Source: Candidatus Vogelbacteria bacterium RIFOXYD1_FULL_44_32 (GTDB lineage: Bacteria; Patescibacteriota; Minisyncoccia; Phycocordibacterales; XYD1-FULL-46-19). From it: a DNA stretch of 64,000 nucleotides. The position numbers and the translations under genes were made by a program. Under the pieces are notes generated by a model. It had not been told where the DNA came from. It worked only from the letters and a program-made list of their open reading frames with translations, and ran no database searches. How positions within the stretch are numbered: the stretch's first letter is position 1; the number at the start of each line of letters is the position of its first letter. Location of the stretch: positions 53,532-117,531 of the forward strand of contig MHTJ01000002.1 of NCBI GenBank assembly GCA_001823065.1. The letters are read 5' to 3'. This document shows positions 1 through 64,000 of the stretch, piece after piece.

Positions 1-310
1 TATCATAGTTTGAAGTAAGGTATCTACCCTCTACACAAGGCATTACGCTATACGGCCCGTCTTCGCATATCTGTTTGTATAAATCCACCGCAGACTGTTC
101 AGCCTCATCAACACAAGCTGACTTTTTTAGTGTTACTAAGGTTTTTTTAAATTCTACATCATCTTCAACCCTCTTCCTTTCGTTTAACTCCATTCGCTGC
201 TCAACAACTTGGCTTAAAAAGTAAAATCCTCCGAGCATAAAACTTGCAATCAATATAACAGCAGGTAGAGATAGCTTATTTATATTATCAATGATGTTTT
301 TCATATTCAT
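1..310 (-). CDS. hypothetical membrane-anchored protein; N-terminus in window, C-terminus beyond the window edge
   Basis: Minus-strand ATG at 310 (MNMKNIIDNINKLSLPAVILIASFMLGGFYFL...); an open frame runs to position 1; one N-terminal TM helix. Not in the ORF track because it is truncated. Confidence 0.45.
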   Translation of the reverse strand, partial: MNMKNIIDNINKLSLPAVILIASFMLGGFYFLSQVVEQRMELNERKRVEDDVEFKKTLVTLKKSACVDEAEQSAVDLYKQICEDGPYSVMPCVEGRYLTSNYD

Positions 311-314
311 TTAA

Positions 315-647
315 CTACAAATTTTCACACGCCAGCCCGTCCCTATCCCTATCCAAATCGTGCGGGTCTAGTGCTGGCCCACCTTGTTTAATATAGAAAG
401 CCTGAGCCTCGGCTTGGGTTGAAAAATCGGCACAGTTTTTATCACTAGGAGTGGAAGTCCTGGCAGAGGTTCGAGACACAGTTTTAGCCTCTGTCTTGGC
501 TGTAGTAATTTTAGGGGTATGACAGTGGTACTCCCCTGTCTTACGGTTAGTATGGCAACCGTTCGAATCTGTCCGCCCTGGATGGGCTAAAACCACCCCT
601 GGAGCGGAGATAAGGATCAAACCGAGGATTAAGCTTATCTTTTTCAT
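315..647 (-). CDS. secreted YHYH-motif / Excalibur calcium-binding domain protein
   Basis: Signal peptide [21 protein letters not shown]; GYHCH (YHYH-like) motif; C-terminal DxDxDGxxCE Excalibur motif ([10 protein letters not shown]). Start moved to the internal Met of the 144-aa ORF. Confidence 0.6.
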
Positions 648-649
648 TA

Positions 650-880
650 TTAGGCCATTACCGTTAGGCCTACCACGAGGGCTATACCTATGATGACAGA
701 GGCTAAAATTATAGCCATTCCTAGGTTCCCTTTCTTTATCTCCTCCCACTCGTCTATAGGGGTAATTAGACTGAATATCTTAAGGGCTACACTTAAGGCT
801 ACAGCCATAGAAACGGCCCCGGTTAGGGCCCAGCCAAAGGTAATGAGGTATTGAGTGAAAATCATAGTTTTACCATACAA
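650..880 (-). CDS. DUF350-like small membrane protein
   Basis: 76 aa with two TM segments; [15 protein letters not shown] motif typical of DUF350. Confidence 0.5.
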
Positions 881-902
881 CTTTTATGGATAAAGTAAAG
901 GG

Positions 903-2225
903 TTATTTTACCCCACTTTTATCGGTTTGTTTTGGAGCAATAGCTAATTTAAGAAATTCCTTAACATCAAAAACTCCTATTGTATTAAACATACATTCTT
1001 TCAGTCCTTCCATCGATACTCCATTCATCTTTGCGTTTACCAACTCAAAGATATCAACAGCTGTCACAAGACAGATATCACAACTTCTAGCTTTTTTTAT
1101 TAGATTATCCTCAAAAGCCTTTGGTCTCTCGTTTGGTTTAGCGTCCTTATAGTGATTAATAATAAATATACCTTGGGTTAAATACGGCTCGGATGTTGGG
1201 GTATCTGGGATTCTTGCGATTAATTGATTTAAATCAGTTCCATTTAGTCCTTCCTTATTTTTTCCTCTAATTTCGATGATGATTCTAGATTTGCCTTCCT
1301 GATAATATCTGTCCTCCTCATTATCAACATCTGGAGACAATAAATTAATACCCAGTAATTTAAAGCAGTCAGATAATGACACTTCCAATGGTTTACCTTT
1401 TAGATACAGTACTTTTTTATACTCACAAATTAATGATAACTCAGATATTAGGAGTCCTTTTTCGACTTCTTTCCTATCTATTTCTACTTGTATATCCAAT
1501 ATCCCTTGCTTTTTACTGGCCTCACCAGGAAGTACAATTTCTTCAATCCATACAGGAGCTGGTTCTTTCTCAACCGAAAGTTCTGTTATTAACAATTCTA
1601 TACTATCTTCTGTATTGCCTAGCACAGGCAAGAAAAAAATTGGGCTGCCTTTAATCTTAGTACTTCTAGTACTCGTATCGCCCACGCTCCAAAGAAATCT
1701 AAATGCAATGGCTTTATTTATTTTATTTACAGCAAGCGCTTTGAAGTTAGGCTCAAACACGAGCGAACTATTTGGTGGGAAATGGTAGCAGTTGTTTATG
1801 CAATCTTTGTATAATCTATCCCACTTTTTAATTCTAGTCAGGAATTTTAAGTAATTTTCAGTCTTTGAGTGGTCAACTATGTTGCCTGGTAATTCTTCAA
1901 ACATCGGAATAATTGGGCACCAGCTATAGTTGAACGTGGTCTTACCCTGTGGTGACGAGTAAATAACTGGGCTCGCACAAAAAGAAAAAACTTGAAGTTT
2001 CCTTTTCTCTTGAGCCTCAATAATCATCTTCCTAATATCATCAAAGTAATTTGGATTTTCTATGGATATCTTTTCCATCAAGTCCCGTGTAAGAGAAGCG
2101 GTATCACATATGACGACATCAAAATCAGGCACATAAACAAAATCCCCCCAAGATACAGCTTTGTCCGCCCTGGGGTGATTTTCTGACCCGATAACTAAAA
2201 TACTTGCCCTGGAGTCCTCATTCAT
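903..2225 (-). CDS. hypothetical protein, 440 aa, no recognisable family; possible C-terminal PD-(D/E)xK-like nuclease motif
   Basis: Long clean ORF. C-terminal D..EGKSRIIIEIRG...LNQL segment is weakly reminiscent of a restriction-endonuclease fold. Preceded by a phased repeat array. Confidence 0.6.
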   Translation of the reverse strand: MNEDSRASILVIGSENHPRADKAVSWGDFVYVPDFDVVICDTASLTRDLMEKISIENPNYFDDIRKMIIEAQEKRKLQVFSFCASPVIYSSPQGKTTFNYSWCPIIPMFEELPGNIVDHSKTENYLKFLTRIKKWDRLYKDCINNCYHFPPNSSLVFEPNFKALAVNKINKAIAFRFLWSVGDTSTRSTKIKGSPIFFLPVLGNTEDSIELLITELSVEKEPAPVWIEEIVLPGEASKKQGILDIQVEIDRKEVEKGLLISELSLICEYKKVLYLKGKPLEVSLSDCFKLLGINLLSPDVDNEEDRYYQEGKSRIIIEIRGKNKEGLNGTDLNQLIARIPDTPTSEPYLTQGIFIINHYKDAKPNERPKAFEDNLIKKARSCDICLVTAVDIFELVNAKMNGVSMEGLKECMFNTIGVFDVKEFLKLAIAPKQTDKSGVK

Positions 2226-2414
2226 TTGATACCATAGTAATACTTGAATCTACAAAAGTACAAGGTGCCGAGTTATTAGGACAGCTGATACTAATTTTTT
2301 CTAAAATCTACTATCTTTCAACAGTAAATAACAGAGATTAACAACATTCAACACTGTTAGACTGGCTATCTAATACAAAATAGGTATGCAAGTTATATAA
2401 GTTGTATCACCCCA

Positions 2415-2462
2415 AATTACCTGTAATTACCTGTTTTTACCTGCCCACGACACGATACCTGC
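2415..2462. repeat. TTACCTG heptamer repeated 4x at ~10-bp phase
   Basis: Copies at 2418-2424, 2428-2434, 2438-2444 and 2456-2462 (aTACCTG). Confidence 0.6.
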
Positions 2463-2510
2463 AGAAATAATTTTTTATATTATGAAAGTTAAGAAAGTTA
2501 CATTCCTTAT

Positions 2511-2620
2511 TTTTAACTAATTTTAACCAGGATTAACCATTTTTAACCGCAATTGACCGAAACTAACCGACTTTTACTAATACTTACCAATTTCTACTAA
2601 CATCTACTAACATCCACCAC
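2511..2620. repeat. Eleven tandem degenerate 10-bp repeats (ttTTAACcaa / cTACTAA core), iteron-like
   Basis: ttttaactaa ttttaaccag gattaaccat ttttaaccgc aattgaccga aactaaccga cttttactaa tacttaccaa tttctactaa catctactaa catccaccac, with strict 10-bp periodicity. Confidence 0.7.
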
Positions 2621-2634
2621 TACTTCTGTACTTT

Positions 2635-2835
2635 TTATGATTTTAGCTGTTTCTCCTCGGTCAGACTCCAAATAAGCGCGACCACCCAACCGATGAATGT
2701 CCAACCAAGAAAAAGATTGAGCGCAAAAATAGCCCAAGCGTTATCTTTTTTATCGTAAAATGCCCCGATTGAGGGAGCAAAATATAGCCCAATGACCGCT
2801 ATCGCTATTAGTAAGGCAATAAATGTAGATTCCAT
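2635..2835 (-). CDS. phage T4 Imm-like superinfection immunity protein (Imm_superinfect family), small membrane protein
   Basis: 66 aa; PSIGAF...NLFLGWTFIGWVVALIWSL matches the Imm_superinfect signature (NxFLGWTGxGWxxALIWA). Confidence 0.55.
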   Translation of the reverse strand: MESTFIALLIAIAVIGLYFAPSIGAFYDKKDNAWAIFALNLFLGWTFIGWVVALIWSLTEEKQLKS

Positions 2836-2870
2836 AATGTATTAGATTAACTTATTAATTAACTTAAAAC

Positions 2871-3731
2871 TTAGTTATAACTATCAATCCTTCCATCATT
2901 ATTTTGGTCATAGAAGCAGGACGGCCCATAATCCATCCAGCAATACTGATACTGAGTTCCATAACCATAATTAGAGGGGTTTACTGCATCAGGTCTTCCT
3001 AAGCGGTACACCAGTATGTCGTAAGGCATACCAATCCAAATCTTTCCAGCCGCCAGAAGCTCGCACTCCTCTTTAGTCCACTCAGGGTGCGCCTTACAAG
3101 CACGACCAGCTGGACTACGGTTATAGGCTTCCAAGTCAGCCTTGGCTTTCGCTGTTTTAGCCGCTATTTCAGCCTTACGCTTACGTTCTGCCGCCTCCTC
3201 TGCCTTTTCCTTGTCTACTCGTTCTTCTGGCGTTAAAGTGCGATTTATGACCAACTCAGCTTTCCCCGTCTTATCCTCCCTGGCTGTCTCCAGAAACACT
3301 ATTGTCCTTTCCTTTTTAACTGGTAGTTCAAATTCAAAGTTACCCTTTTTATCGACCTCCACAGCTTTTTTAAGGTGGCTCAGGCTGGAGTCTTTCGGTC
3401 TAACATAGCCTTTAATTGTCACCAATGTTGAAGTCCCAACAGAAAACTCGTTTTCGGGTTCAGTAATTCTTATGGAAGGAGCTCGATGAGAGTAGGCATA
3501 TGAAGACATCGAGAGCATAAATATTCCAAGAATCACGGCTACCGTCTTCTTTTGTTTGAGGTTTATCCTGTCCTCGTATTTATACAAATAGAAAAGCATA
3601 GCCAGGGGTATTCCTAAATACCAATAGGCAATAACAAACGCTATAAAGAAAATCACCAATAACCCTCCCAGGGAAAACTTAGCCAATTTCACCACCCTAC
3701 CAATTAGAGATTTTATTTTGCTTGATTCCAT
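2871..3731 (-). CDS. membrane protein with Ig-like beta domain, coiled coil and Cys-containing C-terminal domain
   Basis: Two N-terminal TM helices; Lys/Glu/Ala-rich coiled coil; C-terminal GMPYDILVYRLGRPD...YQYCW. Confidence 0.55.
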   Translation of the reverse strand: MESSKIKSLIGRVVKLAKFSLGGLLVIFFIAFVIAYWYLGIPLAMLFYLYKYEDRINLKQKKTVAVILGIFMLSMSSYAYSHRAPSIRITEPENEFSVGTSTLVTIKGYVRPKDSSLSHLKKAVEVDKKGNFEFELPVKKERTIVFLETAREDKTGKAELVINRTLTPEERVDKEKAEEAAERKRKAEIAAKTAKAKADLEAYNRSPAGRACKAHPEWTKEECELLAAGKIWIGMPYDILVYRLGRPDAVNPSNYGYGTQYQYCWMDYGPSCFYDQNNDGRIDSYN

Positions 3732-3914
3732 AGCTGGAAATTAAGAACCAAAAAGCCCACCACAAGTGAGGCCAAATGGCCCTACCTAAGTTTCCCTAGG
3801 TAACGTTCCAGACGCCCTTGTGATGGGGTTTTTGTCTGGAACGCTTTGCGACCATACCGTAGAAAAGTAAATTTCTACGGGTTAGGTCTTAATAAATTGT
3901 TATCCTGATATTAA

Positions 3915-3946
3915 CAAAAAACCCCACCAGTGGCTACCCTGGTGAG
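3915..3946 (-). terminator. Rho-independent terminator downstream of the ImmA operon
   Basis: Minus-strand caccagg-gtagcca-ctggtg hairpin followed by a T-run. Confidence 0.5.
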
Positions 3947-3968
3947 ACAGAGGCAAACCCAAGCTATG

Positions 3969-4475
3969 TTATTTTTCTTTTTGGGATTTTTGATTGTTCT
4001 CAGGGAATAAGTGTTTTACAGCAATCAATAACATTATAGTTATCTGCGATATTGTTGCCGTTACTAGCAAACGGAAACTCCAGTCCTCAAGATAAAAGAA
4101 CTTCCCAGGCCTGTTTGTATCTACTCCTTGTAAAAAAGCGAGGATAAAAATGACGGTCGTTTCTATTCCTAAAAAAATAAACAGCCGATTCAGTGTGACC
4201 TTTTTTAAAGAAATATCCTGCTCTAAAGCATCATTGGCTAAGGATTTTGCCCTTTGTTCCTCCTTGTCTTCAATTTTTTCCGCTATCCTCTTTCTGGTTA
4301 CAAATGGGGTATTATATGACTGATTAAATATCCCTGGACGGCTGCCCTTCTGATGATTTAGGAGCCTCTTTTTTATTTCCTCCACCTCATTTTGTGCATC
4401 AGAGTATATCCTACTTGTTATACCTGGCTCTGAGTCGGGAACCACCTTTTTATCAGGAGGTGTCATACTAGTCAT
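3969..4475 (-). CDS. hypothetical membrane protein (soluble N-terminus, 2 C-terminal TM helices), co-operonic with ImmA
   Basis: Overlaps the ImmA gene by 8 bp; TM helices FIFLGIETTVIFILAFL and LLVTATISQITIMLLIAV. Confidence 0.55.
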   Translation of the reverse strand: MTSMTPPDKKVVPDSEPGITSRIYSDAQNEVEEIKKRLLNHQKGSRPGIFNQSYNTPFVTRKRIAEKIEDKEEQRAKSLANDALEQDISLKKVTLNRLFIFLGIETTVIFILAFLQGVDTNRPGKFFYLEDWSFRLLVTATISQITIMLLIAVKHLFPENNQKSQKEK

Positions 4476-5007
4476 TAGCTAAGCCAAGTTTCTCTAATCT
4501 AATTGCCATAGCAACAACGGAAACATTAAATATTTCTGCACATTCTTTAACATCTCCAACTTTACCCCAAGCGTCCCTGACCAAATCTTCTGGCATTATT
4601 AACGACGCCGCAAAATTATTAGCCTCAATTTCTAGCTTTGTCCCTATGGCGTCATCTAAACGAAAAAGGGTTCTACCTCCATCCAAAGTGCCTTCTCCGT
4701 CTATCATTATTTCTTCACTCTTAATAAATTCGGAATGCAGAAAAAGGTGGCCCAACTCGTGAGCTACAGTAAAATACTGCCTGGTTTTAGGTTTACTGCG
4801 GTTTATATAGATAGAAAAGGAGTCATTGTCTTTGTTATAGCTTATTGCCCCAGATATTTTATCTTCCAAGAGATTAGTGTAAATAATCTCCAAATCCTTT
4901 CTCCCTCTTTCTATATTTTCAAATGGAAAGGGGGAGACATTATCAGGATTATATAATTCCCTTTTTTCGTTAGCTTTTTTTATCGCTAAATTTACGTCTG
5001 CTTCCAT
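4468..5007 (-). CDS. ImmA/IrrE family zinc metallopeptidase (DUF955)
   Basis: HEXXH motif in TVAHELGHLFLH; the length and surrounding residues fit the ImmA/IrrE family. Confidence 0.75.
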   Translation of the reverse strand: MEADVNLAIKKANEKRELYNPDNVSPFPFENIERGRKDLEIIYTNLLEDKISGAISYNKDNDSFSIYINRSKPKTRQYFTVAHELGHLFLHSEFIKSEEIMIDGEGTLDGGRTLFRLDDAIGTKLEIEANNFAASLIMPEDLVRDAWGKVGDVKECAEIFNVSVVAMAIRLEKLGLAND

Positions 5008-5313
5008 AGGTATATATTACCACTTTTTCTAAATAACCGTTCTATTTGGGGTCATCTAAAAAGCCCATTTCGGTAAAATTTGCCTAATTTACTGTCATTT
5101 GTCAAAGAAACCTTGAAACCAAGCTGCGGTATTGTGTAGCCTACGTTAAAATAGCATCCCCTTGGCCAATATCAAAAAAGCTTACTTTTAATTTAGACCC
5201 AGTGGTAGACCAAAAAACTAGAAGCCAAATCAGCAGTCCAATGCTGGCCAGTAAAAACAAAAAAGACCACCGCCAGCGCCAACTATCTTGCATCAAGTAA
5301 TTATACCAAAAAA

Positions 5314-5341
5314 CCCCGCCGGCGGAGCCGGCGGGGTTTTT
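5314..5341. terminator. bidirectional Rho-independent terminator
   Basis: ccccgccggc-gga-gccggcgggg hairpin flanked by A- and T-runs. Confidence 0.7.
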
Positions 5342-5347
5342 AAAAAA

Positions 5348-5587
5348 CTATTCAGCTTCACTATCATCAACAACTTTTTTGGTAGTGGCTTGCTCAGCGA
5401 CTGGCGTTGCTCCGGTGGCTTGCTGTAAGAAAGTCGCAATTTGAGCAATATCGGCTCGGTTTTGCAAAGCCAAAGCCCTAGTCTGATAAACCACATAGGC
5501 ATGCGCTACAAAAATCGCAAACAAAACACCAAGAATAAAAGCGATAATGACACTTTTATTTTTAAAAATTGAAACTGCTACAGCCAT
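5348..5587 (-). CDS. small membrane protein, hypothetical
   Basis: 79 aa; TM helix VIIAFILGVLFAIFVAHAYVV. Confidence 0.45.
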   Translation of the reverse strand: MAVAVSIFKNKSVIIAFILGVLFAIFVAHAYVVYQTRALALQNRADIAQIATFLQQATGATPVAEQATTKKVVDDSEAE

Positions 5588-5629
5588 GAGAATATATTTA
5601 ACTTCTAATGTAACTAATTATATAGACAT

Positions 5630-7141
5630 TTAAAATGGTTTCAATTCATTTCCCGTTTCAACTGTTGATAGCTTTTTTTGTTTAGCTGGCCGAGCAAAAA
5701 TAATTAAGGGCAGATATAAAATTATTATTAACCAGATTGACACTGGCGGTACTAAAACCGAAGCCAGCGGTAGATGACTAAATATTTTTACTACTCCTAG
5801 CACATAAGCCAATAAGAAATAAGTTCCACTGCCTGCTATAAACGCTAAACTAGGAGAAACAAAACCCAGTATCCCCGCGATAAAACCAACCAACATCGTC
5901 AGGGGAATAAATGGCACCACTAAAATATTGGCCGGCAAAGCGACCAAACTTATTTCGCCAATTTTATAAAACAACCAAGGCGTCACCGCCAATTGAGCAG
6001 ACAAGGTGGCCGAAACGATTGCTCGTAAACCATATTGGTCCGTGAGCCAAGTCAACTTAGCTTCGAGCGGGGCCGATAAATAGATCAAGCCCAAAGTGGC
6101 CAAAAATGATAATTGAAAGCCGGTATCATTGGCTAAAATAAGAGGATTGTAGAGCACCATTAAAACCCCAGCAATAAACAGCCCTACAGTAGCACTATAT
6201 ATTCGCCCGGTGGCTCGCGCCCAGACGGCAAGTAAGGCCATCAGAGAGGCCCGCACCACGGTCGGTCCCCCGCCAACCATTAGCGCAAATAATATTATAC
6301 TGACCGCTCCTGCCAGTAAGGTTAAATTAAAACTTAAAAAATAGGCCAGAAAAATCATTAGGGCCTCGGCCACAATCGTCATATTGTACCCCGACAAAAC
6401 CACAATATGGACCAACCCCGCCCGCCGAAAATCAGTCGTAATTTCCTCTCCTAACCCCCGCCTCTCTCCCACCAAAAGCCCCGCCAGTAAAGAAGAATGT
6501 GGTTCCGGTAAGGCTAGATTCACCTGCTCAATAAATTTATTTTTGAGGGCCAATAACCAAGTTAAAATATAATTACCCTGCCCTTGGTCAATAATTTCAA
6601 TCTTGGCCAAAGACATTTGATAATGAATATCTCTGACTTTTAAATAGGAAATATAATCAAACTCCCGCCCGCTATCTGTAATAAAGTTTGTTGGTAAAGC
6701 CACCAGACCAGTAATTTTCAAAACATCACCATAATTAATCTTTTTATATGGTGAGGTCGAAACCAAAATCTTTTCCTTTGAGTCTACCAGACGCACTACC
6801 AGACGAGTGGTTGTATCCCGTTCATCGGGACTTTCAACCACCACTCCCATCATTTCCTGTTTCTGCCCCACCTTATCAACTAAAACCGAATTAAAAACTA
6901 TAGATGATTGTAACCGCCATACCCCCAAACCAAAACCGAGGCCGAGGCAGGCCAAATAAATATAGGGCAAAAATTTACGCCCCCGTAAAAAATATAGGGC
7001 TAAAAAAATTGGGGTTAAAATTATTAGGGCCAATAAATCATTGACCTCAAATTCTAGCGCCCCCGCACCCAAAACACCGGCGAGAAAACCTATAGCTAAA
7101 TAAAATAAAACCTGACGAAAAAGTGATAAATTTACTCCCAT
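5630..7141 (-). CDS. comEC: ComEC/Rec2 competence channel protein (short form, no metallo-beta-lactamase domain)
   Basis: GLVHIVVLSGYNMTIVAEA competence-domain motif; polytopic membrane protein of 503 aa. Confidence 0.8.
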   Translation of the reverse strand: MGVNLSLFRQVLFYLAIGFLAGVLGAGALEFEVNDLLALIILTPIFLALYFLRGRKFLPYIYLACLGLGFGLGVWRLQSSIVFNSVLVDKVGQKQEMMGVVVESPDERDTTTRLVVRLVDSKEKILVSTSPYKKINYGDVLKITGLVALPTNFITDSGREFDYISYLKVRDIHYQMSLAKIEIIDQGQGNYILTWLLALKNKFIEQVNLALPEPHSSLLAGLLVGERRGLGEEITTDFRRAGLVHIVVLSGYNMTIVAEALMIFLAYFLSFNLTLLAGAVSIILFALMVGGGPTVVRASLMALLAVWARATGRIYSATVGLFIAGVLMVLYNPLILANDTGFQLSFLATLGLIYLSAPLEAKLTWLTDQYGLRAIVSATLSAQLAVTPWLFYKIGEISLVALPANILVVPFIPLTMLVGFIAGILGFVSPSLAFIAGSGTYFLLAYVLGVVKIFSHLPLASVLVPPVSIWLIIILYLPLIIFARPAKQKKLSTVETGNELKPF

Positions 7142-7277
7142 GTTTCAATCTTACCGCCTAAAGCAAATCTTGCCCACCATATTTTTAGAGACTAGCGAGC
7201 GCGACGGCGCGAGCTCGAGGAATTTTCTAGCAAGAAAATATCCGTACTCTAAAAATATGGTGGGCAAGATTTGCACT

Positions 7278-7700
7278 TCACTTCGCATCCATCGCTTCAT
7301 TGGCGAGCGCATCCGCCTCTTTGTTTTGTTCGCGCCTAATCTCGGTAATTTTAAAATTAGGAAAATCAGTTTTCAAAATTTCTTTAATTTGGGTGTGATA
7401 CACGCGCAATCTATCTTCTTTCACTTTATATTTGCCTGCTAGTTGTCTAGCAATCAGCTCGGAATCAACACGTAGTTCTACTTCTGCCGATTTTATTTGT
7501 TCGGCGCTAAAATTTTTCTTGATTAAATCTAAGCCCAAAAGCACCGCTTGATATTCGGCCTCATTATTGGTGGTTTCGCCTATATATTTTGAAGCTATCG
7601 CTACCACTTTTTTATTTTCATCATAAATTACCGCTCCAACCCCCGCCGGTCCTGGATTTCCCCGCGCGCCTCCATCGGTGTTTAAAATTATTTTTAGCAT
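7278..7700 (-). CDS. rnhA: ribonuclease HI
   Basis: ILNTDGGARGNPGPAGVGAVI...EAEYQAVLLGL...EADALAN, RNase H fold with a DEDD motif. Start set at MLKIILNTDGG. Confidence 0.8.
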   Translation of the reverse strand: MLKIILNTDGGARGNPGPAGVGAVIYDENKKVVAIASKYIGETTNNEAEYQAVLLGLDLIKKNFSAEQIKSAEVELRVDSELIARQLAGKYKVKEDRLRVYHTQIKEILKTDFPNFKITEIRREQNKEADALANEAMDAK

Positions 7701-7927
7701 TAAAAAATTATAACACAAAAAGGGCCCGCTAGACGCAGGCCCCGAAACTTGAATCAGTGCTTGTGCAAGGACCCAAGGCCACCCAACGAATGTTTTGCTT
7801 CCCTGTTATCTCCCAATAAAAAATTCAGAAGAAGGGAAGTAAAAATTAGAAGCCCGACGAGCACCATCGTTGCTAAATCTTGAAGTAATCTCACAGTCAG
7901 TCCTCCTTTCTCTTTTTACAGCATAAC

Positions 7928-9670
7928 TTATGCTTGCCTCAAGTCAACTACGCGCAAGCGCAACTCCGGCCGGTTTTTAAAGGTTGATTTTTCAATATTT
8001 GCGAGCATGTCCACCCGCCGGCCAGGGGCCAGATTTACCCCCGGCCAAATATGACCCGAATCATAAGATAAATCACAACCAGAATCACAAGCAAAAAAGG
8101 CAATGGCCGAGATTTTATTGTCTTCATTATCTTTAAAAACAATTTCCACGTGTCCGCCGGTTTTACCAAAAGCTTTAGCGGAAACAATGGCTAAATTTTC
8201 GAGCCAAAACACTGGCTTGGGAAAATCTAGCCCATACGGCCCAATTTTTTCAATCTCTTTTTGCATTGCCCAGCCAATATCAGCCAGGCTAATTTTCAGA
8301 TCCGCCTCCTCCTCTTCCACCACCACCGTTTTGGTCATTTTTTTGTAGGCCTCTAATAGTTTTTTCTCTAACTTCACCAAATTCTCGGCTGGCAAAGAAA
8401 AACCACCCGCAAAAGCGTGACCGCCAAAATCACGGAAAAATTTTGGTTTGCCCGCCAAAGTCATTAGTTCAACCACATTTACTTTGCCGTCTGACCGGCA
8501 TGAACCTTTTATTTCGCCATTACCATTTTTGGCCCAAACAAAAACTGTCCGCCCATACTTTTCACTAATCCGCGCCGCCGCTAGTCCCAGCACCCCCAAC
8601 CCCCAATCCTCGTTGCCGACAACCAGCACCGCCGGCAAATTCTTGGTTTGATAATGTTTTTCGACAGTATCTAAAATTTCCGTCACTTGGCTACGTCTTT
8701 CTTTATTGCGCCCCTCCAAATCACAAGCAATTTGACGCGCCTCCTCTTCTTTAGTGGTCATCAGTAAATTAAAAGCCTCCAAGGCATGCGACATCCGACC
8801 CGCCGAATTGATACGCGGGCCAATCATAAAACCAATATCCTCTTCATTTATATATTCTCGTTTCAATTTTAAAACCCGGAAAAGCTCGAGGAGCCCCAGT
8901 CGGTGAGTCATTCGCAACACCATCAGGCCAAACTTGGTCATCGTTTTATTTTCGCCCGTCATTGGTACCATATCCGCTACTGTCGCAATCGCCACTAGTT
9001 CTAAGAGCCACTTTTCCCAACCAATTGGTATTGTCTCCAAATTACCGCGTGCTATTAGCGCCTGCACCAACTTAAAAGCCACTCCCGTCCCCGCCAAATG
9101 TTTGTAGGGATAGGCACAATCCGTCCGCTTGGGGTCAATCACCGCCACTGCTTTGGGTAATTTGGCTGGGGGCAAGTGGTGGTCGGTTACTACCACGTCT
9201 ATCCCCAACTCATTGGCTCGCTTTACTTCAACCAAATTAGAAATTCCACAATCAACTGTAATAATTAGTTGTACGCCATCAGCTTTAAATTTTTCTACCG
9301 CTACTACCGATAAGCCGTATTGTTCATTATGGCGATGGGGAATGTAAACACTAAAATTTTCGTAATTAATTTTACGAAAAAACTCGGCCAGCACCGCCGA
9401 AGCCGGCACCCCATCGGCATCATAATCGCCAAAGATTAAAATCTTTTCCTCATTTTCAATTGCCTGCAATATTCTAGCCACCCCTTTTTCCATATCCTTC
9501 AGTAAAAATGGATCGTGTAAATGTCTCACATATTCCGGCAAAAAAATCTCTTCGATTTCTTCTCTGGTTTTCACCCCACGATTTTTTAAAATAGCCGTGG
9601 CCACATCTTTTAGTCCAGCAAAAACATCACCTTTAGTTTTGCTAACCTTTATTTTCCACGCTTTTTGCAT
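7928..9670 (-). CDS. recJ: single-stranded-DNA-specific exonuclease RecJ
   Basis: DHH and DHHA1 motifs (ILIFGDYDADGV, VVVTDHH); 580 aa. Confidence 0.9.
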   Translation of the reverse strand: MQKAWKIKVSKTKGDVFAGLKDVATAILKNRGVKTREEIEEIFLPEYVRHLHDPFLLKDMEKGVARILQAIENEEKILIFGDYDADGVPASAVLAEFFRKINYENFSVYIPHRHNEQYGLSVVAVEKFKADGVQLIITVDCGISNLVEVKRANELGIDVVVTDHHLPPAKLPKAVAVIDPKRTDCAYPYKHLAGTGVAFKLVQALIARGNLETIPIGWEKWLLELVAIATVADMVPMTGENKTMTKFGLMVLRMTHRLGLLELFRVLKLKREYINEEDIGFMIGPRINSAGRMSHALEAFNLLMTTKEEEARQIACDLEGRNKERRSQVTEILDTVEKHYQTKNLPAVLVVGNEDWGLGVLGLAAARISEKYGRTVFVWAKNGNGEIKGSCRSDGKVNVVELMTLAGKPKFFRDFGGHAFAGGFSLPAENLVKLEKKLLEAYKKMTKTVVVEEEEADLKISLADIGWAMQKEIEKIGPYGLDFPKPVFWLENLAIVSAKAFGKTGGHVEIVFKDNEDNKISAIAFFACDSGCDLSYDSGHIWPGVNLAPGRRVDMLANIEKSTFKNRPELRLRVVDLRQA

Positions 9671-9722
9671 CGGGGTATTATAGCACCCCTTTAATTTCTT
9701 TTTTTACCAACATCTTTCTCCT

Positions 9723-9767
9723 GCCCCCAAAAGTATTGGACACTCGGTGTCCAATACTTTTGGGGGC
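9723..9767. promoter_or_regulatory. 45-bp perfect palindrome (21-bp arms, 3-nt centre) in the divergent recJ/HIT intergenic region
   Basis: gcccccaaaagtattggacac tcg gtgtccaatacttttgggggc; it lies between two divergent start codons, so it is not a terminator. Confidence 0.5.
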
Positions 9768-9792
9768 ACCTCATTTTTGCTATAGTGAGTAA

Positions 9793-10152
9793 ATGGCCAA
9801 TTGCATATTTTGTAAAATTGTCGCTGGCGAAATACCCGCCCACAAGGTCTATGAGGACGACCATTTCTTGGCTTTTTTGGATATCAACCCCGTTTCTGCC
9901 GGCCATGTCCAGGTTATACCCAAAACTCACTACCGCTGGGTGTGGGATGTACCCAATGTCGGTGAGTATTTTGAAATAGTAAGGAAAATAGCCCTCGCTC
10001 AGAAAAAAGCTTTCGCCACCGACTTTGTCTTATCTAAAATTGTCGGCGAAGATGTCCCCCACGCTCATATTTGGGTTTACCTCGACCCCGCCCTCTCTGG
10101 TGACAAAAAAGATTTTGAAGGGAATAGAGATAAAATAATCAAAGAAATCTAA
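9793..10152 (+). CDS. HIT family (histidine triad) hydrolase
   Basis: CIFCKI N-terminus; HxHxHxx motif PHAHIWV. Confidence 0.85.
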   Translation: MANCIFCKIVAGEIPAHKVYEDDHFLAFLDINPVSAGHVQVIPKTHYRWVWDVPNVGEYFEIVRKIALAQKKAFATDFVLSKIVGEDVPHAHIWVYLDPALSGDKKDFEGNRDKIIKEI

Positions 10153-10194
10153 AAACCTGCCCGAGCTAATGCTCGGGCAGGTTTTTAGATTAAT

Positions 10195-11325
10195 CTATTT
10201 TTCCAATGCCTTAATCCCCGGCAGTGTTCCCTTAGCAATAAACTCGAGCATCGCTCCACCCGACATAGAAATATAATTTATTCCACTTGAAAGGTGGTGA
10301 CGCTCCAGCGCCGCCACCGTGTCTCCCCCGCCCACCATTGAATACCCTGTCGCCTCGACCAAGGCCACCGCTATCTCCTCGGTCCCCTTACTAAAACCTT
10401 TTTCAAAATTACCCACGGGACCATTCCACAACACAAACTTGGCTTTAATTATTTTTTCCTTAAGTAAATCAATAGTGGCTGGCCCTGCATCCTGAATATT
10501 ATCTTGTTTACGCACCCCCTCTGGCTTTTTCACGACTCGTCCGTCTTTAGTTTTAACCACCACATCGATCGGTAACTGAATTTTTTTATCTTTTAAAACT
10601 TCCACCAAACCCTTGACCCCATCACCTACCAGCGACTTACCTATTTCATAACCCAGTTTGTGCCAGAGTGGATGAGCGAGCGCCCCACCCACAAACACAA
10701 AATCGGCTCGGGGCAACAGCTTCTTAATCACCGGCAACTTGGTTTCAAATTTGGCGCCACCTAAAATTAGCACAAAGGGGTGCCCGGCTTTATTTACCTT
10801 ACTCAATTCAGTATATTCCTTAGCAAAAGCCAGCCCCGCAAAACTAGGCAAATATTTTGGCACACCGACAATAGAAGCGTGAGCGCGATGGGAAGCCGAA
10901 AAAGCATCATTTATATAAATATCAGCGAGGCCAGCCAAGCGCTTAGCAAAAACCTTGTCATTTTTCTCTTCTTCTTCGTGGCGACGAATATTTTCCAACA
11001 ACATTACCGAGCCATTGGGCATCGCCTTAAAACGCGCTTCGTCAAAAACCAGTTTAGAAAAACCAATTTTAAGATGAGGCTCGAGAGCCCGCGCCACTGG
11101 GGCCAAACTTTCTGTTCCTGCTCGTCCCAAATGAGCCACCACTAGCACTTTGGCCCCTCGCTCGGCCAAATATTTTAAAGTCGGTAAAGCCGATAGAAGT
11201 CGGCTGTCATTGAGAACTTTACCTTTGGCGATCGGAACATTAAAATCGGTGCGCACCAACACAAAATTACCCTTTAAATCTTTGGTTTTTAGATCTGTGA
11301 TGGTTTTAAAAGGCAACTTTGACAT
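10195..11325 (-). CDS. pgk: phosphoglycerate kinase
   Basis: RTDFNVP and GGGDT motifs; 376 aa. Confidence 0.95.
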   Translation of the reverse strand: MSKLPFKTITDLKTKDLKGNFVLVRTDFNVPIAKGKVLNDSRLLSALPTLKYLAERGAKVLVVAHLGRAGTESLAPVARALEPHLKIGFSKLVFDEARFKAMPNGSVMLLENIRRHEEEEKNDKVFAKRLAGLADIYINDAFSASHRAHASIVGVPKYLPSFAGLAFAKEYTELSKVNKAGHPFVLILGGAKFETKLPVIKKLLPRADFVFVGGALAHPLWHKLGYEIGKSLVGDGVKGLVEVLKDKKIQLPIDVVVKTKDGRVVKKPEGVRKQDNIQDAGPATIDLLKEKIIKAKFVLWNGPVGNFEKGFSKGTEEIAVALVEATGYSMVGGGDTVAALERHHLSSGINYISMSGGAMLEFIAKGTLPGIKALEK

Positions 11326-11332
11326 AATCTGA

Positions 11333-12097
11333 TTATTTTATTTTATCAGCGATTTGTAAAATCTGTTTAAATTGGTCTGGCACCAGCGACTCTCGCCCCA
11401 CCAACAAACCATCGGCTCGGCCATCTTTCAAAAATCCTTCAGCATTTTTTACATTGACCGACCCACCATACAAAACCGGTAGGGCGAGCGCCAGCTCATT
11501 GCCAGCCAAACCGGCAAATACCTTGCGGATAAACAAGGCGTTGTGTAAAAAATTATCGGGCGTATCAGCCCCATGCGCCTCGGTGCCAATCGCCCAGATT
11601 GGCTCGTAAGCGATCATAATTTCACTATAATAACTTTTTTTCAAATCACCAAGACAAGCGCCAATTTGACCACGTAAAAAACTCAAATAATCACCGTGTG
11701 CATCACGTTTTTCCTCGCCAATGCAAATGATTGGTTTCAGGCCGGCTTTGACCGCCAGTTGGACTTTTTCCCGTACCACTTTGTCGGTTTCTCCCGCCCG
11801 CCTACGCTCCGAGTGACCAACAATCAGATAATCGGCGCCAATATTTTTAATCATTTTGGCGGAAATGGCGCCAGTCTCGGCTTCGTTCACCCCAGCACAG
11901 GCGTCTTGCCCACCCCAAAATATTTTTTTGGTTGGCCGCGGTGGTATCAGCAACGACAAATACAAAGCCGGCGGACAAATAATAGTCCGCGTTTTGGTCA
12001 GCTTTGAAGCAGTTTTTTTTAGAGCTAGAGCTAGAAGTTTAGCTTCCCGCGGTGAAGCCGGATTCATCTTCCAATTGGCCACAATAAATTTTCCCAT
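11333..12097 (-). CDS. tpiA: triosephosphate isomerase
   Basis: ANWKMN, VGHSERR and YEPIWAIGT motifs. Confidence 0.95.
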   Translation of the reverse strand: MGKFIVANWKMNPASPREAKLLALALKKTASKLTKTRTIICPPALYLSLLIPPRPTKKIFWGGQDACAGVNEAETGAISAKMIKNIGADYLIVGHSERRRAGETDKVVREKVQLAVKAGLKPIICIGEEKRDAHGDYLSFLRGQIGACLGDLKKSYYSEIMIAYEPIWAIGTEAHGADTPDNFLHNALFIRKVFAGLAGNELALALPVLYGGSVNVKNAEGFLKDGRADGLLVGRESLVPDQFKQILQIADKIK

Positions 12098-12151
12098 AAG
12101 CTATAGTATAACATCCCCACTAAAATCGGCCTCGACTCTAACTGACTCGCC

Positions 12152-13792
12152 TTAGAGTCGAGAGTGGGCGTGGCGCCGGATAAGAGCAATCGCTTCGTTT
12201 AAATCTATTTTACCAAGAGTAGCCAGCACAAAAATATCTTCATTTAGCTTGAGTGCCCCTTGTTCTCGGCTAAAATTCACAATTTCCTCGGGTTTTTTAC
12301 CATCTTTAATCATTTTTTCGATCGGCAAGGTGACTACTAGCGCTTCCGTGGCATAGATTTTAGTTCGATCAGGTAAAGAAATATCACCGTTTTGTTTTTT
12401 TACTTTAAAATTAGCTGTGGCAATATCAAAAGACACATCAACTAGGCCAGCTAAAACTAAATTATCCTTCATTTTTTCAAAATTGAGATAGCCCTTGAGG
12501 TCTTTCCACTCATTGGGCTGAAGTTGGCCCGCCACAGCCCGACTACCTAGGGTGGAAACAGGTTCAAGGCGCATAAAAATTTTAGTGACTGCTGACAAAA
12601 TATAGCGGTCGGGTAAAAGCTGATCCGTTTGACTCACTAAATCAGCTAAATTTTTTGCAGATAAACCCACAAACACCGCTATACCCCGCCCCGCCGCTCC
12701 CGCCAGTAGGGCCAAAGTTTGCGGTGAGTCAATTTCTTCCACCAAAATAGCATCAAAATCGTGCGGTAAAAGCCGACGCAAAATATCGGCGACGGGTTTA
12801 CCGGCTGTTTCTACCTGCTCCACGTGGAAAAGATAACGCTCTAGTTTTTTTTCAATTGAGAGCACTGGGTGGCCAGTGCGGGCCAACCTTTCAGCCAAGG
12901 CATAAAACAATGGCTTATTGGTCTCAACCATATCTCCCGAAATTACCGCCAACCCTCCTCCAGCGGTGATATTTTCTAGGACCTCTAGGTTTTCCCCCCA
13001 TAAACCAAGCTTGGCCAACTCATTATCACTTTGCCTAGAAAATATGGCGCGTTTGGACAAATCAGTCGTAAATTGTCCGGTGGGTGTAAAGTCATATTTT
13101 TTAAATAAATCAGGAAAACCGGCGGATTCGACTAAGCGCTGGCCAATATGCGGATTGGTAGCCATAGCATCATAAGTTTTTTGCCCAATCCGATAGCGAA
13201 CCAAAGTTTCACTCGGACTGACTTCAATCAAGATCCGGCGCGCCTGAGCTGAGCTCGCATCACGAAAAACCAAGTTAGCAACTCGCCCCAAATCGCGCTC
13301 GCTTTTTTCGTGAGCTAAACTGGCCCCAAGTTCGCGTAAATCACGCCCATAGCGCCCACCGAGCTCGCGTTGGTAAGACAATAAAAGTCGGCGGACCAGC
13401 GCTTCTGGGGCCAACCGCGGTAAAATATGCAACTCATCAGCTAAAATATTTTTCGCTTCTAAAATATCCTCCAAACGCAACCCAATCACTTCCAAGCCAC
13501 TAGCCGTTTCGCGTAGAGCAATCACATTGTGGGCCCGCGCCACTGGTTCGGGGATTTTGGCTAACACTTCATAGGGAATCTGGTCATCAAAACTACTCAT
13601 AAATGGCACCCCCGAGGCCCGCGCCTCGAGGCGGCGCAAATCATCGCCAGAAATTATTCCCTGCACCAAAATTCGTTCGGATAAAGATAGCCCCTTGTCT
13701 TTGGCTTCTTGCTCGAAAACATCCAGCTCGGCGCGAGTCGCCACGCGCGCCGACACTAACAGTTCTTTTAAAATCGAGGAGTCAATAAACAT
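12152..13792 (-). CDS. type II secretion / type IV pilus ATPase (GspE/PilB) homolog with two T2SSE_N domains and degenerate nucleotide-binding motifs (probable pseudo-ATPase)
   Basis: N-terminal GSPII_E_N-like repeats. The ATPase-core alignment is conserved, but Walker A reads GDMVETNKP instead of GPTGSGKT, Walker B reads ILVEEIDS, and the His-box is lost (VFVGLSAKN). Confidence 0.7.
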   Translation of the reverse strand: MFIDSSILKELLVSARVATRAELDVFEQEAKDKGLSLSERILVQGIISGDDLRRLEARASGVPFMSSFDDQIPYEVLAKIPEPVARAHNVIALRETASGLEVIGLRLEDILEAKNILADELHILPRLAPEALVRRLLLSYQRELGGRYGRDLRELGASLAHEKSERDLGRVANLVFRDASSAQARRILIEVSPSETLVRYRIGQKTYDAMATNPHIGQRLVESAGFPDLFKKYDFTPTGQFTTDLSKRAIFSRQSDNELAKLGLWGENLEVLENITAGGGLAVISGDMVETNKPLFYALAERLARTGHPVLSIEKKLERYLFHVEQVETAGKPVADILRRLLPHDFDAILVEEIDSPQTLALLAGAAGRGIAVFVGLSAKNLADLVSQTDQLLPDRYILSAVTKIFMRLEPVSTLGSRAVAGQLQPNEWKDLKGYLNFEKMKDNLVLAGLVDVSFDIATANFKVKKQNGDISLPDRTKIYATEALVVTLPIEKMIKDGKKPEEIVNFSREQGALKLNEDIFVLATLGKIDLNEAIALIRRHAHSRL

Positions 13793-13820
13793 TAGACATA
13801 ATTATACCAAAATTAAAACC

Positions 13821-13850
13821 AAAAATCCCCGCTCATCGCGGGGATTTTTG
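13821..13850. terminator. Rho-independent terminator
   Basis: aaaaatccccgc-tcat-cgcggggattttt. Confidence 0.65.
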
Positions 13851-13868
13851 GTGATAAATTAATTTATT

Positions 13869-16800
13869 TTACCAACCACAATTGTAAGTCGGACGACTAA
13901 CATTATTCACTTCTAGGCTTCCATTCCCCGCAGTGTTACCAATTGCCCCTCCAATAAGAGCACTTACCACATCTCCCCCAACCCTTCCTCCAATTACTAA
14001 ACCAGCACCGCCGCCGAGGGCACTCTTACTCCACACTACTCCAACATTCGAATAGGAGAATCTTTTACCATCACCTTGTGCCTCTTTAAAGATACAGCCC
14101 ACTTGATAACTCTCAATCGCCCCGGTTTGAGCCGCCACGTATTGCTGACAATCTCTAATGGTCCAAGACGAGGGAACTGGTATATTGCTTTCCACTACTC
14201 GAGGCAAAGAATTAAAAGCCTCATCAAGACTAGCTCTCATGTTGGCCCCTATATCGGGTAATATGTACCTATCCATCAGAGAACCAGCTGGTAATATGCC
14301 TCCAGCTTGAAATACTGTTACACAAGCATTGCCAAGACAGATTCTTTTATCGTTTGGTGGCACATTGTTTGCTGGAATATAAACGCGAGAATTATTTCGC
14401 GCTTCTGCATACCTGTCTAACATCGAAAGAAGGAAGGAACTAATTTTAAGCTTGAAATTATAGAAGGCTCCGCCCACCCCAATAGCCGTACACATTTTTT
14501 GCCCCTCGCCAGATGTCGCTGTATCCTTGTACCCAATTTTGCCGTCATTGTCGGCAACTAAAACCCGCGTACTAACATTATCAGCCGCCAAGCTTCTTAG
14601 CCTTACTTTTCCGTCTACATCTAGCTTTGTATTAGAATCAATATCTGCGGTACCAAGAGAAATAGAGCCACCACGGTCAATTCTTACATTATTAGCCGTG
14701 ATTCCTCCTTCAACATCAAGCTTATTACTTGGATCATTAGTCCCAATGCCGACCTTGCCCTCACGCGAGATTCTCATGGCATCCACAAGATGAGCACCAT
14801 CGGTAACAGTAAATTGAAGACCGCCATAATTAACAGCGCCAGTTGATGCTCGCTCGATTACACCACTAATTTGGGCCAGAGTTGCATTATTCGCTGCATT
14901 TCCATTTTTTGCGGCAAAACGTAAGCCAACGCCACTATTAGCGGAATTGGTGTTGTTTGCAATGATGGCAACAGGAAAATTACTCGTTCCCGTAAGGTCG
15001 GAGACTGTTCTGGCAGTTAAGCCCACAGTATAATTGGTGGTGCCATTATCAATATCTAACTTTGTTCCTGGTACATTGGTGCCAATACCCACTTTTCCAG
15101 TGTTAGTATTGTATATGTTATTACCACTCGTTGCCCATTGACCACCAACCGAAGAAGTATCAAAGCAGATTCCAGTTGTGCTACAAATTCGGTTCACTGT
15201 AAGCTTTCCAGCAATATTTACATCGTCAAACAATCTTATCAATCTTGGTTGCATTGGCACACCCTCAGCTACCACCACTCCACCATATACATCTAGAGAT
15301 TGAGGGCTAGTATTTTTGTATCTAATATAACCCACATCCTTGCCTTCTAGATTGAATGCACCAAATTTTAGTCGCCCTAATTCGGCAGCTGAAAAACTAG
15401 TGCCATCAACACCGATTGTTCCCGTTACATGAAGATTAGTACTAGGGCTATTGGTCCCAATACCCACCTTGCCAGTGTTAAAATCCACCACCAAAGGAGT
15501 TGCAAGGGTATTATTGCCGTTTGGATAAGTCACACTCGGGGAACCGACTTTACGAAACGTTAGAAGTGACCCATCCATCTGAATTCTAGCGTTTTTATCT
15601 GTCTCACCAGTTTGATTTAACAAAATACTTGGAGCGGCATTTTCACCAATAATCTGACCACTCGAAAATAGAGTCCCAAACGCAGCCAGGGCTCCATCAA
15701 TACGAGTGGCACCATTTACCTGAAGCTTACTCGTAGGAGCCGGATTACCAATACCTACGTTTCCATTGGAAGCAATCATTAACATTTCTCCGTCTGCTCC
15801 AAACTTATACCGATTAGACAAAAAGGTGAGTGGCGCACTAGAACCACCATCTTTAGTAGCAGCAATTATAGCGTCGGTGCCGTCGGCACCACCATTGCTA
15901 AAGAGAATATTAACAATACCTGTTTTAACGTGGAATTTTGTCTGGGGGTTGGCCGTACCAACACCAACATTGCCAGTCAGATTTTTATTGTAAATATTAT
16001 TGACATTGGCGGTCGATGAAGCCCATTTATCACCGCCGTTATTATTGGTAACCTCGGTACACAAATCCTCATCAGGACCAGAACATTTGTAAATATTAGA
16101 AGCATAAAGATTGGCCCAACGGCGAGTCGGACTACCGAGGTCATACCTATTATCGAGATGGGGTCCAACACTACCGTAAACCTGTAATTTAAACAGTGTT
16201 GGATCAACCACGGTTCCAACACCCACATTGCCAGAATTTAGATTGATTGATAATGGAGTAGCGGCAATATTATTGCTAGAACTTACTCGATTAAAACTAA
16301 GAAGGTTATTTTGAACTTGAATCCGAGCGTTAACACTAGAATTATCAGTGTCAAATAAAACCAAACTTGGTGAATGATTTCGACTCATAAGTAGACCTGT
16401 GGCCGAGATAATACCGTCTACTGTTAATTTATAGTCTGGGGTAGTTGTGCCAATACCTACTCGCCGAGTCAAAACTGATGGAGAGATCGCCGTTCCAGTG
16501 GAATTCAATGTCCACAAGCCATCCCCGCCACCGGTAAATGGACTACAGACGACAGCCCCCTCGGCACTGGTGGTACAAATATTATATTTAAAAGCGTTGA
16601 TAGTGCCACCAACAAACAAGTTGTCAAGCAAGTGCACCATCCTGTTGCCTACCGCGTTCCCACCACCGAAAATTCGCACCGAGATTCCTGGTTTACTGTC
16701 GGTGGAAACTACACCGTTATTGAAATAGAAAATTCGGCCCGCTTTTTCTTCTTTTATAGTAGTCGGAAACTCTTTACCCAATTCCAAAATCGAAGCTTGG

Positions 16801-16988
16801 CGCAAATTAAACCCGCCAGCTTTGGTCTGAGTGGTCGAGCCCACATTTATTGGGGTCGGAGTATTACAACCAGTCGGACCACAAGCTGGGTTTGCCCACT
16901 CCGCATACGCTACCCCCGCCACCAAAAAGACAAACGCAACTGAAACTAAGATAAGTGAGGCCTGCTTAAATGATGACGGGTAGTTCAT
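13869..16988 (-). CDS. large secreted surface protein (1039 aa) with seven tail-fibre-like G(N/K)VGIGTxxPxxKLxVxG repeats
   Basis: Signal peptide or TM helix (LILVSVAFVFLVAGVAYA); repeated motifs NVGVGTANPQTKFHV, GKVGIGTNSPSTNLHVTG, GKVGIGTNVPGTKLDIDNG, GKVGIGTNDPSNKLDVEGG and others; Gly-rich C-terminus. Confidence 0.8.
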   Translation of the reverse strand: MNYPSSFKQASLILVSVAFVFLVAGVAYAEWANPACGPTGCNTPTPINVGSTTQTKAGGFNLRQASILELGKEFPTTIKEEKAGRIFYFNNGVVSTDSKPGISVRIFGGGNAVGNRMVHLLDNLFVGGTINAFKYNICTTSAEGAVVCSPFTGGGDGLWTLNSTGTAISPSVLTRRVGIGTTTPDYKLTVDGIISATGLLMSRNHSPSLVLFDTDNSSVNARIQVQNNLLSFNRVSSSNNIAATPLSINLNSGNVGVGTVVDPTLFKLQVYGSVGPHLDNRYDLGSPTRRWANLYASNIYKCSGPDEDLCTEVTNNNGGDKWASSTANVNNIYNKNLTGNVGVGTANPQTKFHVKTGIVNILFSNGGADGTDAIIAATKDGGSSAPLTFLSNRYKFGADGEMLMIASNGNVGIGNPAPTSKLQVNGATRIDGALAAFGTLFSSGQIIGENAAPSILLNQTGETDKNARIQMDGSLLTFRKVGSPSVTYPNGNNTLATPLVVDFNTGKVGIGTNSPSTNLHVTGTIGVDGTSFSAAELGRLKFGAFNLEGKDVGYIRYKNTSPQSLDVYGGVVVAEGVPMQPRLIRLFDDVNIAGKLTVNRICSTTGICFDTSSVGGQWATSGNNIYNTNTGKVGIGTNVPGTKLDIDNGTTNYTVGLTARTVSDLTGTSNFPVAIIANNTNSANSGVGLRFAAKNGNAANNATLAQISGVIERASTGAVNYGGLQFTVTDGAHLVDAMRISREGKVGIGTNDPSNKLDVEGGITANNVRIDRGGSISLGTADIDSNTKLDVDGKVRLRSLAADNVSTRVLVADNDGKIGYKDTATSGEGQKMCTAIGVGGAFYNFKLKISSFLLSMLDRYAEARNNSRVYIPANNVPPNDKRICLGNACVTVFQAGGILPAGSLMDRYILPDIGANMRASLDEAFNSLPRVVESNIPVPSSWTIRDCQQYVAAQTGAIESYQVGCIFKEAQGDGKRFSYSNVGVVWSKSALGGGAGLVIGGRVGGDVVSALIGGAIGNTAGNGSLEVNNVSRPTYNCGW

Positions 16989-17030
16989 AAATATGATATT
17001 AAATTAATTTTAATTTTTAAATATAATTTG

Positions 17031-17369
17031 CTAATTATTTTGCAACTGTTTAATAATCTGCACTTTCTCCGCTTCCGTCGGCCCACTATCATCGGCTTGA
17101 ATTGACTGCAAAATCTGGACTTTTTCGGCTTCGCTCAATTTGGGCGCCTGGTCGGCTTCGGCCTGCAACTGGCGCATGATTTCGGCCCGGTCACTGGCTG
17201 GCAAATCCTTCGGCTGGCCTAATTTGGAAAAAATCAGGACGGCCAAAAAAATCACAGCCAAAAACACTAAAATTATTACCAAGGTCACCGCCCAAATTTT
17301 ACGCTCGGGAGTAGGAGTGGAACCAGGACTTAAAGGTGAGCCCGGAGTCGGCGTTAAATTATTTTCCAT
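17031..17369 (-). CDS. membrane-anchored hypothetical protein with an internal SEAEKVQI(L/I)QxIQ duplication
   Basis: Pro/Thr-rich N-terminus, one TM helix, duplicated AEKVQI motif. Confidence 0.5.
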   Translation of the reverse strand: MENNLTPTPGSPLSPGSTPTPERKIWAVTLVIILVFLAVIFLAVLIFSKLGQPKDLPASDRAEIMRQLQAEADQAPKLSEAEKVQILQSIQADDSGPTEAEKVQIIKQLQNN

Positions 17370-17501
17370 TGATATTAATTAAATGAGCCCAAAATATTTG
17401 GCCTAAACCTTTGGTCAAATTATAGCAATTACCACAAGCTAGGAGTAGCCAAGATAATATTTTAATGTTGATAACTTAAAATCTGCAGTCGGTCCACCCC
17501 C

Positions 17502-17529
17502 TTGACTAGATTTCTGTATTTGCTACTAT
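17502..17529 (+). promoter_or_regulatory. sigma70-like promoter upstream of nusA
   Basis: TTGACT, 16-nt spacer, TACTAT. Confidence 0.4.
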
Positions 17530-17610
17530 TAGGTGACGATTGTATGACCGCTATTCCGATTTGGGAGGGCGGATTTTTTAAACAAAAAATTATTAAAATA
17601 AAAAAATAAT

Positions 17611-18840
17611 ATGATTGACCTTAAAGCTTTAAATGCCGCCCTCGGCGAGCTCGAAGAAGAACGCAATATCCCCCGGGCTAAAATTATGGAGGCTATTTCC
17701 GATGCACTCGTGGCGGCTTACAAAAAAGACTACGGTAAAAAAGGCCAAATTATCAAGGCCAATTTTGACCTCAATACCGGCACGGCTGAATTTTATCAAG
17801 TAAAAATAGCCGTCGATGAAACCACTGTGCGCCCGGCGGTCGATGATGAAGAAGAAGTGGTAGTGGTGACACCCCCAGCTGTCGCAGGCGAGGATACGCC
17901 CGAGGAGCGCCCCCGTTTTAATGAAGAACACCATATTTGGCTCGCCGACGCTAAAAAGATTAAGCGTGATGTTGTCCTCGGTGAAGAATTGGTTTTTCCC
18001 CTCGAAGCCAAAGACGACTATGGTCGTATTGCCGCCCAAACCGCTAAACAAGTTATTATTCAGCGTATTCGCGAAGCCGAAAAGGTGTCTATTTTAGATG
18101 AATACGAAGGTAAGGAAGGGGAAATTATTAATGGCAAAGTGCAAAAGATTGAACGGGGTAATGTGTTTGTTGACCTCGGTCGCACCACGGCTATTTTACC
18201 CTTTGAAGAACAAATCCAAGGTGAGTTTTACCGCCAGGGCGAGCGGATCCGCGCCTACCTCTATTTAGTGGAAGACACTCCTCGTGGTATTGCCCTAAAA
18301 CTATCTCGCTCCCATCCTAAATTTGTCGAGGGTCTATTTTCTCTCGAAGCGCCCGAGGTCGCCTCGGGCGCCGTGGAAATCAAGGCCGTCGCCCGCGAAG
18401 CTGGCTCACGGACTAAAATCGCTGTCACTTCACACGACCACTCCATCGACCCGGTCGGCTCCATGGTTGGTCAGCGGGGTTCACGAGTGAATACCGTCAT
18501 CGCCGAGCTCGGTGGTGAAAAGCTCGATATTATTGAATGGTCAGACAACCCAGCCACTTTTATTGCCAATGCCCTCTCACCAGCCAAGGTCAACAATGTC
18601 ACCCCTAATGATGAGACCCACCAAGCGCTAGTCGATGTTCCCGCCGACCAATTTTCTCTCGCAGTGGGTAAGGGTGGCCAAAATGTCCGTCTCGCCGCTA
18701 AACTGACTAGCTGGAAAATAGATATCACGACACCAGAAAACTTGGCCCTACCGGAAGAAGATAAAACCGAAATTTCACCAGTTATAACAGATGAAGCGAA
18801 GGAGGAAAAAATTGACACCCCCGCCACTCCTGAAGCTTAA
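17611..18840 (+). CDS. nusA: transcription termination/antitermination factor NusA
   Basis: S1 domain plus two KH domains (GSRTKIAVTSHDHSIDPVGSMVGQRGSRV...). Confidence 0.95.
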   Translation: MIDLKALNAALGELEEERNIPRAKIMEAISDALVAAYKKDYGKKGQIIKANFDLNTGTAEFYQVKIAVDETTVRPAVDDEEEVVVVTPPAVAGEDTPEERPRFNEEHHIWLADAKKIKRDVVLGEELVFPLEAKDDYGRIAAQTAKQVIIQRIREAEKVSILDEYEGKEGEIINGKVQKIERGNVFVDLGRTTAILPFEEQIQGEFYRQGERIRAYLYLVEDTPRGIALKLSRSHPKFVEGLFSLEAPEVASGAVEIKAVAREAGSRTKIAVTSHDHSIDPVGSMVGQRGSRVNTVIAELGGEKLDIIEWSDNPATFIANALSPAKVNNVTPNDETHQALVDVPADQFSLAVGKGGQNVRLAAKLTSWKIDITTPENLALPEEDKTEISPVITDEAKEEKIDTPATPEA

Positions 18841-18875
18841 AATTAAAATTTATTAACTTTTAATTAATACAAAAT

Positions 18876-19403
18876 ATGAATCTTTGGCACGATATTCCCG
18901 CTGGTGACGCTTCGGCCCTCAATGTCATTATTGAAATCCCCAAGCTGTCCCGCATTAAATACGAATTAGATAAAGAAACTGGTCTCATCGGTGTGGACCG
19001 GGTACTTTACTCCCCAATGCACTATCCCGCCAACTACGGCTTTGTCCCCCAGACTTTATGGGACGATGGTGACCCTCTCGATGTTCTCGTGATGAGCCAT
19101 GAGCCATTTGTCCCGGGCTGTTTGGTCAAAGTCCGACCGGTGGGAGTAATGGAAATGACCGACGATGGCGACTCCGACGCCAAAGTGCTCTCGGTACCAG
19201 CTAAGGACCCCCGTTACAACAGTATTCAAAATCTGACCGATATTGACCCTCATACCCTCGAGGAAATCAAGCATTTCTTTAAGGTTTACAAGGATTTACA
19301 GAAAAAAGAGGTGGTGGTCGCCGACTGGCGAGACAAAAGCGAGGCCACCAAAGATATCCAGCACTCGTTTGATTTGTACCAAAAGAAATATCCCAAAAAC
19401 TAG
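18876..19403 (+). CDS. ppa: inorganic pyrophosphatase
   Basis: YPANYGFVPQTLWDDGDPLDVLV motif. Confidence 0.95.
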   Translation: MNLWHDIPAGDASALNVIIEIPKLSRIKYELDKETGLIGVDRVLYSPMHYPANYGFVPQTLWDDGDPLDVLVMSHEPFVPGCLVKVRPVGVMEMTDDGDSDAKVLSVPAKDPRYNSIQNLTDIDPHTLEEIKHFFKVYKDLQKKEVVVADWRDKSEATKDIQHSFDLYQKKYPKN

Positions 19404-19494
19404 CTATCCGCCCTTTGTTGTGGCGAAATTTGCCTAAAAATGCTATACTAGTCAAGTGGCTGGTATAGCATTTTAGCTGACTAGCCCCCAACAT

Positions 19495-20073
19495 ATGAAA
19501 TCAAATATATTTAAAATCGCTATATTTTTAGCCGTATTTGCCTTTGGAACTCCCGCTCTGGCTCAATCTGGGCACTTGGCCACGATTCAGGACCAAGCCC
19601 GTGCCAACCGTGAGTCGTTTTTAAGGTTACAAAAAGAACCCCAAACCCCAGTCCCCGGCAATGCCACCAGCACCGAGGCCCGTCTAAATTCTTTAGATGG
19701 TAGAGTAAGTGAGATTCGGGAACAGACCATTCTGATCAATTATAACCGCATTATTGCCAAACTTGGGGTTTATACCAGTTATCTAGACAATGTAAATGAA
19801 CGTTTAGAAGACAAAGTACTGGAAAATGAAACCGCCGGCTTCGATGTAACAACCGCTGCCGCCTATGTCGCTTCCGCTAATTTGAGTTTAGAGACCGCCA
19901 GCTCAACTATTGCTACCGCCAGAGCTAGCTCGACCGAAGTTTTTCTAAGTGCCAACCCAAGTGGTGAGCTGATCATAATGAAAGAACGTTTGGTCAACAC
20001 TTCCCTCCTGATTCAAAAAGCCCGCGAAGCCATTGTCGCCGGTATTAATAGCTTAAAAACAGAAACCAAATAA
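19495..20073 (+). CDS. secreted hypothetical protein
   Basis: Signal peptide MKSNIFKIAIFLAVFAFGTPALAQ. Confidence 0.6.
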   Translation: MKSNIFKIAIFLAVFAFGTPALAQSGHLATIQDQARANRESFLRLQKEPQTPVPGNATSTEARLNSLDGRVSEIREQTILINYNRIIAKLGVYTSYLDNVNERLEDKVLENETAGFDVTTAAAYVASANLSLETASSTIATARASSTEVFLSANPSGELIIMKERLVNTSLLIQKAREAIVAGINSLKTETK

Positions 20074-20074
20074 T

Positions 20075-20380
20075 TTGACTATGGCTAAAACCCCGATGGA
20101 AGAATTGCGTTCGGTCGATGGTACTAAAGGCCCATTGTTTGCCACCATCGTCATTATTATTGTTTTACTGATCGGTGGGGTCACTGTTTTTTACGGCCAG
20201 TTTAAAAAGAGTCGCGAGTGGCAAAAGGCCTACAACAACGCCACCCTGACCGAGGCCCAAGCCGACAAGATTCCGGCCACCAGCACCTCGACCAACCTAG
20301 ATACTTTAGAGACTGATTTGGAAGTGACCGACTTGTCGACCCTAGACGCTGATATTGATTCCTTGCCTACCACTTATTGA
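20075..20380 (+). CDS. small membrane protein, hypothetical
   Basis: TM helix LFATIVIIIVLLIGGVTVFYG; acidic Thr/Asp-rich tail. Confidence 0.5.
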   Translation: MTMAKTPMEELRSVDGTKGPLFATIVIIIVLLIGGVTVFYGQFKKSREWQKAYNNATLTEAQADKIPATSTSTNLDTLETDLEVTDLSTLDADIDSLPTTY

Positions 20381-20393
20381 GTAAAATTAAGAA

Positions 20394-20425
20394 CCCCCGC
20401 CGCGCTTCGCGCGGCGGGGGTTCTT
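20394..20425 (+). terminator. Rho-independent terminator
   Basis: cccccgccgcgc-ttc-gcgcggcggggg, a 12-bp GC stem followed by a T-run. Confidence 0.75.
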
Positions 20426-20458
20426 TAATTTGGCATTTTAATAATTTTCAGGTAGATT

Positions 20459-21496
20459 ATGGGGGCTATGATCAATGTCACCATCACTAAACTACCCGCG
20501 TCGGAAATAGAAATCACTGGTGAAATACCGGTCGATATTTTTATGGCCGGTTGGAGTGACGCCCTAAAACGGCTGGGGGCCAAGGCCGAAATCCCCGGTT
20601 TTCGGCCCGGCCACGTGCCCGAAAAAATCCTCAATGAGAAAATCGGGGACGACCGGATTTTGTTGGAAATGGCCGAAGAAGCCCTGCAAAAAACTTATCC
20701 CGAAATAATTGTCACCCACAAAATCGAGGCCATCGGCGAACCAGAGATTACTATCACCAAAATTGCCAAAGACAATCCGTTGGGTTTTAAAATAAAAACC
20801 GCCGTCTTGCCAGAATTTACTTTGCCCGACTATCAAAAAATTATTAAAGAAATCGGGGCTAAACACCCTGACGAAAGTGAAGTAGCCGACGAGGAAGTCG
20901 AGAAAGCAGTGGAGGAAATCCGCCAGATTCGCGCCCGCGAAAGCAATGACCCCACCGCTAAGGATTTGCCGGAAGTTAATGAAGACTTTGTCAAAAAACT
21001 TGGTGATTTTTCATCAGTGGCCGATTTTAAAACCAAACTCAAAGCCAATATTAGTGCCGACAAGAAAAACAAAAGTCAGGAAAAAAGGCATCTGGCCATT
21101 ATCGAAGCGATCGGCCTTAAATCTAATCTTGCCATACCAAAACTTCTCATCGACAATGAACTAAACAAAATGTTGGCCGAGATGAGAAGCCAAATCGAAA
21201 GAATGGGTCTAAAATTTGACGACTACCTTATTCATCTCAAAAAAACCACGGACGAATTAAAACAGGGCTGGCAGGAAGACGCTGTAAAAAGAGTCCGCTT
21301 TGGTTTAGTGGTAAGAAAGTTGGCCGAGGCGGAAAAAATAAAACCCGATCACGACACTGTCCACGCTGAAATCAAACACATTTTGGAACACAACCCCGAG
21401 CTAAAAGGTGAAGTGGCCGAGGACCGTATCCACGCCTATGTGGAAAATGTGATGACCTCCGACTTGGTGATGAAGTTTTTGGATGGAGTGAAATAA
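20459..21496 (+). CDS. tig: trigger factor, short form lacking the FKBP PPIase domain
   Basis: N-terminal ribosome-binding domain with GFRPGHVP signature and the C-terminal chaperone domain; only 345 aa. The segment equivalent to the E. coli PPIase domain is absent. Confidence 0.85.
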   Translation: MGAMINVTITKLPASEIEITGEIPVDIFMAGWSDALKRLGAKAEIPGFRPGHVPEKILNEKIGDDRILLEMAEEALQKTYPEIIVTHKIEAIGEPEITITKIAKDNPLGFKIKTAVLPEFTLPDYQKIIKEIGAKHPDESEVADEEVEKAVEEIRQIRARESNDPTAKDLPEVNEDFVKKLGDFSSVADFKTKLKANISADKKNKSQEKRHLAIIEAIGLKSNLAIPKLLIDNELNKMLAEMRSQIERMGLKFDDYLIHLKKTTDELKQGWQEDAVKRVRFGLVVRKLAEAEKIKPDHDTVHAEIKHILEHNPELKGEVAEDRIHAYVENVMTSDLVMKFLDGVK

Positions 21497-21555
21497 TTGC
21501 CTAGGCTATAAAAATCTTTTATACTCCAATTACTAATTAATCTAAAATAATCCTT

Positions 21556-22146
21556 ATGTTAATCCCCACTGTTATCGAAAAGTCCCAATTTGGTGAGCGG
21601 GTCTACGACATTTACTCACGTCTTTTACGCGAGCGCATTATTTTCCTCGGGGGCCATATCGACGACCACGTCGCCAATATCATTATTGCCCAGTTGCTTT
21701 TTCTCGAGTCCGAAGACCCCAAGAAAGATATTAAACTTTATATAAACTCCCCTGGCGGCTCGGTCACCGCGACACTCGCCATGATCGACACTATGGACCA
21801 TGTCGCACCCGATGTCTCGACTATTTGCGTCGGTATGGCCGCTTCTGGTGGTGCACTTATCTTAGGGGCAGGAGCCAAGGGCAAGCGCCTTGCTCTACCA
21901 AACTCGGAAATGATGATCCACCAGCCACTTGGTGGTATTGAGGGCCAAGCTTCTGATATTGAAATTACCGCTCGGAATATTATAAAAACCAAAGACAATC
22001 TAAACAAAATGTTATCGCGCTTTACCGGCAAATCTCTGGCCCAAATAGAAAAAGACGCCGATCGCGACTTCTATATGTCGGCCGACGAAGCCAAGAAGTA
22101 TGGCTTGATTGATGAGGTCATAAAACCAAAAGGGCCTAAAAAATAG
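21556..22146 (+). CDS. clpP: ATP-dependent Clp protease proteolytic subunit
   Basis: ERIIFLGG...[11 protein letters not shown]...MIHQP; Ser-His-Asp triad context. Confidence 0.95.
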
Positions 22147-22170
22147 GTCGCTCGGAAAAATAAACATTAG

Positions 22171-22196
22171 AAAACCACTCCAGTGAGTGGTTTTCT
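22171..22196 (+). terminator. Rho-independent terminator after clpP
   Basis: aaccactc-cagt-gagtggtt hairpin followed by a T-run. Confidence 0.65.
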
Positions 22197-22241
22197 TCTG
22201 CTCAAGCAAGAGCTATTAGACATTTATATAGAATTTATTTC

Positions 22242-23021
22242 TTACTCAATGAACAGCGGTCCTACATTTTCGTTTAATTCAAATGTCCTCATCTTACTTT
22301 CTCCATCAATGCGATACATCATCTTTAAGAATTTTACTGAATAATTACCAGAGGAATATGGTATAAGCCATATAGTTGCTCCTATTTTACTAGTTTTTCC
22401 TGCTTTAATTCTGCAAAAATTTTCTCTCATTAGCCCACAGTTTACATCTGAATCTTGTGTGCCATTAAATTCCTTACCATCAACTGTATAGAAAAAACCT
22501 ATGGTCATATTTTTTGAATTTGATGTCGCCTGTGGCACATATACATCTTTATTGCCGGCAGTAATAGATATATCAATACTATAGGATCCATAAGTCCCGC
22601 CATCTCTCGAATACACATTTGATCCAACCCAGTCAACTTTGATTTCTGGGTCATCTGATAGCGCAGGTTCAACTGATTCAGGTGCAATAATGGAAGCAGA
22701 ATCTGTAATAGCAGGATAATTGACGATCGGGTTTGTTGGTTTAGGTTCATTCGTAATCGCCTTTAATGCTCCAATTTCCTTTTTAAGCCCATTAATTTCT
22801 GATTGTTGGTTTACAGATTTTATATTGGTCTCTGTTTTAATATCTGCAATAGTTTTTTTAACGTCCTTATTTTGATCTGTTGATGTAGCATATTCAGTTA
22901 CCTTTTCTTTATTCCAAGCAAAACTAAACCAAGAAAAAGGGTTCCACCATGCCGCGAAAACAACATTAGGAGCAGTCAACACAATAAACAAAATCACAAT
23001 AAAAATATATTTAATTTTCAT
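22242..23021 (-). CDS. secreted hypothetical protein
   Basis: Signal peptide MKIKYIFIVILFIVLTAPNVVFA. Confidence 0.6.
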   Translation of the reverse strand: MKIKYIFIVILFIVLTAPNVVFAAWWNPFSWFSFAWNKEKVTEYATSTDQNKDVKKTIADIKTETNIKSVNQQSEINGLKKEIGALKAITNEPKPTNPIVNYPAITDSASIIAPESVEPALSDDPEIKVDWVGSNVYSRDGGTYGSYSIDISITAGNKDVYVPQATSNSKNMTIGFFYTVDGKEFNGTQDSDVNCGLMRENFCRIKAGKTSKIGATIWLIPYSSGNYSVKFLKMMYRIDGESKMRTFELNENVGPLFIE

Positions 23022-23321
23022 AACAAATTTATCAGAAAAAGCTATAATATCGTAACTATAATATTTAAAAGATACTTTGTCTACAAGACATCCGAACTAA
23101 TTTTCTCCCACCTCGACAGATTTCAATATCTTTGATATTATAAAAATATCCAATTATTAATTGTTAAATGCTGACACCTGATTGCAGTTTGCCCGAAGAA
23201 GAAATTTGACCAAAAAAAAAGACCCGATGAAACCTTTCCTTTACCGAACTAAGTCTCACCTAGCCTTAATTTAGGCCAGTTTTTTCAACTAAACTGCGGT
23301 CGGGCTAAGCCCTATCGTATT

Positions 23322-24851
23322 ATGAATCTATTAACCGTCATCATCCTCGCCGGCACCGCCGGGATAGGAGGAATTGTCATTGGTTATTTTCTACGCTGGC
23401 TGGTTACCCTTGGTCAAAAGGGCTCCATGGAGCTCACTATTAAGCAAACCCTGCTCGATGCCAAGGACAAAGCCCAGCAGATTATTGCCGATGCGGAAAA
23501 AGACAGTGCTGAAACCCTCGCCGAGGCCCGCAAAAAAGAGAGCGAGAAAGAAGCTAGTTTAAAGAAATTAGAAGACCGTCTGCTGACTAAGGATGAAACC
23601 TTGGACAAACGGCAAAGTGATATTGATACCGAAGCGGAAAATCTTAGGAAAAAAGCCGAAGAAATTCGCCAAATTAAAGAAAAAGTGGAAGCCTTAAAAA
23701 TTACCGAAGAAACAGAATTAGCGCGCATTGCCAATCTGTCGAAGGAAAACGCTCGGGAGGAAATAATAAAGCGGACTGAGAAAGATTACGAAGAAGACCT
23801 GCTGGTGCGCATGCGCAAATTAGAACATAACGCCGAAGAAAGGCTAGAAAATCGGGCCAAGGATATTTTATCTACGACAATCCAACGGTTGGCCAACTCG
23901 ACCGTGCCCGAGGTAATGTCCACCAATGTTGATATTCCATCGGACGATATTAAAGGCAAGATCATCGGCAAAGAAGGCCGAAATATCCGCACTTTTGAGA
24001 AGGAAACAGGGGTAGAAGTTATTATTGATGATACCCCCGGCTCGATTGTCCTCTCGTCTTTTGACCCCATCCGCCGGCAAATTGCCAAGGTGGCACTCGA
24101 AAACCTAATTACTGATGGGCGGATTCAGCCCGCCAAAATTGAGGAACTGGTCGCCAAAGCGAAAGAAGATGTGTCCAAAATTATTAAGGAAAAAGGCGAG
24201 CAAGCCGCTTATGAGGTGGGGGTTTTAAACTTAGACCCGCGCATTTTGCTTATCCTTGGTCGCCTCCACTTCCGGACCAGCTATGGTCAAAATGTTTTGC
24301 AACACTCGATCGAGATGGCCCACTTTGCGGGCATGCTCGCCGAGGAATTGGGCGCCGATATTCAGGTGGCCAAAGCGGGAGCACTCTTGCACGACATTGG
24401 TAAGGCGGTGGACCACGAAGTTTCTGGTACTCATGTGGAAATCGGTCGCCGGATTCTCGAAAAATTTGAGGCTGGCGAAGCAATTATTAAAGCCATGCAA
24501 GCCCACCACGAGGAATACCCCTACGAAACGATTGAATCGATTATTGTTCAAACTGCCGATGCTATTTCTGGTGGCCGCCCAGGGGCCAGACGTGATAGTC
24601 TAGAAAATTATTTGAAACGATTGAAGGATTTGGAGGATATCGCCAATTCATTTACTGGGATCGAAAAAACTTATGCTATCCAAGCGGGGCGAGAAATCCG
24701 GGTTTTTGTTCGTCCCGACCAGCTGGGCGATATTGAAGCCAAAAAACTGGCCCGTGATATTGTGTTAAAAATTGAAAAAGAATTAAAGTACCCAGGCGAA
24801 ATCAAAGTGACAGTCATTCGAGATTCCCGAGTAGTAGAGTACGCGAGATAA
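23322..24851 (+). CDS. rny: ribonuclease Y
   Basis: N-terminal TM helix, KH domain, HD domain (LLHDIGKA). Confidence 0.95.
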   Translation: MNLLTVIILAGTAGIGGIVIGYFLRWLVTLGQKGSMELTIKQTLLDAKDKAQQIIADAEKDSAETLAEARKKESEKEASLKKLEDRLLTKDETLDKRQSDIDTEAENLRKKAEEIRQIKEKVEALKITEETELARIANLSKENAREEIIKRTEKDYEEDLLVRMRKLEHNAEERLENRAKDILSTTIQRLANSTVPEVMSTNVDIPSDDIKGKIIGKEGRNIRTFEKETGVEVIIDDTPGSIVLSSFDPIRRQIAKVALENLITDGRIQPAKIEELVAKAKEDVSKIIKEKGEQAAYEVGVLNLDPRILLILGRLHFRTSYGQNVLQHSIEMAHFAGMLAEELGADIQVAKAGALLHDIGKAVDHEVSGTHVEIGRRILEKFEAGEAIIKAMQAHHEEYPYETIESIIVQTADAISGGRPGARRDSLENYLKRLKDLEDIANSFTGIEKTYAIQAGREIRVFVRPDQLGDIEAKKLARDIVLKIEKELKYPGEIKVTVIRDSRVVEYAR

Positions 24852-24982
24852 AAATAAAGTAGCACCCAAAAATCTCCTCCTCTGGGGGATTTTTAGGGGC
24901 TATTGCACCTCCTGGCCCTAAAATATATACTGTACCCAAGTTTTGAAAGGTCGTGCCATTAGCAAAATAAGTCACACCTGGT

Positions 24983-25255
24983 ATGAACAAGCAAGCAATC
25001 GTCGAAGAAGTATACTCCGCCCTCGGCGGGACCAAAGCGGCCGCCGAAAAAGCAGTTGATATCGTCGTTGATTCGATTGTCACCACCCTCAAAAAGGGCG
25101 ACGAAGTATCTATTGCCGGTCTCGGTATCTTCTCCACCAAACAGCGGGCAGCCCGCACAGCGCGTAACCCACGTACTGGTGAAGCGGTCAAGGTCCAAGC
25201 GATGCGCGTGCCCAAATTTCGCGCCGCCAAGGCCCTCAAAGATGCGGTGAAGTAA
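24983..25255 (+). CDS. hup: DNA-binding protein HU
   Basis: MNKQAIVEEV...GFGIFSTKQRAARTARNPRTGE signature. Confidence 0.9.
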   Translation: MNKQAIVEEVYSALGGTKAAAEKAVDIVVDSIVTTLKKGDEVSIAGLGIFSTKQRAARTARNPRTGEAVKVQAMRVPKFRAAKALKDAVK

Positions 25256-25294
25256 AAACAGAAAACTTTCTCGAGAAAGGTTTCTCACTACACG

Positions 25295-25322
25295 AAAAAA
25301 CCCGTCTGCAAACGGGTTTTTT
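25295..25322. terminator. bidirectional terminator between hup and the aminotransferase gene
   Basis: aaaaacccgt-ctgcaa-acgggttttt. Confidence 0.7.
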
Positions 25323-25327
25323 CGTGC

Positions 25328-26170
25328 CTATTTTTTGTTTTTATAACAGATTTTATCTATTTCCTTTTTAAATTCGGCTAGTAGCCACTTGGTATTTGGT
25401 CCAACTTTACCGTTTCCGATTTTCAAATTATCAATTTTTACAATCGGTACCACATATTTATTGGTGGCTGTGAGAAACGCCTCGTCGGCGTCGGCCAATT
25501 CACTGACCAAAAGTTCTCGCTCTTCAACTTTAAATTTTTTTCGCGCCAATTTTAAAACTATTTTTCTGGTTACTCCCGCCAAAATATCATTTTTTGGAGT
25601 GATTAAAGTATTGCCTTTAAAAATACCAAAATTACTCATGGCACACTCCAAAATTTTACCATTATCGACATACAATATTTCTATCGCTCCCGCTTTTTGT
25701 CTTTTTTCTTGCCATTTCACCGCCACGGCGTAATTGGTATGTTTGGCTTCAGCCAAGGGTCGCGCATGTTGTACAGTAATAAGCTTAGCCCCTTTTGTGA
25801 AAACATCCGGTGAATAGTCGGTCAATTTATCCATTAAAATAAAAAATTGTGACTTACCTAAACTTATACCATCGTCACTTGCCCCACCCGTAAGCACCAA
25901 GCGAACACTGGCATCTTTTAACTTATTTTTTACCAACAAATTAGCCGTCGCTTTTAAAACAGTATTAAGCTCGACGGGCACCTTTAGCCCCAGCAACTTG
26001 GCCGACTGACAAAAACGCACAAAATGGTCCTCTAAATGAAATGGCGTTTTGTTGTATATCCGCGCAAAATCAAACACCCCGTAGCCCCGCAAAACCGCTA
26101 GGTCATTGGCCAGTACTTTGGTTTCAGTTAGTTTTACAATCTTATTATTAGCGTAACAGTAGGGAGACAT
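25328..26170 (-). CDS. class IV (branched-chain / D-amino-acid) aminotransferase
   Basis: PLP fold-type IV; EAFLTATNKYVVPI motif; 280 aa. Confidence 0.85.
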   Translation of the reverse strand: MSPYCYANNKIVKLTETKVLANDLAVLRGYGVFDFARIYNKTPFHLEDHFVRFCQSAKLLGLKVPVELNTVLKATANLLVKNKLKDASVRLVLTGGASDDGISLGKSQFFILMDKLTDYSPDVFTKGAKLITVQHARPLAEAKHTNYAVAVKWQEKRQKAGAIEILYVDNGKILECAMSNFGIFKGNTLITPKNDILAGVTRKIVLKLARKKFKVEERELLVSELADADEAFLTATNKYVVPIVKIDNLKIGNGKVGPNTKWLLAEFKKEIDKICYKNKK

Positions 26171-26266
26171 AATTAAAAAATTAAAAAAGTAATGGAGTAA
26201 TTTTAGCAGGTTTTGCTTTTCGCAACAGACTTGTCCTTAGCTAAATTAGTGTTAGAGTATGAAAAG

Positions 26267-26839
26267 ATGTCTAAACCTCAACTCAAAGGAGAAAGGCCAA
26301 TGGCGACGCAAGCGACTGTTGTCTTTCTCTGTCGAGAGAAAGAGGTGTATATGGGGATGAAAACCGACAAAATCGGTGTCGGTTGTTACACTGGGCCCGG
26401 GGGCAAAATCCACACCAATAAAGAAGGAGTAGCTCTAGAATCCATCCCAGACTGTGCTAGTCGCGAAGTTTTCGAGGAAATTGGGGTCATTGTGATGCCG
26501 AAAAGCCTCGACCAAGTGGCTATTATTTCGTTTGTAAACCAAGGAGAAACTCCAGCTAACACTAGTGTGTTTGAAGTTTATTTTTTTCTCACGCACAAGT
26601 GGCTGGGCGAGCCGATTGACTCGGCCGAGATGAAAGCTGGTCGCTGGTTTCCGATTAGTGACCTAATCGAAAGACCCACAACCACCGCCAAGCTCATGGC
26701 CGCCGACCCACTGTTTCTGCCCTTGATTTTCTCTGGTCAGAAAATCATTGGCGAGTGTATCTACGCCCCCGGTGGCCAGAAAGTGGTGGAAGACTGGCAC
26801 TACGAAGTTGTTGAAGATTTTTCTGAATTTACTGTCTAG
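26267..26839 (+). CDS. NUDIX hydrolase (start uncertain: 26213, 26267 or 26300)
   Basis: Nudix box GGKIHTNKEGVALESIPDCASREVFEEIGV. Confidence 0.75.
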   Translation: MSKPQLKGERPMATQATVVFLCREKEVYMGMKTDKIGVGCYTGPGGKIHTNKEGVALESIPDCASREVFEEIGVIVMPKSLDQVAIISFVNQGETPANTSVFEVYFFLTHKWLGEPIDSAEMKAGRWFPISDLIERPTTTAKLMAADPLFLPLIFSGQKIIGECIYAPGGQKVVEDWHYEVVEDFSEFTV

Positions 26840-26843
26840 CATG

Positions 26844-26873
26844 CTCGCCCCGAAACTAGGGGCGAGTTTTTTT
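26844..26873 (+). terminator. Rho-independent terminator
   Basis: ctcgcccc-gaaacta-ggggcgag followed by ttttttt. Confidence 0.7.
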
Positions 26874-26907
26874 GTGCGGGTAGGGAGAATCGGTCAGGAA
26901 TAATTTC
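26874..26907. repeat. 34-bp repeat A copy 1: the 3'-terminal ~20 nt of tRNA-Gly(UCC) plus 14 nt. Direct repeat of 27073-27092 and of 34970-35003
   Basis: gtgcgggtagggagaatcggtcaggaataatttc versus the tRNA 3' end gtgcgggtagggggaatcg, and versus 34970-35003 with one mismatch. Confidence 0.7.
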
Positions 26908-27072
26908 TCGCCGCCGCTCAAAATTTTCACGACCCTGGCTCATCTGTTTCTCTTGCTAGATAAACATGATTCCGCCTTTCGATTCCCCACGCAAGGTAAG
27001 CAGTTACCTTGCTCATCCCCGCCACTAGAGCCACAAAAATACCAGGCATAAACCTGGTATTTTTGTGGCCAG

Positions 27073-27143
27073 TGCGGGTAGGGGGAATCGAACTCCCGTC
27101 TGCACATTGGAAGTGTGCCATTCTACCACTAAACTATACCCGC
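27073..27143 (-). tRNA. tRNA-Gly(UCC)
   Basis: GCGGGTATAGTTTAGTGGTAGAATGGCACACTTCCAATGTGCAGACGGGAGTTCGATTCCCCCTACCCGCA. Cloverleaf with anticodon loop CTTCCAA; one A:C mismatch in the T-stem. Confidence 0.8.
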
Positions 27144-27147
27144 ATAT

Positions 27148-27813
27148 TTATCTAAGTACATTTTCTATCCAAGCATTAATCCTTCGGGCAAGATACACTC
27201 CAAATCTCTTGTCCCCATTACTCACTATACTAAGATGAGCTGTTCCAAAAGGCAACTTTCCTTTATTGAACTTTTTTTTATCCTTTCTTTGGTCAATTTG
27301 TATTTTTTGAAAATAATCTTTTTTAATTCCAAGCTCTTTTGACCAAAAATTAATCGCATCTACCACTTTATTGTCTGGATAGAGATGTAATCTAACCCTA
27401 AAATTAGAAATTGACAAGCCACATATTTCTTTAAACCATCTTACTGCTAATTTTATAATTTTTGGATCGGAATTAATAATCCTAACAGAATCATTTGTTT
27501 TTGCCCCCTCACCTAGATAAAGTCCAATACCCAACATAAATAAATCCCTTTTATTTAATACCCCAACATCTCTAATCGCCTCCTTTTTAGCAGCACTAAT
27601 AGATTCCAACTTTATTCTACGTTTAGCAAAATTTGAAGCCAGTCTCGCTTTTCCAATTTTATCTATGGTGTATTTATTAGGAGTATATGGAACATCCGAA
27701 AGCCAATAACTCAAAGTTCCCTTGGAAATATTCATTTTTTCATAAATATATCCATATGAGTATCCTTTCTTTCTCAATAAGACAGCTTCACTTTTGATTG
27801 ATTTCGAAATCAC
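27148..27813 (-). CDS. HTH-domain protein with a possible degenerate LAGLIDADG-like motif (LGIGLYLGEG), putative free-standing homing-endonuclease-like protein
   Basis: N-terminal HTH (KKGYSYGYIYEKMNISKGTLSYWL); central LGIGLYLGEGAKTND; starts 5 bp from the tRNA-Gly 5' end. Confidence 0.45.
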   Translation of the reverse strand: MISKSIKSEAVLLRKKGYSYGYIYEKMNISKGTLSYWLSDVPYTPNKYTIDKIGKARLASNFAKRRIKLESISAAKKEAIRDVGVLNKRDLFMLGIGLYLGEGAKTNDSVRIINSDPKIIKLAVRWFKEICGLSISNFRVRLHLYPDNKVVDAINFWSKELGIKKDYFQKIQIDQRKDKKKFNKGKLPFGTAHLSIVSNGDKRFGVYLARRINAWIENVLR

Positions 27814-27927
27814 ATATTAATCATAGCATATATGATATCACAGTTCAATTAAATTATCTTGACCACTTCAACCAAAGAAAAAGTGCCGGTTTATGGCCGG
27901 CACTTGGGAAACCACTATTTGAATTTT

Positions 27928-28341
27928 CTATCTCAATTGATGCGCCCCGAATATATTATGAGGCCCATATATATCATATTGATATACACATTTCAATTTC
28001 ACATTACCAGTCACCATATCACAATTAAATGTTCGAAATACCAACCCAGTATTAGCCGCCGCGACGAGCCACTCTCTTGGAGCCACAACATACACCACCT
28101 TAGACTCTTGAATAAAAACCTCAAGTTTCTTCAGAAAGTCATCAACGGTATCTGCCCAAAAGTTTTTATGGTGCTCAATATCTACTTCACCATCCAACCT
28201 GGCAATTACCAGCTTTTGCTCGGCGCTGAGATCGTGGCGTGAAAGCCATTTGACCTTCGGACCACATAATATTGTGGACCCTTGGTATCTGATTTTGGTT
28301 ATCTTAATTTCATCGGCAACCACAAAAACATCGCTACTCAT
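27928..28341 (-). CDS. hypothetical protein
   Basis: 137-aa ORF with no recognisable motif. Confidence 0.5.
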   Translation of the reverse strand: MSSDVFVVADEIKITKIRYQGSTILCGPKVKWLSRHDLSAEQKLVIARLDGEVDIEHHKNFWADTVDDFLKKLEVFIQESKVVYVVAPREWLVAAANTGLVFRTFNCDMVTGNVKLKCVYQYDIYGPHNIFGAHQLR

Positions 28342-28450
28342 TTATCATTACTCCTTGGGTGTTGGGTTTAGCGCGTTTACTAAACCATAAAAAGAACTTG
28401 GCTAGAAAAGAGTCTAGCAAATAATTCGTAAAAGTCAAAATCTACTTTGT

Positions 28451-28864
28451 TTAAACCGAGATTAGTCCGATAGTGGCAATAAGTATTATCACCGCCGACA
28501 AGGTAGGAATAATACACCAAGTGCAATTGTGTTTGAGAACGTGCAGTTGAATGTAAATAAGATACAGGGCATAAACACCCGCCAAAAGAGCAATAAGTAA
28601 AATTAAAATATTGAGGTAAAAACCACCACCGATAATTATATCAAGCAGGGTCAATAACGTCAGACTAGAAAAGTAAGCCAAGCCAATTTGGTCATTGGGT
28701 ATTCCCCACCACGAGCTGTGGCTACTGGAAATTATCCAGTCACAGTCAGAAGAAATGACGCACTCGATAGCTTGGCCATGTTTACGATGACGATAAACAT
28801 AATATGACGCCACCCAGCCAATAACCGTAACGACTAAAATTACTAACAAAAAAAGAATGGGCAT
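28451..28864 (-). CDS. vitamin K epoxide reductase (VKOR) family membrane protein
   Basis: Four TM helices, loop cysteine pair ECVISSDCDW, CxxC in TM4 (NCTWC). Confidence 0.65.
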   Translation of the reverse strand: MPILFLLVILVVTVIGWVASYYVYRHRKHGQAIECVISSDCDWIISSSHSSWWGIPNDQIGLAYFSSLTLLTLLDIIIGGGFYLNILILLIALLAGVYALYLIYIQLHVLKHNCTWCIIPTLSAVIILIATIGLISV

Positions 28865-28995
28865 CAGTCAATCATACCACGTTGTAAAATATGGTCTATA
28901 TTGCCAGTTGACTCTCCCCACTAAACCACTACAATGAAATTAGCGTAATCTTGGTCTCCCCCATCCCCCAACCTACCCGAAAGGAGGTGAGGTAA

Positions 28996-29286
28996 ATGAA
29001 CATTTCGACGCCAATTGATTTTGCGATTGTGCAAGAAGCAAAAAAGTTGGCCGGAGATTGGCCCCTGGAAGTCTCGCGCCAAGAAGAACTGGGAAATTTG
29101 ATACTCATCTTCACTTTTCCCCCAAACTTCACCAACTTCCAAGGCCAGTCATTGACCGTGGTGATTGAAGGAAACAAACCCCCTTCCTTTCATCCCACCA
29201 AATATTTTGAGCGGATCGCACACAACTTGACCCACAAATTTCACGGGCAGGACAAAACCAAAAAGCACGGCAACGGAAGGAGATAG
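28996..29286 (+). CDS. hypothetical protein
   Basis: Strong SD aaaggaggtgaggtaaATG; upstream TTGACT, 16-nt spacer, TACAAT promoter. Confidence 0.55.
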   Translation: MNISTPIDFAIVQEAKKLAGDWPLEVSRQEELGNLILIFTFPPNFTNFQGQSLTVVIEGNKPPSFHPTKYFERIAHNLTHKFHGQDKTKKHGNGRR

Positions 29287-29368
29287 TCCAATGACCAGGG
29301 GGATCCCAACCAAAAACTCGGTCGGTGTCGCATACGCCACTGCCACACCGCCGAGTTTTTACTTTTGT

Positions 29369-29408
29369 CCCAAACAAAAACCGCTCTTACGAGCGGTTTT
29401 TGTTTGGG
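29369..29408. terminator. bidirectional terminator
   Basis: cccaaacaaaaaccgctc-ttac-gagcggtttttgtttggg, an 18-bp stem. Confidence 0.75.
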
Positions 29409-29425
29409 AAAATCTTTAAAAAAGA

Positions 29426-29692
29426 TTAACGGCGAGGACGCTCTTCCATTGGACGAGCTTCGTTGACAGTCAAGTTGCGACCGCCAAAGTCTTTGCCATT
29501 CCACATTTCGATCGCTTTTTCAGCGTCGGAATCACTTTCGAATTCAACGAAACCAAAACCCTTTGAGCGGCCGGTCATCCGATCCATAATTATGGTTGCA
29601 GATGACACAACGCCAGCTTGTGAAAAAGTCTCTTTGAGTTCGTTGTCGGTAGTCGAGTAAGGTAGACCACCAACATACAATTTCTTAGCCAT
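29426..29692 (-). CDS. RNA-binding protein (RRM domain)
   Basis: RNP-2 LYVGGL and RNP-1 KGFGFVEF motifs. Confidence 0.85.
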   Translation of the reverse strand: MAKKLYVGGLPYSTTDNELKETFSQAGVVSSATIIMDRMTGRSKGFGFVEFESDSDAEKAIEMWNGKDFGGRNLTVNEARPMEERPRR

Positions 29693-29874
29693 GTGTGAAT
29701 ACTAGATTCTAATAACCGGCGAAGTAACGACCTCTCATACTGGTCTCTCTTTTGCTGTTTGTATCGCACACATGGAGAGAATACATTTTGAGGAAACTAC
29801 GCACACTGCCAGTATAGCAAAAATATAAAGAAAAGTCAATTAAAATGAGCGAGGTTTTCCTCGCTCATAGCAAA

Positions 29875-30393
29875 CTACGGCCGAGGTGGCGCCAAGGCAA
29901 GCGAAAGAGACTTGTTTTTAAACCTCTTATCACTTGTTACGTCGACCGCCAGCTTTGCCCAATCTGGCAGGGTAAAGTTATGAGCTTCCTCCTCTGTTTT
30001 GAACTCGCACTCAAGCACCACTAGTCCCGCCAAATAGCCAGTGTACTCGTCGAGCTCTAGCACAAGCTGACCAAATTTGAAAAAATACCGGTTCTTGTTG
30101 ACGGTCCTCCCCACAGCCAGCGGCCGAAGACTGTCGTAAATAACCCTCGGTAGTTCTACTTCAGTCTCTTGCCGAACCAGGCCCTCGCCTTTTTTGACAG
30201 TCAAAAAGTACTTCCGACCAGACCGACGAACCCGCGTCTCCCCCTCTTCTGCAGGTAGGTATGCCTGCTCGATAAAAAGGCACGGAACTTGGTTGTGGTC
30301 GACATAAACCACAAGTGGCGGCATTGTTGGCAACCAAAACTTCCGTTCAATTTCATAGCCGATAGGGTTACTCATCTCTCCCTCCCTTGTCAA
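29875..30393 (-). CDS. CYTH-domain protein (CyaB / thiamine-triphosphatase-like)
   Basis: EIERKF signature near the N-terminus; 172 aa. Confidence 0.8.
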   Translation of the reverse strand: MTREGEMSNPIGYEIERKFWLPTMPPLVVYVDHNQVPCLFIEQAYLPAEEGETRVRRSGRKYFLTVKKGEGLVRQETEVELPRVIYDSLRPLAVGRTVNKNRYFFKFGQLVLELDEYTGYLAGLVVLECEFKTEEEAHNFTLPDWAKLAVDVTSDKRFKNKSLSLALAPPRP

Positions 30394-30400
30394 AGACCCT

Positions 30401-30452
30401 CCGATTTCGCCGTTTTCGGCTCGTCAGCCCAAGCACCCACTTGGGGATCGGG
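30401..30452 (-). ncRNA. hammerhead ribozyme, type III topology (candidate)
   Basis: Minus-strand RNA cccgaUC^CCCAAG-UGGGUG-CUUGGG-CUGACGA-GCCG-AAAA-CGGC-GAAA-UCGG. All core nucleotides C3 U4 G5 A6 N7 G8 A9, G12 A13 A14, A15.1:U16.1, C17 and G10.1:C11.1 are present, with a 6-bp capped stem I, a 4-bp capped stem II and an open stem III. Confidence 0.6.
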
Positions 30453-30485
30453 AGCAGTTTAGTGACTTGCTCAGGTCATCTGCGC

Positions 30486-30596
30486 CTAGGCAGGGGTTCC
30501 TCCTTTCTCGCGAGCCATCGCCTCTTTAATATCCTTCTCGAGGCGCTCGAGGTAGCGGTCCACGTCTTCAGAGGTGCAGTCTTGCTTGCTGTTCAT
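30486..30596 (-). CDS. small ORF (36 aa, MNSKQDCTSEDVDRYLERLEKDIKEAMAREKGGTPA) upstream of the ribozyme
   Basis: ATG is preceded by AGAGGA at -8; ends 33 nt before the hammerhead core. Too short for the ORF track. Confidence 0.3.
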   Translation of the reverse strand: MNSKQDCTSEDVDRYLERLEKDIKEAMAREKGGTPA

Positions 30597-30765
30597 TTTA
30601 TTTCCTCTAGTTAAGGTCCAAGTTACTATCAAGATTCTGCCACTGTTTAAGTAAAGTGTCCTATATTATGACAATTTATATTTTTATATTTAAAAAAACC
30701 TTATTTATAGCCATTTTATACATATATTTGTTGACTTTTTTATCGACAATAGTATTATTTACGAA

Positions 30766-31515
30766 ATGATTATTGAAGATTACCTCCAAAAAATTGGCCT
30801 GACCGAAAAAGAAGCCAAACTCTATATTGCCGGTCTGCAAAATGGCCCCTCCACCATCCAAGAATTAGCCAATGAGTCGGGTTTAAAGAGAACAACAATT
30901 TACGAAATTGTAGACAGCCTAAAAGAGAAAAAACTAATCAATACCAGTCTACGCGAAAAGAAAAAGATTTTTATTATGGAAGAACCAGAAAACGTTGGTC
31001 TTTTTCTCAGACAACGCGAAAACATTTTTAACAAGATTTTGCCCGAGCTTGAAGCTTTGAAAAATATGGATACCAAAAAGCCAATGGCTCGCATTTATGA
31101 AGGTCGGGATGGTCTGGAAAAAATATATGAGGATATGATAAAAAAACCCGGCACAATCTTGGTCCTCGCAGCGCCCAAAGACCTCATCCTCCCTGGTCTT
31201 CTTGATTATCTAAAAAACGACTGGGAATTTCGGCGAATTAAAAACGGTATTGATATGCGCCGAGTAAATATAAATCTGACCGGCAACAAGCATATGGATT
31301 ATAAGATAAAACCAAATCCCGAAGAGTGTGAGAATATTAAATATCTACCGATAGACAACTACCCCTTTACCGTCGGTATTTATATTTATCGTAAAAAAGT
31401 TGCCTTCGTCTCATATCAGCACGAAGAAATGTTTGGCACTATTCTACGCAGTCCTGCCATCTGCCTCACTATGAAAGCTCTATTTGAAAACTTTTGGCAA
31501 ATGGATCGATCATAG
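30766..31515 (+). CDS. TrmB-family transcriptional regulator
   Basis: N-terminal winged HTH (LGLTEKEAKLYIAGLQNGPSTIQELANESGLKRTTIYEIVDSLKEKKLI). Confidence 0.75.
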   Translation: MIIEDYLQKIGLTEKEAKLYIAGLQNGPSTIQELANESGLKRTTIYEIVDSLKEKKLINTSLREKKKIFIMEEPENVGLFLRQRENIFNKILPELEALKNMDTKKPMARIYEGRDGLEKIYEDMIKKPGTILVLAAPKDLILPGLLDYLKNDWEFRRIKNGIDMRRVNINLTGNKHMDYKIKPNPEECENIKYLPIDNYPFTVGIYIYRKKVAFVSYQHEEMFGTILRSPAICLTMKALFENFWQMDRS

Positions 31516-31566
31516 CCTTTCATATAAAAACCGCCACTTCGAAAAATATCGAAGTGGCGGGTATTT

Positions 31567-32538
31567 CTATTTCCCCACGACCGACTGGTAGTAGCGAAAA
31601 TAGTCCATGGCCCGCGCGGTGTTGTGCTCTCTGGACGAACAATACTTCTCCGCATCCCAAGCGAAGTAAGATTGGTGGTAGGCGTCGGTCACATATCGAG
31701 CACATAGCTCAAGGGTAATAAGGGCGACCGCCTCGCGAATTTCGTCCCGCGTATAGGGCGGACGATATTCCGACCGGTAAGCCTCTACCACTTCCTCAAA
31801 CAATCGCGTGTCAAAGACAAAACCATCGCGTCGACACCAGCTCCGCAAGGAATCCCCTAGGTCAAGCAAGACACTGCCTCGCATTAAAGTGTCAAAATCA
31901 ACCAACGCCACCGCCCGTTGTCCGACAAACAAAAAGTTGTCAAACTTGGGATCGCCATGGATTAGCTGGCGGTCATTGGTTCTAGCGACAAGATGAAGCG
32001 AGGCACCGGCTTTGATCTTTTCGGCCAACTCGGCCAAATCGCCAGCAATACGATGAGTGGTGACCAACTCATACATCCGGCCAACAATCCCGGCCGTATC
32101 ATGAAAGCCGGTCAGGGTAAAGCAAGGTTCATAGCGACAATCAGCCATCAAGCGATGAAACCGCCCCATCATCATCGCCGCCGAAGACAAGGTGGCATAA
32201 TTCTTCTCCACCGCCTCATCGTGTTTAATATAACGAGTCGCTCGCCAATGATAGCCACCTAGAGTGAGAGACAAAGCGCCACTAGGAGCTATCATAGGCT
32301 CAGGCACCACGAAACCGCGGGCCGACAACCAACCAAAAAGAAACAGGCTATCAACCGTCACTCGCTCATCAAAAATATTGGCGAGCTTCTGGATAATGAC
32401 CGTCCCTTTTTCGGTCTCCACTTCGTAAGTCTTGTTGACGAACCCTCGGCCATTTATCACTTGCGACCGCACCTCGCCCAGCTTAAAAAAAGCCAGCACT
32501 TCGGCCAAGGTATTTTCCAAGGTCAAATTGTCATTCAT
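31567..32538 (-). CDS. phosphotransferase enzyme family (APH/ChoK-like kinase fold) protein
   Basis: LIHGDPKFDNFLF...LVDFD catalytic loop and DFD motif. Confidence 0.75.
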   Translation of the reverse strand: MNDNLTLENTLAEVLAFFKLGEVRSQVINGRGFVNKTYEVETEKGTVIIQKLANIFDERVTVDSLFLFGWLSARGFVVPEPMIAPSGALSLTLGGYHWRATRYIKHDEAVEKNYATLSSAAMMMGRFHRLMADCRYEPCFTLTGFHDTAGIVGRMYELVTTHRIAGDLAELAEKIKAGASLHLVARTNDRQLIHGDPKFDNFLFVGQRAVALVDFDTLMRGSVLLDLGDSLRSWCRRDGFVFDTRLFEEVVEAYRSEYRPPYTRDEIREAVALITLELCARYVTDAYHQSYFAWDAEKYCSSREHNTARAMDYFRYYQSVVGK

Positions 32539-32683
32539 CTGGTGTCCTCCAATGTTAAGACCAGTTCTACCTAATACAACTGAGTTTTTACTATATTTGT
32601 CCCTTTCTCTGGCTCGTGCTAGAAAGATAGGGCCAGATGCAACAAATGGACGACCTCGGTAGTTATATAAGAAAAGACTAAAT

Positions 32684-33253
32684 ATGTTTGACTTTACCCC
32701 CTACCAAAATCTAAGCGACGAGGAACTGCTAAAGCTATCCCTAAAGCATCCTAGTCTTTTTAATGTTTTGCTTAACCGCTACCAAGACAAGCTGTACCGG
32801 CGCGCTTTTTCGCTTTTACAAGAAGACGAGGAAGCCAAAGACGCCGTTCAAGAAACTTTTGTCAGTATTTACCTTCACGCTGGGCAGTTTCAAGCCAAAT
32901 CAACCGCTTCTTTTTCATCTTGGGCCTATGCCATAACAACCAACAAATGTTTTACTATCTACAAAAAAAAGCGTAATCAAAAGAACCGCACCGTTCCCCT
33001 ATCAACCGAGCTAGAAGCTTTACTCGCCAGCAAAGATGAAATGAGGGAACACAACCTCAAAGACTTGGCTTGCCACCTACTATCAATTATTCCCAAACCA
33101 ATGAGAAGAGTATTAACTCTCGTTAACGACGGCTATTCCTACGAAGAAATTGCCCTGCAAGAGAAAGTTTCTCCCTCAAGCATCCGCAGCCGCGTGCACC
33201 GAGCCCGCAAGATTTTAAACGATGTGGCTAAAGATTTAAAAGTATATATGTAA
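32684..33253 (+). CDS. RNA polymerase sigma-70 family factor (ECF-like)
   Basis: Region 2 (LYRRAFSLL...) and region 4 HTH (YSYEEIALQEKVSPSSIRSRVHRARKIL). Confidence 0.8.
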   Translation: MFDFTPYQNLSDEELLKLSLKHPSLFNVLLNRYQDKLYRRAFSLLQEDEEAKDAVQETFVSIYLHAGQFQAKSTASFSSWAYAITTNKCFTIYKKKRNQKNRTVPLSTELEALLASKDEMREHNLKDLACHLLSIIPKPMRRVLTLVNDGYSYEEIALQEKVSPSSIRSRVHRARKILNDVAKDLKVYM

Positions 33254-33260
33254 AATTATT

Positions 33261-33596
33261 ATGACTACCAACATTAAACTATCAAAAAAAATAATGCGCC
33301 GGATTTATGTTTTACATACCGCTCGTCTTTTATTGTCACCTATAGCAATAAAAATTTATGCCGTATTAATTTTCAGTAGTCTAATTAGCACCAAGGTTTC
33401 TATTTACGACGTGGTCGCTAATATGACCAATATTCATAGTGCTTATGATTTTTTAAATTTTTGGTTGTCCGCTTTAACCAATACCGAGACGATAATTCAA
33501 CTTGGGACAATAATTATAGCAACCACCTTCGTGTTTATATGTCGTGATATTTATCACAATTTACAACAACCAAATTTAGCTTTCCAAAAAAATTAG
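33261..33596 (+). CDS. membrane protein, putative anti-sigma factor
   Basis: Immediately downstream of the sigma factor; three predicted TM helices. Confidence 0.45.
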   Translation: MTTNIKLSKKIMRRIYVLHTARLLLSPIAIKIYAVLIFSSLISTKVSIYDVVANMTNIHSAYDFLNFWLSALTNTETIIQLGTIIIATTFVFICRDIYHNLQQPNLAFQKN

Positions 33597-33804
33597 ACCT
33601 CGACGCTTGGCACCGAGAATCGGTCACGAGTTACTAACTAAATTCATCACTACGTTCTTCATTTATATTTATTAAGTACTCTTGACCCCGCCTCGGCTGT
33701 CTCGCTACACTCGACATGCCTGCGGCCTTCGATTCCGGCCACAAGCCAAGTCCTAAAGCCGTCCGGCTCGAAGTAGGCCAGTTGACTTGCTCACACCTCC
33801 ATTC

Positions 33805-33820
33805 TGTCGGGGCGCCGAGA
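33805..33820. repeat. 16-bp direct repeat of the tRNA-Pro 3' end (tgtcggggcgccgaga); the second copy at 33950-33965 lies inside the tRNA
   Basis: Exact 16-nt match, 145 bp apart. Confidence 0.7.
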
Positions 33821-33829
33821 CGCTTCGCT

Positions 33830-33883
33830 ATCTCACACCTCGGAAACCCACGGTTTTCCGACGGGCTTCGCCCTGCCTTCCTC
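33830..33883. repeat. 54-bp repeat B copy 1 (atctcacacctcggaaacccacggttttccgacgggcttcgccctgccttcctc); copy 2 at 35019-35072
   Basis: 51/54 identical. Contains two small hairpins (ggaaaac-ccacg-gttttcc and gggc-ttc-gccc). Confidence 0.7.
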
Positions 33884-33951
33884 TGCGGAGAACTCCCGTT
33901 CCCCGACCCCCTCCCGTCCGATTCTTGGCTTCCTCAATTTACTTCGTAATG

Positions 33952-34022
33952 TCGGGGCGCCGAGAATCGAACTCGGACCGCTCGGTCCCAAACCGAGTAC
34001 ACTACCACTATGCTACGCCCCG
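33952..34022 (-). tRNA. tRNA-Pro(UGG)
   Basis: CGGGGCGTAGCATAGTGGTAGTGTACTCGGTTTGGGACCGAGCGGTCCGAGTTCGATTCTCGGCGCCCCGA; C1:G72 pair; anticodon loop TTTGGGA; the D-stem has G:U pairs. Confidence 0.8.
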
Positions 34023-34122
34023 CTGCCGTGGCCATAGCCACTCCAGCGTGGCAAAGGCCCGTTTCCAACTCCCCTATCCTAACAAAAAAACTAATCACTG
34101 TCATCATTTAGAAACTAGCTAG

Positions 34123-34506
34123 TCAAGAAATATCCTCGATGTATTCAATTTTAAGTAATTTTTGATTTTTATCCAGATATACTGCCACCGCATCTAATTG
34201 CCAATCCAGCTCTTCATATTGTTCATTGTTTAGTAAAAATGTCTCGATTGTCCGGTACAACCGCTTTAGCTTCCACGGGTGAATATTATCCTCTGGTTCA
34301 TAAGTGTCCCCTGTTTCATGTAAAACACCTGCCCTAGTAACTGTTTTTACCTCAACAAAGTGTACCACCTCCCCTTTTTGGGTAATAATATCAATTTCAC
34401 CCCATGGTTTACGATAATTGCGAGCAATAATAGCAAAACCCTTGGTTTTTAGGTGCTTTACCGCTAGATCCTCCCCTATTTGACCAACCTTATGTTTGAG
34501 TAACAT
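34123..34506 (-). CDS. YraN/UPF0102 family PD-(D/E)xK endonuclease
   Basis: GEIDIITQKGEVVHFVEVKT signature; 127 aa. Confidence 0.8.
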   Translation of the reverse strand: MLLKHKVGQIGEDLAVKHLKTKGFAIIARNYRKPWGEIDIITQKGEVVHFVEVKTVTRAGVLHETGDTYEPEDNIHPWKLKRLYRTIETFLLNNEQYEELDWQLDAVAVYLDKNQKLLKIEYIEDIS

Positions 34507-34577
34507 TTTATTAAATTACAATAGTTCGAAGGCCAAATATAACAAAATTCTAGCAAATTTGACTCAAACACCCAAAA

Positions 34578-34706
34578 TTGTTTCCCGTGAAATGCTTTTT
34601 ATGTTTTTTAAGTCTAAAACCCTATAATTACCTCTCCTTTCATAACTACCCATTTCACGGGAAACACCCCCTACCTAACGTTACTTAAGTAACGTTAGGT
34701 AGGGGG
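34578..34706. promoter_or_regulatory. structured non-coding element: 15-bp inverted repeat gtttcccgtgaaat (34580-34594 and 34651-34665 inverted; third direct copy at 34933-34946) immediately followed by a 40-bp perfect palindrome (34667-34706)
   Basis: ccccctacctaacgttac ttaa gtaacgttaggtaggggg, 18-bp arms with no T-tract after; gccatttatt direct repeats at 34778-34830. Confidence 0.5.
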
Positions 34707-34969
34707 AAGAGATAGTTTTTAAGGATTAAAGCCATTTTTAGCCAAAAACCCTTTATTTAGGCCATTTATTCGGACATACTTATATTTATAGCCATTTATT
34801 TGGGACTGAAAAGGTCGTCTTTTATCCCCACCGTCCCCAACTTTATCCCCGTTTTTGACCAAAAATGGCCTAAAATATAACAATTTATGAGACCAGGTAT
34901 TGACTGGCCTTGTCTGTCGTTTTACTAAATCTGTTTCCCGTGAAATAGGGGATTGATCGAACTTAATTT

Positions 34970-35003
34970 GTGCGGATAGGGAGAATCGGTCAGGAATAAT
35001 TTC
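34970..35003. repeat. 34-bp repeat A copy 2
   Basis: gtgcggatagggagaatcggtcaggaataatttc, 33/34 identical to 26874-26907. Confidence 0.7.
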
Positions 35004-35018
35004 AAAGAGCAAGGAGAG

Positions 35019-35072
35019 ATCTCACTCCTCGAAAACCCACGGTTTTCCGACGGGCTTCGCCCTGCCTTCCTC
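35019..35072. repeat. 54-bp repeat B copy 2
   Basis: See copy 1 at 33830-33883. Confidence 0.7.
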
Positions 35073-35175
35073 CACGGAAACCTACCGGTTTCCGACCCTT
35101 CCCCGTTCTATTCTCCTTGCCCGCACGCCAAACAAAAACGCACCCCAAGGTGCGTTTTTGTTTGGCCAAATTCTG

Positions 35176-35246
35176 TGCGGGCAAGGAGAATCGAACTCCT
35201 GTCTCGTCCTTGGCAAGGACGTGTTCTACCACTAAACCATGCCCGC
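35176..35246 (-). tRNA. tRNA-Gly(GCC)
   Basis: GCGGGCATGGTTTAGTGGTAGAACACGTCCTTGCCAAGGACGAGACAGGAGTTCGATTCTCCTTGCCCGCA, a good cloverleaf. Followed by a gccaaacaaaaacgcacc-ccaa-ggtgcgtttttgtttggc terminator hairpin and an inverted copy of its own 3' end (35108-35123). Confidence 0.85.
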
Positions 35247-35331
35247 AAACAGTTTCAAGTATATATTGATTTCAAATTATAGTAAATATTCCCTTGGTTT
35301 TTAGCTTATAACATTGTATTGTTAAGCTATT

Positions 35332-35403
35332 GCTCTCGTGGTGAAATGGATATCACGACGGTCTTCGGAACCGTTGTTCCAGGTTCGAGTCCTGGCGGGA
35401 GCA
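35332..35403 (+). tRNA. tRNA-Arg(UCG)
   Basis: GCTCTCGTGGTGAAATGGATATCACGACGGTCTTCGGAACCGTTGTTCCAGGTTCGAGTCCTGGCGGGAGCA; anticodon loop CTTCGGA. Confidence 0.8.
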
Positions 35404-35410
35404 CAAAAAC

Positions 35411-36880
35411 ATGAAAATCGAACTAGTGGTGCCCAAGGAAGTTTCCCTAATAACCGACACTTTAGAGAAAGCCGGTTTTTCGGCGTATGTGGTGGGGGGG
35501 TCGGTCCGGGACTTGATTATGAATCGGGAACCGAAGGATTGGGACATCACGACCAGCGCCACTCCAGAAGAGATAATGGCCCTTTTTCCTAAAACTGTCT
35601 ATGAAAACCGCTTTGGTACGGTCATGGTGATAGACGAAGAGGGAATTGACCCAATTTTAAAAAATATTGAAGTCACTCCATACCGCCTCGAGTCTGACTA
35701 TAGTGATAACCGCCACCCCAATGAAGTGATTTTTGCCAAAAACATTGAGGACGATTTGGCCCGACGTGATTTTACTATCAATGCTTTAGCTTATAACCCA
35801 ACCAGTAACGAACTGATTGACCTATACGGCGGTATAAGCGACATAAAAGACAAAGTAGTACGCACAGTCGGAGAAGCTGACAAACGCTTTACAGAAGACG
35901 CTTTACGGCTTATGCGGGCCATTCGTTTGGCAACCGAGCTTGGTTTCACGTGCAACCAAGAAACCCTAGCCTCAATCACCAAAAACGCCGAGTTATTAAA
36001 AAATATTTCAGCCGAACGGGTGCGGGAAGAGTTTAATAAAATAATTATGTCCCCAAACCCAATGCGGGGAATTGAAACGATTAAGGATAGTGGTCTTTTA
36101 CCCTATGTTTTACCAGAATTAATACCAGCGATCGGTAATGAACAAGGGCGTTCCCATATTTATGATGTTTGGGAGCATTTACTACGCGCCCTGCAACACG
36201 CGGCCGATAAAAATTACCCGTTACACCTACGGTTATCCGCCTTGTTTCATGATATCGGCAAACCAGCTACCCGGCGCTTCGACAGCCAAGCCAAAATCTG
36301 GACTTTTTATGGTCACGAGGTAGTGGGAGCCAGAATAGTGGCCAAAGTTATGGCTAATTTGAAGTATCCCAAGAAAATTAGCGATGACGTGGAACGTTTG
36401 GTGCGTTATCATATGTTTTTTATGGATACCGAGCAACTCACCCTCTCGGCGGTGCGCCGGGTCGTGGCCAAAGTCGGGCCAGAAAACATTTGGGACCTAA
36501 TGAAACTACGAATGTCGGACCGGATTGGTATGGGTCGGCCCAAGGAAGACCCCTATCGACTAAGAAAATACGAGTCAATGATTGATGAGGCCCTCCGTAG
36601 TCCAACCTCGGTCACGATGCTTAAAATCGACGGCGCAGATTTGATAAAAGAGCTGGGTTTGAAACCCGGGCCCAAATTTAGCCATATTTTACATGCTCTT
36701 TTAGAGGAAGCCTTAGATAAACCGGAAATAAATACTAAAGAATACCTCCTAAAACGGGCCGAGGAGTTGAACAAATTGGATGAAAAAACCTTAAAAAAGC
36801 TTGGAGATAAGGGAAAGGAAAAGAAGGGGGAAGTAGAAGAAAAAGAATTAAGAGAAATTAGAAAAAAACATAAGGTTTAA
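35411..36880 (+). CDS. cca: CCA-adding enzyme / tRNA nucleotidyltransferase with HD domain
   Basis: YVVGGSVRDLIM head-domain motif, RDFTINALA, HD motif (FHDIGK). Confidence 0.9.
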   Translation: MKIELVVPKEVSLITDTLEKAGFSAYVVGGSVRDLIMNREPKDWDITTSATPEEIMALFPKTVYENRFGTVMVIDEEGIDPILKNIEVTPYRLESDYSDNRHPNEVIFAKNIEDDLARRDFTINALAYNPTSNELIDLYGGISDIKDKVVRTVGEADKRFTEDALRLMRAIRLATELGFTCNQETLASITKNAELLKNISAERVREEFNKIIMSPNPMRGIETIKDSGLLPYVLPELIPAIGNEQGRSHIYDVWEHLLRALQHAADKNYPLHLRLSALFHDIGKPATRRFDSQAKIWTFYGHEVVGARIVAKVMANLKYPKKISDDVERLVRYHMFFMDTEQLTLSAVRRVVAKVGPENIWDLMKLRMSDRIGMGRPKEDPYRLRKYESMIDEALRSPTSVTMLKIDGADLIKELGLKPGPKFSHILHALLEEALDKPEINTKEYLLKRAEELNKLDEKTLKKLGDKGKEKKGEVEEKELREIRKKHKV

Positions 36881-36885
36881 GATTT

Positions 36886-36920
36886 AATCCCTCCGCCGGC
36901 TTCGCCGGCGGAGGGATTTT
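36886..36920 (+). terminator. Rho-independent terminator after cca
   Basis: aatccctccgccggc-ttcg-ccggcggagggatttt. Confidence 0.75.
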
Positions 36921-37236
36921 AGAAACAAACAACCCGCTCACTATAGGTTGGAGCGGGGGAGCGGTGTCGAATTTACGAGAAGCCGAGGGCTTCACTGGGC
37001 TCTGTCAAGAGAATAAATAGACAGGGCAATAATTTAAAAAATGAGGAGAACTAAACATAGAAGCTCTCCAAGCATTCGTAAAGGACACAAGCTAGAAAGG
37101 ACCTGATCATCGTCTGACACTATTGTACTATCGGACAAAATAAAGGACAAACATATTCCTGTGGATAAGTCCGCTCTCCCTCACTTTTTTAAGCGGGCCC
37201 CGCTACGTCGGTTAGAAATCATAGTCACCTCACAAC

Positions 37237-37277
37237 GAAAAACTCATAACTCGCTTCGCTCAGACAGATGAGTTTTT
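37237..37277. terminator. second terminator-like hairpin inside the ORF-free cca-xerC spacer
   Basis: aaaaactcat-(19 nt)-atgagttttt. Confidence 0.4.
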
Positions 37278-37400
37278 CTGCTTGGTTCCTTGATTTCCAA
37301 ACCAACTTTCGCAAAAGCTTAAAAAAGCGAGGGTTCGCTCAATATAGGGAAGCAAGGCTCGGCGAAAAACATTTTCTCGCTCTTATTAAATAATACTTCC

Positions 37401-38309
37401 TCAAGTATTTTTCTTCCCATGGAATTTTTTATGGATGTCGCGAAGCTGGCGGTCAGTAATATGGGTATAGATTTGGGTCGTGGCAATATTGGAGTGGCCG
37501 AGCATTACTTGGACCGAGCGAATATCGGCCCCATTTTGTAAAAGGTCGGTAGCAAAGCTGTGGCGAATCACATGCGGGGTGACTTTGCCCGTAATACCGG
37601 CCTTCACCGCATACTGTTTTACAATTCTTTCAATACTACGAGTGGTGAGCCGAGTTGGGGCGTCGCCTTTTTTAGCCAGACTAACAAACAGCGCTTCCTC
37701 GACATCACCACGTTTGTGTAAATAAGCCTTTAGCGCATCTTTGGCATCATCCGACAAAAAAACTAGTCGCACTTTTTCTCCTTTACCACGAACAGTAAAC
37801 TCATCGCGGGCCAAATCAAATGAATCACGGTTTAGACCGGCGAGCTCCGACACCCGCAGACCAGTAGAAAAGAATAACTCGAGAAAAGCCCGATCCCGTA
37901 AAGACATTTCGCTACCACCCTCGGGGGCCTGCAACAGGCGAGTGAGCTCGGCGCTGGAAATAAGCTCGAGCTCGCGACCACCAGTTTTGGCCAGTTCTAT
38001 CCGCTCGGGGGCCAAGGATTTGACTCCCCGTCGGGCTAAATATTTGAGGAAAGTCCGCAAGGCAATAAGATAGTAGTTTTGCGTATTTTTCTTGAGGGTA
38101 CCAGCAGGGGAGGGTTGGCGGTTTAGCCAGAGGCGAAATTCACGCAAAACCTCGTCGGTAATACCCGAAGCGGTCGTGACCTTGGTTTGTTTTAAAAAAC
38201 GGGTTAAATAGCGGTCGTAGTTTTCAACCGTTTTTAGACTGCGACCTTTTTCAATCTCGATATATTCGAGAAATTGGCGTTTTAAAGTGTCGATTTCGGT
38301 GGTGGACAT
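37401..38309 (-). CDS. xerC: tyrosine recombinase XerC/XerD family
   Basis: N-terminal core-binding domain; C-terminal R...HxxR...Y catalytic motifs (HVIRHSFATDLLQNGADIRSVQVMLGHSNIATTQIYTHI). Confidence 0.85.
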   Translation of the reverse strand: MSTTEIDTLKRQFLEYIEIEKGRSLKTVENYDRYLTRFLKQTKVTTASGITDEVLREFRLWLNRQPSPAGTLKKNTQNYYLIALRTFLKYLARRGVKSLAPERIELAKTGGRELELISSAELTRLLQAPEGGSEMSLRDRAFLELFFSTGLRVSELAGLNRDSFDLARDEFTVRGKGEKVRLVFLSDDAKDALKAYLHKRGDVEEALFVSLAKKGDAPTRLTTRSIERIVKQYAVKAGITGKVTPHVIRHSFATDLLQNGADIRSVQVMLGHSNIATTQIYTHITDRQLRDIHKKFHGKKNT

Positions 38310-38548
38310 AAAAGTTTAGAGTCGCACAATAATTATATGTTTATTTGACACAAATAACAAAAAGCTTAGACTAAATAGTATCGGGGAGCACATTTCTCCC
38401 TGTTTCCTCATAGGGGCACCACTGCCCCCACCTCCTCCACTGGACCGGCCTCGCTTACCCCACAAAGGTAATCCGGCCCAGTGGTTTTTATTTGTTTAAA
38501 ACTAGGGGAGAGCTTGCAAAATTAGGCCACATATGCTACTATTCGGCC

Positions 38549-38800
38549 ATGCTTACAACCAAGAAAAAAGCGGTGGTTATCAAAAAAACTGGCAAACACG
38601 AGAAGGATACCGGCTCGTCTGAAGTGCAAATTGCCCTGTTGTCGGAAAGAATCGAAGAGCTTTCCTCTCATTTGAAGATACACAAAAAAGATAATCACTC
38701 TCGGCGTGGTCTGTTGAAACTCGTCGCCAAGCGTCGCTCCCATCAAAAGTATTTGGAAACTACGGCTAAAAAAGCCGAAGCCAAGAAAGAGGCCGTCTAG
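38549..38800 (+). CDS. rpsO: 30S ribosomal protein S15
   Basis: [44 protein letters not shown]. The start was moved from the long ORF to the internal Met. Confidence 0.9.
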
Positions 38801-38878
38801 GTCTCTTTTGGTTTAGGGTGTATAATTTCTTAAGTTGTTGAGATAAATAAGTATTTTTAATAATCTGTTTTAATTTTC

Positions 38879-39448
38879 ATGCAAGTAATAAAACATAAAA
38901 GCCAGCGGGTCGGCGTTTTTATAGACACGCAAAATCTTTATCATTCAGCTAAAAACCTCTATGGGGCTCGCGTCAACTTTGGTGCCATCCTGAAAGATGC
39001 AGTGGACGACCGCCAACTTATCCGCGCCCGCGCCTACGTGGTCACCACCGAAGCTGGCGACGAAAAAAACTTTTTTGAAGCGCTTCATAAAATTGGGATT
39101 GAGGTAAAAACCAAAGACCTGCAAATATTTATGGGGGGCGCCAAAAAAGCCGATTGGGATGTGGGGCTCGCGGTAGATGCGATTTCCATGGCCCCCAAGC
39201 TCGACGCGGTCATTATTGTTTCTGGTGATGGTGACTTTGTGCCACTCGTCGAATATTTGCGGACCAATATGGGTTGCCAAGTGGAAGCGGTATCTTTTGG
39301 TCGCAGTACTAGTTTGCGCCTCAAGGAAGCCGTCGATGAGTTTTTAGACCTTGACCAAGATTCCCGAAAATATCTAATTGGCTCAGTTAAACCAACCAAT
39401 ATCCGCCGGCGCCGACCACCAGTAAAAGGGGAGGAAGGAAAAGAATAG
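38879..39448 (+). CDS. NYN-domain (LabA-like) protein
   Basis: VFIDTQNLY...DWDVGLAVDA...IVSGDGDF motifs. Confidence 0.8.
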   Translation: MQVIKHKSQRVGVFIDTQNLYHSAKNLYGARVNFGAILKDAVDDRQLIRARAYVVTTEAGDEKNFFEALHKIGIEVKTKDLQIFMGGAKKADWDVGLAVDAISMAPKLDAVIIVSGDGDFVPLVEYLRTNMGCQVEAVSFGRSTSLRLKEAVDEFLDLDQDSRKYLIGSVKPTNIRRRRPPVKGEEGKE

Positions 39449-39465
39449 AAAAAAATAAAGGAAAA

Positions 39466-39492
39466 CAAAAAACCAGCTAGGCTGGTTTTTTT
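39466..39492 (+). terminator. Rho-independent terminator
   Basis: aaaaaaccagc-tag-gctggttttttt. Confidence 0.7.
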
Positions 39493-39614
39493 GTTTTCTT
39501 TAGATTTGTGATAACTTTAAGACAATTATCACTAATCTGGTTTCTAGATAGACAGATTTGAACCGATAAATTACCAGTTCAAACCTGAAATCTGGGAACC
39601 AGCCGATATATCTT

Positions 39615-41765
39615 ATGATCGAAAAAAAGTTTGAAACGGAAATTGGCGGAGCTAAACTCTCGGCCACTTTTTCGGACCTTGTGGACCAAGCCAGTGGCGC
39701 CGTGATGATGCAACTAGGGGAAACCGTCGTCCTGGTCACGGCGGTAATGTCTAAAGACCGTCGCGAGGGCATAGATTTCTTTCCGTTGGTTGTGGACTAT
39801 GAGGAAAAATTTTATGCCGCCGGACGCATCTTGGGTAGTCGCTTTATGAAGCGAGAAGGCAAGCCCAGTGATGAAGCGGTGCTGACCGGACGAATGATCG
39901 ACCGCACTATTCGCCCAATGTTTGACCAAAGAATGCGTAATGAGGTGCAAGTGGTAGCCACTGTCTTATCATTAGATGACAAAAATGACCCCTCGGTGCC
40001 AGCGATAATCGGGGCGTCACTCGCCCTCTCGATTTCTGATATCCCGTGGGCTGGGCCAGCCAGCGCGATTAGAATTGCTCTCGCTAAAGACCAAACGGAA
40101 TATTTAGTAAATCCCGCCAATGGCGAGACGGCCAATCTCCGTCTTGATACTTTAGTTTGTGGTCAAGATGGCAAAATTAATATGATTGAAGCCAAAGCGC
40201 AAGAGGTGAATGAAGAAGAACTAGGGTTAGCTCTGGCAAAAGCGGTAGCCGAAATAGCTAAACTAGAAGTGTGGCAAAAAGGAATTATTAGTGAAATTGG
40301 CAAAGAAAAAACTAGAGTTGACCTACCGGAAACCCCAGCCAAAGTAAAAGAACTTTTTGACCAACACTTAAACCCAGTATTAGCCGAGTATGTTTTTGCT
40401 GGTTTGCCTGGTAAAGGCAAAATGAGCGAACTCACCACTAAATGGGTAGAAATTCTAAAAGCTGAGACCGACGACCTAGTGGAACCAGGACTACGATTTT
40501 TAGATGAAAAAATAGACGAGGCACTCCACACCGAGGCGATTAATAACAACCGGCGCGCTGATGGTCGCCAAATGACTGAATTACGCCCGATCTATGCCAA
40601 AGCTGGTGGCTTGACCGAGATTGTTCACGGTACCGGTATTTTCTACCGTGGCGGGACCCATATTTTGTCGGTTTTGACTCTCGCTGGGCCAAAAGACTCA
40701 CAAATTATCGAGGGGATGGAAGTGCAAGGGAAAAAACATTTTATGCATCATTACAATTTCCCCCCTTTTTCCACTGGCGAGACTGGTCGGCTTGGTGGGA
40801 TGAACCGGCGCGCCATTGGTCACGGCGCGCTCGCCGAAAAATCGCTCGAGGCAGTCTTGCCACCGCGGGCAGTTTTTCCTTATACTATCCGCCTCGTGTC
40901 TGAAGCCATGGCCTCCAATGGCTCGACCTCGATGGGTTCTGTTTGTGCTTCCACTCTCGCTCTAATGGATGGCGGAGTGCCTATAACCAGGCCGGTCGCC
41001 GGCATTGCCATGGGTCTAATGTATGAGTCGGCGGAAAAATATAAAATTCTCACTGATATTCAAGGTCCCGAAGACCACCACGGTGATATGGACTTTAAAG
41101 TAGCCGGCACCACCGCCGGTATTACCGGCATTCAATTGGACATAAAAATGGCGGGAATTCCACCAAAAATTCTCACCGAAGCTTTAGTGGGTGCCAAAGT
41201 TGCCCGCCTTCAGATTATTGAAAAAATTATTTTGGCCATACCGACGCCCAGAGCCACATTGAAACCAACTGCCCCTCAGATTGAGATGCTGACAATTCCA
41301 GTCGGCAAAATCGGCGCCGTGATTGGTCCGGGAGGAAAAATGATCCAAAAAATAAGTGCCGACACTGGAGCTGAGATTGAAATTGAAGACGATGGTTCGG
41401 TTTTTGTGACTGGCCGAGGCGATGGTGCCAAACGGGCGCGCCAAATTATTGAAGAAATTACCCATGAATACAAAGTCGGGGAAAGATTTACAGGTATAGT
41501 CACTCGTCTAATGGACTTTGGGGCGTTTGTAAAAATTGGTCGTGATACCGAAGGTCTAGTCCATATTTCTGAATTAGCAGATTTCCGCGTCAATAAAGTA
41601 AGTGACATAGTGCAAGTCGGGGCTGAAGTCCCAGTGGTCATTAAAGAAATTGATGATCAACATCGGGTCAACCTCTCGATCAAACGAGCCGACCCAAATT
41701 TTGGCCACGAACACAAACCAGTAATTGAAACCAACCCAAGCCCTGAAACTAAAAGCGAAAATTAA
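39615..41765 (+). CDS. pnp: polyribonucleotide nucleotidyltransferase (PNPase)
   Basis: Two RNase PH domains plus KH and S1 domains; 716 aa. Confidence 0.95.
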
Positions 41766-41837
41766 AATTTCTCGCAATTCACAAAATAGCGCGAAAAATA
41801 CTGGTAAGTATGGCCCGCGCTATCTATAATATAAGTA

Positions 41838-43166
41838 ATGGCTGAAGAACCGATCGTAAATAATCTGGCGACAAGCAATGACGCCCCGGCAACAGTGGCG
41901 CCAACCGAAATTAAAGTGCCCCCCGTCGCTGTTACCAACAATGTGCCGACTCAAGCGGTGAGTCCAACCGCCCCACTGGCCCCCAAAGAAAATTCGGCCC
42001 AGTCTTTTCGAGACCGTCTGGAAACAGCCAAGCTAGCGATGGAGGGCCCCACCAGAACTTTGAAAAGAGAGGAAGATGAAACTGAAGCCAAAGTTAAAAC
42101 TGAAACAGCAGACATTGAAAAGCAAATTGCCCTGATAAATCATAAAAAAGAAAAACTAGAAATAAATTGGGTGGTCTTAGATACCAAAGCCAATGAATTA
42201 AAAACTTTGCTGGCCCCCGTCAAACAGGAGGAAGAGGATATTGAATTGGCTGAGGACCAACTAGAAGGGGAGGAACACACCACCACCGATGTTGTGGCCC
42301 GCCAAGATATTGAAAAGAAGCGTTGGGCCACCCAAGATAAACGGAAAGACCTAGAAAAACGAAAATGGGAACTGGAGACAAAAGTTTTAGATATTGAAAA
42401 TGAACTCAAAAAAAATACGACTGAATATCAATCCCTCTTGGATGAAGAAGAAGTATTGAAAAAGAAGCTGGAAACTTTAGAATACGAAATCCAGGCCGCT
42501 AAAGAACGAGTCCGCCAAGAGGAAGACAAGCGACGGCAAGAAGAGGAAATAAAAATTATTGCCGTCGAAGAAAAACGACGAGCGGAAGCCACTAAAAAAT
42601 TAGCAGAGGAAGAAATAAGAAAAAAAGAACAACTATTGGCCCAAAAGAAAGCGGAAGAAGAAGCGCACGTCCAGGCGGAAATGGTCAAGAAAAAATTGGC
42701 TGAGGAAAAACGTCAGCAAGATGATGCGGACCGTCTCAAGAAAATTGAAGCTGAACAAAAACAACGAGCGGAATTAGAAACTCATCGCCAGGAAGTGGCT
42801 CGCCAAGCCAAAGCAGTCGCCACTACACAGAGCCCCGACCCCGAAATAGTGCCGACCGATTTAAAAACCGACGACCAAAAACGAGCCGAGCTTCTAGAAA
42901 AAGCCCGTCAGGCAGCTTCGGGTACAGTAGCTCAGCCCATTCCACCCGCTTCACTAGTAGAAACGGCTGACCTCACCGATCCCCAGGTTGAAGGTAATAT
43001 TACCCCAGCCGAAAATAATCTAACCGATGATGAGGGTGTCCCGTCTTTCACGCCCGGTGAAACTTCAGCCTTACCCCAAATGAGAACCTTTCGCTCCGAT
43101 GCGGAAGAGATGTTGACCCCCGAACAAATCAAGGAGGCCAAGAAAAAATTCCCGTGGTTAAAATAA
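41838..43166 (+). CDS. hypothetical Glu/Lys-rich coiled-coil protein
   Basis: Low-complexity E/K/A repeats; no TM helix. Confidence 0.55.
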   Translation: MAEEPIVNNLATSNDAPATVAPTEIKVPPVAVTNNVPTQAVSPTAPLAPKENSAQSFRDRLETAKLAMEGPTRTLKREEDETEAKVKTETADIEKQIALINHKKEKLEINWVVLDTKANELKTLLAPVKQEEEDIELAEDQLEGEEHTTTDVVARQDIEKKRWATQDKRKDLEKRKWELETKVLDIENELKKNTTEYQSLLDEEEVLKKKLETLEYEIQAAKERVRQEEDKRRQEEEIKIIAVEEKRRAEATKKLAEEEIRKKEQLLAQKKAEEEAHVQAEMVKKKLAEEKRQQDDADRLKKIEAEQKQRAELETHRQEVARQAKAVATTQSPDPEIVPTDLKTDDQKRAELLEKARQAASGTVAQPIPPASLVETADLTDPQVEGNITPAENNLTDDEGVPSFTPGETSALPQMRTFRSDAEEMLTPEQIKEAKKKFPWLK

Positions 43167-43198
43167 AAACAGGTTTGAATTAATTTAATACTCCACCA

Positions 43199-44497
43199 AT
43201 GGAGGAAAATGATATAGCTAAAAAACGTGAAGCCGCTAAATTGGCGATGTCTGCTGGACGTCAGCCTCTGAATGGTTTTTCTGGTGGTCCAACTATCACC
43301 CCCGCGAGCTCACTCGAAACCGAGAACAAAATAATCGACGCCGAAAATGAAATCAACCAAAAAAGAGAAGAGGCGCGCAAAGCGATGGAAGGAATAGAAC
43401 GACGTAAAAAAAGAGAAGACGAAGAAAAAATTAATTTACAAAGTGCCGCTCGGGCCCAAGAAATTGAACTAATAAAAAAGAAACGAATATTAATTGAACA
43501 AAAACTAGAACAAGAAAAAATAGCCGCCCAAAAAACCGCGCAAACCAATGAGGCTAAAGAAGAGGAAACTTATCGCGAAAAGGTGGCAGAGTCTAAAGTA
43601 GAAATCGACCGGCTTAAAAACGACCTCGAACATATCACCCCTTTTCACAGTCTAAATACCGATATTACCGATTCCCATGATGAAAAAATAATTAGCCAAA
43701 CTGCACTGGCAATTGCCGAGAGAGAACAAAAATTAAATAAAGAACAACATATTCAAAAAAAAGCCACAAAAAATGTTATCCTCCAGGGTTTGGCTTGGGT
43801 GGTAGCTTTTGTGTTTGTGGGTAGTAGCCTCGGGGTATTGTATTACGTCTCCAATCTAAACAAAAAACAACAAGCTGGGGTAGATTTAAATATTCACAAA
43901 TCAATTATTTTTGTGGAACAGGAAAAAGAAATCCGGATTGATGGTAAAACTCCCAGTCAGATCAAGGCAACCATGGTGGCCACCGGCCAAACTGTAGCCG
44001 AGCACGATAGTTTGACTGATATTTATTTCAGTCGCACTAAAAAAGTAGAAGAAAAAGTAGTCAGTGAAAATTTGGGTGCCGGCGATTTTTTGGCGGTCAC
44101 CAATGCCGCCTTCTCACCTGATTTTACTCATTTTTTAAACCAAGAATTTGTGGCTGGTGTTTATACCAAAACCCTAAGCGAACAATCTTATATCTATCTG
44201 TTCAAAACTCGTAGTTTTGAACATGCTCTCGATACTCTGTTGCAAGATGATAAAAATATGACCATTGCCCTATACGACGGGCTAATCAATGAGCCCACTA
44301 AGAAAGCTATCGCAATGAGCACCTTTAAGGACGAAATGATTAATAACATTGATAGTCATGTTTTGCGCGACGCCGAAGGTAAAATTATTATGTTATATGC
44401 CTTTTTTGACCGCACCACCCTTATTTTTGCCCAAAATGAAGCCGCGATGCAAAAAGTACTCACCGCATTAGCCCGACCAACCACTTCGACCAAGTAG
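43199..44497 (+). CDS. hypothetical protein with coiled-coil N-terminus, central TM helix and C-terminal domain
   Basis: TM helix VILQGLAWVVAFVFVGSSLGVLYYV. Confidence 0.55.
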   Translation: MEENDIAKKREAAKLAMSAGRQPLNGFSGGPTITPASSLETENKIIDAENEINQKREEARKAMEGIERRKKREDEEKINLQSAARAQEIELIKKKRILIEQKLEQEKIAAQKTAQTNEAKEEETYREKVAESKVEIDRLKNDLEHITPFHSLNTDITDSHDEKIISQTALAIAEREQKLNKEQHIQKKATKNVILQGLAWVVAFVFVGSSLGVLYYVSNLNKKQQAGVDLNIHKSIIFVEQEKEIRIDGKTPSQIKATMVATGQTVAEHDSLTDIYFSRTKKVEEKVVSENLGAGDFLAVTNAAFSPDFTHFLNQEFVAGVYTKTLSEQSYIYLFKTRSFEHALDTLLQDDKNMTIALYDGLINEPTKKAIAMSTFKDEMINNIDSHVLRDAEGKIIMLYAFFDRTTLIFAQNEAAMQKVLTALARPTTSTK

Positions 44498-44532
44498 CCA
44501 ACTCTTGCCCTCCCAAACTACTGTGATAATAT

Positions 44533-44904
44533 GTGTTTATGATTGATACCAATAAATACCAAACTAAGCTCCTAGAGCTAAAAGCCCAAATTGAGACTGA
44601 TTTGGCCCAAGTGGCTACCACCAAACTAAACTCCGATGGTGAAAGGTGGAGTGCCGTGCCGACCGACCGAGACCAAGAAATGGAAATGCGTGACGAAGTG
44701 GCCGATCGTTTTGAAGACCTGACCGAGCGCGAAAGCGCCGAGCGGACTTTTGAAGCGCGCTTGAAGCAGGTCACCGAGGCCTTGCAAATGATTGCCGATG
44801 GTACCTATGGTATCTGTAAAATCGGGGGTGAAGAAATAGAAAGTGAAAGACTAGAGGCCAACCCCGCTGCCTCGACCTGCAAAGCTCATATCGATGCGGA
44901 ATAG
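44533..44904 (+). CDS. DksA/TraR/YteA-family protein with degenerate zinc finger (2 of 4 Cys)
   Basis: YGICKIGGEEIESERLEANPAASTCKAH aligns to the YteA finger YGICEVCG...ERLEA...MCVEH, with the second Cys of each pair lost. Confidence 0.55.
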   Translation: MFMIDTNKYQTKLLELKAQIETDLAQVATTKLNSDGERWSAVPTDRDQEMEMRDEVADRFEDLTERESAERTFEARLKQVTEALQMIADGTYGICKIGGEEIESERLEANPAASTCKAHIDAE

Positions 44905-44918
44905 CTAGTCAACTTTGT

Positions 44919-46460
44919 ATGTTTGCTACAACCAAATCTGCCCAACTCATCGGCCTTACGGCCGATGTTATTGGTATAGAAGTGGATATCGGCAAGGGCT
45001 TACATTCTTTTTCGATTGTCGGTCTCGCCGACAAAGCTATTGATGAAGCCAAAGACCGAATCAATGCCGCGATTAAAAATTCCGGTTTCAAAGCCCCCGC
45101 CAAAGGCAACAAGAAAATTGTGGTGTCACTGGCGCCAGCGGATATTAAAAAGACTGGCACCCACTTTGATGTTGGTATTGCCTTAGGCTTTCTCCTTGCT
45201 AATGGTGATATTAAATTTGATCCGACCAATAAACTTTTTTTAGGTGAGCTTGCCCTCGATGGGCGCATCCGCCCCATTCGCGGGACGTTATTCCTTGCCC
45301 AAAAAGCGCGCGACGCCGGTTTCACTGAAATTTATGTTCCCAAAGAAAACACCAAAGAAGCTGCTCTGATTGATGGCCTCGTCGTCTACGGTGCCGAGAC
45401 ATTGCGTGAGCTAGTCGACCATCTCTTTCCCTCAATCGACCCTGATGCCAAAAGGGTTTCATCTAACCTTGTCCCCGCCAAACGGACCGTAGTGAAAGCA
45501 AAAACCAGCGAACCAGAAATAGATATGGCCGATGTTAAAGGTCAAGCTGGTGCGAAGCGGGGACTTCTTATTGCCGCCGCTGGTGGACACAACGTGGCCA
45601 TGTTTGGTCCACCCGGTACCGGCAAGACCATGCTTGCTCGCGCTTTTGCCGGCATCTTGCCCCCACTTAATTTTGCGGAAATATTGGAAGCCACTGGCAT
45701 TCACTCGGCCGCGGGTGTTACTCGCACCCTAGTGGTACACCCACCCTATCGAGCCCCGCATCACACCGGCAGTTATGTGGCACTAGTGGGCGGGGGAACA
45801 AACCCTAGACCGGGCGAAATAACTCTCGCCCACACCGGTGTTTTGTTTCTCGATGAATTTCCTGAGTTTGATAAAAAAGTTTTAGAAGCCTTGCGCCAAC
45901 CACTGGAAGACCGGCGGGTGACCGTGGCTCGTGCCAAACACACCATCGACTTTCCCGCTCGATTTATTTTGGTCGCCGCTATGAACCCTTGCCCTTGTGG
46001 CTTCCGCGGGGCGAAAGCCAGAAACTGTGTTTGTGCCCCGCGCGACATTGCCCGCTACGAGAGAAAGTTGTCGGGCCCAATTGTGGACCGGATTGATGTG
46101 TGGCTTCAGGTGGCCGAAGTTAAACACGCCGACCTGTCGGCCGAGACCAAGGAAAAAACTTCCGCCGAGCTAAGTGAGAAGGTAAAAAAAGCGAGAGAAA
46201 TACAAGAAAAAAGATTTGCTGATACTAATATAAATTTAAACGCCGAAATGTCGGCCAAGCAATTGACTCAGTTTGTAAAACTATCCAAAGAATTAACTAA
46301 CCTTTTAAATACTTCCGCCGAGCGCCTCGGCCTGTCCGCCCGCGCCTACCACCGGGTTATCAAACTAGCGCGCACCATCGCCGACCTTGAAGCTTCGGCT
46401 GATATTAAAGAAAATCATCTTTTAGAAGCTTTGCAATATCGACCGAAAATTCAGAATTAG
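44919..46460 (+). CDS. comM: YifB/ComM family Mg-chelatase-like AAA+ ATPase
   Basis: Lon-like N-terminal domain, AAA core (GPPGTGKT), C-terminal ChlI-like domain. Confidence 0.9.
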   Translation: MFATTKSAQLIGLTADVIGIEVDIGKGLHSFSIVGLADKAIDEAKDRINAAIKNSGFKAPAKGNKKIVVSLAPADIKKTGTHFDVGIALGFLLANGDIKFDPTNKLFLGELALDGRIRPIRGTLFLAQKARDAGFTEIYVPKENTKEAALIDGLVVYGAETLRELVDHLFPSIDPDAKRVSSNLVPAKRTVVKAKTSEPEIDMADVKGQAGAKRGLLIAAAGGHNVAMFGPPGTGKTMLARAFAGILPPLNFAEILEATGIHSAAGVTRTLVVHPPYRAPHHTGSYVALVGGGTNPRPGEITLAHTGVLFLDEFPEFDKKVLEALRQPLEDRRVTVARAKHTIDFPARFILVAAMNPCPCGFRGAKARNCVCAPRDIARYERKLSGPIVDRIDVWLQVAEVKHADLSAETKEKTSAELSEKVKKAREIQEKRFADTNINLNAEMSAKQLTQFVKLSKELTNLLNTSAERLGLSARAYHRVIKLARTIADLEASADIKENHLLEALQYRPKIQN

Positions 46461-46609
46461 ATTTGATTGACTTTTTTATAATTTATTGTAGTTTATCTGA
46501 GGATAAGCTGTTTCCGGCGGTGCCAGAAATGAAGTGTTTAAATTTGGTCTAAAACCAAGTTCAAACGGGGACTAACCCCCCATTTCAATACCGGAAAGGA
46601 GATAGGACA

Positions 46610-47257
46610 ATGACAAAACTCGAACGGACCCTGTTGAGAAAAGGGGTTCTGGTGTTGATGCAATGCTGGGAAGATAAAATAATGGCACCAGGATTTGTTT
46701 CCTGGGACATCAAGCAGGCAAGAAAACTCTTTGCTTGCACAATCTTCCAAGCGTCATGTTCCTGCTTGGGAATATTAGCGAGGGCACTTGAAAGCCCAAG
46801 GATGGCCGGATCCTGTGTCGTACTTATCATAATGTGCGCACTTTGGGTATATTTGACCACCAAAACATTTCACCAAGAATTTCCTGAGGCCGACTCTATA
46901 CGTAACATAAGAAAGGCCCATGGCTATTCCCAATTTTCTTCGGCTCTGACTTGGTTTCTGAAAGACAAGCAGTCCTTAGAGTTACAATTGGGTTTTAACA
47001 CTGGCACCCTCTCTGACAATTCACTCAACCTACTAAAAAGCGGCGCGACCGAGCGTATGGTGATTTTGGCTTATGCGGTCCTTGTCGCCCAAGACAAGAG
47101 TGGCGTCGGCAGCCCAGAAGCCCTAGGAAGAATGGATTTTCTCAGGGAATCACAAAAAATACTCCTGAGATTTAATCTCATCGGAGAAGACTGGACCCCG
47201 TACTTTGACACCGCCAAAGAAAGGTATGGGCGGGAAAAAAAGTCTGCCACAACATAA
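46610..47257 (+). CDS. hypothetical Cys-rich protein
   Basis: Good SD (ggaaaggaga, 7 nt upstream); 215 aa. Confidence 0.55.
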   Translation: MTKLERTLLRKGVLVLMQCWEDKIMAPGFVSWDIKQARKLFACTIFQASCSCLGILARALESPRMAGSCVVLIIMCALWVYLTTKTFHQEFPEADSIRNIRKAHGYSQFSSALTWFLKDKQSLELQLGFNTGTLSDNSLNLLKSGATERMVILAYAVLVAQDKSGVGSPEALGRMDFLRESQKILLRFNLIGEDWTPYFDTAKERYGREKKSATT

Positions 47258-47288
47258 GACCGAGTCTTAAATTCTTCTCAAGTTTTTT

Positions 47289-47328
47289 GCCCGCCCGCGG
47301 ACCACACGGTTCCGCGGGCGGTTTTTAT
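47289..47328 (+). terminator. Rho-independent terminator
   Basis: gcccgcccgcgga-ccacacggt-tccgcgggcgg followed by ttttt. Confidence 0.7.
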
Positions 47329-47636
47329 TTCCCAACCCAGCGAACCCTCCTTTTTTTTGATTGTTGTGAAAGAAGTGACCTGTTTCCGCAACCGAGCGAG
47401 CCTAGTTCTGTTCCAAAACCTTGCGGAGGTGTCGGCCCGCCCGCCATCGCAAGCTCAGGCGTTGCGGGCGGGCCGGCAGGGTTTTGGCCTTGGGTATTTA
47501 CTCCAGCAGGAGCTAGGAAATGTTTTTCGCCGAGCCTTGCGCAAGGGCGACGGCCCGAGCAGAGCAAATTTTCAGCAGAAAATTATGTGTGCTCGCCGAA
47601 AAACATTTCCGAGCGACCTTATCCACAGGTAGATTG

Positions 47637-47666
47637 TTGACTAGTGAACGCTTGTTCACCTATACT
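47637..47666 (+). promoter_or_regulatory. SOS promoter: TTGACT, 18-nt spacer containing a LexA box GAAC-GCTT-GTTC (47646-47657; full palindrome gtgaacgcttgttcac), TATACT
   Basis: Cheo-type GAAC-N4-GTTC operator embedded in the spacer of a sigma70-like promoter directly upstream of the lexA operon. Confidence 0.7.
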
Positions 47667-47709
47667 ATAAACAAGCCAAACGGCCCTTATAAAAATAATT
47701 TAAATAAAT

Positions 47710-47904
47710 ATGACCTACCAACAATACACCAAATCTATTCAACGCGAACTGTCAGACATTAACCAAATCATTGACCGTAAAATAATCCACGGGCTGTCTT
47801 ACCGCCGGGAATCGCTCCGGCACAAGCGCCTAATTAGCGAGCTACGCCGGCGCCGCTCGACCAGTGGCTGGCGGTCCCTAATGTCTTTCGTTTCACTCTT
47901 CTAA
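47710..47904 (+). CDS. small Arg-rich protein (64 aa), first gene of the putative SOS operon
   Basis: MTYQQYTKSIQRELSDINQIIDRKIIHGLSYRRESLRHKRLISELRRRRSTSGWRSLMSFVSLF; lies between the LexA box and lexA. Confidence 0.4.
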   Translation: MTYQQYTKSIQRELSDINQIIDRKIIHGLSYRRESLRHKRLISELRRRRSTSGWRSLMSFVSLF

Positions 47905-47936
47905 TAAATAGCCGAGAAAATGTTAAAATCTATCTA

Positions 47937-48503
47937 ATGGTAAACAACCACAAACAAAAATTAGTTTCGTTTTATGAAAGACATAAACGCATGCCAACCT
48001 ATACCGAGATGATGAAACTGTTTGGCTATCGTTCCAAAAATGCAGTTTTCAAATTGGTAGCCAAACTAGAAGAAGCGGGGATAGTAGCCAAGGACCACTT
48101 GGGTAGGTTGCTACCCACCAACAGTTTTAATGAAGTGCCACTACTGGGCCTAGTCAAAGCTGGCTTTCCTTCGATGGTCGAAGAAGAACAAAATGACACC
48201 ATGAGTCTAGATGACTTTCTAATCCAGAAAAAAGAATCGACTTATATTTTAGAAGTTGATGGCGACTCGATGATCGACGCTCATATTAAACCCGGAGACC
48301 TAGTAATAGCCGAGCGCACCGAACAAGCCAAAGACGGCCAGATAGTGATAGCCGAAGTGGACGGCGAATTTACCATGAAATATTTCCGCCAAACCGGAAA
48401 CAAAACTTGGTTGGAACCCGCCAACAAAAAATACAAACCAATCTACCCAGAAAATGATTTGAAGATAACCGCTATAGTCAAAGGCGTCATTAGAAAATAT
48501 TAA
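47937..48503 (+). CDS. lexA: LexA repressor
   Basis: N-terminal wHTH; S24 peptidase domain with GDSM and VAEVDGEFTMKYF motifs. Confidence 0.9.
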   Translation: MVNNHKQKLVSFYERHKRMPTYTEMMKLFGYRSKNAVFKLVAKLEEAGIVAKDHLGRLLPTNSFNEVPLLGLVKAGFPSMVEEEQNDTMSLDDFLIQKKESTYILEVDGDSMIDAHIKPGDLVIAERTEQAKDGQIVIAEVDGEFTMKYFRQTGNKTWLEPANKKYKPIYPENDLKITAIVKGVIRKY

Positions 48504-48515
48504 TCACTAAATCCC

Positions 48516-49793
48516 ATGCCAAACTCTTGGCCCCGCGCTATTGTCCATATCGACGGCGACTGCTTTTTTGTTGCCTGCGAGGTGGCAAAAAATCCCAAAC
48601 TAAAGGGCCGCCCAGTGGTGGTGGGCGCCGACCGGGGTATTGCTTGTGCGATGAGCTACGAGGCAAAAGCCCTCGGTGTTACACGAGGTATGCCGGTGGG
48701 TTGGATTAGGAAAATTTGTCCTAGCACAATTATCCTCCCCGAGGACCCTGCCAGCTACACCTTGTACTCTCGTCGAATGTACGAGATTGTGCGTCGTTAC
48801 ACACCAGAAGTAGAGGAATATAGTATCGACGAATGCTTTGCCGACATTACTGGTATGCACCGTGTTCTACATAAACCTTATATCGAAATTGCCAAAGAGA
48901 TTCAACAAACCCTAAAAAGCGAACTCGGTTTAGACTTTTCGGTCGGCCTGTCGGTAAACAAAGTCCTTGCCAAGATTGCCTCCAAGAAACGAAAGCCGAA
49001 TGGTTTTACGGTTATTGACTGGCCTAGTATTGGCGACTATTTAAAAACAACATCTATCCAAAACCTGTGGGGTGTGGGTGGCCAAACAGCCAGACAGTTG
49101 TACAAACTAGGAATAAAAACTGCTTCTGATTTTGCTACCACCGCGGGCACTGAGATAGCCAAAAACTTTTCCAAACCGTACCAGGAAATATGGCATGAAT
49201 TGCAGGGCAAATTTATTTTTCTATTAAATACCAAAAGTCAGCCCAACAAAACATCAATCTCAAAAACCAAAACCTTTGGCACCACCTCTAGCGACCAACA
49301 CTTTGTCTATTCGGCCTTGTCGGCCAATATTGAAGGGGCATGTTCCAAACTGAGAAAGTCTAAATTGTTGACCGATAAAGTATCTATTTTTTTGAAGACC
49401 CAGCAGTTTGAGTATTACCACTTAGATTTTGTCTTACCATGGCCGACGGCCAACCCTAAAGATATTTTGGATATCTGCCACCAAAGATTTGCAGAAGTTT
49501 TTTCTAAAGACAAAAAATACCGCGCTACCGGTGTGACTTTGTCTGGCTTAAAACCAGCAAACACCGAAACCCTAAACCTGTTTGGCGAAGCCATAAGAAA
49601 AGAAAACAATAAAATTATTTATCACCATATTGACCTGTTAGACCATCGCTTTGGGGCCAATACTATTTTTCTTGCTTCATCTTTGTCGGCACTAAAATAT
49701 CAAAAAATAAAAGATGAGGGTTCATCTTCAAAAATATTTTCACTAAACAAAAAGAGGCACTTAGGCCTCTTGTCGTTGGGTAAGGTTACCTAA
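48516..49793 (+). CDS. dinB: Y-family DNA polymerase IV
   Basis: IVHIDGDCFFVACE catalytic motif; 425 aa. Confidence 0.9.
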   Translation: MPNSWPRAIVHIDGDCFFVACEVAKNPKLKGRPVVVGADRGIACAMSYEAKALGVTRGMPVGWIRKICPSTIILPEDPASYTLYSRRMYEIVRRYTPEVEEYSIDECFADITGMHRVLHKPYIEIAKEIQQTLKSELGLDFSVGLSVNKVLAKIASKKRKPNGFTVIDWPSIGDYLKTTSIQNLWGVGGQTARQLYKLGIKTASDFATTAGTEIAKNFSKPYQEIWHELQGKFIFLLNTKSQPNKTSISKTKTFGTTSSDQHFVYSALSANIEGACSKLRKSKLLTDKVSIFLKTQQFEYYHLDFVLPWPTANPKDILDICHQRFAEVFSKDKKYRATGVTLSGLKPANTETLNLFGEAIRKENNKIIYHHIDLLDHRFGANTIFLASSLSALKYQKIKDEGSSSKIFSLNKKRHLGLLSLGKVT

Positions 49794-49800
49794 AATTTAA

Positions 49801-50541
49801 TCACGCCCGAACTGGCACTTCTTTAATCAAATCCACCACCATCTGTTCATCATCAAACAGGTGATAGAGATCGGTATCCTCGGCATCAATCGTGTGGAAG
49901 CGACTGCGTAGCTCGGTATCAATCCAAGTGGTAAGTGGTTTCCAAAAATCGATACCAACTAAAATAATCGGTACCCACGGAATTTTTTTCGTCTGAACCA
50001 AAGTTAATATTTCAAACAATTCATCGAGCGTCCCAAACCCACCCGGAAAATAAACAAAAGCCTCCGACGAATAAGTCATGCAAACTTTACGGGTAAAGAA
50101 ATAATAAAAATCCTCGTGAGCGGTAACATAGGGGTTGGTCGATTGCTCCATTGGTAACTCAATCGTGAGACCAAGTGAATCGCCTCCGGCTTCCTTAGCG
50201 CCCCGATTGCCGGCCTCCATAATCCCCGGACCACCACCAGTAATAATCGCGTAACCTTCCTTAGCGAGCAGATTACCAAGGCGCCGAGCTTGCTCATAAT
50301 GCGGGTCAGTTTCCGGCAAGCGGGCCGAACCAAAAAAAGTTACTGATTTGGGATAAGATTTTACAAAATTAAAACCATCACTAAATTCTTTTTGAATAAC
50401 ACTAATCCTATGTTTAATATCCTGGTCAACATCATCGACAGTCAGGGTGTCAATCGGTAAATCTTTAGCTGGCAAGTTAATAATCTTTTTCTGGACCAAT
50501 TTGTCATCTATTTTTGCCGACTGACCGAAAAAATTAAACAT
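49801..50541 (-). CDS. LOG family protein (TIGR00730, cytokinin riboside 5'-monophosphate phosphoribohydrolase-like)
   Basis: VTFFGSAR...GGGPGIMEAGNRGA...PGGFGTLDELFE motifs. Start chosen at MFNFFGQ because a TATAAT box lies inside the longer ORF extension. Confidence 0.75.
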   Translation of the reverse strand: MFNFFGQSAKIDDKLVQKKIINLPAKDLPIDTLTVDDVDQDIKHRISVIQKEFSDGFNFVKSYPKSVTFFGSARLPETDPHYEQARRLGNLLAKEGYAIITGGGPGIMEAGNRGAKEAGGDSLGLTIELPMEQSTNPYVTAHEDFYYFFTRKVCMTYSSEAFVYFPGGFGTLDELFEILTLVQTKKIPWVPIILVGIDFWKPLTTWIDTELRSRFHTIDAEDTDLYHLFDDEQMVVDLIKEVPVRA

Positions 50542-50624
50542 AAAATTTTTGATTATAATTAAGTGTTTATATTTTAGCATAAAAGAAGCTGGGGCATTAT
50601 CCAGCCTTAAACACAAACAAACCA

Positions 50625-50797
50625 GAGCACTTGGCTCGGGTAAGTCGGGGCCAAGTGCTCTGTCGACAATAAAGGCCCGCTGGCGCGGGCTTTTATTGTC
50701 GACCTTGGGTTATTATCTAGATCCGCACACCAAGTTGTGCATTGTCGAGCCCCTACTCGACGTAACCTTGTTGCAATGTGCAACTTGGTGTGCGGAT
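50625..50797. terminator. three consecutive long hairpins: 50625-50660 (11-bp stem), 50662-50703 (19-bp stem) and 50721-50797 (77-nt imperfect palindrome)
   Basis: gagcacttggc...gccaagtgctc; gtcgacaataaaggcccgc-tggc-gcgggcttttattgtcgac; atccgcacaccaagttgtgcattg...caatgtgcaacttggtgtgcggat. Confidence 0.6.
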
Positions 50798-50859
50798 AGA
50801 TCACAAATGTAAATTGCCACTCGGCGCTAAAAGGGATTTCAGGCCCCGCCCTACAAATC

Positions 50860-51852
50860 TTAAAATGGATTTCGGGCACCGCGGATTTCGAAGTGGATAT
50901 GCGGACCAGTCGAGTTGCCAGACGAACCAAGCCGACCAATAGTCTGACCTTGAACTACCACCTGCCCAGGGGCCACCGCCACATCCAACATATGGCCGTA
51001 CAAAGTCTGGGTACCATTGTCATGACTAATCACCACATAGTTGCCATAACCACCATTCCAACCACCGGTCCGCGCCACAATCACAGTCCCAGCGGCGGCA
51101 GCGTAAAGCTCGGCCCCAGTTGTATTGGCTAGGTCTACCCCATTGTTGCCATGAATCCCTTGGGTTTTTAGACCACCAACCATCGGACGAATAAAATAAC
51201 CAGCGTAGGTCGGTAAAGTGGCGTATTTATTGGCCGTGGAAGGCGACGACCCATCTTTCTTGCCAGGGGTAGTGGGATTTTTCTTTAGTAATGGCAATTC
51301 ACCATGGGGCACAATAATTTCTTCACCAATCTTGAGCGAAGCATTTTGTTCTAACCCGTTGTAACTACCGATTTCTTCCGCATCGGCACCATAGAGTTTG
51401 GCAATTTTGGCAATAGTGTCACCACTTTTTACCATATGACGAACACCCGAGATTGGGAGAATAACCAACACATCACCCTCGGCAATCGCACTGGTTTTTT
51501 TGATATTGTTGGCCCACATTATGGTGTTCACCGACACCCCATACATATCAGCGATTTCGGACAAAGTATCACCGCTTTTAACTGTATAAGTACTAATTTG
51601 GTCGTTTTTAGGGATGAAAATAGTAGCACCGGCGGTACCAGCTGGACCGACATTGGGCACTAAAGCTGAGCCATCTTCTACCAACAGTGGCCCACCCCGA
51701 CCAAAGAAGGGACTAGGGGAATGGACTGGTTCCAAAAGAGCCATTTTTTGCGAATTTAAAACTGTCGCCGACTGTAAAGCGACCAAGCTAGGGTTTTGAC
51801 TGGAGCCAAAACCAAAAAAACCAGCATAAGCTGTCCTGTAGACTAAAACCAT
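50860..51852 (-). CDS. M23 family metallopeptidase with two LysM domains
   Basis: LysM repeats (YTVKSGDTLSEIA..., VKSGDTIAKIA...); M23 HxxxD...HxH motifs (GIHGNNGVDL...GPHIHFEI). Confidence 0.85.
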   Translation of the reverse strand: MVLVYRTAYAGFFGFGSSQNPSLVALQSATVLNSQKMALLEPVHSPSPFFGRGGPLLVEDGSALVPNVGPAGTAGATIFIPKNDQISTYTVKSGDTLSEIADMYGVSVNTIMWANNIKKTSAIAEGDVLVILPISGVRHMVKSGDTIAKIAKLYGADAEEIGSYNGLEQNASLKIGEEIIVPHGELPLLKKNPTTPGKKDGSSPSTANKYATLPTYAGYFIRPMVGGLKTQGIHGNNGVDLANTTGAELYAAAAGTVIVARTGGWNGGYGNYVVISHDNGTQTLYGHMLDVAVAPGQVVVQGQTIGRLGSSGNSTGPHIHFEIRGARNPF

Positions 51853-52127
51853 TAGGATTAAAACTACCCAAACAAAAACAAGCTTTTCCCGAAAAGCCTT
51901 GAAAATAAACGATATTTTACCGAAACGGCCACTTTTTGGCCTCGGTTTTGTAAATTTTCCTAAAATAAGCCTTGTTTTATATGGTAATTTCCGGGTATTC
52001 GGCCAGAATATGTTGGAAAATAACGATTTTCCCGGATATTAACCCTAGTGTCTCCCAACCTCTAAATGGTACCAAACCTATAAGAAATGACAACTAAAAA
52101 CGTAAGCCATGTGGAAAACTACTTTCA

Positions 52128-52156
52128 TTGACTTTTTTATATATAAATGCTATTAT
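52128..52156 (+). promoter_or_regulatory. near-consensus sigma70 promoter for the GC-rich islet
   Basis: TTGACT, 17-nt spacer, TATTAT; GGAGGAGAAA SD before the ATG at 52239. Confidence 0.55.
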
Positions 52157-52238
52157 ATTAAGTAGGCACAATATGGCATAGTGGGAATAATATCCCCGCT
52201 ACTACTTATTCAACCGCACCCTGACAACGGAGGAGAAA

Positions 52239-52685
52239 ATGAATACGTACGACCTGAAGAAAAAGCATCGTGTATCGGTGTGGATGAGTGATGATCAGTT
52301 CGACTTTTTCCTTGAACTCTGGTTTGCCAAAAAGCAGACCATTGCGGAAATTGTCGGGATGATTGAGCGAGTCGCGGACCTGTCGGCCCACGGTCTCGCT
52401 CCAACCTTCACCAATGTTCAGAAATTCTGCCGGTTTATGGACCTGCAATTTCCTGAACTTAGTGACAGGGAGGCGGTCCATTCACGACGACTCCAGCGTT
52501 ACATTGAGGACGACCGGTGTGTTTCTGCGAGTGAGTATTCAGGCTTTGAAGGGCGGCGGAATTTCCTGTCGGCCATTCTGACTGAAATCAAGGAGGTGCT
52601 AGAGAAGGATGAGGACAATGGCCCGCGTTTCGCGGACAGCTACTGGTTCAACCAGTACCGCCGGGCACTGAAAGAGAAACTTTAA
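52239..52685 (+). CDS. hypothetical protein, paralog 1 of a tandem pair (GC-rich, atypical codon usage)
   Basis: C-terminal DSYWFNQYRRALKEKL matches GAYWYKQYQGALELRRE of the next gene; local GC is clearly above the flanks. Confidence 0.65.
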   Translation: MNTYDLKKKHRVSVWMSDDQFDFFLELWFAKKQTIAEIVGMIERVADLSAHGLAPTFTNVQKFCRFMDLQFPELSDREAVHSRRLQRYIEDDRCVSASEYSGFEGRRNFLSAILTEIKEVLEKDEDNGPRFADSYWFNQYRRALKEKL

Positions 52686-52703
52686 AGAAGGGAAGGAAAC
52701 CGT

Positions 52704-53030
52704 ATGTTGAAGTCAGAAGTGAGCAGCTGTCTGAGTGAACTCCAGACGCTTGTCCGAGGGTTTGCCTTCGCTGTGTACTCGGGCGTGTTTGAACATCCGG
52801 AATCAGTAGAAGAGTTCGCCCTCAGCCTCCAGACCTTTTCCGAGTTCTTCTACGGATTGAAGCACTCGGACGACCCGACCTATGTGTCCGGGGAGTACGG
52901 GGACTATATCGGCTTACTTGTCGATCTCAAGTACCAACTTGAGCTCCTCGAGGATGACGAACGGCTCAGTGGTGCCTACTGGTATAAGCAATACCAGGGA
53001 GCACTTGAACTTCGTCGAGAAGCTGACTGA
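52704..53030 (+). CDS. hypothetical protein, paralog 2 of the tandem pair
   Basis: Shared C-terminal YW(F/Y)xQYxxAL motif; SD gaagggaagg. Confidence 0.65.
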   Translation: MLKSEVSSCLSELQTLVRGFAFAVYSGVFEHPESVEEFALSLQTFSEFFYGLKHSDDPTYVSGEYGDYIGLLVDLKYQLELLEDDERLSGAYWYKQYQGALELRREAD

Positions 53031-53240
53031 ACGTATTTTTGTCCAACATTGTTTGTTCGCAACCATCACCCGAACTTAGGGAGGTGGTTTTATTTTACCT
53101 AAAAATTATTTTAGTAATTAAATTTCTTTCTCCAACACAACATCCATTATTTTATAACCTTCTTTTTTGTATACATTTAAGGCTCTCTCATTTAAAGATG
53201 AGCCCACCAGTCTCAATCTTTTTACACCTTGGAGCAGAAG

Positions 53241-53265
53241 AAAAAGCCCGCTGGGGCTTTTTCTG
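53241..53265. terminator. Rho-independent terminator
   Basis: aaaaagccc-gctg-gggcttttt. Confidence 0.6.
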
Positions 53266-53401
53266 TGTTTGGAAAGGGAAGCTAGACGAGCCGAGCACCA
53301 CTTCAGAATATTATATAAAGTTACCTTTAAAGTTTTGGGGTTCAAATACCGTGATTCTACCTCTTACCTTTTTGTCTGAAGTGGGGCTTCGGCGAGCGTC
53401 C

Positions 53402-55762
53402 TTATTGTCTCAAGCGGAAAAGAATTTCTTGTTCCACCTGACCTAAATCTCGCCCGTAGGTAAGGCGCGACAGCTCTTTGAGTTGTTCCGCCAGCTCGCG
53501 GGAGCCACCATCGACCCGAGGCACTTTAATATTGAAAGGTTTGGCTGGCTCACCATTTATTAAAATTTTTAAATAAGCATTTTGATTTTCAATGGAAATT
53601 AAATCATTTTCCGTAAAGGTCTGGCCGAAATGTTTGACTAAATGTTCAGCATCAGTGGTACCCACCCGAAAAGCGGCTAGCGAACCAACGTTGCCAAAAA
53701 CTGCCTCACGAATTTCATCGGTGAGTTGAGCAATAAATTGGTGCGCTAAAATTAAATTTAACCGATACTTCCGCGCTTCGGACAAAATAACCGAAATAGA
53801 GTCGGTGGTGAAATTTTGAAATTCATCAATGTATAAATAAAAATCTTTACGGTCATTTTCCGGAATATCAGTCCGCGACAAAGCCGCCAGTAGTAACCGC
53901 CCCGTACAAATCATCCCCAACAACCCGGCATTAATATCACCAATTTTACCTTTAGCAAGGTTCACCAACAAAATCTTCCGTCCATCCATTACTTCGCGGA
54001 AATTAAAGGCCGACTTAGGCTGGCCAATAATCGGTCGCATATAATCGTTGGCAATAAAATTACCAAACTTGGAGGTAATATAGGGCGTCATATTGGCCAG
54101 GCCCTGCTCACCGGTCGTTTTAGACGCTTCTTTTTCCCAAAAATCAATCACAGTTGGATTACTAATCCGCCCCAACTTTTTATTACGAAAAGCCGGGTCG
54201 GTAAATATCCGGGGTACCTCCATTAGGGTCGCCGGTTCATATTTGGCGTCTTCCATCAACAAAAGGAGGGAATTCCTCATATATTGCTCAAACATTGGCC
54301 CCATCGTCTCTTTATCAAACAACCGGTTGAAGATAGATTGAATTTCGTTGACAATAAAAGTTTTTTCCTCGGGGCGGTCAAAGTTATATTCCAGCATATT
54401 TAGCCCCAAAGGCCGACCCACATCGCCCGGGTTGAAAACAATCACATCTTCGAGACGCGAAGCGGGGACTCGTTCCAAAACTTTGTCCACCAACTCACCG
54501 TGGGGGTCGATAACACACAGACCCTTGCCCGCCTCCATATCTTGAGCAATGGTATTTAACATAAAATACGATTTACCGGTACCAGTCTGACCAATACAAT
54601 AAAAATGGCGCCGGCGGTCATTGTCGGCCATCCGCACCGGCTTCATATCCCCCCGAAACAAACTTTCACCCACCACCACTCCAGCTGGAGGTAAATTTTG
54701 GGGTGGGGGGGCTTCCCGACTCTTTAGCCACTTGATCCGTGGAATATCCGTGGTCACAGTCGGAAAGTGAAAGATGCTAGCAATTTCCTCGGTATTTAAA
54801 ACTATAAACTCTTTTGGCTCTGACTCACGGAAAATATATTGATGCACCAATTTTTTTATTTTTTTACCCTTGGGCAAAACCAGCTTAAAGCCATTGCGCC
54901 GGGGTGAAGAAAATTGGCTAAAAGCCCCCCCGATGGCGAGCATAATATCACCAGCTTCATTGTCGGTATCACCAGCAGCTACCACCCGGACATTGACATT
55001 GAACAATGGTTTGCGAATCTTGGCTTCAATTGATTCAATCACTTCATTGTCAATCGGCGCTGAGTCTAATTTTTTATCATCATCTTTTTTAGATGAAGAA
55101 AACAATTCGCCGGCAATTTCTGACACGGGAGCAAAAGTTTTATAACTTTTTAATATTTTTTTTAGTTTTTCACCTTTCCTTAATTTGGCCACAATATCTA
55201 AAGCGGTTTTTTTAAATGACGTCCCAGCTGGTGAAATCACTAGTTGAAGGGCCGCCCCATCACCCTCTTCCCGTAGGCGTGATAAGGTCGAGACAATCGG
55301 GGCAAAAGAATCTACTTCCGCCTCTCGATAAGTACGAATCGGAACAAAAGGAGCTTCTTCCAGTGCCAAATAACCAGCTCGCACTCCATGCTCGTTGGCA
55401 AAAATAGTATAATCGGCCACTTCATCTACCTGGGAATCGGGGAAAAAACCTTGGATTTGGCGAGCAACAAACTCGAGCTGGTTCCGAGGCGCACCAACAT
55501 AAAAATAGATATCGCCCCCAGAGCTATGGACCGCTGTCTCTAAAACAAATGGTTCTTTAATAGCAGTTAAAGCTGACAAAAATTGCTCAAGTAAATTAAT
55601 ATCAAATAAAAAATCCTTCTGGTCCTTGGCTTCGCGCCGAGCAATTTTGACCAATAATATTTTAAGATTTAGTGAATCAAACCGTTGGCGGTGCCATAAA
55701 ATATAAACACCACCAGCCATTAGGCCTAAAATAATAATTAGTAAAATAAAATATACGGTCAT
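53402..55762 (-). CDS. membrane-anchored FtsK/HerA/VirD4-superfamily P-loop ATPase (T4SS coupling-protein-like or DUF87-like)
   Basis: N-terminal TM helix; Walker A GQTGTGKS; Walker B LYIDEFQNF; C-terminal ARKYRLNLILAHQFIAQL (the RKxGxxxxxAxQxxxQL motif of TrwB/VirD4 and HerA). Confidence 0.75.
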   Translation of the reverse strand: MTVYFILLIIILGLMAGGVYILWHRQRFDSLNLKILLVKIARREAKDQKDFLFDINLLEQFLSALTAIKEPFVLETAVHSSGGDIYFYVGAPRNQLEFVARQIQGFFPDSQVDEVADYTIFANEHGVRAGYLALEEAPFVPIRTYREAEVDSFAPIVSTLSRLREEGDGAALQLVISPAGTSFKKTALDIVAKLRKGEKLKKILKSYKTFAPVSEIAGELFSSSKKDDDKKLDSAPIDNEVIESIEAKIRKPLFNVNVRVVAAGDTDNEAGDIMLAIGGAFSQFSSPRRNGFKLVLPKGKKIKKLVHQYIFRESEPKEFIVLNTEEIASIFHFPTVTTDIPRIKWLKSREAPPPQNLPPAGVVVGESLFRGDMKPVRMADNDRRRHFYCIGQTGTGKSYFMLNTIAQDMEAGKGLCVIDPHGELVDKVLERVPASRLEDVIVFNPGDVGRPLGLNMLEYNFDRPEEKTFIVNEIQSIFNRLFDKETMGPMFEQYMRNSLLLLMEDAKYEPATLMEVPRIFTDPAFRNKKLGRISNPTVIDFWEKEASKTTGEQGLANMTPYITSKFGNFIANDYMRPIIGQPKSAFNFREVMDGRKILLVNLAKGKIGDINAGLLGMICTGRLLLAALSRTDIPENDRKDFYLYIDEFQNFTTDSISVILSEARKYRLNLILAHQFIAQLTDEIREAVFGNVGSLAAFRVGTTDAEHLVKHFGQTFTENDLISIENQNAYLKILINGEPAKPFNIKVPRVDGGSRELAEQLKELSRLTYGRDLGQVEQEILFRLRQ

Positions 55763-55765
55763 AGA

Positions 55766-56146
55766 CTAATTGACTAAACCTCGTTTTTTTAGTTCAGCGT
55801 GAACCTTGTCGGTTAGGGTATCGTGAAAAGCATCTTCGTCTAAAAAGGAAAGTTTTTTGGCTTCAGCGATGGTTTTAGCTAAACCCTTGGTAAACACGCG
55901 GTCCACCAAATAAGCTACAGTTTGTTCAACTTCCTCCGGCAAAGTTTCTAAATAAGAACTTTCACTGCCTTCGGCGACAGGTGGGACGACCCGGGGGGTA
56001 GCGCTAAAATCAGTTATAGCTTCACTAACCAAGTCTTTATCAGATATGATTTTGTTTTCTGTTTCCAAATTTCGTCGTTTTTCCGCAATCCGCTCCTCTA
56101 GTTCAGCAATTTCTGCTTCGATATGTTGTGCTATTTTTTGCTCCAT
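55766..56146 (-). CDS. hypothetical coiled-coil protein, co-operonic with the ATPase
   Basis: 4-bp intergenic gap; 126 aa. Confidence 0.5.
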   Translation of the reverse strand: MEQKIAQHIEAEIAELEERIAEKRRNLETENKIISDKDLVSEAITDFSATPRVVPPVAEGSESSYLETLPEEVEQTVAYLVDRVFTKGLAKTIAEAKKLSFLDEDAFHDTLTDKVHAELKKRGLVN

Positions 56147-56214
56147 AATTATGAGCTAATTATACCTCAATAAAATCCAAACCGAAAAGAAAACTAGTGT
56201 GATATAGTAGGGCA

Positions 56215-58131
56215 GTGGAATATTTAAGTGACTTAAACAACAAGCAAAAAGAAGCAGCGCTAGCTATTAGCGGGCCGGTTTTAATTGTGGCCGGTGCGGG
56301 CGCTGGTAAAACCAAGACGATTATTAGCCGAATTACTCACTTGATTAAAAATGGGGTGGCGCCGGAACATATTTTAGCGGTTACTTTTACCAATAAGGCC
56401 GCTAAGGAAATGACCAACCGCTTAGTGGTCGCTCTCGGGGGTGATAAAAGTTTACAAGGGGAAAAACTACCTTTTGCCAGCACTTTTCACTCACTCGGGG
56501 TCCATATTTTACGCGGTCATGCTCAAATTATTGGCCTCAATCGCTTTTTTACTATTTTAGACCGCGACGAATCTTTGGCTCTCGTCAAAACTGCCATGGA
56601 CCAAGCGGGGGTGGACAAAAAACAGTACGAAGCCCGCAAAATCCTCGGCGCCATCTCGCGCGAAAAAGGTAAGGGGGTGCGCGTGGCCGAATACCGACTA
56701 AAAGTTGAGGGCTGGTGGCAAGAAATCGTGGCTAGTGTGTGGGAAAAATATGATAAGTTGGCCCACGAAGCCAACGCTCTCGACTTTGATGACCTACTAC
56801 TTTCAACCGTTCTATTACTCGCTGGCCATGAAAATATTCGACAGCTTTACCAAGACCGCTTTCGCTATATTCATATTGACGAATATCAAGATACCAACAA
56901 TGTGCAATATTCACTAGCCAAACTTTTGGTTGGGCCCGCTAAAAATATTTGTGTGGTCGGGGATGTGGACCAGTCTATTTATAGCTGGCGCGGGGCCGAC
57001 TTTACCAACATGCTACGGTTTGAGGAAGATTATCCAGAAGCCAAGGTAATACTTCTCGAGCAAAACTATCGTTCGACTAAAACAATTCTCTCGGCCGCCA
57101 ATGAAGTAATAAAGAAAAACCGCGAGCGGGTGGAAAAAAATTTGTTTACGGAAAATAGCGACGGTGAAAAAATAAATCTCACTGCCAATTTATCCGAAGG
57201 AGAGGAAGCGAGAAATATTGTTGATAAAGCCAAGGTTTTAATTGCTGCCAAAACCCCAGCCGAAGAAATTGCTATTTTGTATCGAGCCAACTTTCAGTCG
57301 CGCGTTTTGGAAGAAGCCTTTCTCAAAGCCAATGTGCCATATCAGGTATTGGGCGTCCGCTTTTTTGAACGCAAAGAAGTGAAAGATATTTTAACTTACT
57401 TCCGCGCCGCCCTTAATCCGAGTGATTTTGAAGCACTGAACCGGATTATTAATGTGCCAAAGCGGGGAATAGGCAAAGCGACACTGGCTAAAGTGAGTGC
57501 GGGCCAAGAAGAATTTTTACCGCCGAAAATGATTGAGAAATTAGCCAGCTTCCGTGCCCTTCTTACCAGCTTGCGCCACAAGATTGAGCGGGAAAAAATA
57601 AGTGACAATATTAAATATGTTTTAACCGCTTCGGGTTTAGACAAAGAACTACTGCAAGAAGGGGAAGAGGGGTTGGAGCGCCTGGAAAACATTCGTGAGC
57701 TGGTAACTTTAGCCCAAAAATATGACGACCTACCAGGTGAAGAAGCAATTTTAGCCCTGCTCACCGAGGCGGCGCTGGTGTCTGATCAAGACACCTTACA
57801 AGAAGAAAAAAATGGGGTCCGACTAATGACGGTGCACGCTTCCAAGGGCCTAGAGTTTGATGTGGTATTTGTCGCCGGCTTGGAGCAAGGGCTTTTTCCT
57901 CATAAAGGTTTTGGCGAAAGTGACCGCGATGAAGAAGAGGAACGCCGACTATTTTATGTAGCGATTACCCGCGCTCGGAAAAAACTTTTCCTGTCTTATG
58001 CCCAGCTCCGCACTATTTTTGGTTCGCAACAAGTAAACACCCCATCCGAGTTTATTTTAGACATTCCCGACGAGCTAATCGAGGGTGCCGACCCCGCTGC
58101 CCCGCAGTATGAGTTTTTGTTGGATTTTTAA
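56215..58131 (+). CDS. pcrA: ATP-dependent DNA helicase PcrA/UvrD
   Basis: Walker A AGAGAGKT, UvrD helicase motifs, C-terminal domain; 638 aa. Confidence 0.9.
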   Translation: MEYLSDLNNKQKEAALAISGPVLIVAGAGAGKTKTIISRITHLIKNGVAPEHILAVTFTNKAAKEMTNRLVVALGGDKSLQGEKLPFASTFHSLGVHILRGHAQIIGLNRFFTILDRDESLALVKTAMDQAGVDKKQYEARKILGAISREKGKGVRVAEYRLKVEGWWQEIVASVWEKYDKLAHEANALDFDDLLLSTVLLLAGHENIRQLYQDRFRYIHIDEYQDTNNVQYSLAKLLVGPAKNICVVGDVDQSIYSWRGADFTNMLRFEEDYPEAKVILLEQNYRSTKTILSAANEVIKKNRERVEKNLFTENSDGEKINLTANLSEGEEARNIVDKAKVLIAAKTPAEEIAILYRANFQSRVLEEAFLKANVPYQVLGVRFFERKEVKDILTYFRAALNPSDFEALNRIINVPKRGIGKATLAKVSAGQEEFLPPKMIEKLASFRALLTSLRHKIEREKISDNIKYVLTASGLDKELLQEGEEGLERLENIRELVTLAQKYDDLPGEEAILALLTEAALVSDQDTLQEEKNGVRLMTVHASKGLEFDVVFVAGLEQGLFPHKGFGESDRDEEEERRLFYVAITRARKKLFLSYAQLRTIFGSQQVNTPSEFILDIPDELIEGADPAAPQYEFLLDF

Positions 58132-58169
58132 TACTCGCTTAAAGGATTGCAATGTAATAGGATAAACTT

Positions 58170-58952
58170 ATGGAATTTATTCACGCGAAAAAATCATTAG
58201 GACAAAACTGGCTGGTGTCACAGTCGGCCTTAGCTAAAATAGTAGACGCGGCGGGAATACAAAGAGGTGAGCGGGTACTGGAGATTGGCCCAGGCAAAGG
58301 AGTGCTGACCGAAAAACTACTAGCCGTGGGTGCGGAAGTGACAGCCATTGAAAAAGATCGACGACTAACTTTGCCCCTGCAGGAAAAATTTGCGCCAGAA
58401 ATAAAAAACGAACAACTGGTTTTACTCGAAGCCGACGCTTTAAAACTGCCTGAAAGTTTGCTGGCTGACCTCACCCCCTACAAATTAGTGGCCAATATCC
58501 CATATTATATTACCGGTGAAATCATCCGTAATTTTTTAGAGTCAGATTTTCAACCACTTAAAGCGGTGATAATGGTGCAAAAAGAAGTGGCCCAAAGAAT
58601 AGTAGCGAGTGACAACAAGCAAAGCATTCTCTCAATCAGTGTTAAGGCCTATGGCGAGCCCAGTATCGCTGGTATTGTACCTCGGGGTGCTTTTCGACCA
58701 GTACCCAATGTTGATTCGGCAATTTTGGTAATTTCCAATATTAATAAAAACTTTTTCGGTCAAATCGATGAAAAAAAATTCTTCAGTATTATTAAAAAGG
58801 GTTTTGCCCAGAAACGAAAACTACTAAAATCAAATTTGAAAATAACAACTGATGCACTAAAAAGTTGTGGGTTAGACGAAAAAGTACGCGCCGAAGACCT
58901 AACCCTTGCCGAGTGGCGATGTCTAGCGGAAAAAATAGAATACCGAACCTGA
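58170..58952 (+). CDS. rsmA: 16S rRNA (adenine1518/1519-N6)-dimethyltransferase
   Basis: LGQNWL motif, SAM-binding VLEIGPGKG. Confidence 0.9.
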   Translation: MEFIHAKKSLGQNWLVSQSALAKIVDAAGIQRGERVLEIGPGKGVLTEKLLAVGAEVTAIEKDRRLTLPLQEKFAPEIKNEQLVLLEADALKLPESLLADLTPYKLVANIPYYITGEIIRNFLESDFQPLKAVIMVQKEVAQRIVASDNKQSILSISVKAYGEPSIAGIVPRGAFRPVPNVDSAILVISNINKNFFGQIDEKKFFSIIKKGFAQKRKLLKSNLKITTDALKSCGLDEKVRAEDLTLAEWRCLAEKIEYRT

Positions 58953-58956
58953 CTAA

Positions 58957-58999
58957 AACCCAAACCCCCGCGCCGTAGGCGCGGGGGTTTGGGTTTTGG
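58957..58999. terminator. bidirectional terminator
   Basis: aaacccaaacccccgcgcc-gtag-ggcgcgggggtttgggtttt. Confidence 0.75.
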
Positions 59000-59003
59000 T
59001 TAA

Positions 59004-60650
59004 TTAAGCTCCACAATCGTATTCTTTAGCTTCCCTTACATTATTGACATGATTTTGGGCCACATCGGTTGTACCCTCTCTCATCATTTGTTCATTGCGA
59101 ACCGCCCGACCGCCAGTGTCATCGGCATAACCACCGGGTGCTGTGTCAGTCACCTCGTAGGCCGCCCGTTCCCAATTCTCATCTTTAATCGCCCCCCACA
59201 TTTCATGAAAACCACCCAAACCACTACTGCCTTGCGCCCCCATATTATAAGCCATATCAATTAGCACAATCTGCCGGCCTTCGGTCAGTGATTCAAAGTG
59301 TACCCCATTAGCCGCGGCCGCATTTCTAGCTTGGTGTTCATAACCTGGGTAATCCCGTTCAAATAAATCACCGACTTCATCATTGGTTAAAGTTGCATTC
59401 GGATCAACTCCATCGCCAGGCACAATAAAGTGTCCAACACCCACCGAACGCCCCCCAGCATCGGGATAAGAAGTGGTGTGCCACCCCTCGTTGGCAATAA
59501 TATACTGCTTAGCCAGACATTTATTTAGGTTTTGGGGCTCACGAGCGCCGTCAAAAATAACATGCCAGTGGCGAGTCACCCCATCCCGCTGTTCGTCCAC
59601 AAAGCGGGTCCGCCCCACATCTAAAGCTAAAACATACTGTGTACCATAACCGACATTTTCCGGTGCACTAATCGTGTTTTCCTTAATATAGTCGTCTAAA
59701 CAGGCGGTTCCTAAACGCAAATCTACCACCGCCTTACACTGAGCATGGCTCGAGTGGCCCGGCTCGGTCCCTCCCGTAATCACCACTGGGCAACTGGCCC
59801 CCACCTTACCTTTTAGCTCAATTAGGCCATCAATGGCAATTTGAGGTAGACAGCGAAGGTCAGTACAGGAATAGAGAGGCTTACCATTACTATCAGTACC
59901 AGTCTTGGTCGACTGGCACTGATCATTAGGGTTTTCGCGCGGACAAGGACCTTTATTGATCTGAATTCCCCCCGCCGTCAGCTCGGAGCGAGTTTCTTCT
60001 TCGCTTTTGCCATCGCGACAGCTACAAGAACATGGCTCAATCGTTTCTGAGTTGTCTTCACGGTCAGTACAGCCATCGTCATCGGGATAATCAACCTTGC
60101 CATCACCGTCGTTGTCACGACCGTCGGAACATTGGGCATCAGCCTCACTGTTGTCTCTGGCCGAAGTACAACCGGTGTCATTGGGGTAGTCGGTCCGACC
60201 ATCACCGTCGTTGTCACGACCGTCGGAACATTGGCTTTGGGTCTCCTCGGGAGGGGGGTTGGTATTTAGCTGACCTCCTGAAGTACCAACCATAAAAATT
60301 CGCGGGAAAGCTATCCGATTATTTACCACTTTTGGCCGACAACCATGAGACGTAATCACCAAACACTGGGCCGCTCCTTCCCATGTTCCTAAAATTTGTT
60401 CTCCAATTTTCATTTTATAAAACTGGTACAAAATACTGCCGAAATCGAAAGAAAGGACCCGGGGTAAGTCATCTTTAGGTGGCCTGACTGTAATAATCCA
60501 ATTGACTGAACAATTGCAAAAAAACTTATCAACAATCAAACCACCAAATGGATTATTTTCAGCTAAAGCGGCCAAGGCCGGCACTGGCAGCAAAAAATTG
60601 ACCACAAAAATAGCGAGTAAAAGCGATTTTAACCAGTGGCGACTAAACAT
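59004..60650 (-). CDS. secreted protein: MopE-like Cys/Asp-rich metal-binding repeats plus a C-terminal T4-type (GH24) lysozyme domain
   Basis: Signal peptide; two QCSDGRDNDGDG(R/K)xDYPxDxGC repeats; lysozyme signature NEGWHTTSYPDAGGRSVGVGH (EG...YxDxxGxxTxGxGH) and IDMAYNMG. Confidence 0.8.
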   Translation of the reverse strand: MFSRHWLKSLLLAIFVVNFLLPVPALAALAENNPFGGLIVDKFFCNCSVNWIITVRPPKDDLPRVLSFDFGSILYQFYKMKIGEQILGTWEGAAQCLVITSHGCRPKVVNNRIAFPRIFMVGTSGGQLNTNPPPEETQSQCSDGRDNDGDGRTDYPNDTGCTSARDNSEADAQCSDGRDNDGDGKVDYPDDDGCTDREDNSETIEPCSCSCRDGKSEEETRSELTAGGIQINKGPCPRENPNDQCQSTKTGTDSNGKPLYSCTDLRCLPQIAIDGLIELKGKVGASCPVVITGGTEPGHSSHAQCKAVVDLRLGTACLDDYIKENTISAPENVGYGTQYVLALDVGRTRFVDEQRDGVTRHWHVIFDGAREPQNLNKCLAKQYIIANEGWHTTSYPDAGGRSVGVGHFIVPGDGVDPNATLTNDEVGDLFERDYPGYEHQARNAAAANGVHFESLTEGRQIVLIDMAYNMGAQGSSGLGGFHEMWGAIKDENWERAAYEVTDTAPGGYADDTGGRAVRNEQMMREGTTDVAQNHVNNVREAKEYDCGA

Positions 60651-60758
60651 ATTGGTATTAGTTTAGCAAATCTTGGCTCTTTACTCTACTGATATCCCCG
60701 TTTAGCGCTTAAAACAAATGCAAAACTATACTTCTCATACTATAATATAAACAATAAC

Positions 60759-61499
60759 GTGAAGAAAAAATTGGGGCATAAAAAAATAATTGTTGGAGCG
60801 GTGATTGGGCTTACACTGGTTGGTCTTTTTCTGTGGTGGCTGGGTAACAAGGTAGAGGAGATTGCGCGCGCCACCGACCTAAACGCCACTTCCACTGAAA
60901 CTATCACCAAACCAGCCAGCTTTTGGTCTAATCTGTTTGGAGATAAAGACAATGAAGAAACCACCACCCGACCAGCTTCCACCAAAAAAGATGGGGTCCG
61001 CCCGCTGGGTGCCCCCACCGTCACTTTGGCTGATTTGAAAATCACCAAAAACGAAACCACTAGCTCAATTGAAATCTACGGTCGCCAGTTGGCCACCACC
61101 CTAAAGCCCCTTGGCACCCCCCGGCCCAATGAGGCGGAACTTTTGCTTAGCCTACTAGAAACCAAAGACGAGACGACTGCCAACAAAATATATCAAGCGG
61201 GCAAAGTTCACTTAAAAATTTTCAACAACCTCAAGACAATGACTGTGCCAGAAACAGCTTCGGCTCTACACCTAAAGGTAGTCCAGAACATCGCTAAAAC
61301 TATGGTGGCTCTGGCCAATATGAGCGAGGCCCTAGAAGACCCCACTATGGCTATTTCTGACGGCCTCAAATACCAAGTTGAAGCCCTAGAACTTTTTGAT
61401 TCGATTGCTGCCTTAAATGATTATTTTGTCACCAAGGGCATAGTATTTACCCCCGACGACAAGATAGTGATTTATGTTAATGTCGACGACCAAATATGA
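60759..61499 (+). CDS. membrane-anchored or secreted hypothetical protein
   Basis: N-terminal TM helix or signal anchor IIVGAVIGLTLVGLFLWWL. Confidence 0.55.
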   Translation: MKKKLGHKKIIVGAVIGLTLVGLFLWWLGNKVEEIARATDLNATSTETITKPASFWSNLFGDKDNEETTTRPASTKKDGVRPLGAPTVTLADLKITKNETTSSIEIYGRQLATTLKPLGTPRPNEAELLLSLLETKDETTANKIYQAGKVHLKIFNNLKTMTVPETASALHLKVVQNIAKTMVALANMSEALEDPTMAISDGLKYQVEALELFDSIAALNDYFVTKGIVFTPDDKIVIYVNVDDQI

Positions 61500-63706
61500 A
61501 ATCCTTTCCGTCCCGAGACATTTTTATATTTAGCCTAGTGGCCCTGGTTTTAGTGGTAATTTTAGCCAACCACCATGTGCTAGCCCAAACTGAAGAAACT
61601 GATTTGGGGCCCCTACAACAAGTACCCCCGGACACCGGTGGCACCGAAGAAACCGACCCCAGCCCTTTTGATATTGAACCATTACCCGGCGAGACCCCGA
61701 GCCCCAACCCCAGTGACGACGGTTTTGAATCCGACCTTACCGATATTTTTAACGGCGAAATAGGCGACAATGGCAATACCTCTAATCCTAGTGACGATGC
61801 CTCAGCCGCCGCCGATGAAGCCAATAAAACCGCTCGTGAAGCAATTGTGGCAGAGCGCAAAGAAGATGAAAACCTTAACGGAAATGGCGAGAGCGAGGTA
61901 GATGACTGCGAACAAGAATATGAAGTCCGCGAGCGTGACCGCGCTGGGCGCTTTGTGCCGGTAAAAGAAGTCGAGGGCATGCTAATGCAGTTTGCTCGCG
62001 ACACCAACCAGCAGGTCGGCAAAATAAACCTAGTCAACCAGCAAATGTGTTTACATTTAAAAGCCCTAAAGCGAGTCGCTTATAAATTTGAAATTGCTGA
62101 ATTTTTAGAGAAGCCTCAGTTGCGCACGGTGGCTGGCCAAGCGATCAATGAATATAAAAAGCAGTTGTTTAATTTTGTGAACACTGGTTATCAAAGCGAC
62201 TTCCGCGAAAACTCACCCCAGTTTGTGGATGATCAAGAGGAAAATTTTGCCGAAGGAGCCGCCGAAGCTACCGTGAGAGTAATAGACGCTGTGGAAAAAA
62301 CCAGCTCACCCTATAAAGATGTAGCTAGAGAAACTATTCAAAAACAAACAGCTAATAATCTTGAGACTGAACTGTCTTGTCCATTGAGCGCCGAGGATAT
62401 TCAAAAAGCTAACAACCCAAAATCAGATATGAAAGCCTCACAAAGGTTGGACACCCTTCTAATAGTAAAATCACAACCTGGTTGTAGTACGCGAGGGACA
62501 TATCTCAAAACTATGAATTTATTATCAGCAGAGATTGCGGACGAAAACGCCAACCGTAGATTGTCATACATAGCCTCTGGAGGATACAAACCAATTAGGG
62601 AATGTATGGAACAAAATGCCAATGGTGAATGTCTAAAATATCGCACCACTGTGCCCGTCTCGGCTATTAAAGACACCGTCGGCAGTGCCCTAACCGCCAA
62701 CTTAGAAAGATATTTGGTCGCCCAACCAGGCGATATAGACAAAGAAAATGCCAACGGACCTCAACTACCAGAACTTCTTACTCTTACCCCTTCTTATAGT
62801 GGAAATATTGCTATGCCCACCGGAGATGAAACCAACCTAAACAGTGGCCTAACCCCTCCCACCGGCGGAGACCCGGACCCAGGTAGTGGTGGGGGGACAG
62901 GCGGTGGGGGTAGTGGCGGAGGCACGGGCGATATTGGCGACAATTTCGACCTAGTCGACTTTTTGCAGGACTATCTAGATTTTAGTCTACCGACAGAACC
63001 AGCTATCCCCGACGAAGCCACCTTGCGCAATCCCGAGCTACCACCCCTTATTTTTACCTATTACCGCACCCCCAGCGAAGCCGATCTAAACAATGACCCC
63101 AATCTGGTCAACTATATTCGCCTCGGCTGGATGTCGCTAAACGCCCAAAAATGTAAAGTGGGCAACAATTGGATCGGAGGCACCTTTATGGAAGACTCGG
63201 TCGAGGCTATATATGATGCCGAAGACAATATCGAGATAGCCAACACTAAAGTGATTGATATGCCCCTTACTTTTTATGCCTATCTAACCCGCGAAAGAGA
63301 AGTGGTGACCGATAATAATATTTTACGCCCCGACGAAACCAGTATCGATATCGACAACTTTGCGCTACCAACCTCGGTTTATAAAAAGCTCCTCCAAGTT
63401 ACGGCAATAAATTTTCACGCCTTCGATGTTAAAGAGGGTGACATTTTTACTCTGCACATAAAAACTGCGCGTGGGGGATTTGAAGATATTTATCTCGAGA
63501 TTTCAAACCAGACTAGTATTCCCCAAGTTATCAGCCAATTTCAAACCGCTATCACAAGCGCCGGCAGTAGCGAACTGGCTAACTTTAAGATTGTCTATAA
63601 CACTACCGATGGCATAATTTCTATTGTGACCGAACCAAAATATGTAATTGTATGTGAAAACAATAAGGGGGTATCGTCAAAGACAATAACGGTAGAAAGA
63701 CGTTAA
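61496..63706 (+). CDS. large secreted hypothetical protein with acidic N-terminus and Gly-rich linker
   Basis: Signal peptide IFIFSLVALVLVVILANHHVLAQ; GGDPDPGSGGGTGGGGSGGGTGD linker; start overlaps the previous stop by 4 bp. Confidence 0.65.
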   Translation: MKSFPSRDIFIFSLVALVLVVILANHHVLAQTEETDLGPLQQVPPDTGGTEETDPSPFDIEPLPGETPSPNPSDDGFESDLTDIFNGEIGDNGNTSNPSDDASAAADEANKTAREAIVAERKEDENLNGNGESEVDDCEQEYEVRERDRAGRFVPVKEVEGMLMQFARDTNQQVGKINLVNQQMCLHLKALKRVAYKFEIAEFLEKPQLRTVAGQAINEYKKQLFNFVNTGYQSDFRENSPQFVDDQEENFAEGAAEATVRVIDAVEKTSSPYKDVARETIQKQTANNLETELSCPLSAEDIQKANNPKSDMKASQRLDTLLIVKSQPGCSTRGTYLKTMNLLSAEIADENANRRLSYIASGGYKPIRECMEQNANGECLKYRTTVPVSAIKDTVGSALTANLERYLVAQPGDIDKENANGPQLPELLTLTPSYSGNIAMPTGDETNLNSGLTPPTGGDPDPGSGGGTGGGGSGGGTGDIGDNFDLVDFLQDYLDFSLPTEPAIPDEATLRNPELPPLIFTYYRTPSEADLNNDPNLVNYIRLGWMSLNAQKCKVGNNWIGGTFMEDSVEAIYDAEDNIEIANTKVIDMPLTFYAYLTREREVVTDNNILRPDETSIDIDNFALPTSVYKKLLQVTAINFHAFDVKEGDIFTLHIKTARGGFEDIYLEISNQTSIPQVISQFQTAITSAGSSELANFKIVYNTTDGIISIVTEPKYVIVCENNKGVSSKTITVERR

Positions 63707-63711
63707 AGATA

Positions 63712-64000
63712 TGACAATTTTAAAACCCAACAAGGATAAAAATATTTGGAGAGAAATTTCGTTACTTTTAGTGACAATAACCTTAGCAACGACTTTTATT
63801 ATCCCCACTACCGCCTTAGCTTTAGGACCAAACCCTGGCAGTAGTCCAACCACTCCTACAACACCAACCACCCCCACTACTCCTACCCCCGCCCCCGCTG
63901 TGGGTGGTCATGCGGGCCGAACTATGACCCCTGAAGCCCAAGCTGAATATGCCAAGAGAGTTCAAAAACAAGTTGAGGCTGCCAATGAGCCCAGTTTCTT
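63712..64000 (+). CDS. secreted Pro/Thr-rich protein; N-terminus in window, C-terminus beyond the window edge
   Basis: MTILKPNKDKNIWREISLLLVTITLATTFIIPTTALA then (PTT)n; runs off the window end. Confidence 0.45.

Follow-up and report, generated by a model that had tools for sequence, protein, structure and literature searches.

A phased array of eleven 10-bp repeats in the long non-coding gap of a serine-recombinase element from Candidatus Vogelbacteria, tentatively read as an operator array

Introduction

Where phased arrays of short repeats occur in mobile DNA, they usually point to an origin, a centromere or a switch operator, and finding one more of them is therefore no surprise in itself. 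Among partition centromeres, parC of plasmid R1 is composed of 2 x 5 11-bp repeats and that of pSK41 of 10-bp half-repeats. Moreover, regulators of the OmpR/PhoB family bind tandem half-sites, such as the TT(A/T/C)ACA repeats of B. subtilis PhoP or the direct-repeat units of Streptomyces PhoP, in arrays of up to about nine units.

The array described here was found in Candidatus Vogelbacteria bacterium RIFOXYD1_FULL_44_32, in a 64-kb stretch of DNA which was analysed as a whole and is referred to as the window. Loci in other assemblies and genomes are cited by L numbers. With the parC sites (R1 ParR/parC; pSK41) the array shares about ten contiguous repeats of 10-11 bp, all in the same orientation and upstream of an operon, a layout that permits cooperative coating of one helix face by a small dimeric adaptor. 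It differs from them in having no parM/parR, in the FokI/Mrr-like nuclease encoded downstream and in lying on an integrated recombinase element and not on a plasmid; furthermore, the promoter divides the repeats of R1 into 5 + 5, whereas the present array is unbroken.

A likeness also exists to iteron origins (lambda ori in gene O, theta plasmids, the SaPI ori), since two repeat sets in helical register flank an AT-rich stretch of low stability, and in the SaPI ori two sets of short repeats likewise surround an AT-rich spacer. In addition, one related element (L224) has a true origin of the Rep_O-with-iterons kind. The present locus, in contrast, has neither an initiator gene nor a DnaA box, consists of 11 x 10 bp as against 3-7 x 17-22 bp, and is placed away from the recombinase-proximal position where its relatives keep their replication genes.

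Two further systems are close in architecture. The Cox and Apl boxes of P2 and 186 are short sites of one orientation at one-turn spacing (about 10.5 bp) within the region that controls an integrating element; they are bound cooperatively in a filament-like manner, as is proposed for the present array. They belong to elements with tyrosine integrases and an identified small winged-helix protein, whereas here the recombinase is a large serine recombinase (LSR) and no such protein was found. The half-sites of OmpR/PhoB regulators may resemble the array in presenting, head to tail every 10-11 bp, a 5-6-bp core (TTAAC/TTTAC/TTGAC-like) with variable AT-rich filler; this likeness rests on a 5-bp core, and it is met by the difference that no response regulator with a DNA-binding domain is encoded near the array. 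Overall, the array appears most like the tandem site arrays of parC, the Cox/Apl boxes and OmpR/PhoB regulators, and its anatomy also recalls the short-iteron origins of SaPIs and the like. It is not assignable to any of these families, because in each case a search for the partner protein that defines the family found none.

The repeat array

Positions 2511-2620 of the window, to which no strand is assigned, are made up of eleven head-to-tail 10-bp units, gap-free and without indels, and these are the coordinates that a preliminary description of this DNA had given. The units are, in order, TTTTAACTAA, TTTTAACCAG, GATTAACCAT, TTTTAACCGC, AATTGACCGA, AACTAACCGA, CTTTTACTAA, TACTTACCAA, TTTCTACTAA, CATCTACTAA and CATCCACCAC, and a degenerate twelfth unit follows directly (2621-2630). 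The core reads T(T/C)(A/T)AC(C/T)(A/G) on the plus strand and YRGTWAR on the minus strand, which is the gene-coding one. All the units have the same orientation, and the array is identical in three assemblies.

The periodicity claimed for the array was confirmed. Its lag-10 self-match (0.61-0.645 in 120-bp windows, z about 7-8) is the strongest of the 64 kb and the maximum for any lag from 5 to 15, lags 20 and 30 being likewise high at this place. The information content of the array is 9.98 bits, against 2.37 +/- 0.74 bits for random 110-bp windows, and a degenerate pattern of three units gave 7 matches, all of them within the array, against 0.07 expected (for four units, 2 matches against 0.00). 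Tandem Repeats Finder also detects the array, which it splits into three sub-arrays of period 10. Neither its repeat motif nor that of the heptamers described below occurs a second time, be it elsewhere in the window or in the remainder of the element.

The units are about 30% divergent from each other, yet the register is strictly 10.0 bp over the 110 bp. Positions 6 (A) and 7 (C) are invariant in 11/11 units, while position 8 is always a pyrimidine (C/T) and position 9 always a purine (A/G), again in 11/11; positions 3-4 are mostly T, and positions 1, 2, 5 and 10 are nearly free. The unevenness of substitution among the ten positions is not significant taken alone (hand-calculated chi-square about 12.8, 9 d.f., p about 0.17). 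Adjacent units agree at 6.6/10 positions, compared with about 5-5.5/10 for distant ones. The plus strand is rich in C and poor in G (29 C, 6 G), and the first four units carry phased T4-5 tracts.

The rest of the gap

The array lies in a gap of 409 bp between two genes of the minus strand, and the flanking genes named in the preliminary description are indeed those found: an Imm_superinfect gene (PF14373) and a 440-aa ORF without Pfam match. As this gap is the only long non-coding stretch of the element between two blocks of same-strand genes, a promoter for the downstream block is expected in it.

Besides the array, the gap contains a second set of direct repeats, the heptamer block (2417..2461), whose coding-strand reading is GCAGGTAAAAACAGGTAATTACAGGTAATT. 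It had been described as four phased TTACCTG heptamers; three of them are exact and start at 2417, 2427 and 2437, exactly 10 bp apart, but the fourth is a degenerate ATACCTG (2455-2461), 18 bp past the third and out of the 10-11-bp phase. The GAAAGTTA doublet reported from the same region is present at 2484-2491 and 2493-2500, 9 bp from start to start (Tandem Repeats Finder: period 9, 2.3 copies). Array and heptamers flank an AT-rich stretch of 60 bp (2465..2524) which overlaps the first array unit and is both the richest in AT and the least stable of the locus; its AT content of 86.7% falls at the 99.9th percentile of the window and its nearest-neighbour stability (50 bp) at the 99.8th.

As regards promoters, a candidate promoter/operator zone of the 440-aa gene (2294..2359, minus strand) consists of consensus matches only, which are no commoner than in shuffled sequences. 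The only sigma-70-like match (TTGAAA, 16 nt, AAAAAT; 2321..2294, minus strand) lies in this zone, is at chance level and sits 190-300 bp downstream of the eleven-unit array, and an imperfect palindrome, TAACAGAGATTAA / TTCAACACTGTTA (2329-2359), is also at chance level against shuffles.

Several other properties that had been put forward for the region found no support. No cluster of DnaA boxes exists: of the 24 matches to TTATCCACA-like boxes with at most one mismatch in the window, 0 fall within 2226-2640. Strongly bent DNA is not supported either, since a wedge model ranks the windows of the array from 106 to 1082 of 6388 (top 2-11%), the best being the 120-bp window from 2481 (106/6388) and those of the array proper falling in the top 5-11%. 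Furthermore, blastn of the gap against collections of phages and plasmids returned no similar DNA. At the RNA level, the folding of the array on both strands is no better than that of shuffles (z-scores 0.0 and +1.0), the plus-strand RNA is predicted to be unstructured and no Rfam family matches the array. Pattern scans of viral contigs (phased TTRACY, TTACCTG, CAGGTAAAAACAGGWAA) gave mostly perfect simple repeats or unrelated phage sites; in such contigs, tandem units of 10 bp that have TTAAC or TTACCTG as their core occur frequently, as plain simple repeats.

The host element and its insertion site

The preliminary description had suspected an integrated or degraded mobile element. Integration is borne out, and degradation is not: the array is borne on an integrated and apparently intact LSR element of about 10.9 kb, which splits a ComEC-type metallo-beta-lactamase (MBL) gene. 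The element occupies the window from position 1 to about 5148 and continues past its start, the rest being present at 7227-13016 of L003, one of the other assemblies of the same strain that reach beyond that point. The features of LSR integrative elements, namely a two-domain recombinase at one end, att junctions, an inverted-repeat attP and a target that is restored on joining, are all found here.

The recombinase (587 aa, L003 11259-13022) has the Resolvase and Recombinase domains and is encoded at the far end. The attL junction lies at 5128..5149 (minus strand), with the core TT at about 5148-5149 followed by the P' arm AACGTAGGCTACACAATACC, and attR, outside the window, at about L003 13015. 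From both junctions an attP of the form GGTATTGTGTAACCAACGTT-TT-AACGTAGGCTACACAATACC can be reconstructed, with inverted-repeat arms complementary at 18/20 positions, and the predicted attB contains GATGCTATTTTCATTGAGGCA. On the left, an N-terminal stub of the ComEC-type MBL (51 aa, 5141..5296, minus strand) ends in ...FFDIGQGDAILT and a stop codon; on the right, where a Lactamase_B gene comes after that of the recombinase, the frame ahead of it reads IEAPNGNQVLIDGG... When the stub is joined to L003 13045-13743, the product covers positions 4-195 of the 196 of the Lactamase_B profile, compared with 43-195 for the right fragment alone.

All the genes of the element point in one direction. Upstream of the array they are an M78 peptidase, a 168-aa membrane protein, the LOOT RNA, a 286-aa membrane protein and the Imm gene; after it come the 440-aa gene, DUF350, Excalibur, several small membrane or secreted proteins, DUF6804, a 247-aa protein and the recombinase. 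The M78 metallopeptidase, of ImmA/IrrE type and capP-like (4468..5007, minus strand; PF06114, E 3.9e-18; capP, E 2e-28), is located near the left end of the element. The LOOT RNA (RF03000; 3769..3888, minus strand) scores 71.8 bits against a gathering threshold of 46.4, and the Imm_superinfect gene (2635..2835, minus strand; E 5.7e-17), coding for a membrane protein of 66 aa, has its stop codon 14 bp from the last array unit.

Sequence profiles from Pfam, NCBIfam, PADLOC and PHROGs revealed no Rep, primase, helicase, partition or DNA-binding family among the ORFs of the element. The sole DNA-binding candidate is the 247-aa protein encoded next to the recombinase gene (L003 9823-10566), whose C-terminus, judged by eye, is weakly helix-turn-helix-like; this protein has no similarity to Rep_O, to a 274-aa protein of L222 or to PDB sequences.

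Related elements

Recombinases 41-48% identical to the present one are directly followed by a Lactamase_B gene in other Patescibacteria (L220, L222, L223, L224), and elements with recombinases of this clade occupy the same MBL codons there. The comparison of whole elements covered the three relatives of the same clade with enough flank (L222, L221 and L224) and a more distant one (L228/L229). No relatives were found in viral contigs, either by the recombinase or by the 440-aa protein. A scan of a genome collection with the recombinase alignment gave no close relatives, its output being swamped by the generic serine-recombinase motif, and a metagenome scan with a clade-specific recombinase fragment returned three short contigs only.

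L222 and L221, with recombinases 46-47% identical to this one, both have long gaps that are rich in repeats. The L222 element (8.3 kb) sits in the same target codons; its stub ends at the same GQGDAIL codons, and its junction arms are homologous to those described above. The proteins it has in common with the present element are the recombinase and the DUF6804 membrane protein only. Its repeat-rich gap of 680 bp contains TGCTAACAGGTAAAAACAGGAAAA twice and a third, degenerate copy, CAGCAGGGTAAAAACAGGATTCC, which lies directly upstream of a promoter-like site (TTGAAA-17-TATAAG); AACAGGTAAAAACAGGAAAA modules occur three times, the third of them abutting this site, and AAAACAATAG repeats are present as well. 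The 14-mer CAGGTAAAAACAGG, which is the coding-strand reading of the heptamer block, recurs twice in this gap and, taken relative to the recombinase gene, is on the same strand in both elements. When gap is compared with gap, 4/500 shuffles reach a match of 14; against the whole L222 locus 44/200 do, which is not significant. The link between the two gaps that this 14-mer provides is thus suggestive.

In L221 the M78 peptidase is found at the same end, and a gap of 235 bp carries four AATCNGACAAATCNGACAC doublets, which form two pairs with an AT-rich spacer between them. The Phage_rep_O gene of L224 itself contains four or five iterons of 21 bp, and A-rich repeats of about 10 bp come after it. 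The more distant L228/L229 splits a comM-like Mg-chelatase gene and encodes a DnaG-type zinc ribbon and a DUF3631 helicase, after which three direct TGTTAC(C/T) repeats and three inverted GTAACA copies are located.

Judging by these sequences, it is common for elements of the clade to hold direct-repeat sets of their own in one long gap, and for some of the elements it is clear that they replicate. The gap that holds the array has no detectable similarity to any of the related elements. One motif, CAATAGAAA, was considered as common to several elements and discarded as not specific.

The 440-aa gene

The 440-aa gene (903..2225, minus strand) lies downstream of the array, and the preliminary description had tied the two together. 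The protein has a predicted GATase1/ThuA-like N-terminal domain, a coiled coil and a nuclease domain of the FokI/Mrr PD-(D/E)xK type. An exhaustive profile search assembled a family of 1965 representatives, in which E304, D305, E318 and Q334 are invariant and some members match Mrr_cat weakly, so that the protein is best regarded as nuclease-type cargo, not as a Rep, ParM or TubZ. Upstream of its homologues a periodic array is present at 0/5 loci (L001, L002, L137-L139). The array as partner of this gene was accordingly rejected, on account of both the homologue loci without array and the nuclease-like, not Rep- or Par-like, protein. The best reading is that the array belongs to the cis-acting control region of the element and is no appendage of the 440-aa gene.

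Possible functions of the array

Probably, the array is where a DNA-binding protein docks: its units come once per helical turn with only 4-6 of their 10 positions constrained, and the same orientation, the unbroken register and the conserved core of 4-6 bp with free spacers all fit such a role. More specifically, and with a confidence that stays below even, we prefer to see in it a cooperative operator array of the element that regulates the promoter region of the downstream block. The eleven one-per-turn units would be head-to-tail sites for a small oligomerising protein, element- or host-encoded, which would cover one face of the helix over about 110 bp. Jointly with the TTACCTG/CAGGTAA sites, of which three or four lie 70-200 bp beyond the array, this protein would control a promoter region feeding the long string of same-strand genes that begins with the 440-aa nuclease gene and ends with that of the recombinase.

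This role is favoured because a promoter must lie in the gap, because the element encodes a switch protease of the ImmA type (ImmA/IrrE, capP-like), such proteases being typical of repressor-controlled switches, and because the sole motif shared with a relative abuts the promoter-like site of L222. It is further supported by a periodicity that is real and unique in the 64 kb, by the register that is kept, by positions 8 and 9 varying through transitions only, by units all pointing the same way whose motifs are absent elsewhere in window and element, and by the repeat-rich long gaps of L222 and L221. Against it stand the lack of a recognised DNA-binding regulator among the ORFs of the element and the distance to the chance-level sigma-70-like match, which is far for an operator. 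Moreover, the gap has no detectable likeness to any related element, the 14-mer loses its significance against the whole of L222, the array does not vary among the three assemblies, and viral contigs commonly contain simple repeats of 10 bp in tandem whose cores are similar.

A close rival, though a doubtful one, is the replication origin of an excised circular form of the element, in which units and heptamers would be iterons for an unrecognised initiator and the AT-rich stretch the unwinding element. The preliminary description had offered an origin or control region, and the anatomy is compatible with it, two repeat sets flanking 60 bp of low-stability DNA with 87% AT; the same recombinase clade includes replication modules (the Phage_rep_O of L224 with its 21-bp iterons), the zinc ribbon and DUF3631 helicase of L228/L229 are followed by TGTTAC(C/T)/GTAACA repeats, and the gap of L221 resembles two iteron pairs around an AT-rich spacer. 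What the proposal lacks is the initiator: no Rep, primase or helicase is recognisable in the element, the neighbouring genes encode a membrane protein and a nuclease, and the gap has no DnaA box. Rep-bearing relatives, besides, keep their iterons in or beside rep genes near the recombinase gene, whereas here the array is about 5 kb from it, and iterons are usually 17-22 bp long and fewer in number. A bolder version, which is distinctly unlikely, would make the gap the origin of integrative elements that replicate themselves and form a new kind in Patescibacteria; this family would target competence genes (ComEC-type MBL, comM), and its initiator would lie beyond current profiles. The architecture closest to about eleven contiguous 10-bp units of one orientation is that of a parC-type centromere, on whose roughly ten 10-11-bp repeats a ribbon-helix-helix adaptor would polymerise and segregate the excised circle; as no ParM, ParA, TubZ or ParR-like gene exists, the downstream gene is nuclease-like and an integrated element needs no partition, we hold this to be highly improbable, more so than any other explanation considered.

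The array might also have no sequence-specific function and represent a minisatellite, produced by replication slippage in an AT-rich, horizontally acquired spacer and since decayed. The greater likeness of adjacent units fits local duplication followed by drift, no related element conserves the array, TTAAC- and TTACCTG-core repeats of 10 bp are frequent in viral contigs and the unevenness of substitution falls short of significance alone. Set against this are two invariant and two transition-only positions across 11 units in which four positions are nearly random, an exact register with no indel in 110 bp, a non-coding gap of 409 bp that is long for a streamlined genome of this candidate-phyla-radiation (CPR) lineage, and the repeat-rich gaps kept by related elements; we regard slippage as unlikely, while giving it some weight. 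Very little weight falls to a role in DNA shape or at the RNA level, be it curved upstream DNA, a structured or protein-bound UTR or a C-rich, G-poor tract for Rho loading against antisense transcription. The T4-5 tracts of the first four units, the curvature rank of the window from 2481 and the C-rich, unstructured plus strand agree with it, but the curvature over the array proper is ordinary, folding z-scores and Rfam give nothing in its favour, and the sites at which Rho loads in nature are not known to be tandem repeats that conserve a core.

Significance

The array is of value for its location, as a marker of the control region in LSR elements of a family that interrupts competence-type genes in CPR bacteria. 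If the gap were an origin, it would be a minimal replicon for this lineage, for which we know of no described plasmid; should the array turn out to be an origin, or a switch that can be transferred, genetic tools could be developed from it for a lineage in which, to our knowledge, very few exist. Greater novelty can arguably be claimed for the element family and its link with the LOOT RNA than for the array, and a search of one literature collection found no paper combining Patescibacteria, a serine recombinase and comEC. The family carries defence-like cargo along with this orphan RNA, which is present as well in L224 and at two of the loci with a 440-aa homologue (L001 and L002).

Integration sites of the element

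A large-serine-recombinase element of about 10.9 kb occupies positions 1-5148 of the window, the remainder lying at 7227-13016 of L003, a longer contig from another assembly of the source strain. The element interrupts a ComEC-type metallo-beta-lactamase (MBL) gene at its GQGDAIL codons, with the attL core at about 5148-5149 and an MBL stub ORF at 5141-5296. In four other Patescibacteria contigs the same MBL gene fragment follows recombinases that are 41-48% identical, and in a more distant relative (L228/L229) it is a comM-like Mg-chelatase gene, not the MBL gene, that is split. Competence-type genes appear to be the target of this element family.

The recombinase gene

Outside the window, at 10851-11235 of L003, some 380 nt of non-coding DNA precede the recombinase gene. 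This DNA is GC-richer and hairpin-rich, and matches 9272-9640 of L221, an element of the same recombinase clade (nhmmer E 1.2e-25, 68% identity), having been kept despite the different cargo of the two elements; it may encode a structured RNA or serve as a leader that regulates the recombinase gene. At the other end of the gene, attR (13010-13022 of L003) holds the crossover core, with the recombinase stop codon just beyond. When 13010-13022 and 2080-2180 of L003 are read together as the excised attP form, the sequence predicts that the recombinase ORF would be extended by about 30 codons (QRF-NVGYTIPQLGFKV...), so that the C-terminus of the recombinase would differ between the integrated and the excised state.

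The 440-aa nuclease and LOOT RNA

The 440-aa protein (gene at 903-2225, minus strand) belongs to a large, unannotated family, with 1965 representatives at E <= 0.001. Its architecture, predicted with confidence, runs from a GATase1/ThuA-like domain through a coiled coil to a FokI/Mrr-type nuclease domain. The protein looks like a defence or restriction effector, but PADLOC does not contain it.

The element also carries a LOOT RNA (RF03000; 3769-3888, minus strand), for which we know of no function. The same RNA was found in a related recombinase element (L224, 5753-5873), as well as beside both close homologues of the nuclease gene, in L001 (8371-8499) and L002 (3013-3126), that is, in four of the 11 loci scanned and in all three close-homologue loci of the nuclease gene. 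This recurrence points to LOOT as a component of Patescibacteria mobile elements, and the RNA may be tied to the nuclease family.

Repeats and curvature

Strongly bent DNA had been among the preliminary readings of the 10-bp array (2511-2620). In a wedge model, the highest predicted curvature of the window falls at 34471-34640, not at the array, and the second highest at 2681-2820, within the directly adjoining Imm_superinfect ORF. The short space that separates the 286-aa gene from the Imm gene is taken up by 2.2 copies of a direct repeat of 12-13 bp (TATTAGATTAACT, 2840-2866).

In L224, a Phage_rep_O gene contains four or five nearly perfect iterons of 21 bp (GGACAAAAGTTCCAATCAAAT, 9119-9265), after which come ATAGAAAA repeats; here an integrative element of Patescibacteria has a lambda-like origin.

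Another recurrent array, without relation to the window, is shared by many viral contigs, giant-virus bins included (IMG/VR contigs L011, L024, L036, L045, L056, L071, L091, L116 and L124). It is clearly a conserved element, with 4 to >15 copies of TTTAACTT(C/T)G per contig between conserved flanks, ...CAATATATACT(T/C)GA and GCAAATC(G/T)GTATATCTCTG.

Follow-up and report, generated by a model that had tools for sequence, protein, structure and literature searches.

A central part in the host-dependent lifestyle of Patescibacteria is ascribed to pili and to DNA uptake. To our knowledge, PilB-family motors are viewed as obligate ATPases whose sole job is the assembly of filaments through PilC. 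A gene of Candidatus Vogelbacteria bacterium RIFOXYD1_FULL_44_32, listed at NCBI as hypothetical protein A2571_00415, raises the question of why a member of this family would persist once its ATP site has been lost. The gene lies in the window, which is the whole 64-kb stretch of DNA analysed here. An original prediction, made from the bare sequence, described its product as a PilB/GspE-family protein that aligns through the ATPase core, carries two N-terminal T2SSE_N domains, and has degenerate Walker A, Walker B and His-box motifs. It was proposed to be a probable pseudo-ATPase, and to be an extra PilB paralog. The gene and the parts of its product are as follows.

12152..13792, minus strand: PilB-derived pseudo-ATPase gene
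13343..13792, minus strand: N1 domain, residues 1-150, with a four-helix part and an alpha/beta MshEN/T2SSE_N part (Pfam, alignment to the PilB N-terminus)
13019..13246, minus strand: N2 domain, residues ~183-258, shortened (alignment, model)
13055..13084, minus strand: arginine-finger site, 16-residue deletion and substitution, PTGQFT^TDLS against PQDGRFKMEADGERVSFRVSVLPT (alignments, per-site counts)
12911..12937, minus strand: former Walker A, GDMVETNKP, residues 286-294, aligned to GPTGSGKT (alignments, per-site counts)
12836..12859, minus strand: Asp-box remnant SIEKKLER, residues 312-319
12725..12760, minus strand: Walker B remnant DFDAILVEEIDS, residues 345-356
12650..12691, minus strand: former His box GRGIAVFVGLSAKN, residues 368-381 (alignments, per-site counts)

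The open reading frame is uninterrupted, starts with ATG and encodes 546 amino acids, and homology to PilB/GspE spans the whole protein. Membership of the family was borne out by several comparisons. With phmmer, the protein matched canonical Patescibacteria PilB in a database of 5.8 billion proteins (E 5e-29), and a profile of the query clade matched PilB in the PDB (E 1.5e-18). An AlphaFold2 model (mean pLDDT 85.9) displays the N1-N2-CTD fold of PilT-like ATPases, and its best Foldseek matches were GspE 4pht, PilF 5oiu and PilB 5tsh (E 3e-21 to 5e-20). The N1-N2-RecA-like CTD architecture is thus shared with the PilB/GspE ATPases of known structure (5tsg/5tsh from G. metallireducens, 5oiu from T. 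thermophilus, and 4pht from Vibrio). Family models gave a divided answer. Pfam MshEN/T2SSE_N (PF05157) scored above its cut-off (24 against 23.1 bits), whereas the Pfam T2SSE ATPase domain fell below its gathering score (21 against 24.9 bits) and all NCBIfam cut-offs were missed (PilB 20.8/675.65, GspE 29.2/630.25, and ComGA 31.8/300 bits). ComGA was the top NCBIfam match, yet it too was far under the cut-off. The PF05157 match is a single stretch (residues 61-143), and residues 1-150 correspond one-to-one to the single N1 domain of canonical PilB, so that one N-terminal domain replaces the two of the original prediction; its degenerate motifs, in contrast, stand.

The strings quoted for these motifs are present and pair as stated in several alignments. 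At Walker A, Gly has become Thr, Lys has become Asn and Thr has become Lys, both in the alignments and by per-site counts. The motif has not merely moved: a search of the full 546-aa protein for G-x4-GK[ST] found none, nor was any GK[ST] present. The P-loop stretch is also the worst conserved part of the ATPase core within the query clade, where its variants include GDMVETN, GENSENN, SSDLSYN, GSNIETI, APELASL and SASSTNL. In the structure prediction, the strand-to-helix loop at the nucleotide pocket has shrunk to 3 residues, compared to 6 in a canonical relative modelled alike, and the helix begins at V289. At the Asp box the magnesium-binding glutamate E314 is retained, and is invariant among 67 degenerate relatives, while Asp is replaced by Lys. 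In the Walker B remnant, DAILVEEIDS (347-356) pairs with DIIMVGEIRD; D347, which is the Walker-B Asp, and E353, at the catalytic-Glu position, are kept, with Gly changed to Glu and Arg to Asp. Both histidines of the His box are lost, the segment GIAVFVGLSAKN (370-381) pairing with GHLVLSTLHTNS. The tetracysteine zinc motif was considered as a further marker and was found uninformative, because canonical Paceibacteria PilBs also have just 0-2 cysteines.

Two further changes, in N2, were not part of the original prediction. The arginine fingers, which correspond to R271 and R286 in G. metallireducens PilB (PMC5424180), are both missing: the first is replaced by Gln, and the second falls within the 16-residue deletion. 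In the model, two strands follow the N2 helix, compared to three in the canonical model. In PilT-like ATPases, Walker A and B, the catalytic Glu, the two arginine fingers and the Asp-box Glu are fully conserved, and mutating these motifs disrupts ATPase activity (McCallum et al. 2017, PMC5424180); the Walker boxes are also reported as conserved in a paper on the Saccharibacteria pilus. Set against PilB/GspE ATPases, the query keeps the Asp-box Glu, the Walker-B Asp, the catalytic-Glu position and many N1 residues, but has no Walker A, arginine fingers, Walker-B Gly or His-box histidines, and no adjacent PilC or pilins. Judged by its motifs, the 546-aa protein would be a catalytically dead member of the PilB family, and it is most likely unable to bind or hydrolyse ATP in the PilB-family manner.

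The N-terminal domain presents a different picture. N1 is the best conserved region, with 64-76% identity within the clade, and its identity to canonical PilB is 34-41%, compared to 17-25% for the ATPase core. It is through this domain that GspE/PilB docks onto membrane partners of the GspL/PilM type. In MshEN proteins it can carry a c-di-GMP receptor motif, a tandem repeat of the 24-residue pattern RLGxx(L/V/I)(L/V/I)xxG(L/V/I)(L/V/I)xxxxLxxxLxxQ. When residues 5-60 were compared with this pattern by eye, the hydrophobic core fitted, and neither repeat had its Arg, its Gly or the LxxQ at its end. Canonical Paceibacteria PilBs fit the tandem motif no better, as key residues are missing there too.

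The position of the gene bears directly on its origin. It is surrounded by the following features.

17611..18840, plus strand: nusA, divergent, bounding the conserved slot on the left (Pfam, synteny)
17031-17369, minus strand: gene for a 112-aa single-pass membrane protein
13869-16988, minus strand: gene for a 1039-aa secreted repeat protein, forming an upstream pair with the 112-aa gene (13869..17369); L095 has this pair ahead of its canonical pilB
13818..13852, minus strand: terminator-like hairpin of 15 pairs, 8 of them GC, with a T-rich tail, closing off the 1039-aa gene that lies upstream
13801..13809, minus strand: extended -10-like TGgTATAAT, ~8 nt 5' of the ATG (sequence pattern)
11333-12097, minus strand: tpiA, directly downstream of the pseudo-ATPase gene, in a block with pgk (10195..12097)
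10195-11325, minus strand: pgk (synteny)
9793-10152, plus strand: HIT (Pfam, synteny)
7928-9670, minus strand: recJ (Pfam, synteny)
7278-7718, minus strand: RNase H, rnhA (Pfam, synteny)
5630-7141, minus strand: comEC (Pfam, synteny), the rest of the block being 5630..10152

In Paceibacteria, a conserved block consists of nusA, then pilB-pilC-pilins, then tpiA-pgk-HIT-recJ-rnhA-comEC, and the pseudo-ATPase gene occupies the canonical pilB position. ComEC, which had been noted to lie in the same window, belongs to this very block. The window and two related loci (L001 and L004) have in common the order nusA, 112 aa, ~1000 aa, PilB-like, tpiA, pgk, HIT, recJ, rnhA and comEC. GTDB-representative loci were searched with a 10-sequence alignment as query; the best match was 70% identical, and the RIFOXYD1_FULL_44_32 species was not itself represented. 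In all 77 of the other representative loci PilB is fully canonical, and pilC directly follows canonical pilB in 70 of the 74 loci with a contig long enough, in most cases at this very slot.

Of the canonical relatives found, L095 is the nearest; it is another Candidatus Vogelbacteria (GCA_021414225.1; its PilB is P0266), and its proteins are close to those of the window (NusA 70%, PPase 74%, HIT 70%, and TpiA 56% identity). Its order is nusA, 116 aa, 1437 aa, PilB, PilC, three N_methyl pilins, 577 aa, tpiA and pgk, and the 1437-aa gene is homologous to the 1039-aa gene of the window, including the N-terminus. The flanks are therefore alike on both sides, down to the lineage-specific small membrane and giant repeat proteins upstream, whereas pilC, the three pilins and the 577-aa gene follow only P0266, to which the query protein is 24% identical. 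These genes have been cleanly deleted from the locus in the query lineage. An additional paralog is not what the locus contains: the gene stands where relatives have the PilB of this locus, and the pilC and pilins next to it are gone. T2SSF (PilC/GspF) was sought at the locus and in the 64-kb window and not found, and Pfam searches of the 41 larger ORFs together with six-frame motif scans of the 64 kb revealed no other type IV pilus gene in the window. A canonical PilB attributable to RIFOXYD1_FULL_44_32 was likewise not seen among the best 120 of 8000 relatives of the Vogelbacteria-type PilB of L038, which include several Candidatus Vogelbacteria proteins.

The gene appears to have its own putative promoter, which would give a near-leaderless transcript. 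It is probable, by pattern match, that it shares a common transcript with tpiA-pgk, because no terminator was seen in between; the 54-nt spacer contains a -10-like TATACT box, and therefore tpiA may have its own promoter. The adjoining 1039-aa secreted protein was considered as a functional partner. This candidate was weakened by the strong predicted terminator separating both genes, by an IS200-type transposase lying between them in L001, by the lack of the 112-aa/1039-aa pair in other degenerate lineages, and by the age of the pair, which is older than the PilB decay.

Divergence of the protein has been extensive but constrained. Canonical PilBs are mutually 63-81% identical, compared to the 24% between the query and the L095 PilB. 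Within the clade, six full-length members have intact ORFs of 541-548 aa that differ in sequence by up to 50%, and a seventh (P0011) is a 413-aa fragment. Against L012, L013, L014 and L001, pN was 0.19-0.38 and pS 0.70-0.78, and the resulting dN/dS of at most ~0.1-0.24, which is similar for TpiA, RecJ and ComEC, is an upper-bound estimate only because synonymous sites are saturated. Constraint is greatest on N1 and least on the former P-loop. The gene evolves under purifying selection within its clade and is therefore not a decaying pseudogene. The protein thus combines clear descent from an enzyme family with missing catalytic residues and purifying selection (pN far below pS), as pseudoenzymes do, and the assignment as a pseudo-ATPase was supported in this respect.

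Degenerate PilBs are not restricted to this clade. When 1.8 billion representatives were searched, the canonical motif set was complete, by a simple test, in just 6 of the 123 full-length top matches. Among 117 degenerate PilB-likes, the Walker A lysine is still present in 72 and the arginine fingers in about half. What the other degenerate Patescibacteria PilB-likes have in common with the query is loss of the His box and usually also of the Walker-B Gly-Glu, but motif loss has gone further in the query clade than in most of these proteins, and no other sampled group shows the N2 deletion or the giant protein upstream. All six sampled distant degenerate PilB-likes (P0012, P0016, P0021 and P0031 among the orphans) lack an adjacent pilC, as the query does; four stand alone in the nusA-tpiA slot, one has a rearranged context and one is on a short contig.

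A neighbour-joining PilB tree clusters 116 of the 117 degenerate sequences, which could reflect one ancient origin. We do not take this tree to show a single origin: it has very long branches, and five host markers disagree with it, placing the query clade beside the canonical-bearing L095 and not beside other degenerate-bearing lineages. A crude two-gene tree of TpiA and Pgk distributes the degenerate-bearing lineages over at least three places. We attribute the clustering, tentatively, to long-branch attraction.

We consider it likely that the locus encodes a PilB-derived, full-length, well-folded and non-catalytic protein that was retained after loss of the locus's pilus genes. Its history would start from the locus's own pilB, once accompanied by pilC, pilins and the 577-aa gene. 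The partner genes have been removed and Walker A, the arginine fingers, the Walker-B Gly and the His-box histidines lost, and the protein has diverged to its present 24% identity; it has since been held by purifying selection of a strength like that on tpiA, recJ or comEC. Such a protein would act by binding instead of catalysis, with N1 probably still holding a partner and the N2-CTD body serving as a scaffold. The partner could be a pilus protein still encoded at another locus, or else the DNA-uptake apparatus of ComEC.

Known systems provide partial precedents. FlaH of the archaellum is a RecA/KaiC-like protein that binds ATP without hydrolysing it, and is a partner of the PilB-like motor FlaI. 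As a non-hydrolysing RecA-fold protein working with a type IV filament machine it illustrates a non-motor accessory role, but it is KaiC-like and not PilB-derived, keeps Walker A, and sits in an intact archaellum operon. PilB of M. xanthus regulates exopolysaccharide in a role described as nucleotide-dependent (PMC5544727); it is a precedent for function beyond assembly, but its motifs are intact, while nucleotide binding has most likely been lost in the query. Our literature search yielded no publication on PilB/GspE proteins without these motifs or on pseudo-ATPases of this family, and none connecting Vogelbacteria with pili.

The role first suggested for the protein, that of a subunit with a regulatory or scaffold function in an intact type IV or competence pilus whose genes lie at another place in the genome, is possible, though we regard it as doubtful. 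The protein might dock on PilM/PilC, for which the well-conserved N1 docking domain, 34-55% identical to canonical PilB, would be suited, or enter mixed rings with active PilB or PilT; loss of both arginine fingers, however, would be expected to poison a mixed ring and not to regulate it. Retention of comEC and recJ at the locus would fit such a role, and second loci do exist in Paceibacteria, as L040 has two canonical pilB on one contig. In L097, a half-degenerate orphan relative (P0026) lies no more than 10 kb from two N_methyl pilin-like genes, and type IV pili are reported to be widespread among CPR bacteria (PMC6744442). Against this, the gene is in the locus's own PilB position with its pilC and pilins deleted, the scanned ORFs of the window include no pilus gene, and the best 120 of the 8000 L038 PilB relatives contained no canonical PilB attributable to this genome, which is weak evidence.

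A broader reading extends the preferred one to the family. The presence of orphan, motif-less PilB without adjacent pilC in other Paceibacteria lineages argues for a selectable PilB function besides pilus assembly. That in several separate Paceibacteria lineages PilB turned ATP-independent and outlived the pilus through a second job is, in our estimate, unlikely. Such a job might be the organising or gating of ComEC-dependent DNA import, or that of a membrane signalling or docking hub.

The more specific proposal of a pilus-independent DNA-uptake hub, in which the PilB remnant would organise or regulate the ComEC/RecJ import and processing proteins, seems less probable still. Such a role would be analogous to the non-motor roles reported for the PilB-family protein ComGA of Bacillus subtilis. 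ComGA is also the best NCBIfam match, albeit at the sub-threshold score given above, and the linkage of comEC, recJ and RNase H to the gene holds across all lineages examined, whether pilC is present or not. This linkage, however, extends to the housekeeping genes tpiA, pgk and nusA and may be purely historical, and comEC lies 5 kb off, outside the predicted transcript of the pseudo-ATPase gene.

Three other explanations are very improbable. A functionless relic, that is, a pilB pseudogene still undisrupted, would account for the loss of all catalytic motifs, the deleted partner genes and the very high divergence from canonical PilB, but is contradicted by the six intact ORFs, by pN far below saturated pS, by a confident structure prediction with domain-patterned conservation, and by the persistence of orphan copies of equal age in other lineages. 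An NTPase still active through shifted or unconventional motifs is hardly more credible: K293, invariant in the clade and one position past the canonical Walker Lys, could serve as Walker lysine after a one-residue insertion, and E314, D347 and E353 are kept, but the glycine-rich loop is absent, the Lys is followed by Pro and not Ser/Thr, the loop is freely variable among clade members and collapsed in the model, and arginine fingers and histidines are lost, both pairs, such motif mutations being disruptive in PilT-like ATPases (PMC5424180). Maintenance of the frame merely as promoter, leader or translational coupling for the essential downstream tpiA-pgk would agree with the missing terminator before tpiA and with a 4-nt overlap of degenerate pilB and tpiA in the distant relative L010, but would not be expected to impose amino-acid constraint over 546 codons or preserve a foldable three-domain protein, and the TATACT box suggests that tpiA may own a promoter.

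As a PilB-derived, probably non-catalytic protein retained after loss of its pilus genes, the product of this locus offers a natural case of separation of function, in which a motor gene survives under selection although the ATP site, the platform partner and the pilins are all gone. Some Patescibacteria lineages appear to have dismantled this pilus operon while retaining comEC, recJ and a PilB shell. In annotation pipelines these proteins appear as 'hypothetical' or else as 'ATPase, T2SS/T4P/T4SS family', and the latter label would mis-score a genome as pilus-competent. Whatever the 546-aa protein still binds would define a non-motor PilB activity, and, if a second job is real, canonical PilB may carry the same function, masked by its motor role.

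The open reading frame at 12152..13792 (-) is present exactly as originally predicted, with an ATG start and 546 codons, and is an exact match to hypothetical protein A2571_00415 of Candidatus Vogelbacteria bacterium RIFOXYD1_FULL_44_32, a Patescibacteria MAG. The protein is at the edge of what curated models recognise: Pfam MshEN/T2SSE_N aligns to residues 61-143 with 24 bits (cut-off 23.1), Pfam T2SSE reaches 21 bits, under its cut-off of 24.9, and the NCBIfam PilB, GspE and ComGA models give 20-32 bits versus cut-offs of 300-676. Despite these weak scores, homology to PilB/GspE is secure. phmmer against a 5.8-billion-sequence database aligned the protein with a canonical Patescibacteria PilB, which has all ATPase motifs, at E 5e-29, and a profile of its clade (close relatives that have lost catalytic motifs, here called degenerate) matched G. 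metallireducens PilB in the PDB at E 1.5e-18 in an alignment that spans the N-terminal as well as the ATPase region. The top Foldseek matches of an AlphaFold2 model (mean pLDDT 85.9) were GspE 4pht, PilF 5oiu and PilB 5tsh (E 3e-21 to 5e-20), and the fold as modelled is intact. Pfam, the alignments and the PDB profile agree on a single MshEN/T2SSE_N-type N1 domain instead of the two N-terminal T2SSE_N domains first proposed.

Motifs were called by alignment with canonical Patescibacteria PilBs and a count at each site, which bore out the suspected degeneration of Walker A, Walker B and the His box. McCallum et al. 2017 (PMC5424180) report complete conservation of Walker A, Walker B, the catalytic Glu, a pair of arginine fingers and the Asp-box Glu in PilT-like ATPases, and disruption of activity when these motifs are mutated. 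In the PilB-like protein the sites read as follows.

Walker A: GDMVETNK where canonical PilB has GPTGSGKT; second glycine to Thr, lysine to Asn, threonine to Lys
First arginine finger (Arg of PQDGRF): replaced by Gln
Second arginine finger: within a 16-residue deletion in the N2 domain
Asp box: magnesium-binding Glu (E314) retained; Asp to Lys
Walker B: Asp (D347) and catalytic-Glu position (E353) retained; conserved Gly to Glu, next Arg to Asp
His box: both histidines lost

Nor are the motifs merely shifted and intact. GK[ST] was found nowhere in the whole protein, within the clade no part of the core is less conserved than the P-loop stretch, which varies freely between members, and the modelled loop from strand (280-285) to helix (from 289) has three residues versus six (GPTGSG) in a canonical Vogelbacteria PilB modelled identically. 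Judged by its residues, the catalytic site is dead.

In the window the gene order is nusA (+), genes for proteins of 112 and 1039 aa, the PilB-like gene, tpiA, pgk, HIT, recJ, RNase H and comEC, and the order is identical in two relatives at 50% identity. A scan of one genome per GTDB species yielded 80 loci. The close clade accounts for three of them (70, 67 and 49% identity), all degenerate and without pilC; the remaining 77 encode a fully canonical PilB (GPTGSGKT, GEIRD, GHx6-7H, QDGR). Most canonical pilB loci occupy the same slot, nusA to tpiA-pgk-HIT-recJ, and pilC directly follows pilB in 70 of the 74 with a long enough contig. The nearest canonical-bearing genome found is a Vogelbacteria MAG (locus L095), with identities to the window of 70% for NusA, 74% for PPase, 70% for HIT and 56% for TpiA. 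Its order is nusA, 116 aa, 1437 aa, PilB, PilC, three N_methyl pilins, 577 aa, tpiA and pgk, and homology between its 1437-aa gene and the 1039-aa gene of the window extends to the N-terminus. Given this homology and the shared gene order, the window has the L095 layout with pilC, the pilin genes and the 577-aa gene missing, and the PilB-like gene now ends just 54 nt short of tpiA. The pilus partner genes have been deleted from this locus, and the PilB-like gene, described earlier as a paralog, is by synteny with L095 and the GTDB loci no extra copy: it descends from the motor gene native to the locus. No pilus genes were found among the ORFs scanned within the 64-kb window, and among the homolog matches listed, canonical PilBs labelled Candidatus Vogelbacteria occur, none of them assignable to this MAG.

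Other features of the window are listed here; promoter, terminator and transcript calls are by sequence pattern only.

10146-10191, between convergent HIT and pgk: perfect 20-bp-stem hairpin, terminator score on both strands
~8 nt before the ATG of the PilB-like gene: extended -10-like element TGgTATAAT
13852-13818: strong terminator-like hairpin ending the 1039-aa gene
13869-16988 (-): 1039-aa secreted protein, no Pfam match, six copies of the repeat G[NK]VG[IV]GT..P..KL.V.G
17031-17369 (-): 112-aa protein, Pro/Ser/Thr-rich N-terminus, one transmembrane helix, repeated 'EAEKVQI..Q' units
41838-44497 (+): two adjoining orphan proteins, 442 and 432 aa, extremely Glu/Lys-rich with a coiled-coil look; the second has a transmembrane segment
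53402-55762 (-): 786-aa protein, weak matches to TrwB/VirD4/TraG type IV secretion coupling proteins and HerA-like DUF87

The pattern scan placed a bidirectional terminator after pgk and none before tpiA-pgk. Together with the 13852-13818 hairpin and the -10-like element, the latter result makes it probable that the PilB-like gene is driven by a promoter of its own and is cotranscribed with tpiA-pgk instead of with the giant gene upstream. The 1039-aa protein may be a fibre or adhesin of the cell surface with historical ties to the pilus operon; the 116-aa gene of L095 occupies the same place as the 112-aa gene and resembles it in layout, with only marginal sequence similarity (E 0.011). The Glu/Lys-rich pair explains an AT-skew spike of 0.377 at 42-44 kb, and the 786-aa protein may be a remnant or divergent conjugation or DNA-translocation ATPase. 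Elsewhere, the pilus locus is prone to insertions. In L096 (9790-20266) a DNA methyltransferase and an IS1595 transposase split canonical pilB from pilC, with an AbiEii gene before tpiA, and in L001, of the close clade, an IS200-type Y1 transposase (9177-9854) separates the degenerate pilB from the giant gene. Insertions of this kind may be a route by which the pilus operon breaks up.

The PilB-like protein is 24% identical to the L095 PilB, whereas canonical PilBs of the group share 63-81% pairwise, which indicates a burst of change. Within the clade, pN (0.19-0.38) is far under pS (0.70-0.78, saturated), and dN/dS is at most ∼0.1-0.24, an upper bound since synonymous sites are saturated; TpiA, RecJ and ComEC span the same range in the same comparisons. 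None of the seven clade members seen has a broken reading frame, and six are full length. N1 is 64-76% identical within the clade and 34-41% identical to canonical PilB, versus 45-54% and 17-25% for the ATPase core, and conservation is lowest in the former P-loop window. Purifying selection thus acts on the gene with its focus on N1, and the conservation pattern is typical of a pseudo-enzyme retained for a non-catalytic, N1-centred role.

In a wider search of 1.8 billion representative proteins, 696 matched with E < 1e-3, and motifs were counted in the 123 full-length proteins among the best 150. Only 6 of the 123 pass a simple test for all canonical motifs, an excess of degenerate clusters that arises partly because these evolve fast, while conserved canonical PilBs fall into few 50% clusters. 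Retention of canonical residues in the other 117 was uneven.

Asp-box Glu: 113/117
Walker-B Asp: 111/117
Walker A lysine: 72/117
First arginine finger: 70/117
Second arginine finger: 59/117
Catalytic Glu: 39/117
First His-box histidine: 8/117
Second His-box histidine: 4/117

P0009 (552 aa, on a JGI contig of 5.4 kb) is an intermediate that keeps Walker A (SPAGGGKT) and the first arginine finger, with Walker B Gly-Glu changed to Asp-Gln and both His-box histidines lost; its sequence suggests that the His box and Walker B decay first and Walker A last. Genomic context was sampled for six distant degenerate members. P0012, P0016, P0021 and P0031 stand alone between nusA and tpiA-pgk-HIT-recJ-rnhA-comEC, without pilC or pilins, one of them overlapping tpiA by 4 nt; P0026, also an orphan, has rearranged surroundings that include two pilin-like genes within 10 kb, and P0014 lies on a short contig without pilC. 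Adjacent pilC is therefore missing in 6/6 sampled members and the query clade versus 4/74 canonical loci, so that motif loss goes with pilC loss. The pilin-like genes near the half-degenerate P0026 (L097, 175-1002 and 4863-5723; N_methyl with Laminin_G_3 or toxin receptor-binding domains) mean that at least some genomes with a degenerate PilB have kept genes for type IV pilin-like proteins. Two canonical pilB genes 6 kb apart on a Sungbacteria contig (L040, 1851-3686 and 9905-11569), with no pilC by the criteria used, show that second pilB loci exist in Paceibacteria. A tetracysteine zinc site is regarded as typical of the PilB/GspE clade; canonical Paceibacteria PilBs (P0007, P0008, P0010, P0160, P0266) have 0-2 cysteines each, and the site is therefore absent throughout the group.

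By host markers the query clade falls beside canonical-bearing L095 and not beside the other degenerate-bearing lineages, and a crude TpiA+Pgk tree spreads degenerate-bearing lineages over at least three places; both results suggest independent origins of degenerate PilBs. In the PilB tree, 116 of the 117 degenerate sequences form one group, probably through long-branch attraction.

In GspE/PilB, docking of the motor to GspL/PilM-type partners is the task of N1, and the top structural match is the 4pht complex. The PilB-like protein would act by binding, N1 holding a partner and the N2-CTD body serving as scaffold or platform. As for the partner, remaining pilus proteins encoded elsewhere, in line with the original prediction, are a tentative option. 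A ComEC-centred DNA-import apparatus, whose genes stay linked to the PilB-like gene in every lineage examined, is more doubtful, and something unrelated is possible. Beside the dead site, the intact frames and the N1-focused selection, it is unlikely that the protein is an unconventional active ATPase or a functionless relic, or that its frame is kept for tpiA-pgk expression only.

No account of PilB/GspE proteins without the motifs turned up in the searchable literature. Databases name them 'hypothetical' or 'ATPase, T2SS/T4P/T4SS family', and the latter label is misleading. The PilB-like protein is a pseudo-enzyme derivative of the PilB motor, of interest because it is a natural separation of the motor role of PilB from any other activity it may have.

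Follow-up and report, generated by a model that had tools for sequence, protein, structure and literature searches.

A structurally conserved element behind many tRNA and tmRNA genes of CPR bacteria

Introduction

In a 64,000-nt stretch of DNA from the CPR bacterium Candidatus Vogelbacteria RIFOXYD1_FULL_44_32 (the whole stretch analysed here, called the window), the 3' end of a tRNA-Gly(UCC) gene recurs a short distance downstream of the gene. Does the DNA between the two copies record the insertion of a mobile element, or is it a resident part of the locus? The attL and attR sites of tyrosine-integrase elements are known in tRNA and tmRNA 3' ends, with the segment that begins in the T loop and runs to the tRNA 3' end as the typical integrase sublocation, and a sequence-only reading had taken the repeat for the classic footprint of such an insertion, the intervening DNA being either a decayed element or a miniature non-autonomous one. 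A large share of bacterial diversity belongs to CPR bacteria, whose RNA biology is almost unexplored. We find that the 179-bp segment and its repeat are a single copy of an element that is widespread in Paceibacteria (Parcubacteria, CPR) and constrained in structure; this previously uncatalogued, structurally conserved unit of about 130-200 nt stands behind many CPR tRNA and tmRNA genes.

Results

Direct and inverted copies of a tRNA end at tRNA-Gly(UCC)

The tRNA-Gly(UCC) gene lies on the minus strand, so its 3' end points toward lower coordinates; CCA is not encoded, and the T stem carries an A52·C62 mismatch. On the plus strand, 27072-27090 reads GTGCGGGTAGGGGGAATCG, the antisense of T-loop C56 through C74, and 18 of these 19 positions are identical in the distal copy a' (26874-26892), 198 bp downstream (Table 1). 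The recurrence noticed in the sequence-only reading is real, since a 19-nt tRNA-end repeat with at most three mismatches has four matches in the window compared to 0.01 expected by chance. The DNA between the copies, which that reading had put at 177 bp from coordinates off by 1-2 nt, measures 179 bp (26893-27071) and holds no ORF. The sole mismatch falls at tRNA position 62, where the gene has C62 and the distal copy T62; T62 is also present in the tRNAs of relatives, and it is C62 in the window gene that gives A52·C62. Genes for a NUDIX protein (26213-26839, convergent, Pfam NUDIX) and an HTH protein neighbour the unit.

Both hairpins previously seen in the segment exist. The first, caaggtaa-gcag-ttaccttg at 26992-27011, lies within the longer stem P3, and the second is a palindrome with an inner GC stem between an A tract and a T tract, and it therefore reads alike on both strands; its T tract pairs inside the stem, which is why a simple terminator scan does not call it. 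A terminator structure had been named as a possible explanation of the repeat, but the two copies are direct, not inverted, and the palindrome lies between them and excludes both. A separate segment, 'a', holds an inverted copy of the tRNA end. On the plus strand its acceptor part repeats tRNA positions 66-74 in sense-like form (CATCCCCGCCAC), so the tRNA-sense strand is complementary to the acceptor 3' strand, and P3 interrupts 'a' exactly at the junction of tRNA positions 65 and 66. The copies form a mosaic of derived states, with C62 shared by the tRNA and 'a' and T66-A67 shared by the tRNA and a'; the anti-strand is ancestral at the latter positions, leaving the closing helix of the window unit imperfect.

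Table 1. Coordinates of unit features and associated genes, in positions of the window
Feature	Position	Strand	Basis
Intrinsic terminator of the convergent NUDIX gene with T run, abutting a'	26843-26873	+	terminator scan; Pfam NUDIX
Distal repeat copy a'; on the tRNA-sense strand, predicted 3' strand of closing helix P0	26874-26892	-	repeat finding; pattern search; predicted fold
Core hairpin P1: GGTC...GACC base, long AT-rich stem, loop CGCC	26892-26934	-	alignment; covariance model R1
Core hairpin P2	26937-26976	-	alignment pair counts; covariance model R1 match, 87.6 bits
'a', T part: copy of T loop and T-stem 3' strand, TTTCGATTCCCC on + strand	26977-26988	-	sequence; three-way comparison
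Hairpin P3	26991-27012	-	~25 homologous P3 hairpins; fold
'a', acceptor part	27014-27025	-	sequence; three-way comparison; fold
Perfect 17-bp palindrome, 6-nt loop, terminator-like	27030-27069	both strands alike	inverted repeat 27030-27046 / 27053-27069
Proximal repeat copy: own 3' end of tRNA-Gly(UCC), T-loop C56 to C74	27072-27090	-	repeat finding; pattern search
tRNA-Gly(UCC)	27072-27143	-	ARAGORN (start 27072/3); Rfam tRNA, 69.3 bits
Third locus, behind tRNA-Pro(UGG) 33951-34022: two tandem units	33609-33950	-	
Pro(UGG) unit 1, degenerate type A	a' 33609-33623; core 33623-33726; 'a'/P3 to ~33800		
Pro(UGG) unit 2, type B	a' 33805-33820		
Second locus, behind tRNA-Gly(GCC) 35175-35246	34970-35174	-	pattern search
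Gly(GCC) locus, type-A unit remnant	a' 34970-34988, plus GGTCAGGAATAATTTCAAA to 35006		
Gly(GCC) locus, truncated second a'	35007-35019		
Gly(GCC) locus, type-B core	35020-35104		
Gly(GCC) locus, 'a'	35105-35126		
Gly(GCC) locus, 18-bp palindrome	35127-35166		
Xer-like recombinase, ~10 kb from the Gly(UCC) unit, only recombinase in the window	37401-38309		

The arrangement is present at three of the four window tRNAs: Gly(UCC), Gly(GCC) and Pro(UGG). Covariance model R1 matches the Pro(UGG) locus with 24.6 bits (E = 7e-4), and a' of the second unit there is identical to 33950-33965 at 16/16 positions. A Rfam scan of the window at the gathering threshold passed tRNAs and LOOT alone.

One family behind 25 anticodons

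The 19-nt motif matched 8 GTDB contigs (MAGs), all from Patescibacteria, and a 21-nt gapped motif matched at least 119 metagenome contigs, likewise Patescibacteria; both sets hold a homologous two-hairpin core. In the 87 instances with a detectable tRNA, the core stood behind the tRNA 3' end in one orientation every time, served 25 anticodons as a single family, and kept stereotyped distances to the tRNA of either ~133 or 150-185 nt; tmRNA genes also carry the element. Core homologues occur in a long form that includes the direct copy a' and in a short form, the most abundant class, in which the closing helix is 3-6 bp and the direct repeat 3-6 nt; most units lack a' or have it in eroded form. 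Against Rfam 15 (4227 families), 26700-27200 and 34800-35300 gave no relevant match for the segment, even with E up to 10, and a literature search by topic and by conserved sequence strings found no description of the element. Small ribozymes and riboswitches (hammerhead, twister and pistol, compared by eye) were rejected because the conserved nucleotides are inconsistent with these classes and there is no Rfam match. A LOOT RNA near one unit (L065) reflects the coincidence of a truncated tRNA-Ala locus, and we dismissed the link.

The sequence-only reading had suggested looking for the segment on phage or plasmid backbones, and none was found there: BLAST against INPHARED phages and PLSDB plasmids gave no match, and the gapped pattern gave no true copy of the unit in IMG/VR, where two matches of the 19-nt motif were unrelated DNA lacking the rest of the element and a tRNA. 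Nor did the ORFs within ±4 kb of 128 instances include an integrase or an enriched gene family; their clusters, which reach at most 13 loci each, follow housekeeping synteny. A prophage or other integrative element that a tyrosine integrase placed in tRNA-Gly, and of whose DNA almost nothing is left, would account for a direct repeat spanning T loop to tRNA 3' end. However, the same ~180-bp architecture with a covarying interior occurs at three window loci and more than 120 elsewhere, no integrase remnant is present, and similarity to phages, plasmids or viral contigs is lacking, so that a remnant of this kind is effectively refuted. Compared to attL/attR of tyrosine-integrase elements at tRNA and tmRNA 3' ends, the element is alike in the extent of its repeat, in the use of tmRNA, in tandem units beside the tRNA and in empty sites in relatives. 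It differs in that no integrase, cargo or autonomous relative was found, in serving 25 anticodons and tmRNA as one family, in its conserved structured core, in the inverted tRNA-end copy that every unit carries, which a classic integrase footprint leaves unexplained, and in its old, individually diverged copies.

A covarying core that folds on the tRNA-sense strand

The core, 87 nt long and shared across genera and different tRNAs, is paired in 95.8% of its alignment cells. Twenty of its 30 pairs show changes in both partners, for a total of 263 compensatory cells, a level reached by 0/500 shuffles and compared to at most 35 cells in slid controls. In P2 the outer G-N-C / G-N'-C pairs covary around an internal loop that reads GGA/GA on the tRNA-sense strand, and P3, represented by ~25 homologous hairpins, keeps its position while its stem covaries across units of many tRNAs. 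The interior of the unit, a conserved two-hairpin core with strong covariation, is thus not decaying.

On both strands wobble pairs are scarce (61 of ~3170 pairs), and among 110 unique cores 46 of them are G·U on the tRNA-sense strand compared to 15 on the other strand. The tRNA-sense strand also folds more stably in 123/123 cores, with -59.3 compared to -50.2 kcal/mol for the window unit, and the conserved TC/TCC and TC/TC internal loops of the plus strand correspond in the alignment to GGA/GA and to tandem G·A on the tRNA-sense strand. Both the wobble and the G·A patterns point to the tRNA-sense strand as the one that folds. Strand-specific folding would appear alike for single-stranded DNA.

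These data bear on the alternative that the unit is an independent small RNA gene on the plus strand, antisense to the tRNA strand, whose 5' end, a', would base-pair to the 3' end of the tRNA and whose transcription would terminate at the shared bidirectional hairpin. Its bracketing by the NUDIX terminator (26843-26873) and the palindrome, together with the perfect antisense match of a' to the tRNA end in many units, is what such a gene would predict. Yet 117 instances contain no sigma-70-like promoter at a fixed distance on the plus strand and no positional enrichment of one, a' is absent or degraded in the majority of units, and the opposite strand agrees better with wobble pairs, G·A loops and folding energy alike, making a plus-strand gene very unlikely.

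In the predicted fold of 27027-26872, the 5' strand pairs with the copy of tRNA positions 56-74 and P3 branches off at 65|66. Long-form units alone would thereby adopt an acceptor-on-T-stem layout that ends in the discriminator base, with the T loop interrupted by the P2-P1 domain.

Each unit matches the end of its own tRNA

An exact inverted copy of at least 5 nt was found at 59/102 tRNAs with a core compared to 12/91 without one. The inverted copy matches its own tRNA nearly throughout, differing alone at 23/646 positions, and the match holds even where the direct copy is absent. Direct repeats of 14-24 nt with the unit's own tRNA occur in 17/45 long-form units, covering 13 anticodons, whereas against tRNAs of other amino acids the longest is 10 nt. 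In tRNA-Ala units the inverted copies keep T70, placing A, not G, opposite U70 in the anti-3'-end strand, which points to plain complementarity and not identity mimicry. A degenerate tandem copy of the local tRNA was rejected as the source of the unit because P3 is homologous across tRNAs and not derived from an anticodon arm, and because the 5' strand in tRNA-Ala units is the plain complement of the 3' strand.

Persistence, empty sites and turnover

The Gly(UCC) unit is retained in the same synteny in four relatives (L129, L005, L132 and L130), and the idea of a decayed element does not fit this retention of a conserved, covarying core. Two further relatives whose RNase Y is 75-76% identical to that of the window (L135 and L133) carry tRNA-Gly(UCC) with the next gene within 14-28 nt and no unit between, so that the empty sites looked for in the sequence-only reading exist; absence from these two and from some tRNAs means that the element is not essential. 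Type-A copies retain their pairing and, three tandem duplicates set aside, are about as similar within a contig (median identity 0.74) as between contigs (0.73). Exact tandem duplicates of units occur in L031, L045 and L033, and tandem units with a truncated distal member at the window Pro and Gly-GCC loci and in L130, the eroded units being those farthest from the tRNA. Genes neighbouring units are housekeeping genes, and synteny breaks at some units, for example in L131.

Could the units be a passive, functionless by-product of local DNA mechanics? Direct and inverted duplicates of the tRNA end would arise from unequal crossing-over between short repeats together with template switching in the quasi-palindrome that surrounds the tRNA terminator, and the exact tandem duplicates, the mosaic of derived states across the three window copies and the flanking of the palindrome by inverted copies are compatible with such an origin. 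This leaves unexplained both the covarying 87-nt core, which more than 120 loci share across genera and across tRNAs, and the fixed position of P3. Moreover, CPR genomes are streamlined, and functionless DNA of this size is not expected to keep its pairing, which makes a passive origin improbable. The would-be precedent is E. coli tyrT, where downstream repeats each carry the last nucleotides of tRNA-Tyr. The tyrT repeats likewise repeat a tRNA 3' end directly, in tandem copies at ~180-200 bp spacing, but to our knowledge they belong to one locus of one species, have not spread across many tRNAs and have neither a conserved structured core nor an inverted copy.

The reading we prefer has one main rival, in which the unit is a miniature mobile element, non-autonomous and site-specific, that is inserted as a folded single strand of DNA. 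A single-stranded circle of ~150-200 nt would fold so that the a'/'a' duplex mimics the 3' end of a tRNA gene, with P1/P2 as one hairpin end and the palindrome as the other; a host tyrosine recombinase, for example the Xer-like protein of the window, would exchange one T-loop strand, and replication would complete the insertion. The newest unit would then adjoin the tRNA and push older ones outward. Crossover in a' would give the observed order of a', core, 'a', hairpin and tRNA, and the NUDIX terminator with its T run abuts a' as terminators abut tRNA ends. The empty sites, the truncated distal units and the targeting of tmRNA also fit, as do stems that are almost wholly Watson-Crick, a strand-specific fold and the presence of a recombinase gene in the window. 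Finally, two window loci share 39 identical nt of the type-B core (33845-33883 and 35034-35072), yet the relative L007 has a type-A unit at Gly(GCC), where the window has type B.

Several observations speak against mobility. Tyrosine integrases are normally specific for a single site, whereas here one family serves 25 anticodons and an element that donates the new 3' end would need a fit to every one of these tRNAs. No autonomous relative and no phage or plasmid copy was found in IMG/VR or among phages and plasmids, the direct repeat of the short form is very short, and tRNA-specific segments on both sides of P3 cannot arise by a single crossover. We know of no circle of ~200 nt that serves as a recombinase substrate. 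Type-A copies as diverged within as between genomes make a recent burst less likely. The proposed insertion footprint survives in part: the repeat from T loop to 3' end, tmRNA, empty sites and tandem units with distal erosion stand, but an integrase and specificity for one tRNA do not. The miniature element stays in play as a rival, which we consider possible but doubtful.

Folded single-stranded recombination sites have precedents in the CTXphi attP(+) hairpin, which is used by XerCD, and in integron attC (PMC3442271, PMC3089051, PMC4792948). As in these, two inverted target-like segments ~90 nt apart can pair so as to mimic the target, folding is specific to one strand and leaves conserved bases unpaired, the stems covary while their sequence is free, the newest insertion would lie beside the functional site, and a host Xer-type enzyme is present. 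In contrast, the target would be a tRNA T loop and 3' end, not dif or attI, and the whole element is ~200 nt, without genes and with no circles observed; no integron integrase or cassette ORFs were seen with it.

Discussion

We tentatively favour a structured RNA module that is co-transcribed behind the tRNA and closed into a stem resembling a tRNA minihelix, as the predicted fold suggests. Read in tRNA sense, the unit comprises, behind the tRNA, a spacer or a terminator-like hairpin, an anti-3'-end strand, P2, P1 and, in the long form, the direct copy. The anti-3'-end strand is the Watson-Crick complement of the last 6-19 nt of its own tRNA, split by P3 in the long form, and in this form only it would pair with the direct copy (T-loop C56 to C74) into a helix laid out like the acceptor/T-arm minihelix of a tRNA. 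By such pairing the att-like repeat would belong to the closing helix of the unit itself. Transcription most likely would start from the tRNA promoter, yielding a 3' trailer or read-through RNA, and is assumed to pass through the strong hairpin at 27030-27069. The module may then act in cis on its transcript, in 3'-end processing or the handling of read-through; alternatively, RNase P/Z-type enzymes might release a tRNA-like small RNA. Units would turn over by local duplication, erosion on the distal side and copying between tRNA loci.

Several observations count against an RNA module. The element is absent from some tRNAs and some relatives; in the short form, the most abundant class, the closing helix of 3-6 bp makes the minihelix picture inapplicable; the closing helix of the window unit is itself imperfect; and tandem units, the identical type-B core and synteny breaks fit mobile DNA as well.

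The predicted long form recalls known tRNA-like structures (the tmRNA domain, mascRNA, viral 3' TLS and external guide sequences) in that a 5' strand pairs with a genuine tRNA 3' strand, and it resembles both these and RNase P/Z substrates in that a single P3 stands where the D and anticodon arms would emerge. It differs from tRNA-like structures in that a two-hairpin domain replaces the T loop, no CCA is encoded, the short form is without the helix, and tRNA-Ala units show plain complementarity. Orphan structured RNAs such as the LOOT of the window, and dispersed extragenic elements such as REP/REPIN-type and terminator-bearing repeats, are likewise intergenic, multicopy, hairpin-rich, noncoding and recognised by covariation, but the element occurs strictly behind tRNA or tmRNA genes and carries a segment re-specified for each tRNA.

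More speculatively, a two-hairpin scaffold mounted on a re-specifiable 6-19-nt segment that pairs with the adjacent tRNA or tmRNA 3' end may be either a natural cis-acting guide that brings an enzyme to CPR tRNA 3' ends, for processing, quality control or repair, or a programmable element that homes in on tRNA ends and is inserted in the form of a folded single-stranded nucleic acid. If this doubtful suggestion is true, guide and programmable insertion alike would be a kind of system undescribed in bacteria. An element on a large fraction of CPR tRNA and tmRNA genes would amount to either an undescribed layer of tRNA-transcript handling or a tiny type of site-specific mobile element. For annotation, units mimic att scars and risk being miscalled as prophage boundaries or tRNA pseudogenes; they mark synteny breakpoints, as in L131, and covariance model R1 makes the family searchable.

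The repeated tRNA-Gly(UCC) end and its unit

Because tRNA-Gly(UCC) lies on the minus strand, its 3' end faces lower coordinates, and the 19 nt at 27072-27090 are the antisense of the tRNA from C56 in the T loop to C74. This end is present again at 26874-26892 with one mismatch, confirming, with slightly corrected coordinates, the repeat noted in the sequence-only reading; matches with at most three mismatches number four in the window versus 0.01 expected by chance. The two hairpins described there are likewise real, one inside 26991-27012 and the other, 27030-27069, a perfect 17-bp palindrome. The T stem of the tRNA gene has an A52·C62 mismatch, the distal copy retains T62, and C62 also occurs in the inverted copy of the tRNA end (26977-27025), from which, imperfect as it is, the tRNA may have acquired C62 via template switching.

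Features of the Gly(UCC) locus and of the rest of the window (a', distal direct copy of the tRNA end; a, inverted copy; P1-P3, hairpins)
Feature	Position	Strand	Basis or remark
NUDIX terminator and T run	26843-73
a', direct copy of antisense tRNA end	26874-92
P1	26892-934
P2	26937-76
a, T part	26977-88		T loop and T-stem 3' strand, in sense on + strand
P3	26991-27012
a, acceptor part	27014-25
Palindrome	27030-69
tRNA-Gly(UCC)	27072-27143	minus	ARAGORN; Rfam tRNA
LOOT RNA	3769-3888	minus	Rfam RF03000, 71.8 bits
ComEC-type competence protein	5630-7141	minus
ORF, 221 aa	27148-27813	minus	N-terminal HTH; LAGLIDADG-like motif (LGIGLYLGEGAK)
Xer-like tyrosine recombinase	37401-38309	minus	similar scores against XerD, XerC and archaeal XerA models
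TraG/VirD4-like coupling-protein ATPase	53402-55762	minus	weak Pfam matches

The remaining two of the four matches belong to tRNA-Gly(GCC): its own 3' end (35175-35193) and, 205 bp further downstream, a second copy (34970-34988); both distal Gly copies belong to a longer common block, TAGGGAGAATCGGTCAGGAATAATTTC, exact at 26881-26907 and 34977-35003. Behind tRNA-Pro(UGG) (33951-34022) stand two tandem units, each starting with an antisense copy of the tRNA-Pro 3' end (33609-23 and 33805-20), the latter identical to 33950-65 at 16/16 positions. The window holds two kinds of interior: type A, found at Gly(UCC) and in degenerate form at Pro, and type B, with an identical 39-nt stretch at 33845-83 and 35034-72.

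Distribution behind tRNA and tmRNA genes

The 19-mer GAGAATCGGTCAGGAATAA was found in eight GTDB contigs, all from Patescibacteria MAGs and all with the 19-mer 150-190 nt from a tRNA 3' end; its two IMG/VR matches (L009, L010) are chance hits in unrelated DNA. The sequence-only reading had proposed a search for the segment on phage or plasmid backbones; a phage and plasmid comparison gave no similarity to the unit, and the gapped pattern GGTCAGGAA-N15-35-TTCACGACCCTG, which matches at least 119 metagenome contigs, had no match in IMG/VR. Among 128 listed instances, 87 have a tRNA within 500 nt, in uniform relative orientation (87/87) and covering 25 anticodons among the matches listed, with a stereotyped spacing of ~133 nt in a short form and 150-185 nt in a long form. 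A core HMM detected 151 copies across the fetched loci, frequently two to four per contig. Where no tRNA was called, the copy is at a contig end, 3' of a tmRNA gene (L031, L040, L052), or behind a tRNA that has an intron (L105) or is truncated (L065). In L065 (8640-8800), a short-form unit adjoins just 8 nt from the 3' end of a tRNA-Ala (TGGTGGAC), beyond which the DNA is unrelated; here the tRNA was lost or moved and the unit remained. No gene family is enriched near the 128 listed instances, whose neighbours are housekeeping genes (IF-2, RbfA, Ddl, RuvA and similar).

Core structure and the strand on which it is read

The core is a real structure. In an alignment of 47 core sequences, 95.8% of cells are paired and both sides have changed in 20 of 30 pairs, giving 263 compensatory cells, a level reached by none of 500 shuffles; sliding the partners by 1-3 columns left at most 35. 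With a covariance model of the core, the window's Gly(UCC) copy scored 87.6 bits and the degenerate one at the Pro locus 24.6 bits.

Rare wobbles in 110 unique cores comprise 46 A·C pairs on the + strand, equivalent to G·U on the tRNA-sense strand, versus only 15 G·U pairs on the + strand. Predicted folding is more stable on the tRNA-sense strand in 123/123 cores (mean difference 5.6 kcal/mol; -59.3 versus -50.2 kcal/mol for the window's Gly(UCC) unit). On the + strand, pyrimidine mismatches are conserved in P2 (TC/TCC) and in many P1 (TC/TC); their tRNA-sense counterparts are GGA/GA and tandem G·A, which stabilise the folds of RNA and DNA alike. The + strand has no promoter-like signal at a fixed distance. 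Wobble asymmetry, stability, G·A loops and the lack of that signal together argue that the unit is read on the tRNA-sense strand; an antisense small RNA is a minor alternative to such a reading. On this strand we read the tRNA first, then a hairpin, an anti-3'-end strand that P3 splits in two, P2 and P1; long-form units finish with a genuine repeat of the tRNA 3' end. The fold prediction pairs this last segment with the anti-3'-end strand and has P3 branch off where a tRNA has its D and anticodon arms.

Copies of the tRNA end in long and short forms

The inverted copy a goes with the core: an exact match of 5 nt or more occurs for 59 of 102 tRNAs that have a core, versus 12 of 91 that have none. 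It agrees with its own tRNA nearly throughout, also where a' is eroded or absent, and differs alone at 23 of 646 positions, versus 268 for a'. Of 45 distinct long-form units, 17 (13 anticodons) have a direct repeat exact over 14-24 nt, versus 10 nt at most against tRNAs for other amino acids. Units of many different tRNAs place P3 precisely at the 65|66 junction of the tRNA sequence and show covariation in its stem; the short form has no P3, an a' of just 3-6 nt and an a of 6-9 nt.

The favoured reading, at somewhat less than even confidence, is a structured RNA module co-transcribed behind the tRNA. Its anti-3'-end strand would, in long-form units, close on the tRNA-end copy into a helix resembling a tRNA minihelix, and the module might serve 3'-end processing, the handling of read-through or the release of a tRNA-like RNA.

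Age, turnover and mobility

Unbiased sampling of relatives through RNase Y homologues yielded the empty sites that the sequence-only reading had proposed to look for (L135, L133), an orthologous unit with P1 replaced (L132) and an older truncated unit followed by a second one (L130). In L131, a close relative (RNase Y 89% identical), tRNA-Arg(UCU) and its unit replace tRNA-Gly(UCC) at 9750-10085, past the same NUDIX gene and terminator, where the direct repeat of this tRNA matches at 18/18 positions, P3 is the same and the core is of a third kind. The change in gene order falls precisely on the unit, which makes units markers of rearrangement breakpoints. The relative L007, whose CCA-adding enzyme is 86% identical, carries type A in canonical form behind Gly(GCC); the window combines type B there with a remnant of type A, the remnant's a' (34970-88) showing 1-2 mismatches to the Gly(UCC) sequence versus three to tRNA-Gly(GCC). 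Type-A copies are as diverged within contigs (identity 0.74) as between them (0.73), except for three exact tandem duplicates. At the window's Gly(UCC) locus, derived C62 is common to the tRNA and a, and derived T66-A67 to the tRNA and a', where relatives have T62 and A66-T67. These data show that units are old residents with retained structure, that they turn over by local duplication and distal-side erosion, and that sequence is exchanged patchily between the tRNA end and its copies; a functionless by-product of local recombination is a minor alternative.

A decayed prophage, the decayed element of the sequence-only reading, fails because the interior shows conservation instead of decay, no integrase takes part in cis and one family stands behind 25 anticodons among the matches listed. 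A miniature element inserted as folded single-stranded DNA, by analogy with CTXphi or integron attC sites (PMC3442271, PMC3089051, PMC4792948), is the main rival, somewhat less probable than the RNA module; the candidate enzyme would be a host recombinase such as the Xer-like protein, the sole recombinase among the window ORFs scanned. This reading predicts tandem arrays and a' - core - a - hairpin - tRNA, precisely the order seen, but fits poorly with old, diverged copies, the range of tRNAs and tRNA-specific sequence flanking the conserved P3 on both sides.

The window's RNase Y matches the NCBI protein of Candidatus Vogelbacteria RIFOXYD1_FULL_44_32 at 100% identity. Genes in L130, whose RNase Y is 90% identical to the window's, and in L008 are Vogelbacteria-like, so the labels of these records ('Candidatus Saccharibacteria' or 'uncultured bacterium') look unreliable.

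Nearest known systems and other features

No described family combining these properties was found: Rfam has no family matching the unit, and a literature search with the conserved sequence strings returned no paper containing them. Att repeats at tRNA genes, folded single-strand recombination sites, tRNA-like structures and the E. coli tyrT repeats come nearest, with some features in common but different defining ones. There is a substantial chance, though well short of even, that the element represents a guide or mobile system of a new kind, directed at tRNA ends.

The stop codon of the 221-aa ORF lies 4 nt ahead of the 5' end of tRNA-Gly(UCC). By phmmer it matches I-DmoI weakly (E = 0.07); homologues at 29-31% identity lie ~1 kb or less from other units in L016 and L048, and both it and the ORF at 27928-28341 (minus) are missing in a syntenic relative (L129). 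The 221-aa ORF may be a free-standing homing-endonuclease-like insertion. A T run follows the LOOT RNA, and a hairpin with another T run precedes it; a second LOOT adjoins the relic unit in L065. The TraG/VirD4-like ATPase and ComEC-type protein represent DNA-transfer and DNA-uptake functions in a genome otherwise mostly of housekeeping genes.
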